Assembly: GCF_964355755.1 (NCBI RefSeq)
Contig: NC_092673.1
Location: forward strand, 17,853,648 to 17,917,647
DNA length: 64,000 bases
DNA from: Antedon mediterranea
Lineage: Eukaryota > Animalia > Echinodermata
Direction of reading: 5' to 3'
The translations under genes were made by a program, and so were the position numbers. Positions 1 through 64,000 of the stretch are shown piece after piece. The notes beneath the pieces were generated by a model. It ran no database searches, had not been told where the DNA came from, and saw only the letters and a program-made list of their open reading frames with translations. Positions within the stretch are counted from its first letter, which is position 1. The number at the start of each line of letters is the position of its first letter.

Positions 1-1344
1 GAATGCGTTGTGATTTTTGCAATTAATTCTGTCCTGTACTGTAGTTCTGTATTTCCGATGCGTGTAGTAGTACCCTATTTATCTTCATTTCCGTACGTTC
101 GTAAATATTAGGCCGAATTTCCGTAGTAATTTATAGACGTTCCGAAATTTGAACCGTGTTATGCGGGTAGTAGAGCAAAGTTTTCTTCTTTCTGCAAATG
201 TCCTATCATTATTTTCTTTGTTTTATTTGGAGTGTGGTTTAAAACAACACTTTTGTAAAGTTTATAGTGGATAAATAGAAATGAATTTTTGGAAATTGTG
301 GTTTTAACATCTGACTTTATTTAGCATTTTTAAATGAATTAAAATTCCAAATTATACAATTTAACCTTTTGCTCAATATATTTATAGCAACAGCTTCATA
401 TTTTTTGTATAACTTTTTAAAATTATTAATTGATAATTAATTTACATTAATTGAGTACAGTTATTAGAATGTATTACCGTACCAAAAGTACTATCATTGG
501 GGACTTACCCGTGACGTTCGCATTGAACGAAAAAAAAATTTATCATGAATTTTACGTGCGAGAGTACCATTTGCGGCCATATAGGGGTGTCATTTAACAA
601 TTTGCTTGCTCAAATACTCAGTGTCTACAGCCCTGGAGTCTTTGGGCAACCCTCTTAAAATAGTCCTGCGACCGCCCCTGATAGCTCTATCTATATTTAT
701 TTACAGCAATTTGTTGAGGAAACTAAATATATCAATGTAAATAGGTGGTATTGCTACAGTTGAGTAGGCCTACGTATCGGCTGGTGGTCTAGAACAAAAT
801 AATCGAATGCTATAATGTAAACTACAGTACATGATACCATAGACATTATAGTGTAATATATTAATATTCACTATAATCCTCTATGATGATGATACACTAT
901 ACTTCATAGCCACACATACATATTGTAGGTAACCACAGCGTTCCATTTTTTTATGTACGTCGGAAGGCTATATACTTTATGCATGCTGACTGCCAGTGAT
1001 CGAAACAATAGGTACGCGGTTGTCTAGCTGTGTCCTTTGTACGATTCGTTGTGCCCAAGCTCGCGCCAATATCATGTTACATCCTGGGACCAAAAATTTG
1101 TATTATTTTTCAGGCGAAAATCGGCAACCAATTCATTTGTATTCACGAACGAGTTTACAAATTTTTAAATTTACAAATAACCTTTTGTATTGTGGGGCAC
1201 GTATTTGGAGGATTTTCAGAGATGAGAGTGGTGAGGTATTGGGGATGTTGTGGATGGGGTTTCGCAGTGGGTTAGGGGGGGGGGGGGTTCGCTGTAAAGG
1301 GGGTTCGCCCGAACCATAAAAACCCCCCCTGGCTACAGGCCTGC

Positions 1345-2468
1345 ATGGATTACAGATTTTCTTTCAAATCGACGCCAAAGGGTTATTTACGGAGGAGAAG
1401 GTCAGAGTGGGTAAATGTTACTTCAGGGGTACCACAAGGGTCAGTTTTGGGCCCTTTTTTATTTTTGATTTACGTAAGTGATATTGTAAATAATATTTCT
1501 TCTTCACTTTTTCAATTTGCTGTTGATCACACATTATCACGTCCTATTTATAACAATAATGATTGTAAATTGCTTCAAAAGGATTTAAATTTAATTGCTA
1601 AATGGGCAAATGTAAACAAACTTCCCTTAAATCCTGTCAAGTGCACCGTAATGCGCATGTTACAAGATGTAAAGAGATCGTTAACTGGGATTATACCATA
1701 GAATCAGACAATATTCCTAAAGTTACAGAATTCAAATTTCTAGGTGTGTATGTAAATAGTTCGTTGTCTTATCATACACAAGTTATATGTTGTAAAGCAA
1801 GCAGATTGCTTGGTTTCATTTCAAAATGTAGTAAAAATATGTCCTGGTTAGCTATGTTGAACTTATACAAAGCTCTATTACTTCCAGTGGTTACCTACTG
1901 TTGTTCAATGTGGGCACCATTTGAGAAATCATATATTAATAGAATAGAAAGTATACAAAGGAAAGCAACAAGGATAATAATGTTTAGAAAGGAAGGTTCC
2001 TGGGACACATCTTATTTTCATAGGTTGAAAGTGCTTGAATTATTATCTATTGATTGTTTAAATTACATAGACTTTCATTAGGATTTAAGGTGTTGAAAGG
2101 TTACTGTCCCCATTCTTTCAATGAGTATAATATTAAGACTAGTGAAAGATGTCCGGGTAGGCTTTTACGTTGGAATTCGAAAGGCAATATTTTTCATAAT
2201 TCTGTATTTGTTTCCTTTCCTAGACTATGGGAGCAAATACCAAATGACATAAAAGATTCACAAACAATTTCAATATTTAAGGCTGCTTTAACAAAACACT
2301 ATATTTCATGTTATGTATAGTTTATTTGTATTTTTCTTGTTTATGGTTTTATCTTAACTGTTTGTATTGTATGGAGTGAGTGCAGAATCTGTTTGGGCTT
2401 TAGCCTATTCTCATTTCTGGTTATTTTTACATTGATGACCGAATAAATATTATTATTATTATTATTAT
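1345..2468 (+). mobile_element. 5'-truncated, frameshifted CR1/L2-group LINE (RT C-terminal part and 3' tail)
   Basis: Three overlapping ORF pieces: SGVPQGSVLGPFLFLIYVSD, a degenerate YADD motif (FAVD), FKFLGV, IESIQRKATR, PRLWEQIP. Ends in AATAAA followed by (ATT)n. Confidence 0.9.
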
Positions 2469-2580
2469 AATTAATGAATATATAAAATGGTTTTGAAGTA
2501 AAAGGAGAAAAGTGCATGTTTTACAGTACCTGTACTTAAAATGACTGAAGTTCATAGTTGGTTTCAAATATTTTTGCCAG

Positions 2581-5500
2581 ATTTGAGGAAAAGCATGTAG
2601 TTACAGATGGCATAGCCGTGATAAGAACAGCAAGCACAACATGGAAAGAGGCTAATGCTGATAGTGGTAAACATGAATACAAATTAGCATATTACTCTTC
2701 CCATCATAACTGGCTATGTAACATTATTTATTATTTATCATTAATCTCATTATCATAGACACAAACAGGCCCACAATGAAACGGAGGTGTAGAATGGAAT
2801 TCAATAAATGTATACAACCGTAGTACTGTATGGTGTGAACGGTCTTATTTTCACATACATTATACTAATACAATTGTTATGATCTCTTAGCACGCAAGCT
2901 ATGTTACAGTGTTTGATGATGTATTGTAATTTTACATTAATTAATCAATAAGTTTGACAGTTGTCCAAAGTATACTTACGTATTAATGTATCTGCTAAAA
3001 TAATATGTGCACACTGTCTTTTTTTCCCACAGGTAATCCTTCAAATCAGTATACAAAAATGGTCACTGACAAACTGAGAGCAAGGAAAACTGTAAGCATA
3101 ATGTCAATAATAGTGTAATAAAACATAAAATAAATAAAATATAAGTACCTACAGCACATTCCTACTATTGCAAACCAGTCACTTACAGAATGCAATGAGA
3201 CATTATGAGCAGCTATTTTAATGTTTTAAATTTCTAATTATTGTTTTGAGAATAAATATTACTTTTTATTTCTATTAAAGGTAGACAGTATTCAATATTT
3301 GATGAATATGTGTCAGGTTAACATGAAACCATCTACAGAAGATGATGATGGTATTGTTAACTACAATATTGATGACAACAATGATGATTACAAAAATGAT
3401 GGTATGTAACTTTTCCGTAAATTCTTATCTATTACATTTTGTAGTAAAAACACTAATAAATAAGTCTTATATTATGAGTTGGCAATTTTTCATAGTTATT
3501 TGAAATAATTAAGATAATATTATAAGATTTTCTAATTTAAAGTAACTAAATAACTATAACATTATTAAAATTATGTGCTCAGATTTAGAGGCAACCTATC
3601 TGTGTAAAAATTATGGTCACATAATTTTCTACTATGATAATGACAACTATAATTAACTATAACTTGGAGACGAAATATCATCTGTGTAACAATTATGATT
3701 GACAGTCATACATTTCTAGACAGTGAAAACAAAAGTTATAATGATGACATTAAAAATGAAAAACAAGGATGAAAATAATAATGATAATGATGACGTGTTA
3801 GATATTAATAATGGTGAAGCCTGCATCTATGTGGTAGTGGGTGGTGACTTTAGCAATGATGATGATAATGAAAATTACAACAAAGAGGACAACTAAAACA
3901 ATACTCATAATATATATATTAATATACTGGGACTTAAATTTGTCATTAAAAATGAAATCATTTGCATATTTTTTATATTACTTGTATGTAAAAAAGCTTG
4001 TTTCCACTACAGGTACTGATACAGCTACTAAAGCTGTTCCATTTGATACAGAACAGCAGTTTGATAAGAATGTAATCAAGAAAGTTGAGAAAAATAAAGA
4101 AGAGACTTTGGAAGAAACATTCAACATCTGGGATCATGGAGGTCAAATGATATACCATGGTATACATCGGGTAAGTTATAATATATGTTATTGCCTTGTA
4201 AGTTGATATTTTATTGTTTAAATACTTTCTACACATTTCTATAATAAACAGCCAGTTAAAAAGATAACATAATTGGTTTCATTCTAAGAGCGCTATATCA
4301 AATTTGTAATGTAATGTAATAATAACATAATTGTATGGCCAAGGTATAGTTTGCCTTTTTCTCCATTCAGTAATTGTAATCCAATGGTTAGTGCTTATAT
4401 AAAATGTTGATATATTACAAATTTTCTATAAAAACAAGGCAAGTATTTTTATTAATTAAATTATTTTCTTCAGTTTTCAATCATAATTGATTTTAGCCAC
4501 ATTGTTTATGAATTTGTACCAGAGAAATAATTTATATACTTTATATATTAGAGACCACTACAGAATAAATTGTACTTGTTCATAGGCCTTTAAGAATATT
4601 AATCGAATATTTGAATAACAAGCACATTATTTTTTCCAGATCTTCGTAACATCAGAAGCACTTTACATCGTAGTGTTTGATCTCAGTGTGAACCTCGAAG
4701 ATCGTGCTATCGTCATTGATCCTAATGGCGTAAGTATTGTAAGACTAATTAAGGTATTGTAGTTGAAAAAGCACTTACTTTTTTTTAAAGTAATTTTGTT
4801 TTGATTTTGTTTTTTTTGTTTTTTTCAGAAAAAGCATCAACATCATTGGACCAATCTCCAGTTCATATTATCTTACATCCTGTCAGTTTATTCTCATAGT
4901 CGTATTGTGAAAGAAGATGCAAAGAATGAAGTTAACAAACCAACTATCCTTATTGTGGGTACACATAAGGGTAAGCTTGGCGAGACTGAAAAAGAACAAA
5001 ATGATGAGGTAATATCTATTTCTAGCCACAATCAGGTATTACTGCTCCATAAATTTAAAGAAACTGAACTAGAATACTTTATTAAACAACTTTATCAGGC
5101 ATATAATATAAACGGTTTTTAAATGATAAAAATATTATTTTAAATATATGACAGTATATGACTAATGTGCTCATTACATAATATATATTTTCTACATTTT
5201 TATAAACTTTTTACAACCAGGCAAATATAATTTTTGAGAAGGTTCAAGATGTTCTTAGAGGGAAACTGTATGAAGAACATATATATCAATATTTTGCCAT
5301 TGAAAACAGCCGAGAAACAACAGATAAAAGCTTTAGTGATCTCAAAGAGGTTATTGAGAAACTTATGAAAGCTTTAGAAAAAGATATTCCTTTAAAGTGG
5401 ATGCGTTTTCGATGTGATCTTCATGACCTCAGAAGGAAAAGACATTTTTCTTTGTGTCCTTTAGAAGAGGTAAACTTTATTTTGTAACCACATTAATAAT

Positions 5501-8500
5501 CTTACTTTAAGCATTAGAACTTAATTAATACTTTCATTAACCATGTTCTGCCACAGTGTATTAATCAGAGGAACTCCACACCCAAATGTATAGAAACTCA
5601 GATTTCAAGATCTGAGTTTTCTAGTTTCATTCTGACCACTGAAATGGACCGATCCATTATTAATCAGAGGGATTGTAAAAATACTTTATACCTTTTTATA
5701 AATATTTAATTGCAGTATTACCGTTATATGATTTGCAACATTTTATTAATTTAATAATTTTTATCTGATCATAAAGTAATAATATTTCAAATAACTTATC
5801 CTCTGATTAATAATGGATTGGTCCATTTAAGTGGTTTGAGTTTTCTTACAGCAGAATGAAACTAGAAAACTCAGATGTTGAAATCAGAGTTTTCTATACA
5901 TTCATCTCAAAAGTACAACAATAAAATAGACATGAGAAACAAACATTACCACATGGTGACCTGTAATGTTACTCTTTCATATTGAAATATGGTATATAGT
6001 ACTGATTAATCTAAATTGAATATATGATGATGTAAGTAAAAATGAATATAAGGAATATGAATATGTGGAAAAGAAAGTAATCTAATAACCTTGCAATATA
6101 GATAGATAGATAGAAATCTTTCTTTATTCTGGATATTCATTCAATATTTGTACATTGTTCTTCCTTGAAGTCCAGTTAACACTTACAAATTACAAATATA
6201 AACAAGAAAAAATGGAAAATTATGAAAACGTTTTTAAAGACTACAATATCACAAGAGGCAAGAGAAAAAAACCAGTTAGATCAAATTTTTAAACGATTGC
6301 AAAGTTAATGAATTTATAGAGCTGCGAATATCTGGTGAAAGATATTCCAGAGTTTGACTGAGCGGTATTGAAATGTTCTTTTACCAGAATCATTATGCCA
6401 TTTTGGTAAGACTAAAGTGTTTTTCGATTTGCTTCTTGTATTTAAATTATGATAATTATCATATTTCAGCTCTACACTGAAATACCAAAAAATGTTGTCC
6501 ATGTAACATTTCATGCTAAAAATACAAAATTAACGTTGTTAATAAATGTATCTCTACCATGTTATAAAAACTGAATATCATTTCCTATTTAACTATTTTT
6601 TAAAAATCTAATATTATAACCATTATTTCTAGCTCAAAATGCTGGCAACTAAGAATGGTATTGAAAAAGAACAATCGGTACTGCTGAACTTCCTGTATGA
6701 TCTTGGTGAAATTGTTTACATGCCTGACAACAAATTATTAAAAGATAAAGCAGTGTTAGATCCGATGCAGCTGGTTGAAATTGTTACTGCTTTTGTAACG
6801 GTCATTCCACCAAAGTTTCCAGTAAGTACAGTAGGCCATGTAATATTTCAAATGGTAAATATGTGTTTGTGGTGTCACTCCTATGCAAGTTCGGTGCAGT
6901 TCCTTGTGAAAACATTATTTTTGATCATAGTACTTAAGAATTCTTTTTTTGGTATAGAAGCCTGCATTTAGGAGACTTGACAAGGGCATATTGGAAGAAA
7001 AGTTGTTGCGAAAATTATGGAAAGAGCGTAAAGTTGACGAAGGAAAGAATTTTGAGTTCCTTGTGGCACTGATGATTCAATTAGGTTTCATTTGTGAAAA
7101 GACGACGACCAGCAGCCAAGATGTGGCAAGTACATCTACAGTAGGTTTTATTCAGTTATCTTTTTTAACATGTTATATTTTGTATGCAAGATTGTGTAAA
7201 AAATAATTTTTTTGGGATGATACATACTTTTTAATTAATTAATTAAATTTTACATAAAATTTCAAAATATTTGTAGAGGTATGACATATTCTGGTTAAAC
7301 TTTCTGCTGAAGATGTTTTTAACATGTACAGGAAATGATTTTCGTTTTCTTATTAAAAGAAATTTAAATGGCATTTTACAAATCAACAATTTCAGGAATG
7401 TGTTGGAAAGCGATCATTCTTTGTGCCATTACGCCTTGCTTTCAAGACATCAACTGAAGTGGAACCAATGCCTGATGAATTTCCAGCTATCAGTATCTAT
7501 TACGACTTTAAGGGATATCTGCCAGATGTATTGTTTCCATATATGATTATTGATTTCCTCAACAAATTTCAAAAGAAAGGCGATGACCCAATACTCTTGT
7601 ATAATCATGCTGAACTTTACTTCGACCAAGATCATCATGTGACCTTATCTCTTGTCAAATTTGTGACTACGGACGAGGAGGATGAAAGAAAGTTCTTGTT
7701 AAAGGTACTGTATCATATAATTTCTTGTGATTTAGTCATTTAATCTAAACATAAACTTAAATTCAGATACCAAAACATTACTTTTCTTCTTTTTTAGGTG
7801 ACTATTAAAAGAACAAATGCTCCTAATGAAGCAAGTAATTTAGAACCCTCTTCTGAAGCATGTAAAGAAGTATGTTATTTCAGTTTATATCAGTTTTTAA
7901 AACTATATGATTTTTTATAGATATTTTTGTTGATTTGATTTTTTTGTAATTATGACATAGTTTAAAATAACTTAAATATTTAAAATCACGTTTGTGTAGT
8001 TTACTTGATGTGTAATATAATTTGTAATTTTTATTGATATACATTATTAATTGAATATTAAATTGATTATTGACAATTGATAAAAACATTACATCTTTAA
8101 CAAATAAATGATATAATCTTAATATTATATAAATTTAAAATACAAACAACTTAAAGTACAGTTATCAAAGCTAGTTTATAAGTGATTTTCACTGAAATGA
8201 AATTTTTATATGGTCATGAATCTTGGCCTCAATGCCTGCAATTAAAACTTTATAAACAATAATGAGGTTTATTGTATGGTGACAAGATTTTGTTACATTT
8301 GTGACAAACTAGGTAAAATGTCGATAGTAGTGATAATTCACCTTATATTTGTATTTTAGGAATTTATTTCAATTATTATTGTTTTACTTTTTCCTTTATA
8401 ACTATTTTGTATTGTAAATGTTTAGTGAACATTTTAAAAATGTGTGCTACATTGTTTAAGTGTTAATTGCATGTTTTTGGATATTTACCTTTATATCTTT

Positions 8501-11500
8501 AGGTTTTGTTAACGATCCAGAAGTCATTTGCACCTACTAAAGATGGTGGTAGAAGAGGGATTCAATTCGAGAGATGCATACTTTGTGATGTATGTAGTGA
8601 TACATCAGAAAAGAAACACATTCAAAATCTTGATGATTTCCAGGACGAGAAGTTGCCATGCTCCAAAACTGGCACGTATATGAGTATGGATGTTACACGT
8701 TACAAGCGGCTATTTGGAGGTAAGAATAAAAACAAAGACAGACAAGTTCGATTTTATTTCACTGATATATTTACTACTAGTACTACAACCATGTGTATGC
8801 GAATTAGGTGTAATGGTTATGTAATCAGCCTTTCAACTAACAATAGTTTCAGTTGACTAATAATAGAACAGCAACGCCAAAAACAAACGGGTGAATTTGA
8901 AAATAATCATCAACAAACTTGTACATTAAATCTAATTATGTTTTAAAATTACAAATCACATATTATAACTGTTGCCTCTTGTACAAAAGAAAGTTTTTTG
9001 GACAAGTAGTTCTCGAGAAAATGCAATTTCAGTTTACTCAATACTTTAAGACTGTTCGCTGGCTTTTGAAAACACTAGCAGGTCTGAAAATAATTTTAAA
9101 AAGTTGTCCAGAATTGGGACCGTGGTCCGGATTGCCTCCAAAATTTAATGGAAAGATTTTGGGAAAGATCTTGTAATTACTTTTTGAGTAATCCTGCTAA
9201 CAAACAAACAAACAAACAGACAGACAGACACACGCGATTGACTACATATACCTCCTTGGCGGAGGTAAATAATAAAATTTATGTAAACCGATAAAATGTG
9301 GGGAAAAACCTAAATATACTAGTACTAGTACTATGATAAGAGGAATTAATATATCACAGTTAACAGCAGCATTTCACCTAACTCATATTTCATCATATGG
9401 CAATACAATTACGTAATGCATATAGCGCTTAACATTTTCAAAATTGATTTTGGATGAAATTGGAGTACGTTTCAGGCAATTTTAAGCGTTTAAAAAATTG
9501 CCATTAGTGCGCAGATTTTTCACAAGCCTTTATTTTAATAATTTCATCATATTTTATTCAACTCGAAATTGCGTAATACAAGCACCTCAAAAAGGACAGG
9601 CTAGGCACGTGTAAGTTAACAAAATGGTGCAAATATGCCAAGCTTTATAATTAATATAGGTCGTTTGAATTCTCGGGAACACCCATTTTGCATTTCATTT
9701 TCTTAAAGTGTATGTATCATATGTATGATTTATTATGAAATTAAGTCATCACTATATTGCATATTAAATTTAAAAAAATTAATTTTGACAATCAAACAAA
9801 TTATGACATTTTCTTGGGCCGAAATAACAAACTAAACATTAACTTTCTTCCGTAAATATACTTTTAGTCAGTTGCATGGCTCGGTGGTCTGTGCTCGTGT
9901 CTATGACATTCAAGGTACCGAGATCGAGTTTCACCTTGGGGACGAAACGAAATAAGACTTTTTTTATATCCGTATTGTTTGTTCAATTTTATTTCTTAGT
10001 GTATAGATTATACACATGATTTATAATGAAATCTAGATAAAAAGTAACTTGTATCTTTATTATTATGTAACAAATGTGGTCTATGACATTATACGCAGAG
10101 GGATATTGATTGGATTGTGATATTGTACTATCAGAATCATTATTGATAATCTATACATTGTTACAACATGCTGCTATTAGCTGTGATATCTTCATTCCTC
10201 TTACCAGTAGTAGTACTATCAGAATCATTATTGATAATCTATACATTGTTACAACATGCTGCTATTAGCTGTGATATCTTCATTCCTCTTACCTTAAAAA
10301 AAGCTATACAAAACAACCTTATTGCTACACATTTTGAAAATTGTGTAGCAAAAAATACAATACAAAACTATGTTTCTCGACTTAAAAATCAGTTTGATTA
10401 GCAATATTGCTAAACAAAATTGTTAAATGAAAATTTTCCCTGTCAGTAGTAGTACTATCAGAATCATTATTGATAATCTATACATTGTTACAACATGCTG
10501 CTATTAGCTGTAATATCTTCATTCCTCTTACCAGTAGTAGTACTATCAGAATCATTATTGATAATCTATACATTGTTACAACATGCTGCTATTAGCTGTG
10601 ATATCTTCATTCCTCTTACCAGTAGTAGTACTATCAGAATCATTATTGATAATCTATACATTGTTATAACATGCTGATATTAGCTGTGATATCTTCATTC
10701 CTCTTACCAGTAGTAGTACTATCAGAATCATTATTGATAATCTATACATTGTTACAACATGCTGCTATTAGCTGTGATATCTTCATTCCTCTAATACCAG
10801 TAGTAGTACTATCAGAATCATTATTGATAATCTATACATTGTTACAACATGCTGCTATTTAGCTGTGATATCTTCATTCAGTAGTAGTAGTAGTAGTAGA
10901 ATCATTATTGATAATCTATATATTGTTACAACATGCTGCTATTAGCTGTGATATCTTCACTCCTCTTACCTGTAGTAGTACTATCAGAATCATTATTGAT
11001 AATCTACACATTGTTACAACATGCTGCTATTAGCTGTGATATCTTTATTCCTCTTACCAGTAGTAGTACTAGTAGAATCATTATTGATAATCTCTACTTA
11101 GTTAAAATATTAAAATATTAACAATCTATTGTTAATGTCAAGATAGTTAAAATTAAAAAATGTGAATGTTGGAGGTTCAATATTATAAAACTATTTATTT
11201 TTTTTATTTGACAAGAGTTTAATATGTTGGCTATTAAGTTTGAATCTAACTAGGATGCAACACAAAAATGTAGGCACAACAAGTAATTTGACCAATGACA
11301 AGTGAATAAGCTCAGATGAGCTGTGCATTGCATCTTGGTGTGCATCCATGAGATACTTTGCTAATGTTCATGTGATGTGCCCACATATGGACATGATGAT
11401 GATATGTTTGATACTTTTTATACTTCTCCTGAAAATGACAAACTTAAATATATTTTGGGATACTCAGATAATTTAATTGATGAAGAGTGTGAAAATATTT

Positions 11501-14500
11501 TGGATAGTTTTTGTAAAAGATACCTAAAACAAGCATGGCAATTTCGAAATGATTCACTGAATTCCATGACTCAATAACTATGTTATCTACATTGCTACAT
11601 TAAGTAAATTGAAAAAAAAGTGGGGGGGGGGGGGAGAGGAGTTGGGGGTTTTTCGTAATAAGCTGTGTTTATCAGCTGATTTTATTTTATTTTATACACT
11701 TTTACTATATCTTGTTTTGTATTCATTGTGTAAAGTAATGATCTACTGTATGTATCGATGTAAATTGGGGGGGGGGGGTAGGATAGGGGTTGATAGTTGC
11801 TTTTGCCTTTTTTTACTTTTCTGTTAATTGTTATATTTTATATTGTGAAGGATGCACCTTTGTGCTAAGTGTGCCACCGATCTAAAGGTGTAATTCCAAA
11901 TAAATAAATATATGATGTCATATCAATACCATATTTGGGCATATCACTCATATTTGGGCACATCACACTTTTTTTGTCAGACACGTTTGATAGTGTAAAC
12001 AGAGTTTTAGTATTAATGCACTACTTTCTTAATGATCAAATCTCAATCATCCAGTGTAAAAGTGCCATGTATATAAACAAATCCTAACGTACTTTAAACA
12101 TATACTTCTCATTTTTATCATTTTTAGGCAGTAGTGATGAGGATGAAAGAGAAGGAACATCACGGAGTCACCAACAAAGTGAAGGTAAGATACTAGTAGA
12201 TAAAGATAGTGATATTGTGGAACAATATTCCTGATCCTATTAAAAATGCATCCACTATCTATTTCAAAACCCATCTTTTTTCTTTGTAATTTCTTTCTGT
12301 TTCTTCTCTCAGCGCTTTGGGACAATCTTTTGATTGTGTAAGCGCTTTATAAATCGAACAACACACACACACACATAATGATGATGAACAAGATTATAAT
12401 AATTTTAAATTAAAAAGTTGGTTATAATGATGATGATAATATACTCTCTCTAAAATTTATGATCATATTATTATAGCACCAAGAATATAATGTTGATTAT
12501 TAAGTTTAAAACTAGACTTGAAAGTGATTTGTGCAAACCCAAAAAAAAAATGTTTGTGAAAATTTGTAATGTTCAAGATTTGTGGTTATTTTGTACATGT
12601 TTGAGTTTTTGCGACGATAGCTTTCCATATATGATTGCATCAAATTACGATAGTACTGTACTTACACCAAATGTATAATTGTTTATGGTCATCATGGTCT
12701 AGATGGCAAAGACAATTAGACTCATGTAACAGATGATCGGGTCTAGGCTAGCCTATAGCTAGTACACGGTGGTTTCGAATATAGTAACTATGGACATAAA
12801 GTGTGTTTTCAACGCGCTTTTATTTTTTACGCTAACCAAAGCCTTTGTTGTTAAGGTTTTGCACGCTTGACTGAACGCGAGAGCCTAGCGAACATCGCTG
12901 AGATAGCGATAATTACTAAGCTAGTAAATTAAACGTTACAATCATAATATGAAATATTAACAACAAATAATAATATTTGCAAGTAAATATATTAGTTTTA
13001 CAACAAGCCATGAAGTAATACTTCAAATTATGCAATATTATTTCAGTTATTAGTAAAAATAGTACGACTGTTTTAACGATCGTACTCGATAGAATTGTAA
13101 ATAAATAGCGCCCTCAATAAAAAGCGCAAAGTACCGTACACTCATCGTCTGATATCTGTCGAACGTAGTCACTTCACCGAAAACTGACTGTTCAACGATC
13201 ATTTTCAATATTTATTCTTTCACCGTTTAAGTTTTCGTTTTGACGTAAAAACTGGTTAGAGCTCTACACACCTGGTAAATAAGACTACTTTTTTAACTCT
13301 AACGACAATTGATGTGGGTATTTTGGCATATTAAGATGCCCAGCCAGAGAAAGAAACACTGAACTACCTGTACTGTTCATAAAACTTTATTTACATTATC
13401 ATTTTACTGTATTTCATTGTATTATTTTTGTTGTGTAAATAAATTGCTGATTACAAAAATTACATAATTAATTAGGCCTAGGGCCTACAAATAATACTAA
13501 TTATGGATTTCCATTCTGAATCTTTATTAAATATTTGTAGAATTTGTGGAATAAAATTCAAAATTTCTGACCGAAAATATGAACTTAAAAGCATCAAAAC
13601 ACAAACTTTAAATTTTCTAAACATTAAAATTGTTGAAGAAGATAAAAATGTTCATCCATCATATGTTTGTCATACTTGTCAATCAGCTGCATACAAACAA
13701 ACGACATTAATTACACCTTATATCTGGAGACAACACGATGATTTACCGTGCACAGCTTGTTATCTTTATGAAAATCAACAGAAACAAGGTCACAGGATAA
13801 ATTTCAATAAAACAACTTTCATGCAAGATTTAAAATTCAATTCATTAACTGAGCAATTCACCCTTTATGACCAATCAGCACTGTCTTTGTTTCAATGTTC
13901 TATTTGTAAACATATTCTGTCGCTTGATAATGTAGAAACTCAGTGTTCCCACCATTTTTGTATGTACTGTCTCTGTCAATTGTTCTGTACTCTTCGACTA
14001 CGTACATTCCCATGTTTTGCCTGTGCGTCACCGATAACATTTGAACGTGACATGAAAAAACCATCATTACTGGTACAACAATCTTTGCAAACGGTTGAAT
14101 TGCAATGTCGGTTGTGTGGAAAATGTCTGAAGTACAACGAGTGCAGTCAGCATAAATGCACAACAGAGGCTGAGCAACGGTATAATGCTGTAACCAATGC
14201 AATTAAGACCATAAACAAGGAAATTGTTGGCGAGAAGGTACCCGAACCTGTCCAGCAATTTGCAAGGAAGTTGGTATCCAAATCACTAAAACAAACGAAA
14301 AAAATTGAGTTACCAACAAATGGAAGGGTAAGTTATTTTTTTTAGAAAGCCAACATTTTTCACAAAACCACTGTACCAAAGTACAGAGATTTTATTGAAT
14401 AATGGGCAAATCAAATGAACCTAAAAATTATATATAATAGTATATATATTTTAGACATATTTTTAAAAACTGACCATCAATGCGGGGTGTTTTGTTACCG

Positions 14501-17500
14501 AATTTATTGGAATAAACTACCCTACCACACAATATTGTATTAAAACACATTCCCTGAACACGAATAAATACGGTATTAAACTTTGACAATAAATCTTGTA
14601 AATATAAAACATATAAGAATGTTTTACTTACAGCCAATGACAATTACTACTATGACAAAAGCTACAAAATCCAGCAGTTGTGTTGGCAAAAGAACCCTCA
14701 GTCGACGCACCCATGAATTATCAACCATACGAAATTCAATATCGCATGATTCAGCTCAACTTCAATTTAATCATGAAATGCAATCTAACTTGCCACCAAT
14801 TGGTATCATTGATGATGTTGACAGGTCACTGGCCATCAAAGCTGACTGCGATCTTACTTGGCAACAAATACGGAAACTAAGAAGGCAAGTATGAAAATTA
14901 AGAAAATAGTGCATAAAATAATATATCAACATTTTAATTGGCTATATTTTAAAATGTCATTTTACAAAAATTAAATTGTTATTCTAAATTCTATTCAAGA
15001 TATGTGAAACCAGGTGTTATAGCATCGGAAGGTAAAATGCGAGATCGCCAATCGGATATTGTAGATGGATACTTACATGGTTCCATGGAAGAATTCATCT
15101 TAAAAAGTGATGCAGCAAATGCCGAGAATGGATTTGTAATATTTTCTGCCCCTGTTGTGCGGGTGATTAATATTGAGAGGTTGATGTTTTCCTACTTGGA
15201 CCACCATCATGAGTAAATAACATGCTTATTTTACATTTTGTAACTCCAAATTTATGCAAACAATAAAATAAAAATACAATATTGTATATTTCACTTACAG
15301 ATTAAACAATCTAAAGTTCTACAACAACGAAGTGTGGATCAAATTTGGAGGTGACAAAGGAGGCGGCAGTACGAAATTTGAACTGCAAATTTGCAGTCTA
15401 GAGAAACCAAACGCCCTTCGCAACATTATTGTTATTCTAATGTTCGAGGCACCAGATTATACCATCAACATCAGCAGGGTATTTCCGGATGTATGCGAAG
15501 AGGTCATGAAACTGAATGGAGGTATGTCTTCAACATTAAAATTATTTTAATTTAAAAAAAACAATCTTTTTTTGTGTGCTGTATTAATTTAAATTTTTTT
15601 TCCTTTAAGGGGCCACAAAATTCGTCTCTTTTTCTTTGGAGACTACGAGTTTTTGTCACGGATGTATGGCCTAAATGGACCAAATGGTAAGATAGAGTAT
15701 CTTATTTAATATGCATTTAATGTGAATTATAATTTATTGTATACAAACCTTAATTGTTATTTCAAATCTTTCATTAGGAAGGTACTGCTGTCTCTTTTGC
15801 CATCATACCAAACATCAGATATGCAGAGGTGATGTTCCAAAAGACCACAGGTCTATAAAGACATTGAATGAAGACTATCAATTGTTTGAAGATCATGGAA
15901 TGGTAAACTCCAAGGAGGTATCCAGGAGTGTAATCAGAAAAACAATGGTGCCTATTGACATCGACCATGTAGGAAATATATATATTTTGGTTAAATATTG
16001 TTTTCATAGTTATGCACTTATCAATTGTGTGACTTACCATATGAACCCCGGTAGAAGTGCATCAGGTCTCGGGTCCATTCTATTGTCGCCACAGATTGAT
16101 ATCTTCATCAGTACTTCTATGAATGGATGATTAGGTGGGAACACGAACGCTAGTTGATCATACCCAGTACCGTTTGATCGTACGATTAATCGGGAAACTA
16201 CCTTACGATATCGAAACGTGGCAGGCTGAAGGCGCTTGACCTTTGACAAGATCGCCTAAATTTTTAGTTTTTAACTTTACAATACTTAGTGTTGTATATT
16301 CTGGTACAGCCGCTTCATGATCTCTTTGCTTTTCTTCCTTATATCTTTACTCTTTTTAAAAGTTTTACTAACGATTTTTATTTTATTTTATTTTATTATA
16401 TTTATATTTTTGCTTCATGTACACGACAACTAACGATCAAATAACAGTTTTTCACATCGCAACTTATACAACGTAATTTTGAAAACTACAACCATTTTTC
16501 TATATACATACAACGTACATTTCTAGTCTAACAAAAACATTTTTCTAAACTTTCTATTATTTAAAAGTCGAAGATAGCCAGGTCTCGGGTCCATTCTATT
16601 GTCGCCACAGATTGATATCTTCATCAGTACTTCTATGAATGGATGATTAGGTGGGAACACGAACGCTAGTTGATCATACCCAGTACCGTTTGATCGTACG
16701 ATTAATCGGGAAACTACCTTACGAAATCTGAATTGAGTTTCTATCACTCAGCTGCTTATTAAAGAATTAATTAAATTTAAATATTAATTTACTTACAGCT
16801 TCAAATATATCAGACTTCATGTCCAACTGCAGAAAATTGGAGATCAACATATCTCCAAAATTGCACATGCTCGAATTTCATGTTGTGGAATTTTTAAAGC
16901 GATGGCATGTTGGAATCGGCTTGTTAAATGAGCAGGGGGGTGAACTTATTCACTCGTCATTTAACAAAAAAAGAAGAAGTCTCTATGGTGTAAAGTCAGC
17001 TCTGGCAAAAACAATGTCAGTGATGAAGAATCACTTAATCTTCACACAACCTGAAGTTCAAGCAAAAATAAAACATGCTGTGAAAAGGAAGCACAGTATG
17101 TATTTTAAATACCATCAGTAAACCTTTGATGATTTTGTAGAAATAATAGTATTATCAAAGTATTTGTTTTTGTTTGCAGATGCAGAACAGTAGATGGTTG
17201 AAGTGCTGCTATGTCAAATAACTGTTGCAATATTAGAAATATCTGTATAAACAAAATTTAGTTAGGTGTGCTTGCATACATTTATGCAGAGCAGTAGATG
17301 ATTGAAGTGCTGCTATGTCAACTAACTGTAGACAACATCGTAGATTTCTTTTTTCTTCACTTAATTAGTGTTTAATATAAATATTCAAACAAATGTTAGT
17401 TTATATACATACCATTTAAACAGTATCTGAATAATGATTGGAGCTCATCCATGTGTTCTGAAAAATATTATATGTTCCAAATAGTTTTAATTAATGGAAA

Positions 17501-20500
17501 TTATCATAAAACAGTTTGACATTTGTCAAAATGTCAAGACATGTTTGGATCAGTAAATATTAATTTAACGGCAGCGTTGTCAACTGAAGTATTTATTTAA
17601 ATAGAGGGACTATGTGTACAAAACAAAGGTAACTAAAGTAAAAAGTACATATTTTTTCCTCACTTACTTTAAAAAAAACTGTTTAATACTATAAGTATTA
17701 ATACAAATGGTTATAGGTTAAATAATATACATACCATTTAAACAGTATCTGTTATATTACTGAATTCATTCCTGTTATTGTGGATGTATAGTACGAGAAC
17801 TGTCATTTGATATTCTTATACATTCTGTGCCAAAACCATTGTAATACACCTCAATAATTCTATGCAAATTACTCTTTTCGTTTAACTTCAATGCCCGTCA
17901 CTTTTGACTGTGACAATATTGATTGGAGCACATCCATGTGTTCTGAAAAAAAAAAATATTATATGTTATTTGTTTAAATGCCAAGACATGTTTGGATCAG
18001 TAAATATTAATTTAACGGCAGCATTGTCAATTGAAGTATTTATTTAAATAGAGTGACTAGGCCTATGCGTACAAACATTTTGACAAAAGCTGACTAAAGT
18101 AAAAAGTACCTATTTTTTCCTCATTACCCTTTAAAAAAAACTGTTTAATACTATAAATATTAAAACAAATGGTTTTAGGTTAAATAATATACATACCATT
18201 TAAACAGTATCTTTTATATTACTGCATTAATTATTTAACCGATTCACCACGATAAGCGCTTAAAGCGCTCAAAAGGTTAAAAGTCAAGGTCATTGTAAAC
18301 AAATTTTCAACAACAAAAAAGTAAATCGAATTTACATGCGCAGTTTGCTGTGCATGAATCGTAACAACAAATTATACAAAATACTCACAACTTTTTTTAA
18401 AAAAATATGCTTCTAAATATATAAAAACAATTGTTGAAGTTAGTTTGAAAATAAAATTCGAAAATATAACCGTTTTTCGAAGCACGCTGTTCGAAACGCG
18501 ACAGGCGCGTTGAATGAATCTAGGCCTAAACATACAACGTAAAATCGTCTAAAATCCATCTTTATTTCTAATAATCACTATTTTGAAGCTTGTATACAAT
18601 AAATGTATAATAAATAAAGATTATGTATCAGTTACAGTGTCTAAATCGTCATATTTCCATGTAAAAATGTGATTTTTCTACCGGAGAAAAGTCGTGAAGA
18701 TGTCCTCATGAGGGCCGCGCCATATTGTTTACCTTTGATTGTAATATGAACCCTGACATGTCAGATGCATTATGGGCATGAAATATTTGTTCAAACTCTG
18801 CGCAAAGGTCAGTTTATTGAAGCATAACTTTTGACAAACATTTTGATACCAAACTTGTTTTAATTTCATAAGTTTTCGACGCATTTTCGTCAAATTTTCT
18901 GCAAGCTACACGTCTAAAACAGCGGACTAAGCTCCCGAGGGATGCCGGTGCGCATGGGAATCGCGAATTCCAAGTCGCTTTCGGGATGTTTTTTTTAACA
19001 TTCCCGGTGAACAAACAGCGGCGAGGACGCTCTCGGGGCGGCTCCCGATAGGCCTAGGCCCCATATTGTCATCGTCGGATGAGTCAGTCTACTAATTTCT
19101 TCATAATTTCGAAACCGGTCATTCATAATGGTCAAGTTTGGTCTTATTTTGAAGAGAAGAAATAGGTTCTGATGAAGAGATGAGTTTTATTATGAAATAT
19201 TTATTAATTTTTGTGCATTTGGTAGTCAAAGATAAATTACAAATTTTTAATAATTTTCCTAAAATATTTCTAAAATTTGCATAATCCATACTCCGCCAAA
19301 ATAAGTTGTAACACAAATTTGATAACATATTTGGAAATAAAATGTCCTTTGAATTATTTTTGTTTTTTAATTTTTTTAATGTCTGTGTTTCGAAAAAAAG
19401 TTAGGGTTAATTATATGACATATGCTTTTTGGGTCCCAGGGGAGCAAAATAAACTTAGGGGTCAATGGGTTAATGGGTGGATATACTAGCCTAGCTAGCC
19501 TAGGCCTACTAACTACTACTACTAGGCCTAGACCTAGCTAGCCTAACTAGGCCTAGCCTAGTATACTGGACATCATCGCTGATGTAATCATTATTATTAC
19601 CCAGTCCACCCCATCCAGATATCCATCCTAGTGCTAGGCCTATGTTAAGTTTTAAAATTTTAAATTAATATTATCACCTAAACTAAGCCTAGGCTAATGT
19701 ATTTTTTTTAAATAAAAAATAATCATTATCTTTATATACAAGCCAAGCCAAGTCGCGTCAACCTGGTAAGTGGACTTGACTACCCACGTGGGTAGATGGG
19801 GCGATCTTGGCCATGCTGTTACAATTCAAACACGGTTCACGTCAAGCTGAAACCTTATTTTAACAATTCTCGTAACAATTGCCTACCAAATAAAATAAAT
19901 ATCAGTTCCTAAAGTGACTAACAACTAATTATATATAAATATCCAAATTTAACCATATTTTTACATTGAATAATTACTAATTTTAAGCATATTTACACTC
20001 TAATTTCAACTACTCACCAGGCTTCGAAGAAACACGCTGTCTTTCTCGCCATCCCATAGTAAGATAAAATAACCGCTCATTTAACATTTTCTCATGAATA
20101 TTCATATTTTTTTTCGTTTTTAAGGCTCTAATTCGTTAATTGTAGAGGTCACTCACAAAATCTCAGAAAAAACGTGGCTTCCGGGTAAAATTATAGTGCG
20201 CCCTCTCTGGTTAGTTTATGGAAAATATTAGATTAAAACTATAGAGGGGGTATGACTTTTTGTCAATAACGAAACCACCGTGAGTAACAGGGGTACCCAT
20301 TCAGTAATACTAGTACTATACTAGTTTACTACAGTAGTACTAGCAAGGCCTATCCTGAAAGAGGTCTTGCTGCTTACAGATTTTTAGAATGATACAAAAG
20401 TATGATAATGTTAATCCGGGTGTCTTTTTTGAATTAGCACCATCTACTGTAACTAGAGGCCACAATTTTAAAATTAAAAAAGTTCATAGTAAATCGAAAC

Positions 20501-23500
20501 ACAGACAGAAATTCTTTTCAATATCTGCAGTAAATGATTGGAATAGTTTGCCATATCATATAGTAAATGCATCCTCTATAAATAATTTTAAAACCCATCT
20601 TGAAACACACTGGAAAACCCACAACCTAAAGTTTGAGCCATATAACCAAGATGTTCAAAGAGGGACTCACAAACCTTAACAGGTTTATAGTCTAAAGGTC
20701 AAGGTAAATCAAGGTAAAGGCCTATCCTGCATGGGACACATAGTACTATACTAGTTTACTACAGTAGTACTAGCAAGGCCTATCCTGCATGGGACACATA
20801 GTACTATACTAGTTTACTACAGTAGCACTAGCAAGGCCTATCCTGCATGGGACACATAGTACTATACTAGTTTACAACAGTAGTACTAGCAAGGCCTATC
20901 CTGCATGGGACACATAGTACTATACTAGTTTACTACAGTAGTACTAGCAAGGCCTATCCTGCATGGGACACATAGTACTATACTAGTTTACTACAGTAGT
21001 ACTAGCAAGGCCTATCCTGCATGGGACACATAGTACTATACTAGTTTACAACAGTAGTACTATCAAGGCCTATCCTGCATGGGACACATAGTACTATACT
21101 AGTTTACAACAGTAGTACTAGCAAGGCCTATCCTGCATGGGACACATAGTACTATACTAGTTTACTACAGTAGTACTATCAAGGCCTATCCTGCATGGGA
21201 CACATAGTACTATACTAGTTTACTACAGTAGTACTAGCAAGGCCTATCCTGCATGGGACACATAGTACTATACTAGTTTACTACAGTAGTACTAGCAAGG
21301 CCTATCCTGCATGGGACACATAGTACTATACTAGTTTACTACAGTAGTACTATCAAGGCCTATCCTGCATGGGACACATAGTACTATACTAGTTTACTAC
21401 AGTAGTACTAGCAAGGCCTATCCTGCATGGGACACATAGTACTATACTAGTTTACTACAGTAGTACTATCAAGGCCTATCCTGCATGGGACACATAGTAC
21501 TATACTAGTTTACTACAGTAGTACTAGCAAGGCCTATCCTGCATGGGACACATAGTACTATACTAGTTTACTACAGTAGTACTAGCAAGGCCTATCCTGC
21601 ATGGGACACATAGTACTATACTAGTTTACTACAGTAGTACTATCAAGGCCTATCCTGCATGGGACACATAGTACTATACTAGTTTACTACAGTAGTACTA
21701 GCAAGGCCTATCCTGCATGGGACACATAGTACTATACTAGTTTACAACAGTAGTACTATCAAGGCCTATCCTGCATGGGACACATAGTACTATACTAGTT
21801 TACTACAGTAGTACTATCAAGGCCTATCCTGCATGGGACACATAGTACTATACTAGTTTACTACAGTAGTACTAGCAAGGCCTATCCTGCATGGGACACA
21901 TAGTACTATACTAGTTTACTACAGTAGTACTAGCAAGGCTTATCCTGCATGGGACACATAGTACTATACTAGTTTACTACAGTAGTACTAGCAAGGCCTA
22001 TCCTGCATGGGACACATAGTACTATACTAGTTTACAACAGTAGTACTAGCAAGGCCTATCCTGCATGGGACACATAGTACTATACTAGTTTACTACAGTA
22101 GTACTAGCAAGGCCTATCCTGCATGGGACACATAGTACTATACTAGTTTACTACAGTAGTACTATCAAGGCCTATCCTGCATGGGACACATAGTACTATA
22201 CTAGTTTACAACAGTAGTACTAGCAAGGCCTATCCTGCATGGGACACATAGTACTATACTAGTTTACTACAGTAGTACTATCAAGGCCTATCCTGCATGG
22301 GACACATAGTACTATACTAGTTTACAACAGTAGTACTAGCAAGGCCTATCCTGCATGGGACACATAGTACTATACTAGTTTACAACAGTAGTACTAGCAA
22401 GGCCTATCCTGCATGGGACACATAGTACTATACTAGTTTACTACAGTAGTACTAGCAAGGCCTATCCTGCATGGGACACATAGTACTATACTAGTTTACT
22501 ACAGTAGTACTAGCAAGGCCTATCCTGCATGGGACACATAGTACTATACTAGTTTACTACAGTAGTACTAGCAAGGCCTATCCTGCATGGGACACATAGT
22601 ACTATACTAGTTTACTACAGTAGTACTAGCAAGGCCTATCCTGCATGGGACACATAGTACTATACTAGTTTACAACAGTAGTACTAGCAAGGCCTATCCT
22701 GCATGGGACACATAGTACTATACTAGTTTACTACAGTAGTACTAGCAAGGCCTATCCTGCATGGGACACATAGTACTATACTAGTTTACTACAGTAGTAC
22801 TAGCAAGGCCTATCCTGCATGGGACACATAGTACTATACTAGTTTACTACAGTAGTACTAGCAAGGCCTATCATGCATGGGACACATAGTACTATACTAG
22901 TTTACTACAGTAGTACTAGCAAGGCCTATCATGCATGGGACACATAGTACTATACTAGTTTACTACAGTAGTACTAGCAAGGCCTATCCTGCATGGGACA
23001 CATAGTACTATACTAGTTTACTACAGTAGTACTAGCAAGGCCTATCCTGCATGGGACACATAGTACTATACTAGTTTACTACAGTAGTACTAGCAAGGCC
23101 TATCCTGCATGGGACACATAGTACTATACTAGTTTACTACAGTAGTACTAGCAAGGCCTATCCTGCATGGGACACATAGTACTATACTAGTTTACTACAG
23201 TAGTACTAGTAAGGCCTATCCTGCATGGGACACATAGTACTATACTAGTTTACTACAGTAGTACTAGCAAGGCCTATCCTGCATGGGACACATAGTACTA
23301 TACTAGTTTATTACAGTAGTACTAGCAAGGCCTATCCTGCATGGGACACATAGTACTATACTAGTTTACTACAGTAGTACTAGCAAGGCCTATCCTGCAT
23401 GGGACACATAGTACTATACTAGTTTACAACAGTAGTACTAGCAAGGCCTATCCTGCATGGGACACATAGTACTATACTAGTTTACAACAGTAGTACTAGC

Positions 23501-26500
23501 AAGGCCTATCCTGCATGGGACACATAGTACTATACTAGTTTACAACAGTAGTACTAGCAAGGCCTATCCTGCATGGGACACATAGTACTATACTAGTTTA
23601 CTACAGTAGTACTAGCAAGGCCTATCCTGCATGGGACACATAGTACTATACTAGTTTACTACAGTAGTACTAGCAAGGCCTATCCTGCATGGGACACATA
23701 GTACTATACTAGTTTACTACAGTAGTACTAGCAAGGCCTATCCTGCATGGGACACATAGTACTATACTAGTTTACTACAGTAGTACTAGCAAGGCCTATC
23801 CTGCATGGGACACATAGTACTATACTAGTTTACTACAGTAGTACTAGCAAGGCCTATCCTGCATGGGACACATAGTACTATACTAGTTTACTACAGTAGT
23901 ACTAGCAAGGCCTATCCTGCATGGGACACATAGTACTATACTAGTTTACTACAGTAGTACTAGCAAGGCCTATCCTGCATGGGACACATAGTACTATACT
24001 AGTTTACTACAGTAGTACTAGCAAGGCCTATCCTGCATGGGACACATAGTACTATACTAGTTTACAACAGTAGTACTAGCAAGGCCTATCCTGCATGGGA
24101 CACATAGTACTATACTAGTTTACTACAGTAGTACTAGAAAGGCCTATCCTGCATGGGACACATAGTACTATACTAGTTTACTACAGTAGTACTAGCAAGG
24201 CCTATCCTGCATGGGACACATAGTACTATACTAGTTTACTACAGTAGTACTAGCAAGGCCTATCCTGCATGGGACACATAGTACTATACTAGTTTACTAC
24301 AGTAGTACTAGCAAGGCCTATCATGCATGGGACACATAGTACTATACTAGTTTACTACAGTAGTACTAGCAAGGCCTATCCTGCATGGGACACATAGTAC
24401 TATACTAGTTTACAACAGTAGTACTAGCAAGGCCTATCCTGCATGGGACACATAGTACTATCCTAGTTTACTACAGTAGTACTAGCAAGTCCTATCCTGC
24501 ATGGGACACATAGTACTATACTAGTTTACTACAGTAGTACTAGCAAGGCCTATCCTGCATGGGACACATAGTACTATACTAGTTTACAACAGTAGTACTA
24601 TCAAGGCCTATCCTGCATGGGACACATAGTACTATACTAGTTTACAACAGTAGTACTAGCAAGGCCTATCCTGCATGGGACACATAGTACTATACTAGTT
24701 TACTACAGTAGTACTAGCAAGGCCTATCCTGCATGGGACACATAGTACTATACTAGTTTACTACAGTAGTACTAGCAAGGCCTATCCTGCATGGGACACA
24801 TAGTACTATACTAGTTTACTACAGTAGTACTAGCAAGGCCTATCATGCATGGGACACATAGTACTATACTAGTTTACTACAGTAGTACTAGCAAGGCCTA
24901 TCCTGCATGGGACACATAGTACTATACTAGTTTACAACAGTAGTACTAGCAAGGCCTATCCTGCATGGGACACATAGTACTATACTAGTTTACTACAGTA
25001 GTACTAGCAAGGCCTATCATGCATGGGACACATAGTACTATACTAGTTTACTACAGTAGTACTAGCAAGGCCTATCCTGCATGGGACACATAGTACTATA
25101 CTAGTTTACTACAGTAGTACTAGCAAGGCCTATCCTGCATGGGACACATAGTACTATACTAGTTTACTACAGTAGTACTAGCAAGGCCTATCATGCATGG
25201 GACACATAGTACTATACTAGTTTACTACAGTAGTACTAGCAAGGCCTATCCTGCATGGGACACATAGTACTATACTAGTTTACTACAGTAGTACTAGCAA
25301 GGCCTATCCTGCATGGGACACATAGTACTATACTAGTTTACTACAGTAGTACTAGCAAGGCCTATCCTGCATGGGACACATAGTACTATACTAGTTTACA
25401 ACAGTAGTACTAGCAAGGCCTATCCTGCATGGGACACATAGTACTATACTAGTTTACAACAGTAGTACTAGCAAGGCCTATCCTGCATGGGACACATAGT
25501 ACTATACTAGTTTACTACAGTACTACTAGCAAGGCCTATCCTGCATGGGACACATACTGTAGTATCATCACAGACGCATTCAATTTGAACCTGAACTAAA
25601 TAAACTAGCATTAACACAAACGCATAAAATCAACAGTTTAATTGAGAAATAGTTTTACAGCAATGCATTAATCTTTGTTGGGAACACATTGGGAAAGCAA
25701 AACCAAGGACAAGCCTCTACCCACCCGTGGCTTACGTACGAGCCTAGCTATGGCTGCCTTCAGCCAACTACTGTCAAGTCCTAAATTTTAATTGTTTAAT
25801 ATACCAAAACTTGCCACATATAGCCAAGTCTAGAATGACACACATGTGACTGTCAATTTTTCCAGAATTTACAATGTCAAGTTTTCCAAAGTTTACAGTA
25901 GTTTGATATTTCTTATTGAACTTGATCTCAACCTGACATAATTCCACAATATTTTTATTTTGAAATAGTAGAGTGGAGAGAGAACATAACACAAATTTAA
26001 TATTTACCTCAATTACTTTTTAATTTGTTTAATTTTTTTTTTGCTTTTACATTTTGTTGATATTCTATACTTATAATTAAACAAACAAATTATTTTCATT
26101 TTGGAAACAATAATAAAAAATAATAATAAATGTGCTATAATTTTATTTGCAGACAGGAACACAATTGCAGAATCGAAAACTTGCGACAATTTCCAAGATC
26201 TAAAAGCTGGTCTCAGTGGATGCTTTGACGGTGAAAAATACCGTTGGCTAAGATTCCTACTATTTTCTCACTTGAGTGTCAGTGAAATTACAAATCCACA
26301 GTTCAATGGACATAACTTACTCAATACACTTGAAGACAAAGATTTCATCTCACCAACCAATGTTAACTTGCTGTTAGAGATTACAAATATATCTGAAATC
26401 CAACAGGCCAAAGATCTTGTATCAAAGTATATGAGAGACAACAACATTCTGAATAGACATACTGATAGAACCAAGTTGTCACCTTACAGAAAGCGACTGT

Positions 26501-26974
26501 TCAAGGCCCTGAATCAAGTTGACCCAGATGCATTACGTAATGTTACTGCTTACTATAAATTAACAAAATATAGCTTCTCCAATGTATGGGATGCAGTTCT
26601 CTATCTGGAGATTGATAAACAATTAGTAGATGATTTAGACAAAATAAATCGGTTTGCAGAACGTCTTAGCACAACAGCAAGTAACATACTACTTGGTATG
26701 CATTTCTACTTTGTATTGTATTAAGTTATTTGTAATATTATTGAATCTTTCATTTATAAACAGTTTAAGTAATTATCATATATTATCATATTTATGATGC
26801 TAATCTACTGAATTTATTACAGTGGAAAATATTGTGTTTTATGAATTTATATTTATTTTTCATAATCTTAAAAAAACAATTACAATTTCCACAATAATCA
26901 TGATAACTGTTATACTAAATTTATTGACACTGTTTTTCATTTGTATAGATCTCTCAGAGGATGAGAAGACTTAG
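2581..26974 (+). CDS. Multi-exon Roco-family gene (Roc GTPase - COR - tandem DED-like domains), 5' incomplete. Exons: 2581-2665, 3033-3091, 3281-3401, 4013-4170, 4640-4729, 4829-5008, 5221-5469, 6633-6821, 6958-7140, 7396-7704, 7798-7869, 8503-8719, 12128-12184, 26153-26695, 26949-26974
   Basis: Phase-compatible GT-AG exons join into one frame. Roc motifs: TDG (G2), IWDHGGQMIYHGIH (G3), ALYIVVFDL, PTILIVGTHK (G4), FAIEN. COR motifs: IPLKW, LNFLYDLGEIVY, VLDP, LMIQLGFI, FFVP. The P-loop exon was not found in the window. Confidence 0.85.
5587..5902. mobile_element. MITE-like foldback element in an intron
   Basis: The ~85-bp arm at 5587-5670 (aatgtatagaaactcag...taatcagagg) recurs inverted at ~5800-5902. 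Confidence 0.65.
6120..6514 (-). mobile_element. LINE (L2/CR1-group) 3' remnant
   Basis: HNLNTRSKS...SGKRTFQYRSVKLWN is a typical RT C-terminal motif. AATAAA and a (tatc)n tail follow on the - strand. Confidence 0.75.
9095..9272 (-). mobile_element. End of a non-autonomous Helentron/HINE (DINE-1-like) element
   Basis: Terminal palindrome tacctcc-ttggc-ggaggta next to an (acaa)n(acag)n microsatellite. Confidence 0.6.
9866..9945 (+). mobile_element. Degenerate tRNA-derived (SINE-head-like) sequence
   Basis: A-box-like TGGCTCGGTGG and B-box-like GATCGAGT at tRNA spacing; no intact cloverleaf. Confidence 0.4.
10125..11095. repeat. 88-bp minisatellite, about 9 copies, interrupted by a ~150-bp insert at ~10293-10444
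   Basis: Unit cagtagtagtactatcagaatcattattgataatctatacattgttacaacatgctgctattagctgtgatatcttcattcctcttac; period 88 (10133 to 10221). Confidence 0.95.
11340..11910 (+). mobile_element. Non-LTR retrotransposon 3' remnant
   Basis: ORF tail H..CP.Y...KYILG...YLKQAWQFR, then a 3' UTR ending in (taaa)n. Confidence 0.55.
13503..17121 (+). pseudogene. Chapaev (RAG1-related) DDE transposase pseudogene. Exons: 13503-14327, 14634-14884, 15000-15212, 15301-15521, 15610-15686, 15778-15968, 16799-17121
   Basis: Chapa zinc domain (H-x7-CRICG...DxxxHP..CxxC..W..H..CxxC) and C3HC4 RING (CSIC..CSHHFCMYC..CFAC). Core motifs: WIKFGGDKGGG, FGDYEFLSRMYGL.GPNGRYCCLFC, SPKLHMLEFH, EQGGELIH. There is a phase mismatch at the 15521/15610 junction, and the middle of the core is missing where 16063-16724 sits. 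Confidence 0.88.
16063..16724. mobile_element. Small insertion bounded by ~146-bp direct repeats (16063-16208, 16579-16724); unclassified non-autonomous retroelement-like
   Basis: Repeats caggtctcgggtcc...ctaccttacga look identical by eye and flank a ~370-bp AT-rich interior. No TG..CA ends or TSD were seen. Confidence 0.6.
17436..18222. repeat. Dispersed ~300-bp duplication (17436-17760 and 17921-18222) inside the Chapaev element
   Basis: Shared sequence gattggagc..catccatgtgttctgaaaaa...aagacatgtttggatcag...ataccatttaaacagtatct. Confidence 0.8.
20358..20716 (+). mobile_element. 5'-truncated CR1-type LINE with a 13-bp TSD
   Basis: TRGHNFKIKK...KFFSISAVNDWNSLP; aaggtaaatc-type tail; TSD aaggcctatcctg at 20345-20357 and 20717-20729. 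Confidence 0.9.
20717..25556. repeat. 58-bp satellite, about 83 near-identical copies (a partial first unit lies at 20311-20357)
   Basis: Unit aaggcctatcctgcatgggacacatagtactatactagtttactacagtagtactagc, with only a few recurring variants. Confidence 0.98.
26153..26695 (+). CDS. Exon encoding two tandem death-effector-domain-like units (C-terminus of the Roco gene)
   Basis: Phase-1 exon (ttgcag|AC ... G|gtatg). Unit 1: FQDLKAGLS..LRFLL..GHNLLNTLEDKDFISPTNVNLLLEI. Unit 2: LSPYRKRLFKAL..VWDAVLYLE. Both fit the DED helical pattern. Confidence 0.7.
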
Positions 26975-27217
26975 TCACAGACTTAGCCCAATGATGCAAT
27001 AAACATGGACATTCTATTCATACAAATATTAGACGGCGTTAAAGTGTTGAAAACTGGTACCAGTACAATCTACCTGTTAACTCTTTTATCTGCAAATTGA
27101 GTAGTGATTTGGTTGCGATGTAATGTTAACATGTCATACCTCAATGTACAAAAGCGTAGATGTTTAGAAATTAAAACACACTAGTTATCCAAAAAAAAAT
27201 ATCTGTCCCCTTATAAT

Positions 27218-27660
27218 AAATCAACTATTTGGCACTCTCAAACGTGTCCCTGTCCCTTTAATAGGGTTAAATCAACTTTTTGGCACTCTCAAACGTGTAC
27301 CTGTCCTTTTAATGGGATTAAATCAACCATTTGGCACTCTCAAACGTGTCCCTGTCCCTTTAATAGGATTAAATCAACCATTTGGCACTCTCAAACCTGT
27401 CCCTGTCCCTTTAATAGGATTAAATCAACCACTTGGCACTCTCAAACGTGTCCCTGTCCCTTTAAAAGAGGTGTCCCCTGATTAGGAGTTGGCTGTAGTG
27501 TTAAAACATATATTTCCCCTCGTTTTATGAGAAAGTGTCCCCTGAATGGGGGTGTACTAAAGAAGGGGTTTACTCCAGTAGTAAAGAGGAGGGGTGTGTC
27601 CCCTGAATAAAGGTGTCCTAAAGAAGGGGTTTACTCCAGTAGTAAAGAGAGTTCTACTGT
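27218..27660. repeat. 51-bp tandem repeat (about 5 copies) within a MITE-like remnant downstream of the Roco stop codon
   Basis: Unit aaatcaaccatttggcactctcaaacgtgtccctgtccctttaataggatt, then gtgtcccctgaat repeats and a TIR-like end gagagttctactgt. Confidence 0.8.
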
Positions 27661-27964
27661 TGAAAGATTTATTATAAGATTTCAGCGTACTAAACGGTAC
27701 ATGAATGTTAGCAACAAAAAAAAGAGGACAAAACAAAATAACGATACTGGAATATTACAAAAAATAACAGTAGGCCTACAAAACTCAAAAAATCATGTTA
27801 CCCAAAAATATACATGGGTGGGTATAAAACATTGCTACTGTTCCTGCAGGCATTACCTATATTTAGAGATAAGACCATTTTAACTGTTTTTATATTTTGT
27901 TGTGCATTTATATTAAAATCTCTATGTTGAAATTACAGGCAAAAATCAAACGACCAACATACTT

Positions 27965-28215
27965 TTAAAAAAAAATAAGTAATTGGTTTAAGGTAGAAGA
28001 ATATGTGCTACCCTCAATGCCATAAACGAATAATGGATTAATAAATGAATTGTAGATTATAATTAGCATGTCTTGAGGAACAAAATATCTCAACTTAAAT
28101 AATATGCCTATTTTTTTTATTACATTTTGTAATAAACTATGAATATTATTTTTCCATGAAAGAAATTGATCAAACAAGCCTATCTACTTCATTTATTACA
28201 TTCTCTCCAATATAC
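27965..28215 (-). mobile_element. LINE RT remnant
   Basis: FDQFLSWKNNI...KIGILFKLRYFVP..LIIIYNSFINP..YGIE, a typical L2/CR1-group motif. Confidence 0.75.
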
Positions 28216-29606
28216 CCTGATACAATTTTGATAAAGCACGTACATTTTGATATAATGTACGTGCTTTATTATTTAATGTACGTGCTTTATTAAAAATAAA
28301 GAGGCAAAATACCCTGAACTGGAAGTAGTTGGAATGTCTTCCAATTTTTTTTAAACTTGTATACTTCGTTAATTTATTATAAAAACAAAATGGGACAAAA
28401 ACATATGCAAATGAGACCAGGTAAAAGGAAGTAAATAATTAAATCCTTGCACCCTCTAATACTTCCTCTTGCCATACTAGACATAGACACAACTTTGTTG
28501 AATCTCACTGTGCTACTAAACAGCACTTTTCTAGCCCTGTTCCATAGTTGATCCGATTATTAAATGTTTGATGAATGAATTGTTTATAGTGTTAAATTTT
28601 TTTGTACTAAACTATATATTTTTATATGAATGAATTTTATAATGTCAATTTGGTAAATGAAATGTTTTATATTTTGATGTTTTTTCACTTTCAATTAAAT
28701 TTTGTAAATTAAACTCAATTCAGTATTTATGCTGTTAATGTTATGTTTTAATGTTATTCATATTTGTTAATAAATACTAATGAATGAAAAAACATATTTG
28801 TTTGTTTGTAAGGATAGTGTTTTTTGAAGGGGGTGGATTTTAACATCGAGGAGATCATTATATCAAAATGTACGTGCTAGCTATTGTTAAAAATGTATTG
28901 TATATCATAGGAATAATATCCAATCCACCAATCCAGAGAATAATAAAAGTTCTTCGATATTACACTACACAGCGATAATTGTTACGCAGACAAAAATGGT
29001 GATTGCGCCCTCTATAAAAATTAAAGTTTAATCACCCCAACAAACCACTCGCATGTTTAATATCCTTCTTGAAGAATGTCAAACATAAGATTAAGAAGTA
29101 AGTTTTTGTTTGTGTCATTATTATCATACCATATCATATACAAAATTCGTTATACTATATTGTTTTAATAGCAGGTATTTCTTCTTTTAATTTTTTGGAT
29201 CTTATATTCGTATCCTAGACTACGCCTAGGCCTAGGCCTAGTAGGCTAGCTAGCCTAGCTAGGCCTAGGCCTATAGGCCTAGTAGGCCTCATACTCTCTC
29301 TCTAACTAACTAGCTAGGCTAGGCCTAACTAGCCTAGGCCTAGTAGTCTATTGTTATTGGTATTGCTAGGGATTCCCATTGCTAGTAGTTTAGTAGGCCT
29401 AGGCCTACTAGCTGGGGCAGGCCCTACCTCTAGCCTTGCTCTAGCTAACAAAGGCCTAGTAGGCTAGTAGAGTAGTAGGCAGGGAGGGAGTCTCCACAAC
29501 TTGCTGTTAGTTAGGGAACGGACATCAACCCCTGTCTCTGGGGGCTATATACCCTTATCAATACACCAAGCCATCCATCTCGTTGGTCGAATCGGGTTTT
29601 ACTTTG

Positions 29607-29904
29607 TGTTGTGATTTTAGGTCGGTGCTGGAATGGCCTGATAATGAAAGCTACTAGGCTTACCTTAACAGTCCCGCTTGTCCTAAATCACACAAGTATC
29701 CGTAAGCAGTAAATCCAAATATCTTGGTCAATTCCGGTTGTGTCCGTTTCTCCTTGGTTCCTGCTTCGAATAGACCAGCTCGGGCGGCGTCGAGGTCCCA
29801 CGTTAACATTTGCATACCCCCTGTATGCAAATCAAGCTATCGGGGCGACGCCCTCGTTCGGTCGGCGGGGTGGTCTGTTTACCCAGCGGGCGCCGTTCAC
29901 AACA
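29607..29904 (-). repeat. 3' LTR
   Basis: Direct repeat of 36375-36672, preceded on the - strand by a weak PPT (aaacacgggag). Confidence 0.95.
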
Positions 29905-30187
29905 CTCCCGTGTTTGAAAAGCGGGCACCCCGTCCTGGATCCACCTCGGGGGTAAACCGGGTGATTTTCGTACGTGAAAAAATACCCAATACCCGTAGCT
30001 ATGTAGACCGCTTCCAACGATCCCTTCAGGTAGTCACTAGCCGTGGGACATGCCTGTAGCACCGTCCTCCGCTTCCCTAGATACCTGAAAGATATAAATG
30101 AAAATAAATGTAAAACAGAACCATGTTCTTTTGAAACGGAAAACTTCTGGAAAACTGAAAACTTCTGGTTGTGGGTGAGCCAGGGGC

Positions 30188-31867
30188 TCAAAGGAGATCT
30201 CGACCGTTCTTCCATGTCAGATCAGTGACCTGCCTGGGGCTCCGGTCGAGCACCTGTCCCACGGCGACGGCGGTCGCCCACAGCAGATGAGGTGCTCCAA
30301 CTGGGTATCCGGCAGGAGGATAATCCGGTCCGTTGGACCCCATCAGCAATCGCCGATCTTCATTGGTAGCGATGAAACGCAGGCCCTTGCGTTGATCGGC
30401 CGTAAAGCCCGTCACTCGACTGGTCACGCTAAAGTATGTCCTGGGGAAATGTCGAAGGTAGGCGGTGGCTACGGCTTCCGTGGAAGCGTAGTCTGCCAGA
30501 AGCAGATGCTGTTCCTTCGACACACGACTTAGACGCAAGATGTCCAAGACGCGATAGTGGCACTCCTCCCCAGTGACATCGCCTTGAACTCCAGAGACTT
30601 CAAGACACAGGATGCGGTGGTGGCGGCCGTCCAAGCAACGACCCAACACCCTCTTTAGCAGCAGATCTTGTCTCGGCCAATCTGTAGGCGGGGCCGAATG
30701 GTCCAATCCCACTCTCCCGATTACTCGAACATCTCGAGTTCGGGCTAAGGCCAGGAGCCTATCGAATTGGACCGTTGTCGGCGAGTAGCCAGGAGCCACT
30801 CCCAAGCCCACCGCACAGCCGTTCCTCGCCAGTCCACCAATCTCCCGCTCGGTGGGGTAAGTGGTTGGATCGCCAAACAGGGCAATCCCGCCTACCACTT
30901 CCACAGGCTGTGTTCCACTCCTCACCCGCACCGCTCGCTCCACGTCCCAGAGGTCCGCTCGTCTGGAAAGCTGCAGGTCCCTCTGCAACCGGTCCAGGTG
31001 AAAACAAGCATCGAACACTTTGGGTGCCGAACCAAGCGAAGCCGATGTACCCCGCACAATCGGTGGCGCCGCCACTGATCTACCATCCTTCGGCGCCGGG
31101 GCATCGCGCTTGGTCGGTCGCTCTCCATGTTCTCCCTCTGCCGCCCTTCTCTTTGTCGACTTTTTGGCGATCTGGTCCACTGCCGGCTCCTCCTCCTCAG
31201 CCCGACGACCACACTCCTTCACCAACTCCTCACCAAAAGAGGCGATGAGAGCGATCACACAGCGCCAGTGTATGAGAGCCGACGGGTGACTGATAACCGG
31301 AGCTATCGTGAGAGGCGGGGGCCTCTTTCCCCCAATCACCCGTGTCAGCATAAGGATGGCACTACGAGTTTTCCTATCCGGAGGTAGGACATCAGTGCCA
31401 TCCCCCATAAGGTGCTGGGCGTTCAGGAGACATCTCAGGTCCTCTGGTGTTCTGCCTTTACCAAGGCCCTCCGCTGCCAAACTGGTGAGTGCCCGCCACT
31501 GCACTCGTGCCCTCCGCCAAGAACTCCGTTCCAGTGGCCGGAAACATGCCGGGGCATGCGTCTTCGTGACGTGGACCCGTATGTTGCTCACTGGACCACA
31601 TCCCAGATGGCATTTTAGTTTCCGCTCGGCTGGGGTGCTCGCCACCGGGCAAGCCCCTCTCGTATCCCCAGCCGCTGCCTCTTCTTTCGGGGTCATCAGA
31701 TGGCAGATTGGTTTCCCCTTGGCTGGGGTGCTCGCCGCCGGGCAAGCCCCTCCCGTATTCCCAGCCACCGTCAGTTCCTCCTGTACCCCCGGACTAGCCA
31801 AGAGCACATCCTCCTCCATCTCGGAAATCTCCGTATCACTTCCGTCAGCAAACGGTAACTGATCCAT
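30188..31867 (-). CDS. 559-aa TatD-like (amidohydrolase TIM-barrel) protein with a C2H2-like N-terminal region and substituted metal ligands
   Basis: Motifs are co-linear with TatD: FDACFHLD, GVAP, IGRVGLD, QDLLL, YFSVT, LLMGSNGPD, PHLL..TA. A splice acceptor (cttctcttcttcctcag|atATG) sits just before the start codon. Confidence 0.8.
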   Translation of the reverse strand: MDQLPFADGSDTEISEMEEDVLLASPGVQEELTVAGNTGGACPAASTPAKGKPICHLMTPKEEAAAGDTRGACPVASTPAERKLKCHLGCGPVSNIRVHVTKTHAPACFRPLERSSWRRARVQWRALTSLAAEGLGKGRTPEDLRCLLNAQHLMGDGTDVLPPDRKTRSAILMLTRVIGGKRPPPLTIAPVISHPSALIHWRCVIALIASFGEELVKECGRRAEEEEPAVDQIAKKSTKRRAAEGEHGERPTKRDAPAPKDGRSVAAPPIVRGTSASLGSAPKVFDACFHLDRLQRDLQLSRRADLWDVERAVRVRSGTQPVEVVGGIALFGDPTTYPTEREIGGLARNGCAVGLGVAPGYSPTTVQFDRLLALARTRDVRVIGRVGLDHSAPPTDWPRQDLLLKRVLGRCLDGRHHRILCLEVSGVQGDVTGEECHYRVLDILRLSRVSKEQHLLLADYASTEAVATAYLRHFPRTYFSVTSRVTGFTADQRKGLRFIATNEDRRLLMGSNGPDYPPAGYPVGAPHLLWATAVAVGQVLDRSPRQVTDLTWKNGRDLL

Positions 31868-31900
31868 ATCTGAGGAAGAAGAGAAGGTAAACGTGAGTAC

Positions 31901-32161
31901 TTAATTGTTAACTGAGGACTTGCAGTCCGCACATCGATATAAGTCAATGTCCCAGGCCTCAGATAGTGCAATATTCACACATGCACCGTGGTACCACACC
32001 TCGCAATAGTCACATTGTATCATAAACGAGCCGGCCCAGGGCTGGCGACATAGACAATACAACGGTCCTGCATCCGGATCTGTAGGTGAAGAAAGAGGAG
32101 GTAAATTAAAATCAGCCAGCTTGTCATGATTTAAAACCACCGTCTTATTTCTCAGCTGCAC
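31901..32161 (-). CDS. PHD finger exon
   Basis: YCLCRQP..FMIQCDYCEVWYHGACV..YRCADC is a C4HC3 finger; it begins at a phase-0 acceptor (cttgttttttcag|GTG). Confidence 0.88.
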   Translation of the reverse strand: MQLRNKTVVLNHDKLADFNLPPLSSPTDPDAGPLYCLCRQPWAGSFMIQCDYCEVWYHGACVNIALSEAWDIDLYRCADCKSSVNN

Positions 32162-32694
32162 CTGAAAAAAACAAGAACTAATAACCAGCCTATCCTGGTG
32201 GGGTCAACCCTGCATTTCAACCAGCTGATTTACATGCAAATGAGCAAACTGGACAGGATATTCAAGCGTGAGACCCCTTTCACAACACACCTCCCCATTC
32301 TAAAAGGGAAGCATTCCACCTTTCTCACACTAGCTTGAATACACCGGGGAAACTCCCTGAAATGTGGGTTCTGTACGTCTTCTTCTACATCATCATGGTA
32401 AGTGTGAAGATCAGGAGGCATACTGATGTACAGATATCAGCTCCTGCATCACTATACCTACCATCTGCAGCAACTTCCAAGATCAACCTGAGTTCAACAA
32501 ATGTACATCACATTGCCACGAGCAAAAGTAATGCAACCATTTGGCAGGTTGATATTGATGTGAGTTAAGTTGAGGTTTCCAGTAGAAACGAGTCAACTCA
32601 ACTGCTCCGTCGTCATGGGCACAATTCCAGTTTGATTCCGTCAAGATTCTTGTAGACTACACTCAGAAAGCGCAGTCAGAAGTGACAGCATCCA

Positions 32695-35148
32695 TTAAGT
32701 TTCACCTCCTGGATCCCACGGAATCGTCCCAGCTAGCTTGGGGTCTACTCTCTCAGCCCTGCTGTGTAGAACCCCAGGTCTAGTCGGGGTGAGTAGCCAA
32801 GAATGTAACCGTTGAGAGCTACGGGCTTGCTTTCTGATAGGAAAGGAAGATGTCACCGTAAACTCTGTACCTGAAAGACAAAGCATACTTACCTTGTGTT
32901 CAGGGGGTACTTCAGTTACCATTCTAACCTGGGGTTGGTCTGTCAATCCGGTAGTAACCTCCACTGTGGTCGACCCCACATCTTTCGCAGCCGGTTTACA
33001 ACTAGCCCGATCAGATCCAGTTGTGACCGAAGTCACTGGAGTGTTACAGACTCCAATACTGGCAGATCGGATATCAGCAACAGAAAGAGCGGATATCACA
33101 GTTTGTCTTTCTTTCGGAACGGTAGGTAATCTCCGTCTTCGTCGAGGTAGTTCAGGCTTATCTACCAGATTGGTAGGTAGTTGCGGCCGTCGTCTGTGTT
33201 GTTCTGGAGTTTGTGGACTCCATGTTGGTTCAGGCCACTCTACCGGAATGGTGGGTAGTTGCCGTCGTCTACGTGGTTCTCTGGTACCATCGGGCTTAGT
33301 TTTGCCTGGCTTCTCCCCTGTATTAACCACTGGGAAATTAGGCACTGGTACCTTAATCCTCTCTTCTAGGTCTTCAACAAGGGTGGCTAAACATGATTCA
33401 ACCACTGTGAAGTCAAGAGCTGTGGTGTGTGCTGTATGTGTCCTTTCCTGACCCGAAATGCTAGCCGACCATGAGTCAACCACTGGGAAATCCAGATTAG
33501 CACGGGCAGATTTTGACACTGATTCTTGACTTTTCTTCTTTCTTGTTAATTCACTTGTTGGTGTGACAAGGTTAGGCATTTCACCAGTGGGTAAAATGCA
33601 CCCTCGTTTTGTGGTCTCTAGTTGCTCCATGGTAATACACGGGCCTGCTACAGGAAGCATGTCCGATGTTGGTGAAGAGTAAGATGCCAAAAGTTGGAGT
33701 TCATCGGATGTGCCAGGAAGTCTGTTTTTACCTTGCCGCCCTGCAGCCTTCACCATGGTAACAGATTTCCCATTGGGCACGTCTTCTTCTCCAATTAATG
33801 ATTCCGCTTTCAGCCTACTCAAGATTTCAGAAGCTTGATAATGGTTTTCGGCTTCATCTTCGTGTGAGGATATGTGATGATGGGTTGAGCTACAGAGAGT
33901 ATAAGTCATAGACCTAGTACGGGGCATCAAATCATTTCTGACTTTGCTCCCATGCTCTCTGTACAACCCTTTGCGACGATAGCCAAACCTCCTATATTTT
34001 TCAAGAGCTTCGGTGATAGTAGCACAATGTTTCCGTGAAACATACTCACCAGCCTCCTTGTCGTGACACCCAGTGCAGAACCATTCCACCTGTAGCTTTT
34101 GCACTCTAGATCTAGGTAGATCACTACAGGCTTTCGCGGTTACAGTCATGACTCTACGTCCCCATTTTTCTATAGTTTCGTGTCGTTCCTGTTTCAGAGA
34201 CCGCTCACCGTCTCCGAAACGTACACTGAGGACATCCATCATCTCTTTGAAGTCTAATGTTGGCTCCATCCTTAAAAGATTGGTTAAGAACTTCGCCGCA
34301 GGTCCCTCCATACACCAAAAAAGGGCATTTTTACTATCCCCGGTGGTAAGGTTCTGCGCCTTTGCGAAAGATCTGAACCGTTTCTTAAAAGGATACCAGT
34401 CATCATCCCAGCCATTAAAAGTTAGAGACGTGGGAATGTCTTTTTGTCTCAATAGTTTTTGTGATCGTTGGGAATGCCTATGCGAGTGTCGTCTTTTAGA
34501 TTGAGCACTCGTAGAATATTTGCCATAAGCCCTATCCTGATCACTATCTTCGTCACTTGTACAACTCTCATCATTACTAGAGCTGGAGTCCATAAGACTA
34601 GAGCTACTAGAAGAGTCACTGAAACAATCCTCTGTCAGTAATCTACAAAGCTTAGACACAGATCTAGTTTTTGAGGTTTTACTACCTTTAGTGCAATGGT
34701 GACCCCGTACATTAAGACTAGAGTCTAAAGCTAACAGTTCAGATATTGGTTGACATTCTGCTTTGGTTGCATACCTATAGTGAGTATTCCTACAACCTGA
34801 ATCTGTCTTTTCTCTGTGGTCAGAACTAGGTTGGTTGGTACTGGTGTGTCTCCATGAGAAACTACCACCAGGTAAATCACCGGAATAAGTTCCAAATGGA
34901 ACTTGTGCTGCATGGAACAGCTGAGGAGTGCTAGTGTTCTGAACCCAACTACTCACTAATTGAGGATTCGGTGTGAAATCCCAGCGAGTCGTTTTGGATG
35001 ACGAGCACTTGATTCCAGTTAAATATTCTAAGTCACAGGCTCTAATATTTCCAAATTTGGACCTCCAATCAGTAATTTTCCTAGCTCTCTTTCCTAGTAG
35101 ATGGACGAGATCCGGCTCTGTCCAGAAATTTATTGCAACATGAGGCAT
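32695..35148 (-). CDS. 817-aa Gag-like protein (N-terminal HhH-like segment, capsid-like core, low-complexity tail)
   Basis: Gypsy gag pattern: LTFNG..W..FKKRF..FA..LFWCMEGPAAKF..LSVRFG..KQERHETIEKW..RV..WFCTGCHDKEAG. First ORF after the PBS. Confidence 0.8.
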   Translation of the reverse strand: MPHVAINFWTEPDLVHLLGKRARKITDWRSKFGNIRACDLEYLTGIKCSSSKTTRWDFTPNPQLVSSWVQNTSTPQLFHAAQVPFGTYSGDLPGGSFSWRHTSTNQPSSDHREKTDSGCRNTHYRYATKAECQPISELLALDSSLNVRGHHCTKGSKTSKTRSVSKLCRLLTEDCFSDSSSSSSLMDSSSSNDESCTSDEDSDQDRAYGKYSTSAQSKRRHSHRHSQRSQKLLRQKDIPTSLTFNGWDDDWYPFKKRFRSFAKAQNLTTGDSKNALFWCMEGPAAKFLTNLLRMEPTLDFKEMMDVLSVRFGDGERSLKQERHETIEKWGRRVMTVTAKACSDLPRSRVQKLQVEWFCTGCHDKEAGEYVSRKHCATITEALEKYRRFGYRRKGLYREHGSKVRNDLMPRTRSMTYTLCSSTHHHISSHEDEAENHYQASEILSRLKAESLIGEEDVPNGKSVTMVKAAGRQGKNRLPGTSDELQLLASYSSPTSDMLPVAGPCITMEQLETTKRGCILPTGEMPNLVTPTSELTRKKKSQESVSKSARANLDFPVVDSWSASISGQERTHTAHTTALDFTVVESCLATLVEDLEERIKVPVPNFPVVNTGEKPGKTKPDGTREPRRRRQLPTIPVEWPEPTWSPQTPEQHRRRPQLPTNLVDKPELPRRRRRLPTVPKERQTVISALSVADIRSASIGVCNTPVTSVTTGSDRASCKPAAKDVGSTTVEVTTGLTDQPQVRMVTEVPPEHKVSMLCLSGTEFTVTSSFPIRKQARSSQRLHSWLLTPTRPGVLHSRAERVDPKLAGTIPWDPGGET

Positions 35149-36359
35149 TCTTTAAAACATACGATACACTTAAAAGTAGAAAAGTATTGCCAGAGGTCAA
35201 AGACTTTCATTAAAATGTATCTAAATGTATGTTTTGCCACTAGTACTTAACCGGTTTAAGATGAATACTGTGTATAAACTAGGAATGTAAAATGTCATAA
35301 AATACCAATGCCTGTAATATTAAAATGGGCATAAAACTATTAAAACATTTGTGATACATTCACCAATTGCACAGCATTCAAATGATGACGATACTTCAAA
35401 TCCAGATCCCGGCAATGCTCAACGAACACTGATCACCAGACCACTCCCCTCCACAGAAAGGCAGTGATAATCAGCGTGTGAAGTTGAAGTCGCAAATCAC
35501 GTGAACAGTCTTCAAGCTTTCCAGAAGAAAGCAGACTGGCACGGAATAAAAGTTGTAGTAACACTTTACGATCTTCAATGTGGTAAAACTAGCTGCAGTG
35601 TGAGATAACAGATGTTATTTAGCATAGAGTACGATACAAATTAAAATACCGCCAGACGTAATAAAAATTACAGGCCCAACAATAGAATAAAATATCGTCA
35701 ATGCAGTAACACACACACAATATTGCAAAATGGTTGTTGGAGATGCAAATATAATAAAATATTTCACCAGCAAACCTGCAATAAGAAACAACTAGATTAT
35801 TCAAAAAGACGTCAATACAGTTTAACAACACTTACCACTAAACCTTCCCCCGATGCAAAGAAAGGAGAGCGATAATGCCACTGTGAGGTTAACACAATAT
35901 AATACGCACAGCCAGTATAATTTCTCAAGATGAAAAACCTGACTGACGGACGAAAAAGATGTTATCAATAAAAAACAATCAAATTTAAAATTAGTGGTGC
36001 CACTCAGTTCAACGGCCACGCCTAGTATCCCACCAGGTGATACGGCCTAGTAAACTGCCCACTAATCCTTCAACTATAGCAAAAAAAGTACAACTCCCGG
36101 TACGCATCGACTAACCCCGTCGATACGCTAATCAGCAAGTATCCAAATGCCACAACACTGCGTGATTAACTTTACCGGTATGTCGTAATCTTCAATAAAT
36201 ATACCAACTTCAATAAACTAACAAATGCACCGTAAGTACAATAAGTTAATAGTTTCAGCAGAGGACGAAATACCTCGCAATCAACCCGATCACGTTAAGA
36301 ATGCCAGCTGGCAATCAAGGCACCCGCCTCCCCACCAAAAAAAAAGATTTCCGAGCTTT

Positions 36360-36373
36360 TGCTCGCAGCGCCA
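36360..36373 (-). promoter_or_regulatory. Primer-binding site, probably tRNA-Ser
   Basis: TGGCGCTGCGAGCA starts 1 nt inside the 5' LTR boundary and is complementary to a ...UGCUCGCAGCGCCA tRNA 3' end. Confidence 0.75.
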
Positions 36374-36374
36374 A

Positions 36375-36672
36375 TGTTGTGATTTTAGGTCGGTGCTGGA
36401 ATGGCCTGATAATGAAAGCTACTAGGCTTACCTTAACAGTCCCGCTTGTCCTAAATCACACAAGTATCCGTAAGCAGTAAATCCAAATATCTTGGTCAAT
36501 TCCGGTTGTGTCCGTTTCTCCTCGGTTCCTGCTTCGAATAGACCAGCTCGGGCGGCGTCGAGGTCCCACGTTAACATTTGCATACCCCCTGTATGCAAAT
36601 CAAGCTATCGGGGCGACGCCCTCGTTCGGTCGGCGGGGTGGTCTGTTTACCCAGCGGGCGCCGTTCACAACA
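36375..36672 (-). repeat. 5' LTR
   Basis: Direct repeat of 29607-29904, adjacent to the PBS. Confidence 0.95.
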
Positions 36673-37083
36673 TTTGTATATGAATGGAGAAAAAATATAT
36701 TATATGTAAGCTTTTTAACCAACCAATCAGAACTTAGTTGACGTCGTTTCTATACTTGTATAACCACATAACAAACAGGCCTTCCATTGGGTTTCCCTGA
36801 TCTCACAACAAGCATTCAAACACAGCGTTGTGGTCTTTCATTTAAAAAAAAACATAGTGTGGTGGTCTTTTGTGTTCATGATGCATCAAACAACTACAAT
36901 GCACTGTAAAGTTTGACGTGATGCGTAAAAAACTACTGAACTTTTCTATTTAATACTGAAATTTACTTTAACAATTTGAGAACTTGCAATGCACATAGAA
37001 TATGATCATGGACCTATCTAATTTATAGGTCTATGGTATGATAAAGAAATTGGTACACTATTTAAAAAGTGTAATAAGGGATC

Positions 37084-38790
37084 ATCTCACAGTGTGTTGA
37101 TTGACTTGGTACTGTACACCATTCACTGTGGCTGCTGTGTACAATCTCACAGTGTGTTGATTGACTTGGTACTGTACACCATGCACTGTGGCTGCTGTGT
37201 ACAATCTCACAGTGTGTTGATTGACTTGGTACTGTACACCATGCACTGTGGCTGCTGTGTACAATCTCACAGTGTATTGATTGACTTGGTACTGTACACC
37301 ATGCACTGTGGCTGCTGTGTACAATCTCACAGTGTGTTGATTGACTTGGTAATGTACACCATGCACTGTGGCTGCTGTGTACAATCTCACAGTGTGTTGA
37401 TTGACTTGGTACTGTACACCATGCACTGTGGCTGCTGTGTACAATCTCACAGTGTGTTGATTGACTTGGTAATGTACACCATGCACTGTGGCTGCTGTGT
37501 ACAATCTCACAGTGTGTTGATTAACTTGGTACTGTACACCAAAACCTAAGATCACGAAAGCTAAGACCCAGACCTAAAAGACTTAGAAGATTACAAATAT
37601 TTATTTTTCGCACCTGCCTTGTATTTTAACTCCAAACATTTATTCTGAATACCACACCTTAGTTAGAATTGGCACTTTCATGAAAAAGAATCACATAAAA
37701 AGTAACAAATACATTTTTAAATTGATGATTTTACAGAAGTTTTTCTCGCACACAAAATGACTAGCCTACAGTACAGTAGGCCTACCCCATGTTCAATGTT
37801 TTTGTTTCTATGGAACGTAAAAAGAGCAAAAATTATATAGAGGGCTGAAAACTCTGTGGAGTCCATCTACAGTGTGGATGGAACAATGTAAAATTAAAAT
37901 TGTAATGATAATAGTATAATCATGCAAGTACGAAGAAATAAATACTGGCAAATAAATTTTAATTTAAAAATCATGATAAGTTTTTTTGTTTCGTTTTCTT
38001 TCTGTTTTTATACTTGTACTATTATTGTTGCTCTTTTGGCGCTCCATAGAAACAAAAACATTGAGCATGGGGAGCTCGAGGAGTTACATTACAGTATACA
38101 AAGAAACACATCTGTAAAATCATCAATTTAAAGGATTTATTTATTTGTTATTATGTGTTTCTCCTTCTGAAAGTACTTATAAGTCCTAATTTTAAAGTGT
38201 GGTGTTCAGGATAAAGTTAGTCAACAAATTTGGAGTCAAAATACAAGAAAGGCAGGTGCGTAAGAAAAACATCCTCTGAACCAACACAATGGAGTAAATA
38301 TATACCAACAAACAACCCGTCAAGTTTGTTTGTTGTAAAGAAAAAATATACATTTACTCAACGGGCGAAAATAATGTGAGTTTATCTATGTTTTGCGGTA
38401 GTATTAAATTATATTTATGGTAATAAATTAAACCTACTGTGTTTAAAATTATGTATGGATAAACAAGTATTGTTTTTAAGCTGTAGTATATCTTAGTATT
38501 TGTAATCTTAGGTGTTGGGTCTTAGCTTTCGTGATCTTAGGTCTTAGGGGGTCTTAGCTTTCGTGGTCTTAGGTTTCGTGACACCCCCATGCACTGTGGC
38601 TGCTGTGTACAATCTCACAGTGTGTTGATTGACTTGGTACTATAGACCATGTACTGTGGCTGCTGTGTACAATCTCACAGTGTGTTGATTGACTTGGTAC
38701 TGTACACCATGCACTGTGGCTGCTGTGTACAATCTCACAGTGTGTTGATTGACTTGGTACTGTAAACCATGCACTGTGGCTGCTGTGAGT
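37084..38790. repeat. 60-bp minisatellite in two blocks (37084-37540, ~7.6 copies; ~38586-38790, ~3.4 copies)
   Basis: Unit aatctcacagtgtgttgattgacttggtactgtacaccatgcactgtggctgctgtgtac; copies align in register between 60-nt lines. Confidence 0.95.
37541..38588. mobile_element. ~1-kb foldback/MITE inserted in the 60-bp minisatellite
   Basis: Inverted arms: cctaagatcacgaaagctaagaccc / gggtcttagctttcgtgatcttagg; gcacctgcctt..ctccaaa / tttggag..aaggcaggtgc; cccatgttcaatgtttttgtttctatgga / tccatagaaacaaaaacattgagcatggg. Confidence 0.85.
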
Positions 38791-38883
38791 ACAGTATATG
38801 CCATATCTGAATTTCCTCAACTCAGAGGATGAATGCGACTATACATTTATGATACAGTTTTGTCACAATTGTGTGCATTACTG

Positions 38884-41800
38884 TTATTGGTTATCCGCAA
38901 CGAAGTTGCAGGATAACCTCTTGTGATTGTACGAAATCATCATCAACATCAACTTTTTATTAGTTATCCGCACTCAGCGGATAACTCCTTGTAACTGTCC
39001 TGTTTCATCATCTTTTTTTTTTTTTTTTCTGTATTCTTCTTTCTTTCTGTCATTTTTGTGCAGAGCATATCTCAAAAACGTGTAAAGTTAACATTTCATA
39101 ACTTTGTCAACATATGGGCATTCACGTGAAGTTGTGCTTTTTTATTTTTGAATGACGTCAGAATTGCGCAACATGACTTACGCGCGTTTTAACGAATTTC
39201 GCGTATTTAACATAAATCAAAAACCATATAACAATTAAAATTGAAACTTAGCAAAAGTTTAATTTATATTCTGCGCTAACTGACTGTGGGAAAAAAATGG
39301 CATGTTTCACACGAAGTTACGCGCGCACGCACGTTTAAAATTGAAAAATGCGAAAAATCAATTTCTAATCAACTTTCTACGCGTTTCATGTGATTTTGAG
39401 CATGTAAAAAATTCCCACTCGCGCGCATATTTTTACGCGCGTGGTGCGCACGTAGCGTTGAAAACTATTTTTTTCGCGTGATTTAGGTTTTTCCAGCCTT
39501 TTCTAGTAATTTTACCAACTTTTAAACGATTTCGACTTAAAATCACGTCATACGAGCCCGTAGAATTGGATAATTTATGTGCGTTTTTTATGAAAAAGTT
39601 CAAAAATTCATCAAAATTTGTCAAAATTATACCTTTTTTTAAACAGTTGTAGTTTCTAAACTAAACGGTAAAAGTTGTTTTTATTACGTATTCTGGAAGA
39701 TGATGAGTTGTAGATATCGTATCATGCATCAATATGGCTAACCGGACATTATGACGTCATCGTATGGCCACTCGAATATAAAATATAGGGATTTTTTCTC
39801 TTTTGTCATAGCGCATCACATTTAATAGAGCGCATCTCCACTTATCCGTTTTCCATTTTCACCCCGATTTTGATATTGTCTAGGTCAATCAACTATCCTT
39901 TGCATGAGTTAAAAATATTTTAATTTTTATGACGTCATCATGCCTACAAATTTAAATTACGTGTGCCTTTAATTTCATCTTTACAGTAAATTTTAATCTG
40001 TTATAGCTCGTACGAATAAAATGTGATAATCACGATTAAAACGTTTTCTGGAAGCTATTGGATTGTAGATACAAAATCATGTAAAAATTTTGCCATTTGG
40101 ATGTTTTGAGACGTCATCATATGGCCAGTTAAATAAGAAAAGTCGTATTTTCATCTTTTGCGTCATAATTCATTACATTTAAAAGAGCGTGCACCAATAT
40201 TTTACGTATTTAAATTTCTTCTACACATTAATATGTTGTTGCCGAGATAATTTCCTTCCGAAATTGCAACCTTATTGTTTCATTTTGATACCGTCTCCAT
40301 GTTAAAAATTGAAATAAATGGCGGGTCCCGTAATTTCACCTATTCTACACTGTATATAATATATATACAGATTATACTGTTTGTACTATATACTATATGA
40401 CACAAAATTGACAGAATTCAGCACTAACAACATATCATATTCATCAGTTCAGGTCATAATGCCATAATCTTTTTCTGTGTGGAATATTCCAATGTATGAC
40501 GTGCACGTGGCGTTTGTCGTGCGGATAACTAACTCGTCAAAGTGACGAGTTACATGTCTAGTTAGTTATCCGCACTATGGCGGATAACTCCTTGTAACTG
40601 TCCTGTTTCATCATCTTTTTTTTTTTCTGTATTATTAGTTATCCGCATTCAGCGGATAACTCCTTGTAACTGTCCTGTGTCTTTTTTTTTTTTTTCATTG
40701 GTTATCCGCAACGAAGTTGCAGGATAACCTCTTGTGATTGTACGAAATCATCATCAACATCAACTTTTTATTGGTTATCCGCAACGAAGTTGCAGGATAA
40801 CCTCTTGTGATTGTACGAAATCATCATCAACATCATCAACTTTTTATTTCTCTTCTTTCTTTCTGTATGATTTTTGTGGCACGCTTTTCTCTAAAACTTG
40901 CAAACATAACATTTTGTGAACTATGTTAACATTTTGACATTTATGTAACGTCGTCAAGCGAAGCTTTTCATGATGTTTACAATTGCGCAACGTGACGTAC
41001 GCGCGATTTAACGATTTTCTCGTATTTAACATATGTCGAAAACCAAATAACATTTTAAAGTGAAACTTTGCAAAAGTTTAATTTATATCATGCGCTAACT
41101 TTCTGTTGAAAAAAAATTGCGTGTTTTACACAAAGTTACGCGCGCACGCGCATTTAAAATTTCAAAATGCGCAAAATTAATTTATAATCAATTTTCTACG
41201 CGTTTCATGTCGTTTTAAGCATGTCAAAAATTCCCACGCATGCGCACATTTTTACGTGTGCGGTGCGCACGTAGCATTGAAAACGTATTTTTTTCGCGTG
41301 ATTTATGTTTTTCCAGCCTTTTCTAGTAATTTTACCAAATTTTAAACAATTTCGACTTAAAGATACGTCATACGAGCACGTCGAATTGGAAAATTTGCGC
41401 GCGTTTTTTATGAAAAGGTTAAACAATTCGTTTAAAATATGCCTTTTTTTAAACAGTGGTAATTTCTAAACTAGACGGTCAACTTTTTGTGGATGACATA
41501 TTCTGGAAGTAGATGAGTTGTAGATGTCGGATCAGGTATTAATATGGCTAACCGGACATTGTGACGTCATCGTATGGCCACGCGAATATAAAATTTAGGA
41601 TTTTTGTATCTTTCGTCATAGCTCATCACATTGAATAGAGCGCATCTCCACTTATCCGTTTTCCATTTTCACCCCGATTTTGATATTGTCTAGGTCAATC
41701 AACTATCTTTCGCATGAGTTAAAAATATTTTAATTTTTTTGACGTCATCATGCCTAAAAATTTATATCACGTGTGGCATCAATTTCATCTTTACAGTAAA

Positions 41801-44800
41801 TTTTAATCTGTTATAGCTCGTAAGAATAAAATGTGATAATCACGATTAAAACTTTTTCTGGAAGCTATTGGATTGTAGATACGAAATTATGTAAAAATGT
41901 TGCCAATCGGATGTTGTGACGTCATCATATGGCCAGTTAAATAAAAAAGGTCGTATTTTCATCTTTTGCGTCATAATTCATTACATTTAAAAGAGCGCGC
42001 ATCAATATTTCACGTATTCAAATTTCTTCTACACGCTAATACGTTGTTGCTGAGATAATTTCCTTTCGGAATTGCTACCTTCGCGTTTCATTTTAAAACC
42101 GTCAACATGTTAAAAATTGCAATAACTAGCGGGTCCGTAATTTCACCTATTCTACACTGTATGTGATATGGATACAGATTATACTGTGTATACTATATAT
42201 GAATTTAAATAATAAAATTCAACAATAACAACATATCATATTCTTCAGTTCAGGTCATAATGCCAACGTGAACAGTTCCTTTTGTCCTCAACCTATCCCC
42301 TTAATGTTAATGTTGCACCACTTGCGCGGCGGATAACCAAACTCGTCAAAGTGACGAGTTACATGTCTAGTTGGTTATCCGCAACGAAGTTGCAGGATAA
42401 CCTCTTGTGATTGTACGAAATCATCAACATCAACTTTTTATTAGTTATCCGCACTTGGCGGATAACTCCTTGTTATTGTATGGGATCAATATTTTTTGGT
42501 TATCCGCAACGAAGTTGCAGGATAACCTCTTGTGATTGTACGAAATCATCATCATCATCATCATCATCAACTTTTTATTCTTCTTCTTTCTTTCTGTATG
42601 ATTTTTGTGTAACGCTTTTCTCTAAAACTCGCAAACATAACATTTCGGTAACTATCTTAACATATTGACATTTACGTAACGTCGTCAAGCGAAGCTTTTC
42701 ATGACGTTTAGAATTGCGCAACGTGACTTACGCGCGATTTAACGATTTTGTCGTATTTAACATAGCTCGACAACCAAATAACATTTCAACATGAAACTTT
42801 GCAAAAGTTTAATTTATATCATGCGCTAACTTTCTGTTGAAAAAAAATTGCGTGTTTTACACAAAGTTACGCGCGCACGCGCATTTAAAATTTCAAAATG
42901 CGCAAAATTAATTTATAATCAACTTTCTACGCGTTTCATGTCGTGTTAAGCATGTCAAAAATTTCCACGCGTGCGCACATTTTTACGTGTGCGGTGCGCA
43001 CGTAGCATTGAAAACGTATTTTTTTCGCGTGATTTATGTTTTTCCAGCCTTTTCTAGTAATTTTACCAAATTTTAAACAATTTCGACTTAAAGATACGTC
43101 ATACGAGCACGTCGAATTGGACAATTTGCGCGCGTTTTTATGAAAATGTTAAAAAATTCGTTTAAAATATGCCTTTTTTTAAACAATCGTAATTTTTAAA
43201 CTAGACGGTCAAATTTTTGTGGATGACATTTTCTAGAAGTAGATGAGTTGTAGATATCGGATCAGGTATTAATATGGCTAACCGGACATTGTGACGTCAT
43301 CGTATGGCCACGCGAATATAAAATTTAGGATTTTTGTATCTTTCGTCATAGCTCATCACATTGAATAGAGCGCATCTCCACTTATCCGTTTTCCATTTTC
43401 ACCCCGATTTTGATATTGTCTAGGTCAATCAAGTATCTTTCGCATGAGTTAAAAATATTTTAATTTTTTTGACGTCATCATGCCTAAAAATTTAAATCAC
43501 GTGTGGCATCAATTTCATCTTTACAGTAAATTTTAATCTGTTATAGCTCGTAAGAATAAAATGTGATAATCACGATTAAAACTTTTTCTGGAAGCTATTG
43601 GATTGTAGATACGAAATTATATAAAAATGTTGCCGATCGGATGTTGTGACGTCATCATATGGCCAGTTAAATAAAAAAGGTCGTATTTTCATCTTTTGCG
43701 TCATAATTCATTACATTTAAAAGAGCGCGCATCAATATTTCACGTATTCAAATTTCTTCTACACGCTAATACGTTGTTGCTGAGATAATTTCCTTTCGGA
43801 ATTGCTACCTTCGCGTTTCATTTTAAAACCGTCAACATGTTAAAAATTGCAATAAATAGCGGGTCCCGTAATTTCACCTATTCTACACTGTATGTGATAT
43901 GGATACAGATTATACTGTGTATACTATATATGAATTTAAATAATAAAATTCAGCAATAACAACATATCATATTCTTCACTTCAGGTCATAATGCCAACGT
44001 GAACACTTCCTTTTGTCCTCACAACCTATCCCCTTAATGTTAATGTTGCACCACTTGCGCGGCGGATAACCAAACTCGTCAAAGTGACGAGTTACATGTC
44101 TAGTTTCTGTATTATTCTTCTTTCTTTCTCGCTATTTTTGTGTAGAGCGTTTCTCTAAAATGTGTAAACATAACATTTTATAACTTTGACAACATGTGGG
44201 CATTTACGTGAAGTTGTGCACCTCCTATTTTTGAATTACGTCAGAGTTGCGCAACGTGACTTACGCGCGATTTTATGATTTTTTATGATTGATCATAGAT
44301 TAAAAACTAAAAGTGATTTTTAATTGACACTTTGTGAAAGTTTAATTTATATCATGCGCTAACTTTCTGTTTGAAAAAAATTGCGTGTTTTACACAAAGT
44401 TACGCGCGCACGCGCATTTAAAATTTCAAAATGCGCAAAAATAATTTCTAATCAACTTTCTACGCGTTTCATGTCATTTTAAGCATGTACAAAATTACCA
44501 CGCGCGCGAAAAATATTACGCGCACGGTGCGCATAGAGCATGAAAATCATGTTTTTTTCTCTTGAATTGTGATTTTCCAGCCTTTCCTAGTCATTTTCAA
44601 AAAGATTGACATCATTTCAAATAAAAATTACGTCATACGAACACGTTGATTTAGCCCATTTGCGCGCGTTTTAGTTGAAAAAGTTACAAAATGTTGTCAA
44701 AATTATGCCTATTTTGAATGTTGTATAGCTTCTCAGGATCAACGATTACCCCTAATTTTTTTAACTTAATATGTAAGCAGATATGTCGTAGATATGAATT

Positions 44801-47800
44801 CATGCAGAATTTTTACCTCACGGATGTTGTGACGTCATCATATGGCCACACGAATGTAAAATATAGGATTTTTTTGGCTTTCGTTATTGCTCATCACATT
44901 CAATGGAGCGCATCACGCTTATATGTATTTCTTTTTCTCCGAGATTTTAATATTGTCTAGGTCAATCAACTATCTTTCGCATGAGATAAAAATATTTTAA
45001 TTTTTATGACGTCATCATGCCTAAAAATTTTAATTACGTGGGTCATTAATTTCATCTTTACAGTAAATTTTAATCTGTAATAGCCCATCAAAATAAAATG
45101 TGATAATCACGATTAAAACATTTTCTGGAAGCTCTTGGATTGTAGATATGAAATCATGTGAACATTTTGCCAATCAGATGCTGTGACGTCATCATATTGC
45201 CAGTTAAATAAAAAAAGTCGTATTTTCATCTTTTGCATCATAGTTCATTATATTTAAAAGAGCGCGCATCAATATTAAACGTATTCAAATTTCTTCTACA
45301 CGTTAATATGTTGTTGCTGAGATAATTTGCTTCCGAAATTGCTATCTTAGTGTTTCATCTTGATACCGTCGCCATGTTACAAATTTGAATAAATGGCGGG
45401 TCCCGTAATTTCACCTATTCTACACTGTATGTAACATGTATACAGATTATACTGTTTGCATGTATATACTATATGACACAAAATTGACAGAATTCAGCAC
45501 TAACAACATATCATATTCTTCAGATCAGGTCATAATGCCATAATTTTTTCTGTGTGCAATATTCTAACGTATGACGTGCACGTGGCGTTTGTCGTGCGGA
45601 TAACTAACTCGTCAAAGTGACGAGTTACATGTCTAGTTGGTTATCCGCAACGAAGTTGCAGGATAACCTCTTGTGATTGTACGAAATCATCATCATCTTT
45701 TTTGTCATCTTCTTTCTTTCTGTATGATTTTTGTGTAACGCTTTTCTCTAAAACTTGCAAACATAACATTTTGTTAACTATGTTAACATTTTGACATTTA
45801 CGTAACGTCGTCAAGCGAAGCTTTTCATGATGTTTACAATCGCGCAACGTGACGTACGCGCGATTTAACGATTTTCTCGTATTTAACATATGTCGAAAAC
45901 CAAATAACATTTTAAAGTGAAACTTTGCAAAAGTTTAATTTATATCATGCCCTAACTTTCTGTTGAAAAAAAATTGCGTGTTTTACACAAAGTTACGCGC
46001 GCACGCGCATTTAAAATTTCAAAATGCGCAAAATTAATTTATAATCAACTTTCTACGCGTTTCATGTCGTTTTGAGCATGTCAAAAATTCCCACGCGTGC
46101 GCACATTTTTACGTGTACGGTGAGCACGTAGCATTGAAAACGTATTTTTTTCGCGTGATTTATGTTTTTCCAGCCTTTTCTAGTAATTTTACCAAATTTT
46201 AAACAATTTCGACTTAAAGATACGTCATACGAGCACGTCGAATTGGACAATTTGCGCGCGTTTTTTATGAAAAGATTAAAAAATTCGTTTAAAATATGTC
46301 TTTTTTAAAACAGTCGTAATTTCTAAACTAGACGGTCAACTTTTTGTGGATGGCATATTCTGGAATTAGATGAGTTGTAGATATCGGATCAGGTATTAAT
46401 ATGGCTAACCGGACATTGTGACGTCATCGTATGGCCACGCGAATATAAAATTTAGGATTTTTGTATCTTTCGTCATAGCTCATCACCTTGAATAGAGCGC
46501 ATCTCCACTTATCCGTTTTCCATTTTCACCCCGATTTTGATATTGTCTAGGTCAAGCAACTATCTTTCGCATGAGTTAAAAATATTTTAATTTTTTTGAC
46601 GTCATCGTGCCTAAAAATTTAAATCACGTGTGGCATTAATTTCATCTTTACAGTAAATTTTAATCTGTTATAGCTCGTAAGAATAAAATGTGATAATCAC
46701 GATTAAAACTTTGTCTGGAAGCTATTGGATTGTAGATACGAAATTATGTAAAAATGTTGCCAATCGGATGTTGTGACGTCATCATATGGCCAGTTAAATG
46801 AAAAAGGTCGTATTTTCATCTTTTGCGTCATAATTCATTACATTTAAAAGAGCGCGCATCAATATTTCACGTATTCAAATTTCTTCTACACGCTAATACG
46901 TTGTTGCTGAGATAATTTCCTTTCGGAATTGCTACCTTCGCGTTTCATTTTAAAACCGTCAACATGTTAAAAATTGCAATAAATAGCGGGTCCCGTAATT
47001 TCACCTATTCTACACTGTATGTGATATGGATACAGATTATACTGTGTATACTATATATGAATATAAATAATAAAATTCAGCAATAACAACATATCATATT
47101 CTTCAGTTCAGGTCATAATGCCAACGTGAACACCATGATGTTTGCAATTGCGCAACGTGGCGTACGCGCGATTTAACGATATTCTCGTATTTAACATATG
47201 TCGAAAACCAAATAACATTTTAAAGTGAAACTTTTCAAAAGTATAATTTATATCATGGGCTAACGTTCTGTTGGAAAAAAATGGCGTGTTTTATACAAAC
47301 TTACGCGCGCACGCGCATTTAAAATTTCAAAATGCGCAAAACTAATTTTTAATCAAGTTTCTACGTGTTTCATGTCATGTTAAGCATGTAAAAAATTCTC
47401 ACGCGTGCGTAAATGTTGACGTGTGCGGTGCGCACGTAGCATTAAAAACTTTATTTTTTCGCGTGATTTATGTTTTTCTAGCCTCTTGTAGTAATTTTAC
47501 TAACTTTTAAACAATTTCGACTTAAATGAAATGTGATAATCACAATTGAAACGTTTTCCGGAAGCTATTGGATTGTAGATACGAAATCATGTAAACATTT
47601 TGCCAATCGGATGTTGTGACGTCATCATGTGGCCAGTTAAATGAGAAAAGTCGTATTTTCATCTTTTGCATTATAATTCAATACATTTAAAAGAGCGCCC
47701 AGGAATATTTGACGTATTCCAATTTCGTCTACACACTAATATGTTGTTGCTGAAATAATATCCTTCCGGAATTGCTGTCTTTGTATTTCATTTTGATGCC

Positions 47801-47880
47801 GTCGCCATGTTAAAATTTGGTATAAATTGCGGTTCCCTTAATTTCACCTAATCTACACTGTATGTAATTTGTAAACAGAT
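38884..47880 (+). mobile_element. Nested/head-to-tail cluster of ~1.6-kb non-autonomous Helentron (HINE/Helitron2-like) elements from two subfamilies
   Basis: Left ends read tt(g/a)gttatccgc plus a hairpin. Right ends read gcggataac, hairpin aactcgtca-aag-tgacgagtt, then tctag(tt), at ~40561, 42370, 44103 and 45636. No TSD; TT junctions. Confidence 0.85.
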
Positions 47881-48809
47881 TTCTGGAATTTTCCTACCTA
47901 TTTCTATAATGTAGCAGACGAAATAAGACGTTGGTTTTACAGGATGGAGGGCGGCAAATAATGTTTTTCTCGTATCAGAGCCTGTTTGTCAGTTGCTTGT
48001 CCGGTAAGTAGAGGTGGCGAATTTGCGACCAATTTATTTGTGGAAGGAATTGGTGGCTACATATTTTTTATTTATTGAAGGAATTGGTTACTACATATAA
48101 GATGTTGGTAGCGTAGTAATATATAAGGGAGTATTATAGCATATTAAGTGGAAGGGTCGGAATTTGGCAATTGTTCGGTAAAATGTCTGTACGATACTAC
48201 ATGAATTCTGTCATGGCCACATTTTGGCGCAATAAATGACTATTAAAAGGGGCGACATTGTGCATAGGTGGTCATATTCTTGGAAATATCCCACCTGAAA
48301 TCTGTACTGAAAGCTGGCGGAGAAGTCAGGACATTACTCGGCGCGGAGACGTTAATTCGCGAATGTCTTACCTGTGTTTCAACATTTCATTACTTTATTT
48401 AATTTTATTACTACATAAGATGTTGGTAACGCAGTGATATATAAGGGAGTATTATAGCATAATAAGTGGAAGGGTCTGAATATGGCAATTGTTCGATAAA
48501 ATTTCTGTACTATAGTACAAGAATTTTGTCATGGCCAAATTTTGTCGCATTAAGTGATTATTAAAGGTGGGGAAATTTTGCAAGTTTTCTTAGAAATGTT
48601 TGAACGATAGTATATACGTATGTAAGATGTTGAAGACGCAGTATATTATATGGTGTATGTAAGGCAATGTTGATATATATGAATGGAATGTTGAATAGAG
48701 TAGATTTTTTTTGGCATTTGTTCGAGCGTTTAGCACGGTCGTTTATGAACATATGGCGCGCCAGGACGGACACAACGAATATGTGAACTACAGATAGAAT
48801 GTGTATATT

Positions 48810-49360
48810 ACATTTTGAATTCGGGAAACCGGACACTTGTATGAAAGCCTCACTTTATTAAGTTATAAGATATCATTTGAATAAATAAGAAATTAAGAAA
48901 TATATATTTACAGATTTAATTTTTATTTGCAATATGAACTTGAAAAACCGGAATGCTTGTAAAAGTCTCACCAGATTAAATTATAAGAAATATCATTTGA
49001 ATGAAATTAAAATTGAGATGCATGTACTGACAGATTGAAGTTGTATTTACATTTTAAACTTGAGAAACTGAAACACTTGTATTAAAGCGTCACCTGGTTG
49101 AATTGTAATAAATATCATTGGAATAAAATGGAAATGAAGATACATGTTTGTACAGAAGTGAATTTGTGTTTACAATATGAACTTGACAAACCGGAACAAT
49201 TGTATTATAGCCTCACTTGATGAAATTATAATAAATATCATTTGAATGAAATGGAAATTAAGATACATGTTGGTACAGATGTGTATTTGTGTTTACAATA
49301 TGAACTTGACAAACCGGAACACTTGTATTATAGCCTCACTTGATTAAATTATTGTAACTG
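48810..49360. repeat. ~120-bp diverged tandem repeat, about 5 copies
   Basis: Recurring tgaacttgacaaaccggaacacttgtatta..gcctcac..atatcatttgaat at ~120-bp spacing. Confidence 0.8.
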
Positions 49361-50689
49361 TCATCAGAATAAGAATAGCAAGATAGCTGATGTACTTCTT
49401 AAATATACTAAACCTAACCCTCTAAATAATCTCTCTCATCTATTTAAAATAACATGTTCTTGAAAGACCTCGAACCGAGGGCTGCAGCGTAATAGGTTGA
49501 AGCCTTTACCACTAGAGCAAATATTTCGGTTGGCAAACGCTGTTTACACAAATTATTTAATATCTCTGCATGCTTATATAGCGCCCTCTCTAATGTGGCA
49601 TATTATGTCATAATTATATTATGATGAATTTTATATGATTTCTGGCTTATCCTGACGAATAAAGAAAATTTCGCCCCCCGGCTTGCAATTTTCTTCTTTG
49701 TGGGCTTACAGCAGAAACTGTCGGTAAGGTTCAGCGTGTTCAGAACATTGGTGCCCGTTTGATTCGTCAAATCCCAATATATCAAAGCATTCCACCAGTA
49801 TTGAAACATGTACATTTTTCAATCAACTATCTTTCGCTTGAGTTAAACTATTTAACTTTGCGCTATAGTAAATTGAACATTCCTAATATTATTATTATTT
49901 TAAAAATTAAGTTAAGGTACATGTATTTACATATTGAACGTGAAAAACCGAACACTTGTATGAAGCTCATGTTAATTATTATAAATGCTTTAATATATAT
50001 TGATGTTTCATTTATAGGCCTACATATTCACAACACTGCACACTATTTAATGTAGAAGTAGTAATGCTATGCCGAATGAGATCCTGCCAAGATTATTCAC
50101 CAAAAATGGGTGGTCATAATATTCGGGAATCAGGAACACTTATAGTTGGTCATAATATTCGGAAATCTGGAACACTTGTAGTATAGCCTCAATTGATGCA
50201 ATCATAATAATTACCACCTGAATGAAATAAAACAGATATATGTATAATAGTTATTAAAGTAGTAGCAAATAAAACGGATGGCGTGTTCAGTGTATAGAAT
50301 GTCAGTTATGATTATTTTCAATGCCTTAATACGTAGTGATGTTTTTGTAATTCGTATTCACTACTATGCATTACTACTATACATGTACCGGTAATGTAGG
50401 TGTAATGCTATTTCGAATGAAATCCTCCCAAGGTGTTTTGCTCGAAATACGTGGTCGTAATCTTGGGAAGATCCCACCTGAAATCCGTACTAAAAGCTGG
50501 CGGAGAAGTCAGAACATTATTCGGCGCAGGAACGTTAATTCCAAAATCTCTTACCTGTAATATTTTGGATGGATAAGCGTGCCTATTCGTGGTCATCTGT
50601 TTAAAATTTGTGTCATTACGTGCAATTCAATTAATAACATGGCTCCAACTTTTCCGTTTGATGTCATGTCTTCATAAAAGCCAAAACGA

Positions 50690-50962
50690 AATATGAGATC
50701 GTCATCTGTGTGTTTTTTCTCCATCAAAGTTTTATGGTAAACGTGCTTTTTCGGCTGCAGCTGCTGTTCTCTGGAACGGTCCTTCAAGTTATATCAGGAA
50801 TTCTGAATCACTCAGGACATTCCAAGAACGCCTGAAATCCGACGTTTTTAAAAAACCTTTTTTGTTAGTTTTTGCTCTTCTTTTTTCTGTTGATTGTTCA
50901 GCGCTTCGAGACGTCTTGAACTTTGCGCTATAGTAAATTGAACATTATTGTTGTTGTTGTTA
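50690..50962 (+). mobile_element. L2 LINE 3' remnant
   Basis: YGKRAFSAAAAVLWN...IRNSESLRTFQERLKS, followed by an L2-like tail (cagcgct...gcgctata, then (ttg)n). Confidence 0.75.
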
Positions 50963-52213
50963 TGATATTAAAATTAAGATACATGTATTTACATATTGAA
51001 CACTTGTACTAAGAAGAGTTTAATTATTATAAATGCTTTAATACATATTGATGTTTCTTTAATTCATATTCACTACACGGCACAATATTTAATGTAGATG
51101 TAACGAGATCCTGGCAAGATAACCCACGATTTTACGCGCATGACCGTACGTGCGCGTGCGTTTTTATTCGATTCAAATGAGGACCAGAAATAGGTAATCT
51201 AATCAAAGATTGTATAGTGCCGCTACGCGGCTACAATCTTTGATCTAATAGGTATTTACAGTATTGTCAAAATATTGCAAGTTTATTCTGAAAGGGCCCA
51301 TATATTTACCTACCGTATGTGTTAAACCAAGGGCTAATAATCTGCCTACTAGTGTTTATCCAAACTCTGGCTGACTGAGAGATTGGGATGACGACGAATG
51401 GCGTGTTCAGTGTACGGAATTTCACTTTTGATTATTGTCAATGCCTTAATACATGTTGATGTTTTTGTAATTGGTATTCACTACTGTGCACATTATGTAA
51501 GGTAGGTGTAATGATATTGCGAATAAAATCCTCCCAAGCTGATTTGCACGAAAGAGGTGGTCTTAATTTTGGGAAGATCCCACCTGAAATCCGTACCTGA
51601 AGCTGGCGGAGAAGTCAGAGCAATACTCGGCGCAGAGGGACGTTAATTACAAAATTTCTGACATGTAATAATTTGGATGTGTAAGCGTGCCTTGTCGTGG
51701 TCATCTGTTTAAAATTTGTCTCATTACGTGTAATTCATTTAATAACATGGCTCCAACTTTTTTCGTCTGATGTCATGTCTTCAAACAAAAACGAATGGCG
51801 TGTTCAATGTACAGTTTAGATGTTTATTTTTGATTGTTATCAATGATGTAATACATATAGATGTTTTTGTAAATCATATACACTACAATGGACATTGTTG
51901 AATGTAGATGTAATGTTATTTTGATTGAGATCGTCTGAAGGTGATTTGCACAAATTAGGTGGTCATATTCTTGGAAAGATCTCACTTGAAACCTTACTAA
52001 AAGGTAGCGTAGAAGTTAGGACACCAGTTGGCGCAGAGACGTTAATTCCCAAATCTATTACCTGTAATATTTGGGGTGCGTTGTAATTGTTATTACTTCT
52101 GTCCGAAATGTGCTGAAATATTAATTGTAATGAATTATCTGTAACTGAAATTCTTGTATATGACTAATAGGCCTATGTTACCTTTTCTGTTGTTAGATTA
52201 TAAAAGATGGTTA

Positions 52214-55200
52214 TCAAAACTTTATTTGAATGGCCTCATGATAGCTATAATAGATAGGAGTCACTTCCACCTGTATTGAGTCTAGACCTTTGCTATATAC
52301 ATGATCAATCAATGTATTACTTTCGGTAGTAGAACTTGTAACATGTTGTTGGTACCCATTATCTGACAATAAATTGTTCACTCTGGAAGGTAGTTTGAAA
52401 AGGTTTTCGTTAAAGTCACCCATTATGATACATTTTGTACTTACTTTATGTAACTGTTCTAGTAAGTTTCTCAAATGGTGACAAAATTGTTTGATATCAT
52501 AGCTCGGGGGTCTATATATTACTGAAACAGCAACTGAAATTGGACATGTTATTAAAAAGGAAATTGCTTCTATATCGTTAATACGTATGTCTAACTTGCT
52601 TGAAAACTTGTTCTTGGTATAGACTGCAACGCCACCATGAGCCTGATTTTTTAATTTTAAAGTTATGTCATTGCTATTAGAATATGAGTCATACCTTGTT
52701 TGGTGATACAACTTGTACTGCTCTATACTTAAATCAAGTAAGTCGTCATCCTTATTTAACCATGTTTCAGTTAGACATACGATACTAGAGTGCATAAACC
52801 AACCATTGCACTGAAGATCAGCAAAATGTTGTTTAAGTCCTTGAATGTTATGTAACATGATTGAATTTTTATAAACAATATTATTAACTTGTTTATCACA
52901 TTGTACGTATGAATTCATATTTTGTAAGTATTTCGTTATTTTAGAATCACAATAAATCAAGTTAGGATGAACATGTTCAATGACAAGTCCAGAAAGTGAA
53001 GTAACACGACTTAGAGCTACATATGCTTGTCCTGGTGCAAAAGTCTTTTTAAGGCAAACCACCGCTTTATCCATTGTCATTCCTTGCACTTTATGGACTG
53101 TACAGGCATATGCTAGTTTGAGTGGAAACTGCCTACGATTAGATTTTTTTCCGACAGTTTCCTGAAACATTTCTATTAAATGAGTACCAATGTCACTGTT
53201 GTCAAATGTTACCTTAATTGATGTTGGCTTTACGTTTTGACTGGGCTTAATTATTTCTTCAACATGTCCCATACATCCATTTGTTAAGCCTTTCTTAACA
53301 TCTACATTCTTAATCAACATCACTTTGGCATTAACTGCAATCCACAAATGTTTTGGTAAATTTGATTGACACGATTTCTGAGTCTTATCACCATGTTTGT
53401 CCTGCTTCTTGCTGTTTACAACAATATTTTCTGCTTCAATACAAACAATATTGGTGCAGGTGTTATGTAACATTTGTTTATTCCAATCATTAACTTGTTT
53501 ATTGCATGGGTATATATGAACAGAATCTTCGCATTGTTCACCTGTTTCACGTGATTTTAAAACTGATAATTCTTTGTCCGACAAACAGTTTTTTTTTTCT
53601 TTTGTACGCAATTTGTTTAACAATACAGCAAAATCTTTATCTTTCTTTTGTCTCATAATTTCATCTAACTGCACTTTTTTGAAATTATTTATCCACAATG
53701 AGTTTTCCAATGTTTCTTTATACAAAGAAGTACCTTTCACAGGGGGTAACTGATAAAAATCACCTACTGCAATTACTGAAATATTACCAAAAGCACTATC
53801 GTTACGAACTTGTTTGATTTGCCGCAATCGTCCGTGGACGTACCATAGTAGCTTTTGATTGACCATTGATATTTCATCTATAATGACAATTTGCAACTGT
53901 CCTAATTCATTACGAAGCGCACTTACTTTTTCTTCTCCAAGTGGCTGATATGGAAGTGAAATATAAATGGGAATAGACAAAGCACTATGAATTGTGTGAC
54001 CTTTGATATTATATGCGGCAATTCCTGTGGGAGCTAGTTTTAATATTGACAGGTCATCGGGATTTTCCATAATTTGTCCGAGAATGCGTGTTGCTTCATT
54101 GTAAATACAATTAACCAAATGACTTTTTCCAGTGCCAGCACCTCCAGTTATAAAAGTATAAAATGGTTCTGGTTGTTTACCATTAACTTTATCTAAGCAC
54201 CATTGCCTTGTCTTATAAAATATCTGTTTTTGTTTTTCATTTAAAGGTCGAATCATTTTGTTTAATTCTGGTCTTGAAATACGAATTGAGTTACACTCTG
54301 TTGTAGATATTTCATTTTTTTTAAGTCCAAAATCTGGAATGACGAATTCGTCTTCTTCATCATCAATGTCAACATTTGGCAGTGGATTTTCTAACCTTTC
54401 CTTTTCGTTTTCTGGACACAATAGGCCCCATGCGTCTTCTTGTGGTCCAAATTTTGCTAAAACCTCTTTTGCATGTTCAATATCATCAGCACTTTTGTCA
54501 TACTGTCGCATGTTTTCATCAACTATAGAATATACTTTTTGTAAGTTACTGTCACATAATTTGACAGATCCTTCCTCATAAAATTCTTGATATGTTTCAA
54601 ATTTATGTGGTTTTAACTGTTTATCTGTTCGAAATGGCAAAAATAACTGCAATATACTCATAAAGTATTTTTCAGATGCTGTTTTTACTGGAAACCTAGG
54701 GTACCTTACTATAGCATTATCAGTTCTTGTTCGTTTTTGGATGAATCCTAGATGTTTTTGTAATTGAAAGACGTTCTTTCTCTGTGCCTTTCCTTTCATT
54801 TCTGATGAACTTATCATTCTAAAATGAGAACAAAAAGTTGCAAGGCACATTTTATCAAAATCAGAACTTGTTGGTCGAGCTTTATATTTGTCAAGCTTAT
54901 TTGGTAACCATGCACTCCCACTGTCGTCCACTTTGTTTTTAATTACACTTAGTGGTAAACTCATTCTAACCGGATTAGGTCCTACTGGTATAAATTCAAC
55001 TTTTCTGGAACATTCTTTCAATCTCAATCCACATACACGATAAACACTTTCTTGCGCAGACACTTCTCTATTGTTCATATACACATGACCAAGTTTACTT
55101 AAACTTTGTCTAGCGTTTTCATTTCCTTCTTTCACTTCTGCTGCTGCATGAGATAGAAGTAAGCCCATTTCTCTTTCAGCTTTCGACATATATGATACAA

Positions 55201-58200
55201 CGTAAGTGACACATGCATACACACTTGTTATATATTGTATATCCATGTTAGCATTCCATGCTCTAAGTAAGGAGGGATTGTATTGATTTACCCACACATC
55301 TTGAGGGTTTCTCTTTAAAACAATCTGTTCTTTAGTGGCTATACAATTATTTGCATCTTCATATGCAAGCTGAGTAGTATCTAAACTTGTAAAAAGTTCT
55401 TTCGCACTTTGATACGTTTCTTCATTCGTCAAAGCATCTTTTACCGAGGTTAATAATTCTTCCGCTTGTTTATTAGCATTGGTATCATTATTTGTTTTAT
55501 CAACATTGGTTTTGTCCACACTTGTAGGTCTCATGACAAATGTTTTTTCAGAAGGTTGTCTTGGAAAGTTAAATCTGCAATTTGTTCCCTTCTTCTTACA
55601 CGATTTGGAATGTCTTTTACTGTGAATCTGTACACTGGCAACAATTTCATTCATTTCAGAATCTGCAATTGGACATGGCACAGCACAAGAAATATACTTA
55701 TCAACAAAATTGATAACTTTTTTATCTTCATCTTCACCAAATACAGGAGCATTTTCTACCCATACCAACATATGAACATGTGGACTTCCTCTCATTTGAA
55801 ATTCTACTCTGTAAAAATAATCTATTACTTTACCAATAGGCTGTGCCTCGGATAAAATAACTTGGTTCAAAAAAGTATGAAAACGTTTGTCAAACATTCT
55901 GGCAACAGTTACTGGATTTGATTTTAGCAGATGACATTTGTCTGCCCATTCCAAATCATCAATGTTTCTTTGGTCTCCTGTTTGACTTAATAATGTGGTC
56001 ATTATTTCTTTCCAACGGAAGTCAGCACTCGAAAATGAAAGAAAGAATGTTGGCTTCCCAATTTGTCTAACCATTGCTAATACATCTTTCTGTGTTACTT
56101 GCCAGTACGGTGGAGTACCACGTATTTGTTTTAGAAATTTATAACCTTTATCAGATTTTAAAATCTCTTCAATTTTGGTCGTATTTTTTAAGTCAGATAT
56201 AGTTACTTTACTGAAATCATTCTTGTTTGACCCTTTTCGCAACGCTATAGAGATACTCCCTAAAATTTGTTGAAGTTCATATATAGATTGAGCATAAAAT
56301 ATGAATTCTGTATTTTTGGCAAACCTGTTATCTACATGCATTAATCTATTGAGTAAATATCGACCAAGTGTTATTTTAACATCTCTGGTATCGTGAAAAG
56401 TTGGTTGCCCTGTTGGAAATAACACTGGAAATGATTTTCCTTCGTTACTTACGTTGTTTATCAATGCAATAGGGCTGTTATTTTCACATGGCGCACAACA
56501 AATGATATCACGGAAATATTCATCAACCACATTTTGTCGGATATCAACAGGTTGTAGACTTGTGTCAAAAGCAATACCACACAATCGGTCTTCTAATTCT
56601 TCTTCATTGTTTTCTACGGCATTGTTTTGTACACATGTTTGTTGATCATCTACGTCAGCAGTTGCAGTTACTATATTTTCTTTCGATAAATAATTGTGCC
56701 ACTGTTCATCAATAGCTACATCAAAATACCATTTGTTGTGATCTTGTAAATATTCAAGAGCTCGAATAACATTGGCTGTTTTTACAAATTTATATTGATA
56801 ATAACCTTTATAAGACAACTTTCTCTTCAGTTTTACAGATATTAATTGGTCGTCAGCCTGCGGTCTAGGGAGAATTTTTACAGTTTCAATAGTATTTGAT
56901 GGTACGCATACAACTGGTCCATGTATTCCATGTTGTCCACCTTTGGGTAAATTCATTAATTTCATAAAAGGAATATTTAATCCTATTAAATGCTCCTCTA
57001 AATTGTTTAAACAGTTTAGCTCTGGAGGAATTTCATGTAGTTCTAAATTGTTTGAATTCGCTTCTGCAGGGACTTTTCCACTAAGTAATTTCCTATGACA
57101 TGTAAAACAAATCCATAGATATCCTCTTGGCGAGTTGGCAAATTGACAAGGTGTGTTACATTTACTGTTACAAATATGCAAGTATTTTTCATTAACGCAT
57201 ATTCTATTTTCGTATTTAGCTTTTGTGCATCTTAGAACTTGATTTTTGAATAACATTTTAAAGCATACACAACAAATATATTCAGGACCATAAGATATAT
57301 CTTCGCGAAATTGTTTTAAAACATTTTCAAAATTACGCTTCTCTCCTTTCTTTTTTTTACGATGTGTCATGTTTTTTGTTACAACATTTTGTCGGAACTC
57401 TGAATCATTATGATACTTTTCTTTAAACCTTTTGTTACAACTTTCACGGAATTTTGAATTGCTGTGGTACTTTTCTGAAAAGTTGTCGTTACAACTTTCA
57501 CGGAATTTGGAATTACTACGGTACTTTTCTGTGAACTTCTTGTTACAATTCTGACGGAATTTGGAATTACTACGGTACTTTTCCGTAAACCTCTGCTTAC
57601 AACTGTCACGGAATTTTGAATTTCTCCAATACTTCGCTTGTAACTTGTTCTTGAAAATATTGCGGTAGTTACTATTTTGATATTTAGTTTTTTTTTTTTC
57701 TTTCAAATGTAGTCTAAATTTTTCATTAAGTTTATATCTCTCCCGAAAGCTGGCTGTTTTGTTTGTTCTGTAATTCGAATTAGTGTTATAATGTTTTCTT
57801 GACCTACTTCGTACCCTAATATTATATTTCGGGTCACAATTGTACGCTTTCTTTTGTCTTTCTCTGTTTTCCTTTCTTTTATGAAAATTATAAATATCAT
57901 CAGCATATTTGATTCTTTGTGCCTGTTTAACTTTACTTTTCTTTTCTTCTCTATATACAGAATCATTTTCATATTTATGTCGTTGGGCATTCGCATTATA
58001 TTTTTTTGTATCGTTTTGTTTGTTTTCTCCATTCGTTTTAGTTTCGATTAAACGCTTCATCCTCATTTGGATTTTGTTGTTGCGCCTTTTATTTGTTTGA
58101 GATGTTTTTCTCTTTCTTCTTGATACTTTTACTTTGTTATTAGAACGAAGTCCTTCATTATTTTTACCTCGAGTTTGTTTAATTCGGCTTTTATTTCTGT

Positions 58201-58672
58201 CCGATGAACTTTTCTTTCCTTCTGATACCTCCACATGGTTGTTTAAACAAAATTCTTCATCATTTTTACTCCGTTTTTCTTTGTGTCTTATAGCGTCTCC
58301 TACCATTTCATGACCTATTTCATTTCTTTTTCGTTTTCGTTTATTTTCATGTTTTGTAAAAGTATTCATTTCTGATGAACTGTCAACATCATCACTTTCC
58401 ACATTTGTTGTTGTTTTCTGATAATTGCAATTTACATTAACAGATTCGACTACATTGAAATGCACATTTCTGGTGTACAGAATATATATACCATTGTTAG
58501 TTGTAACAGAATTTATTCTCCCTGGTTTTTTGGCAGAAAACAATTGCCAGGTTGAAAGCTGGTCATTGAATGAATAAATATCTATATTAAGCAAGTTTGC
58601 CATTGCACTTATTTCAGTATTAGAAGCCCATGTTCCATTATCCATTATTTTTTTTTTTAAACACATATTCAT
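52214..58672 (-). CDS. Helentron Rep-helicase-endonuclease polyprotein, C-terminal part (OTU C-half, basic repeats, HUH Rep, PIF1 helicase, AP-like endonuclease)
   Basis: Rep: RVEFQMRGSPHVHMLVW, YVVSYMSK. PIF1: GGAGTGKS, IIDEISMV, GDFYQLPPV, HKVQGMT, AYVALSR. EEP endonuclease: NIQGL, LTETWL, GGVAVY, IYRPP, GDFN, IDHVY, SYH. Confidence 0.96.
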   Translation of the reverse strand: MNMCLKKKIMDNGTWASNTEISAMANLLNIDIYSFNDQLSTWQLFSAKKPGRINSVTTNNGIYILYTRNVHFNVVESVNVNCNYQKTTTNVESDDVDSSSEMNTFTKHENKRKRKRNEIGHEMVGDAIRHKEKRSKNDEEFCLNNHVEVSEGKKSSSDRNKSRIKQTRGKNNEGLRSNNKVKVSRRKRKTSQTNKRRNNKIQMRMKRLIETKTNGENKQNDTKKYNANAQRHKYENDSVYREEKKSKVKQAQRIKYADDIYNFHKRKENRERQKKAYNCDPKYNIRVRSRSRKHYNTNSNYRTNKTASFRERYKLNEKFRLHLKEKKKTKYQNSNYRNIFKNKLQAKYWRNSKFRDSCKQRFTEKYRSNSKFRQNCNKKFTEKYRSNSKFRESCNDNFSEKYHSNSKFRESCNKRFKEKYHNDSEFRQNVVTKNMTHRKKKKGEKRNFENVLKQFREDISYGPEYICCVCFKMLFKNQVLRCTKAKYENRICVNEKYLHICNSKCNTPCQFANSPRGYLWICFTCHRKLLSGKVPAEANSNNLELHEIPPELNCLNNLEEHLIGLNIPFMKLMNLPKGGQHGIHGPVVCVPSNTIETVKILPRPQADDQLISVKLKRKLSYKGYYQYKFVKTANVIRALEYLQDHNKWYFDVAIDEQWHNYLSKENIVTATADVDDQQTCVQNNAVENNEEELEDRLCGIAFDTSLQPVDIRQNVVDEYFRDIICCAPCENNSPIALINNVSNEGKSFPVLFPTGQPTFHDTRDVKITLGRYLLNRLMHVDNRFAKNTEFIFYAQSIYELQQILGSISIALRKGSNKNDFSKVTISDLKNTTKIEEILKSDKGYKFLKQIRGTPPYWQVTQKDVLAMVRQIGKPTFFLSFSSADFRWKEIMTTLLSQTGDQRNIDDLEWADKCHLLKSNPVTVARMFDKRFHTFLNQVILSEAQPIGKVIDYFYRVEFQMRGSPHVHMLVWVENAPVFGEDEDKKVINFVDKYISCAVPCPIADSEMNEIVASVQIHSKRHSKSCKKKGTNCRFNFPRQPSEKTFVMRPTSVDKTNVDKTNNDTNANKQAEELLTSVKDALTNEETYQSAKELFTSLDTTQLAYEDANNCIATKEQIVLKRNPQDVWVNQYNPSLLRAWNANMDIQYITSVYACVTYVVSYMSKAEREMGLLLSHAAAEVKEGNENARQSLSKLGHVYMNNREVSAQESVYRVCGLRLKECSRKVEFIPVGPNPVRMSLPLSVIKNKVDDSGSAWLPNKLDKYKARPTSSDFDKMCLATFCSHFRMISSSEMKGKAQRKNVFQLQKHLGFIQKRTRTDNAIVRYPRFPVKTASEKYFMSILQLFLPFRTDKQLKPHKFETYQEFYEEGSVKLCDSNLQKVYSIVDENMRQYDKSADDIEHAKEVLAKFGPQEDAWGLLCPENEKERLENPLPNVDIDDEEDEFVIPDFGLKKNEISTTECNSIRISRPELNKMIRPLNEKQKQIFYKTRQWCLDKVNGKQPEPFYTFITGGAGTGKSHLVNCIYNEATRILGQIMENPDDLSILKLAPTGIAAYNIKGHTIHSALSIPIYISLPYQPLGEEKVSALRNELGQLQIVIIDEISMVNQKLLWYVHGRLRQIKQVRNDSAFGNISVIAVGDFYQLPPVKGTSLYKETLENSLWINNFKKVQLDEIMRQKKDKDFAVLLNKLRTKEKKNCLSDKELSVLKSRETGEQCEDSVHIYPCNKQVNDWNKQMLHNTCTNIVCIEAENIVVNSKKQDKHGDKTQKSCQSNLPKHLWIAVNAKVMLIKNVDVKKGLTNGCMGHVEEIIKPSQNVKPTSIKVTFDNSDIGTHLIEMFQETVGKKSNRRQFPLKLAYACTVHKVQGMTMDKAVVCLKKTFAPGQAYVALSRVTSLSGLVIEHVHPNLIYCDSKITKYLQNMNSYVQCDKQVNNIVYKNSIMLHNIQGLKQHFADLQCNGWFMHSSIVCLTETWLNKDDDLLDLSIEQYKLYHQTRYDSYSNSNDITLKLKNQAHGGVAVYTKNKFSSKLDIRINDIEAISFLITCPISVAVSVIYRPPSYDIKQFCHHLRNLLEQLHKVSTKCIIMGDFNENLFKLPSRVNNLLSDNGYQQHVTSSTTESNTLIDHVYSKGLDSIQVEVTPIYYSYHEAIQIKF

Positions 58673-61364
58673 TCACTGTTCTATATTCATGACTTAATGT
58701 ATTACTGAACAAGTCATCAGTTGCCAATAAATGATGAACAATTGCTTGTCTTAAAATAAAATGATTATGTTCTGTGCCAGAAATAATGTATGAAATTGCA
58801 CGATAAAAACAATTACCATCACCAGTAATTTGCTTAATTTGTAGAGGATGTCCAATGTGACTGACGTTGATAATACCAACATTTCTATCAGAGTTTTTAC
58901 TATTAATGCCTATTTTATTACAAACGGTTGTTTTTTGAGTTTCTGAAACGGGGACAAAATTGAAATTCTTATCTTGTCTTTCTCTATATTGAACATTAAC
59001 AATTTCAATGTCGTCATTAGTTTGCCATGTATTACTTTTTGATACGTGATCTTTTTTATTACAATGTGTTTTGTCTTCGATATTCTTGTCGGGTAATGTA
59101 GAAGTACTATGCTGACAAGACGTACCAGGTACATGAATATCGGAATATTCCGAGTTGTTTTGTTCATAATTATTATCTAATATGACAGAAGGAGTGGAAC
59201 ATAAAACCATAGACTTATTTTGAATATTTACACCAGTCAGTTCAAACTCCGTATCATGTAAATTACAGTTCATTGATCTTGCTAATTTTAAGCAATAACT
59301 GTATACACCTTGCCAAGAGGTACTGTAAAGTAAAATGCTCTTTCCACGTTCACTAAGACAACCAAATCGATCTCTTGCATGTGGATCAAATATAAGGAAG
59401 CCATTTACACGTTTAATAACAGCAAATGTGCTTGAGTTAAAATTCATGAAACATGCATCGTGGTTGTGTAATGTTTGTTCAAGAGCTTGATGTAATGACA
59501 ATCCTCCATATTCAGCCATAAATTCGGGATTTCCATCTATTTTTCCAAACACAGACTCACTGGGAGATATAACAAATGTGTTATCCAAAATATCCAATTC
59601 TTTCGGCAGTTCAGATATCAACAACAAGTCCTCATCCATAGTGGAATCCTTTTGAATATAATAGTACAATTCATTTCCAAGCGTCAATATTGTATCAAGG
59701 TCTTTTGTGTGAAATTCATTGCCATACCTCTTTGTTGAATAAAGAATAGCTACCAGGCTATTTGCAACACACTGTTTACCACGTGCATAGCCAAATCTAG
59801 GATTACCTTGATTAAAACTACCCTGTGCTACAGTTCTATTATTAGTAATACTCTGACATGGGTTTGCAACACTGTTGTATTGCTTAAATGATGCAACGTG
59901 TTTCGTATTATCATCAGATGTTTCATATGCATTTGTTGAAATTGTAATATCGACACTGTTATCATCAGTCATATTGTATTGTTTAAATGTATTTGTAGGT
60001 CGTGTATTCTCCCTAATTGTTTCGTTGTATGTTTTTGGTTGTTCCTCGTCAATTATTAATACTTCATGATCTGTAAAATCACAACTACTGTCTAATCTTA
60101 GTTGATTTATTTTGCTATTACTGTTTGGTTTATCACTAGCTGTTATGTAGACGTTGTCTTCATTACATTTTATGTGTGATTTGCCATCGTTACCTAAGTG
60201 ATCTGAAATTAAATTTGTACTAATGTTTTCCTCCAGGTTATTGTTAGTATTATCCTCTTGTGATTTTATTTTAACTGTCTTTTTGACAAAACGACCTTTT
60301 TTGCGTGGCTGTTTCGTGTTCAAACCACCACCATAAAGTTGTTGTATGGTGTTCGTTATTGTCGTCATATCTGAAGCATCACTCGTAGAGCTATGTACAT
60401 CAACATCTACCTTTTCATAAAGTATTGTTTGTGAATTGTCTGGAATTTTTTCTCTATCCACATTTTCATGCAGTTTCTTGTTTCGTTTTTCATAGTAATC
60501 GTGGACAGATTTACCAATATATGTTACACCTAGTTCAATAATTATACCATTTATAACACGCCTCCTTTTGTTCTTATTTCCTCTTTTTTTTTTTCCTTGT
60601 TTTCTGATACTGGTATTTTTCCTGGATTTTACCTTAATCCATTCTCTACCAAGTAAATTTTCACTTTCTGTTTGTTGGCATTGTGAGTTGGTGTTAGTCT
60701 TTGTTACATTCCGTTGGTTGGATTTCCAATTCCGTTCATTTTGCGTAAATTCTTCAAAGTTAGCGTTAGATTCATCATGTTCTAGAATCATATACCTATT
60801 AAAATGACACGCAATACCTATCTCACCCAACATATTATTTGCAAAATTACTATTTCCACACATCGAACAGATCCAAATTACTCTTGAATCACAGAGTTTG
60901 CCTTCAAACATTTGTCTTACACATGTCACATGGTAAAACTTACTGCAACAATCACATGACACATAATTTTCATCTGCTATATATTCAATATTACATAAGC
61001 CACATTTCTTAAACTCAGAGGCGACCGCTGTACCAGAAGAAACATTTACGATGTCATCAACTATTTTTTTAATGAATTCACAAATGTCAGTATGTGTATC
61101 TTTTTCGTCCATGTTGAGAGTGCTTACGTTTTTGACATTTGTAGGTAAACAGCATTGATCGGGTACATCTGTAACCTCGGTTTTATATATAATGCTATTA
61201 TTAACTTTACCAGGTGTGTTGTCGTTGTTGTACTCTTTACTTGTAACGTCTTTATGGTTTGTACATAAACACCACATCATTAACAACAACATTAAAAACA
61301 ACATAGTAACAACAACAGTTATCAATTGTGTATCCATTACTGTATGTATAATAATCAAGACCAC
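58638..61364 (-). CDS. Helentron polyprotein, N-terminal part (hydrophobic segment, PHD finger, herpes-tegument-like deubiquitinase, OTU N-half); joined to the next ORF across a 1-nt frameshift
   Basis: PHD: CGLC..CDCCSKFYHVTC..WICSMC. Tegument-type DUB: QGSFNQG..FG..GKQCVANSL..FDPHAR. OTU: GDGNCFYRAIS. The frame break lies at the T11 run 58648-58658. Confidence 0.9.
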   Translation of the reverse strand: MVLIIIHTVMDTQLITVVVTMLFLMLLLMMWCLCTNHKDVTSKEYNNDNTPGKVNNSIIYKTEVTDVPDQCCLPTNVKNVSTLNMDEKDTHTDICEFIKKIVDDIVNVSSGTAVASEFKKCGLCNIEYIADENYVSCDCCSKFYHVTCVRQMFEGKLCDSRVIWICSMCGNSNFANNMLGEIGIACHFNRYMILEHDESNANFEEFTQNERNWKSNQRNVTKTNTNSQCQQTESENLLGREWIKVKSRKNTSIRKQGKKKRGNKNKRRRVINGIIIELGVTYIGKSVHDYYEKRNKKLHENVDREKIPDNSQTILYEKVDVDVHSSTSDASDMTTITNTIQQLYGGGLNTKQPRKKGRFVKKTVKIKSQEDNTNNNLEENISTNLISDHLGNDGKSHIKCNEDNVYITASDKPNSNSKINQLRLDSSCDFTDHEVLIIDEEQPKTYNETIRENTRPTNTFKQYNMTDDNSVDITISTNAYETSDDNTKHVASFKQYNSVANPCQSITNNRTVAQGSFNQGNPRFGYARGKQCVANSLVAILYSTKRYGNEFHTKDLDTILTLGNELYYYIQKDSTMDEDLLLISELPKELDILDNTFVISPSESVFGKIDGNPEFMAEYGGLSLHQALEQTLHNHDACFMNFNSSTFAVIKRVNGFLIFDPHARDRFGCLSERGKSILLYSTSWQGVYSYCLKLARSMNCNLHDTEFELTGVNIQNKSMVLCSTPSVILDNNYEQNNSEYSDIHVPGTSCQHSTSTLPDKNIEDKTHCNKKDHVSKSNTWQTNDDIEIVNVQYRERQDKNFNFVPVSETQKTTVCNKIGINSKNSDRNVGIINVSHIGHPLQIKQITGDGNCFYRAISYIISGTEHNHFILRQAIVHHLLATDDLFSNTLSHEYRTVNEYVFKKKNNG

Positions 61365-61446
61365 AAATTTGTGTCAAATTCTATAACAATTACTAATTTA
61401 TTTATTCTGTAAAATGCTATAAAAAATCGTTACGTATGGCTACAAA

Positions 61447-62065
61447 AGATAGTTCACTTGTTCTAAAAATTAGTTCGCTGTTCTAAAAATTATTTCACTG
61501 TTCTAAAAATTAGTTCACTTGTTCGGAAAATTAGTTCACTGTTCTAAAAATAAGTTCTCTTGTTCTGAAAATTAGTTCACTTGTTCGGAAAATTAGTTCA
61601 CTTGTTCGGAAAATTAGTTCACTTGTTCTGAAAATTAGTTCACTTGTTCGGAAAATTAGTTCACTTGTTCGGAAAATTAGTTCACTTGTTCGGAAAATTT
61701 GCTCACTCTTTCTGTAGTTTGTTCACTTTTCTATGTTCACTTTTCTATGTTCACTTTTCTATGTTCACTTTTCTATGTTCACTTTTCTATGTTCACTTTT
61801 CTATGTTCACTTTTCTATGTTCACTTTTCTATGTTCACTTTTCTATGTTCACTTTTCTATGGTCACTTTTCTATGTTCACTTTTCTATGTTCACTTTTCT
61901 ATGTTCACTTTTCTATGTTCACTTTTTCTATGTTCACTTTTTCTATGTTCACTTTTTCTATGTTCACTTTTTCTATGTTCACTTTTTCTATGTTCACTTT
62001 TTCTGTGTTCACTTTTTCTGTGTTCAGTTTTCTTTGTTCAGTTTTTCTTTGTTCACTTTGTCTTC
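61447..62065. repeat. Compound minisatellite: 21-bp (gttcacttgttcggaaaatta), then 14-bp (gttcacttttctat), then 15-bp units
   Basis: Read directly; the peptide periodicities LFGKLVH, MFTFLCSLFYVHFS and YVHFF confirm the unit sizes. Confidence 0.95.
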
Positions 62066-64000
62066 ACTTGTACTGTATTTACTTGTATTAACTTGTAATT
62101 AATTTGTATGTATGGTTTTGTTTATTTTCTATATTTAGTTGGCTTTAATTGTGGTTATGTGTGCTGTGTCTTCCAAAGTTTGGCAGATCGGGTTTTCAAA
62201 ACTGGAAAATAAAATGAAAACAATAATCAATTTGGTTTATTTAACATTGTGAAAGTGACAATCCAAGCCGTAGTTTGTGGTTGGATCAATTGAAGGGTGT
62301 CGAGTGGGCAAGTGGCCAACCATATGTGTTATGTTAATGTGGGTGTAGGTAGCTTAGGCTCACGTAAACATAAAAGGGTTACTTTGAAGCCTAAAGTTGG
62401 CTGACCACCAATAGAAATGGTAGTTGTACTATGGGTTACTTAGAAGGTTATTAGTACAGTAGTAATCACAGTAATTGAGCTATAGCTATAGCTTCACTTG
62501 TTACGCAGACATCTCTTTGGTAAGCACTTGAGACTTGTTTTATTTATTTCATATAGGTTTATTATTATTACACAACACACAATTATTTATATTGTATTGT
62601 TTTATCATGACAATTTGAAATGTAAGGTATACAGTGTATAATAGATACCGTAGATATTTTTCTATATTTATTGCTTATTTGTTATAGTAAATCAAATTGA
62701 TGTCCCCGTTCGCAAGATACAAACGTTATACATAGGTTTAGAATATTGAATTCAGTTTAGTTAATAACTACTTTAAGCATGGTCCTCCTACAGGCGATAA
62801 TTATATACTGTGAAAGGTAAACTGCAGTAAGGAATTGGTAATTAGAAAGAAATGTGGCCTTTGCAAATATGGGACTTAAGCAAAGTTAGGTAAAAGTGAA
62901 ATTGCCTGTATTTCGTACACTTACCGTATCAAACTTCCGTTGCACGAGTCACACACCTGTAAGGGAAAAAGAACGGAATAATTAGATGTTTCCGTGCAAA
63001 CTAATTTTTCATAGCCAAATACAATGCAGCAGTCCCTAATGATGTACCTCACCTACAGTATCTAAACCACCTTTATAAAACAATGTTGAAATATGATAAT
63101 GAAATTTGAAGTACCATTTTCATTATGACCAAAGAAACTGAAGGGTCTTATAAACGCCACATCTTCCCTCCTCCATTTTTGATGTTATTGGCGTATAACA
63201 GTCCATGCATACCTAATAAATATAGGATTCTCCTGTTTACAAATAATAGGCAGGACAGGAAGTCCCGGTGTTGTGCAGCTGTGATAAGGTAATAACGGTG
63301 AGCGCTTATTTTGATGTAGTCTTTGTCATGTGGTCTTGAAAAACAAGTCGATACACCATAGGATGTAGTAATTCAATAGAAATGCTCATCTAGTAGGCCT
63401 GGTTGGGTTAATTAGGTGCAGTAAGTAGTTTGGTATGGAAATGATGACGTTTGATTGTGACTTTCTGCGACGCACCTTGGTATTTAGGCTTTGAAAGCCC
63501 TATGTATGACTGTACAGTTCACCGCTAATAAACGCTCCTTTTTATAAGTTTAAAATGCTGCAGGCCGTTTATTTAAACACAATACACGATCTGTACCTAA
63601 TATTCTAACAATGTGAACCATACTAATATTACCGTACCTTTCTACTGTAATCACAATAACGTACAGTCGTGCCAAGTACACTAATCAAACATTAACAACT
63701 GCAAATGAAAAACAACAGAATTGTAAGGTTTAACGGAACCAAAGTTAATAGCCAAATATAATGTCAACAATCCCCAATGATTAAATGCAACTGAAAAAAA
63801 ACTCAATAATAATATTAGTTGAAAACAAAGCCACCAGTCTCGCGATGGGAATGGAGTAGCACAATAATATCAATAAATTGTATGTGCCACATTTATGTAC
63901 CATGCCATAGGCCTCATCATTTACAATGTGGAGGTGTTCTATAAATAACATGTTTAGCTATTTATCGTAAATTGTTATCGTGGTATAAGAAGTATCAAAA

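Follow-up and report, generated by a model that had tools for sequence, protein, structure and literature searches.

Ends resembling the 12 and 23 RSSs have been published for Transib (PMC1131882, PMC9435367) and for RAGL-A (10.1101/2023.08.20.553239). How the 12/23 rule arose is disputed: it has been derived from a Transib "seed", some Transibs being the only other known case according to the available part of PMC8355894, and, alternatively, from RAGL-A (10.1101/2023.08.20.553239). RSSs depend on the adenines that occupy positions 5 and 6 of the nonamer (PMC1131882). Of the groups with the N-terminal zinc finger and RING of RAG1, Chapaev is the most remote; if the spacing is the same there and an equivalent of the RAG1 nonamer-binding domain (NBD) is present, this geometry predates the Transib and RAGL-A candidates. 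Our literature search found no 12/23-like ends described for Chapaev, and the available parts of the Chapaev descriptions (PMC4411706, PMC4079192, PMC12730594) mention neither bipartite short/long ends nor an NBD-like segment. The initial annotation of the locus studied here likewise knew of no description of such ends for Chapaev. Asymmetric ends without RAG2 were already known in Transib (PMC1131882, PMC9435367).

We analysed a stretch of 64,000 nt (the window) from Antedon mediterranea (GCF_964355755.1, NC_092673.1, positions 17,853,648-17,917,647, forward strand), in which positions 12765-20282 are a broken copy of a Chapaev (Chapa+RING) DNA transposon with the following features:

12761-12764, no strand: left TSD, AGTA (4 bp), from the sequence and the empty site.
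12765-12777, plus strand: left TIR (13 bp), heptamer CACGGTG plus GTTTCG; the CACRG..GTTT pattern is also present in relatives.
12789-12802, plus strand: left subterminal box, with its nonamer-register part at 12794-12802; long end (22-bp spacer); best site of the relatives' profile, 4.8 bits.
12824-12835, plus strand: left-end-specific distal motif TTTACG (relatives TTTCCGGT); 345 of 50000 random segments reach its score.
13503-14327, plus strand: exon 1, coding for a Chapa/NZD-like zinc finger and a RING, with NGR as its last residues; PF12560 at E 1.3e-4 (below its cut-off) and alignment to P0037.
14634-14884, plus strand: exon 2, with the P of G-R-P, the segment at the NBD position and the start of the DDBD, from alignment to relatives.
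15000-15212, plus strand: exon 3 (core), from alignment.
15301-15521, plus strand: exon 4, containing WIKFGGDK with the first catalytic D and, towards the 3' end, a frameshift; PF06918 at E 4.3e-13.
15610-15686, plus strand: exon 5, containing GDYE with the second catalytic D, which lies 66 residues past the first, from sequence.
15778-15968, plus strand: exon 6, C(2)C motif, from alignment.
16063-16728, no strand: nested high-copy repeat with 150-bp direct repeats (16063-16212, 16579-16728), sitting where the missing exons are expected.
16799-17121, plus strand: final coding exon, carrying H(4)H as HMLEFH and the catalytic E within EQGGE, without a CCGHC tail, from sequence.
18239-19469, no strand: nested high-copy element with TTAA flanks and CC...GG ends, which we take to be piggyBac-like; depth about 2,000-4,600, contig joint from 17770 to 19470.
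20246-20254, minus strand: context CATACCCCC specific to right ends, immediately following the box; its score was reached by 28-138 of 50000 random segments.
20255-20268, minus strand: right subterminal box, with its nonamer-register part at 20263-20255; short end (12-bp spacer); best site of the relatives' profile, at only -1.5 bits.
20270-20282, minus strand: right TIR (13 bp), followed by two further flanks in another sample.
20283-20286, no strand: right TSD, AGTA.

The end coordinates, the 12 and 22 spacers, the perfect 13-bp TIR and the 4-bp TSD had all been correctly annotated, as re-reading of the sequence confirmed. Copies in the host were studied through contigs of public sequencing runs; run X1 had no contig covering the right end and carries no weight. 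Contigs of another sample (runs X3 and X5, one sample) pass from 12760 directly to 20283, omitting 7522 bases (7518 plus 4), and the boundaries of the element are therefore exact. This empty site, together with the two extra flanks found behind the right TIR, shows that the family has been recently mobile. The window copy is an insertion-polymorphic Chapaev cut-and-paste transposon, and it gave no match in Rfam. Its assignment to Chapaev, already proposed in the initial annotation, is borne out by the CAC...GTG termini (a defining character in the available part of PMC4079192), by the AGTA duplication, which falls within the 3-4 bp of the group (4 bp outside Chapaev3), and by the Chapa/RING exon. 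Exon 1 is colinear with P0037 and P0035, both of which pass the PF12560 cut-off, and its RING was read from the sequence aligned to P0037.

The copy is damaged by a frameshift, missing exons and the two nested repeats; the contig depth of the repeat at 16063-16728 was 4,000-24,000 versus about 100-250 for the element. This copy retains both catalytic D, the E, C(2)C and H(4)H, whereas the LH motif, which relatives have, falls in the part that it lacks. Of the sequence that comes after exon 6 in relatives, some 200 residues could not be located in the window. Exon 2 appears to have a GC donor; its segment at the NBD position is 10-15 amino acids shorter than in relatives, and most of helix 3 is absent. 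This transposase lineage is 28-34% identical to all relatives found, exon 1 as query in a word-index protein search gave no match, and three scans of viral contigs yielded no relative. That the element lacks RAG2 was upheld, as no second gene was found: outside the nested repeat, the ORF list (a single-ORF search) contained no ORF of at least 80 amino acids from the last exon to the right end, and the transposase lies about 450-570 bp from the right end in 11 of 12 relatives. Apparently complete single-gene Chapaev elements, such as L070 and L002, suit the question of whether asymmetry can be enforced without RAG2. Likewise, a CCGHC tail, the alternative end clamp of RAGL, was seen neither in the window nor in any of 12 families or 150 protein hits, many of the latter being fragments.

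At the left end, the heptamer CACGGTG (12765-12771; 6/7 matches to the RSS heptamer) is followed by a 22-nt spacer and ACATAAAGT (12794-12802), which matches the RSS nonamer at six of nine positions, and at the right end, read inward, the same heptamer is followed by a 12-nt spacer and ACAAAAAGT (20263-20255), with seven of nine. Contigs of another sample listed no substitution in 20250-20282. The block that the initial annotation reported as shared at a 10-bp offset has that offset, but it is longer than had been reported, with 12 of 14 nt matching (12789-12802 versus 20268-20255). For a single element, a block match this good has a chance probability of 0.01-0.05 at any offset and of 0.001-0.005 at an offset of 10 or 11, and RSS-nonamer matches this good at 12+/-1 and 23+/-1 one of 0.001-0.002. 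Such values alone are indecisive in a scan of many transposons, and it is the family test that carries the case.

To this end, 71 Chapaev loci of at least 1.5 kb were examined, 14 of which gave TSD-validated end pairs representing 12 families with cores 40-80% identical; the 4-bp TSD of these 14 was a selection criterion. The other 57 had too short a flank, a missing end or a TSD mismatch (L007 has both ends and no matching TSD), and 36 loci after the first 80 listed (35 of about 0.6 kb) could not be extended and were left out. The TIRs were found with a pattern for their first 10 bases combined with the TSD, a pattern chosen after viewing the data and making no use of the box; it replaced a looser search (10 of 12 matches) that gave many chance pairs. 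A box learnt from the right ends with free position lay behind a spacer of 22-23 in all 12 families and, when sought on the left ends, it was 10-12 nt nearer the terminus in 10 of them, a count reached in none of 5000 shuffles (maximum 6). In the reverse direction, the left-learnt box gave this result in 6/12 families, again in none of 5000 shuffles. Among unpaired ends of other families, the box was at 11-13 in 5/7 left and at 22-24 in 5/7 right ends, and 15 of 24 distinct TIR-like sites outside the training set had it at the short or long spacer (5.8 expected). That the 12/22 spacing is common to most related families is thus sustained, as is the better conservation of the box: pairwise identities were 0.63 and 0.56 for the boxes, inflated because these were aligned by fit, versus 0.31 and 0.38 for the spacers beyond their first four conserved bases. 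A CAC heptamer with a second block at 12+/-1 and 23+/-1 is found both in the window (12 and 22) and in relatives, whose spacers are fixed in length (11-13 and 22-23) and variable in sequence. A plain best-offset comparison of left and right ends placed only 4/12 families at 10-12, the pooled offset profile had no peak, a left-only motif search drifted to other sites in 5/12 families, and the box profile missed L038, L058 and L047. We excluded the L032 end with a 12-bp spacer, which lies 3' of a truncated transposase, since L057 of the same family has a different right end. Chapaev3 termini, in the part of the PMC4079192 supplement available, are shown over about 32 bp, too short for a spacer of 22-23. 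The families are not independent, as a single assembly supplied 10 of the 12 and these group with an eleventh in one clade of the core tree; in this unrooted tree, built without named Chapaev, Transib or RAG1 sequences, the placement of the window had a support of 64-73.

The best box sites in the window were exactly at the family positions, swapped between ends. The right context CATACCCCC is 10 nt nearer the terminus than in relatives, and the left distal motif, which follows the box by 38 nt as in relatives, is therefore about 10 nt further in, so that both were displaced together with the boxes. As judged from these positions, the short and long spacers have swapped ends in the window, while the end-specific flanks have kept theirs. 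The exchange would most simply be one interior inversion with a crossover in the box, although our test could not separate an inversion from two indels, and the family would have gone on moving afterwards. Since a single inversion keeps the asymmetry trivially, the exchange is no proof of selection.

The end alignment proposed in the initial annotation did reveal, across related families, a box at fixed short and long distances behind variable spacers, but not an RSS-like A-rich nonamer. The family box is GG-RCAYTTAG, with no A-tract, and differs from the RSS nonamer at positions 4-8, so the close nonamer match is specific to the window lineage. Adenines at nonamer positions 5 and 6 are present at both window ends and in L047; in the 24 ends of relatives they numbered 0 and 1 by automatic placement, or 2 and 2 with two ends set by eye. 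A conserved RSS-type A-tract in the family is ruled out by the consensus and these counts, and the A-rich look of the window box is likely a local drift of RCAYTTAG. Scored with the family profile in the same register, the RSS nonamer ranks within the best 2.8% of 9-mers. The 3' half of the box varies between lineages. The family therefore separates what RSSs confound, with the spacer length conserved and the A-tract not.

Directly before the core, where RAG1 has its NBD, Chapaev transposases carry a three-helix segment that begins with G[RQK]P. In P0037 the G-Q-P motif starts at residue 341, the three helices lie between it and the core, and the model superimposes on the RAG1 core (Z 25, rmsd 3.9, 460 aligned; model residue 413 corresponds to mouse RAG1 460). 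With the segment folded alone, the RAG1 NBD (3gnb, residues 389-456) tied for first place among 48,161 chains (Z 4.2, rmsd 4.7, 62 aligned), a match below the thresholds of the tools, the tie being with an unrelated domain and Foldseek giving E 3.3-9.2, with RAG1 in 6 of 13 rows. These matches were made on L064 and P0037, for neither of which the ends are known. A sequence-profile search of the PDB with the segment returned designed armadillo repeats and weak chance matches, and no RAG1.

From these results we infer a functional 12/23-like rule in Chapaev. The reading that we favour, with modest confidence, is that of a broken Chapaev with short and long (12 and 22) ends shared by its family and probably read by a domain equivalent to the RAG1 NBD; if so, the transposase would bring together a short and a long end. 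The core would read the terminal CAC...GTTT block, and a dimer of the three-helix segment would bind both boxes and, as in RAG, tilt to accommodate a difference of one turn. The short/long design would have been inherited from the common ancestor of Chapaev, Transib and RAG1. A stronger version, possible but on balance doubtful, is that Chapaev enforces 12/23-type pairing without RAG2 through a homologue of the RAG1 NBD, that design and spacer lengths date to that ancestor, and that the window element is a natural experiment in which short and long may swap if one of each stays. The data suggest that the spacing underlying the 12/23 rule is probably older than described.

It is also conceivable, if unlikely, that the box is a real transposase site whose short/long spacing is inherited and not enforced, symmetric pairs working as in ProtoRAG or with RAG1 alone. 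RAG1 without RAG2 indeed has no 12/23 preference (PMC8355894, available part), the left distal motif of relatives likewise keeps a fairly steady distance from the box (35-40), one that a pairing rule should not fix, L018 has a 28-bp spacer, and one inversion accounts for the exchange in the window. On the other hand, the 12/22 spacing recurs among transposases about 30% identical (window, L001, L003, L008) while the spacer letters are near random, no validated pair is clearly symmetric (two were not settled by the profile), and Chapaev is without the CCGHC clamp that frees RAGL from the distal box. We consider it less probable still that the one-turn offset arose independently, hinged dimeric distal DNA-binding domains perhaps settling on a difference of 10-11 bp, in which case it would have no bearing on RSS ancestry. 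The spacers agree with those of RSSs in absolute length (11-13 and 22-23 versus 12 and 23) and not merely in their difference, the RSS nonamer ranks high in the same register, and the segment at the NBD position starts with a GRP-like motif, all of which weigh more with us than the divergence of the box at positions 4-8, the lack of a sequence-profile match to RAG1 and the TSD of 4 versus 5 bp. A role of the box as a host-factor or promoter site retained close to the two ends, and not as a transposase site, seems very improbable, since each end has the box at a set distance from the cleavage site, the two distances differing by one turn, in several unrelated assemblies, and the 3' half of the box differs between lineages; left ends do carry CCGGAA-like motifs and right ends C-rich ones that presumably resemble transcription-factor sites. 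A YY1-like host factor also binds ProtoRAG TIRs (PMC7481187, available part). A chance look-alike in AT-rich subterminal DNA, compatible with the any-offset probability and the negative profile score of the right box, is largely refuted by the conservation across the family at the same spacers and by two independent context motifs that moved in step with the boxes.

Compared with known systems, the window element agrees with Chapaev of the Chapa+RING subgroup (CMC/CMCT clade), as the available parts of PMC4411706, PMC4079192 and PMC12730594 describe it, in its CAC...GTG ends, 4-bp TSD, Chapa zinc finger, RING, DDE core with C(2)C and H(4)H, PF06918 and single gene, and differs from its relatives by the low identity and the exchanged end polarity. 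With Transib5, Transib2_AG, TransibN1-N3_AG (PMC1131882) and the subgroup I Transibs (PMC9435367) it shares one transposase gene without RAG2, the CAC heptamer, a second block at about 12 and 23 bp and a putative GRP-type NBD equivalent, whereas Transib has a 5-bp TSD, an A-rich nonamer and no Chapa or RING; membership in Transib was rejected on the 4-bp TSD and on exon 1, Transib being core only (PMC4411706, available part). RAGL-A of Ptychodera flava (10.1101/2023.08.20.553239) has, likewise, a heptamer with a conserved adjacent block, a 10-bp spacer asymmetry, a distal block and a GRP-type NBD, of which the Chapaev segment is a putative counterpart, but also a RAG2L gene, a 5-bp TSD, a CCGHC tail and a much closer kinship to RAG1, none of them found in the window element, and membership in RAGL was rejected on the TSD, the domains and the lack of RAG2L. 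Finally, vertebrate RAG1/RAG2 and the 12/23 RSSs resemble Chapaev in the core fold, in the order zinc finger, RING, NBD-like segment and core, in having no CCGHC tail and in spacers no more than 1 bp from 12 and 23, and differ in an identity of about 15%, in RAG2, absent here, in one heptamer position and in the essential adenines, which the Chapaev family box does not have.

The Chapaev element at 12765-20282 carries the heptamer CACGGTG at its left and right termini and a perfect terminal inverted repeat (TIR) of 13 bp. The heptamer is followed inward by a spacer of 12 bp at the right end and 22 bp at the left, and the nonamers behind these match the consensus of the V(D)J recombination signal (RSS) at 7/9 and 6/9 positions. 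This anatomy, first reported in the initial annotation, was recovered on re-reading the window sequence, and the feature is real. The same annotation had assigned the element to Chapaev with a target site duplication (TSD) of 4 bp, and the TSD (AGTA), termini and domains do identify it as a Chapaev of the Chapa+RING kind; they rule out both a Transib and a RAGL identity. Its domain and nested features are:

13503-14327, plus strand: Chapa zinc finger and RING (PF12560, E 1.3e-4, below the cut-off)
16063-16728, within the element: nested high-copy repeat
18239-19469, within the element: nested high-copy repeat

The spliced transposase lies on the plus strand. Its G-R-P motif straddles the first intron, the first catalytic D is within WIKFGGDK (PF06918, E 4.3e-13), the second D follows 66 residues later, a C(2)C motif is present, and the last exon contributes H(4)H as well as the catalytic E. 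The introns inside G[RQK]|P and after ...LRR (14634-14828) occupy the same places in many metagenome relatives. The window copy is broken: exon 4 is frameshifted close to its end, and the stretch of about 200 residues that separates exon 6 from the last exon in relatives was not found in it; nor was a second gene found in the element. The 16063-16728 repeat is of very high copy, contains 150-bp direct repeats, is in part near-identical in a small public sequencing run (X2) and had no Rfam match. In the 3' region, about 460 bp are duplicated in tandem (17521-18232); in other copies 17770 is joined to 19470, and both this duplication and the TTAA-flanked insert are missing. A 58-bp tandem satellite (20717-21000) lies just outside the right end, with the element placed at the border of a related unit. 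Elsewhere in the window, 52214-61373 (minus strand) has two long Helitron-type ORFs, one of 2152 aa with Rep, PIF1 helicase and endonuclease domains and one of 911 aa with a Herpes_teg_N domain; 30188-35151 (minus strand), G+C-rich and possibly a mobile element, has an ORF of 570 aa with a TatD DNase domain and another, of 818 aa, that has no Pfam match; and 26077-26724 (plus strand) is a 215-aa ORF, also without Pfam match.

The element family is low-copy and recently mobile. In contigs from public runs, an empty site (X3 and X5, one sample) joined 12760 to 20283 with 4 letters in common, the left end was seen on another flank, and the right end on two more flanks as well as on the window's own (X4); one copy had a damaged terminus. 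No substitutions were listed among these copies at 20250-20282, but the copies are close, so that this carries little weight.

Within this single element, the block common to both ends spans 14 nt, 12 of which match, at an offset of 10, for which the chance was p = 0.01-0.05 at any offset and p = 0.001-0.005 at offset 10/11; the RSS-style match of the ends had p = 0.001-0.002. Relatives were sought by a full HMMER search, in which the last exon matched 802 proteins (150 listed), and by a degenerate pattern of the first-D motif, which gave at least 116 loci in metagenome contigs (the 36 that followed the first 80 included 35 of about 0.6 kb). Tblastn confirmed 103 of the 116 loci listed. Among the 71 confirmed loci of at least 1.5 kb, 14 showed paired ends flanked by a 4-bp TSD, representing 12 families (ten from a single assembly, WLWD01, one from WLWI01, one from WASV01) with 40-80% core identity. 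The window transposase is 28-34% identical to all 12, and groups weakly (64-73) with locus L047 and proteins P0035 and P0146 in an unrooted tree without a named outgroup. At locus L042, a left end of its own family lies about 250 bp beyond the right end, facing back to the element.

A 10-nt motif learnt from the right ends with its position free settled at a spacer of 22-23 in 12/12 families. When scanned freely on the left ends, it fell 10-12 bp nearer the terminus in 10/12 families (spacers 11-13), which none of 5000 shuffles reached (maximum 6). The reverse direction gave 6/12 (0/5000 shuffles), since in five families the left-only search had settled on different sites. Simple pairwise comparison of offsets was negative (4/12 families, pooled profile without a peak). 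Pairwise identity was near random in the spacers (0.31 right, 0.38 left), 0.63 and 0.56 in the fitted right and left boxes, and 0.83 in the terminal 11 bases. Beyond the training sample, the box stood at the expected spacers in 5/7 left and 5/7 right unpaired ends from other families, which were chosen by their first 12 bases without TSD validation. TIR-like sites outside the training set had the box at 11-13 or 22-24 in 15 of 24 distinct sites (5.8 expected), a set in which both ends of the window element and two ends belonging to trained families are counted. At 3190-3260 of locus L032, downstream of a truncated Chapaev transposase, there is a TIR-like end in which the heptamer CACAGTG is followed, after a 12-bp spacer, by a box of the family type; this end probably belongs to another element.

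The family consensus box is GG-RCAYTTAG. Its first three bases share the register of ACA in the RSS nonamer, and when 9-mers are scored with the family profile, the RSS nonamer is among the top 2.8%. Adenines at nonamer positions 5 and 6 are essential in RSSs (PMC1131882). Automatic placement found them in 0/24 and 1/24 ends, and in 2/24 each once loci L038 and L058 were set by eye; an unpaired left end in L047 shares ACAAAAAGT with the window, at spacer 12. Hence, the spacing is general and the A-tract local. Comparing the ends of related families, as the initial annotation proposed, upheld boxes at spacers of 11-13 and 22-23, of variable sequence, in 10/12 families; the RSS-like A-rich nonamer was not supported.

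Whereas the relatives are short left and long right, the window element is long left and short right, and the sites where the box scores best in it (4.8 bits left, -1.5 bits right) are the family positions with left and right swapped. A right-specific C-rich context trails its right box, 10 nt nearer the end (a score reached by 28-138 of 50000 random segments), and a left-specific distal motif follows its left box at 38 nt, the distance seen in relatives (about 345 of 50000); without the shift, neither of them scores. A single inversion of the interior, with the crossover in the box, may have exchanged the short and long ends. Two compensating indels would produce the exchange too, and the spacers gave no discrimination between the two. 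In both cases the family has transposed with its ends exchanged, and short and long are therefore not tied to gene direction. The exchange is compatible with a pairing rule but no proof of one.

On the protein side, the best match of the P0037 model (a relative; pLDDT 71) was the RAG1 core (Foldseek E 2e-17; Z 25.3, rmsd 3.9, 460 aligned, with model 413 at mouse RAG1 460), and Z was 23.8 with HzTransib and 23.7 with BbeRAG1L. The 72 residues ahead of the core match open with G-Q-P and form three helices in the model; G-[RQK]-P was present in 7/7 long proteins checked. Modelled alone from 30 sequences (pLDDT 84), this segment had the RAG1 nonamer-binding domain (NBD) tied first of 48,161 chains (Z 4.2, rmsd 4.7, 62 aligned, RAG1 389-456; below significance), with three more RAG rows in the ranking, and Foldseek gave RAG1 in 6/13 rows (E 3.3-9.2, below significance). 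The scores being sub-significant, the match carries weight because it agrees with the position of the segment. Most of helix 3 is missing from the window's own segment. A CCGHC tail was not found in the window, in the 12 families or among the 150 proteins listed, many of which are fragments.

For Chapaev, our literature search found no paper on an NBD or on bipartite ends that are asymmetric; the 2007 Repbase Reports, Panchin and Moroz 2008, figures and preprint supplements were outside its scope and may bear on novelty. The sources drawn on (also PMC4411706, PMC7204232, PMC8355894, PMC12730594, 10.64898/2026.01.24.700457, 10.1101/100735 and PMC4079192) describe an NBD equivalent in Transib, and 12/23-like ends in some Transibs, subgroup I Transibs, AanRAGL and PflRAGL-A (PMC1131882, PMC9435367, 10.1101/2023.08.20.553239). 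Our sequence comparisons indicate that the short/long end design extends to Chapaev, while the A-tract does not; a functional pairing rule in Chapaev is putative. In RAGL, the CCGHC tail renders the NBD dispensable (10.1101/2023.08.20.553239). Since no such tail was found, Chapaev would depend on its NBD-like segment, as RAG1 depends on its NBD.
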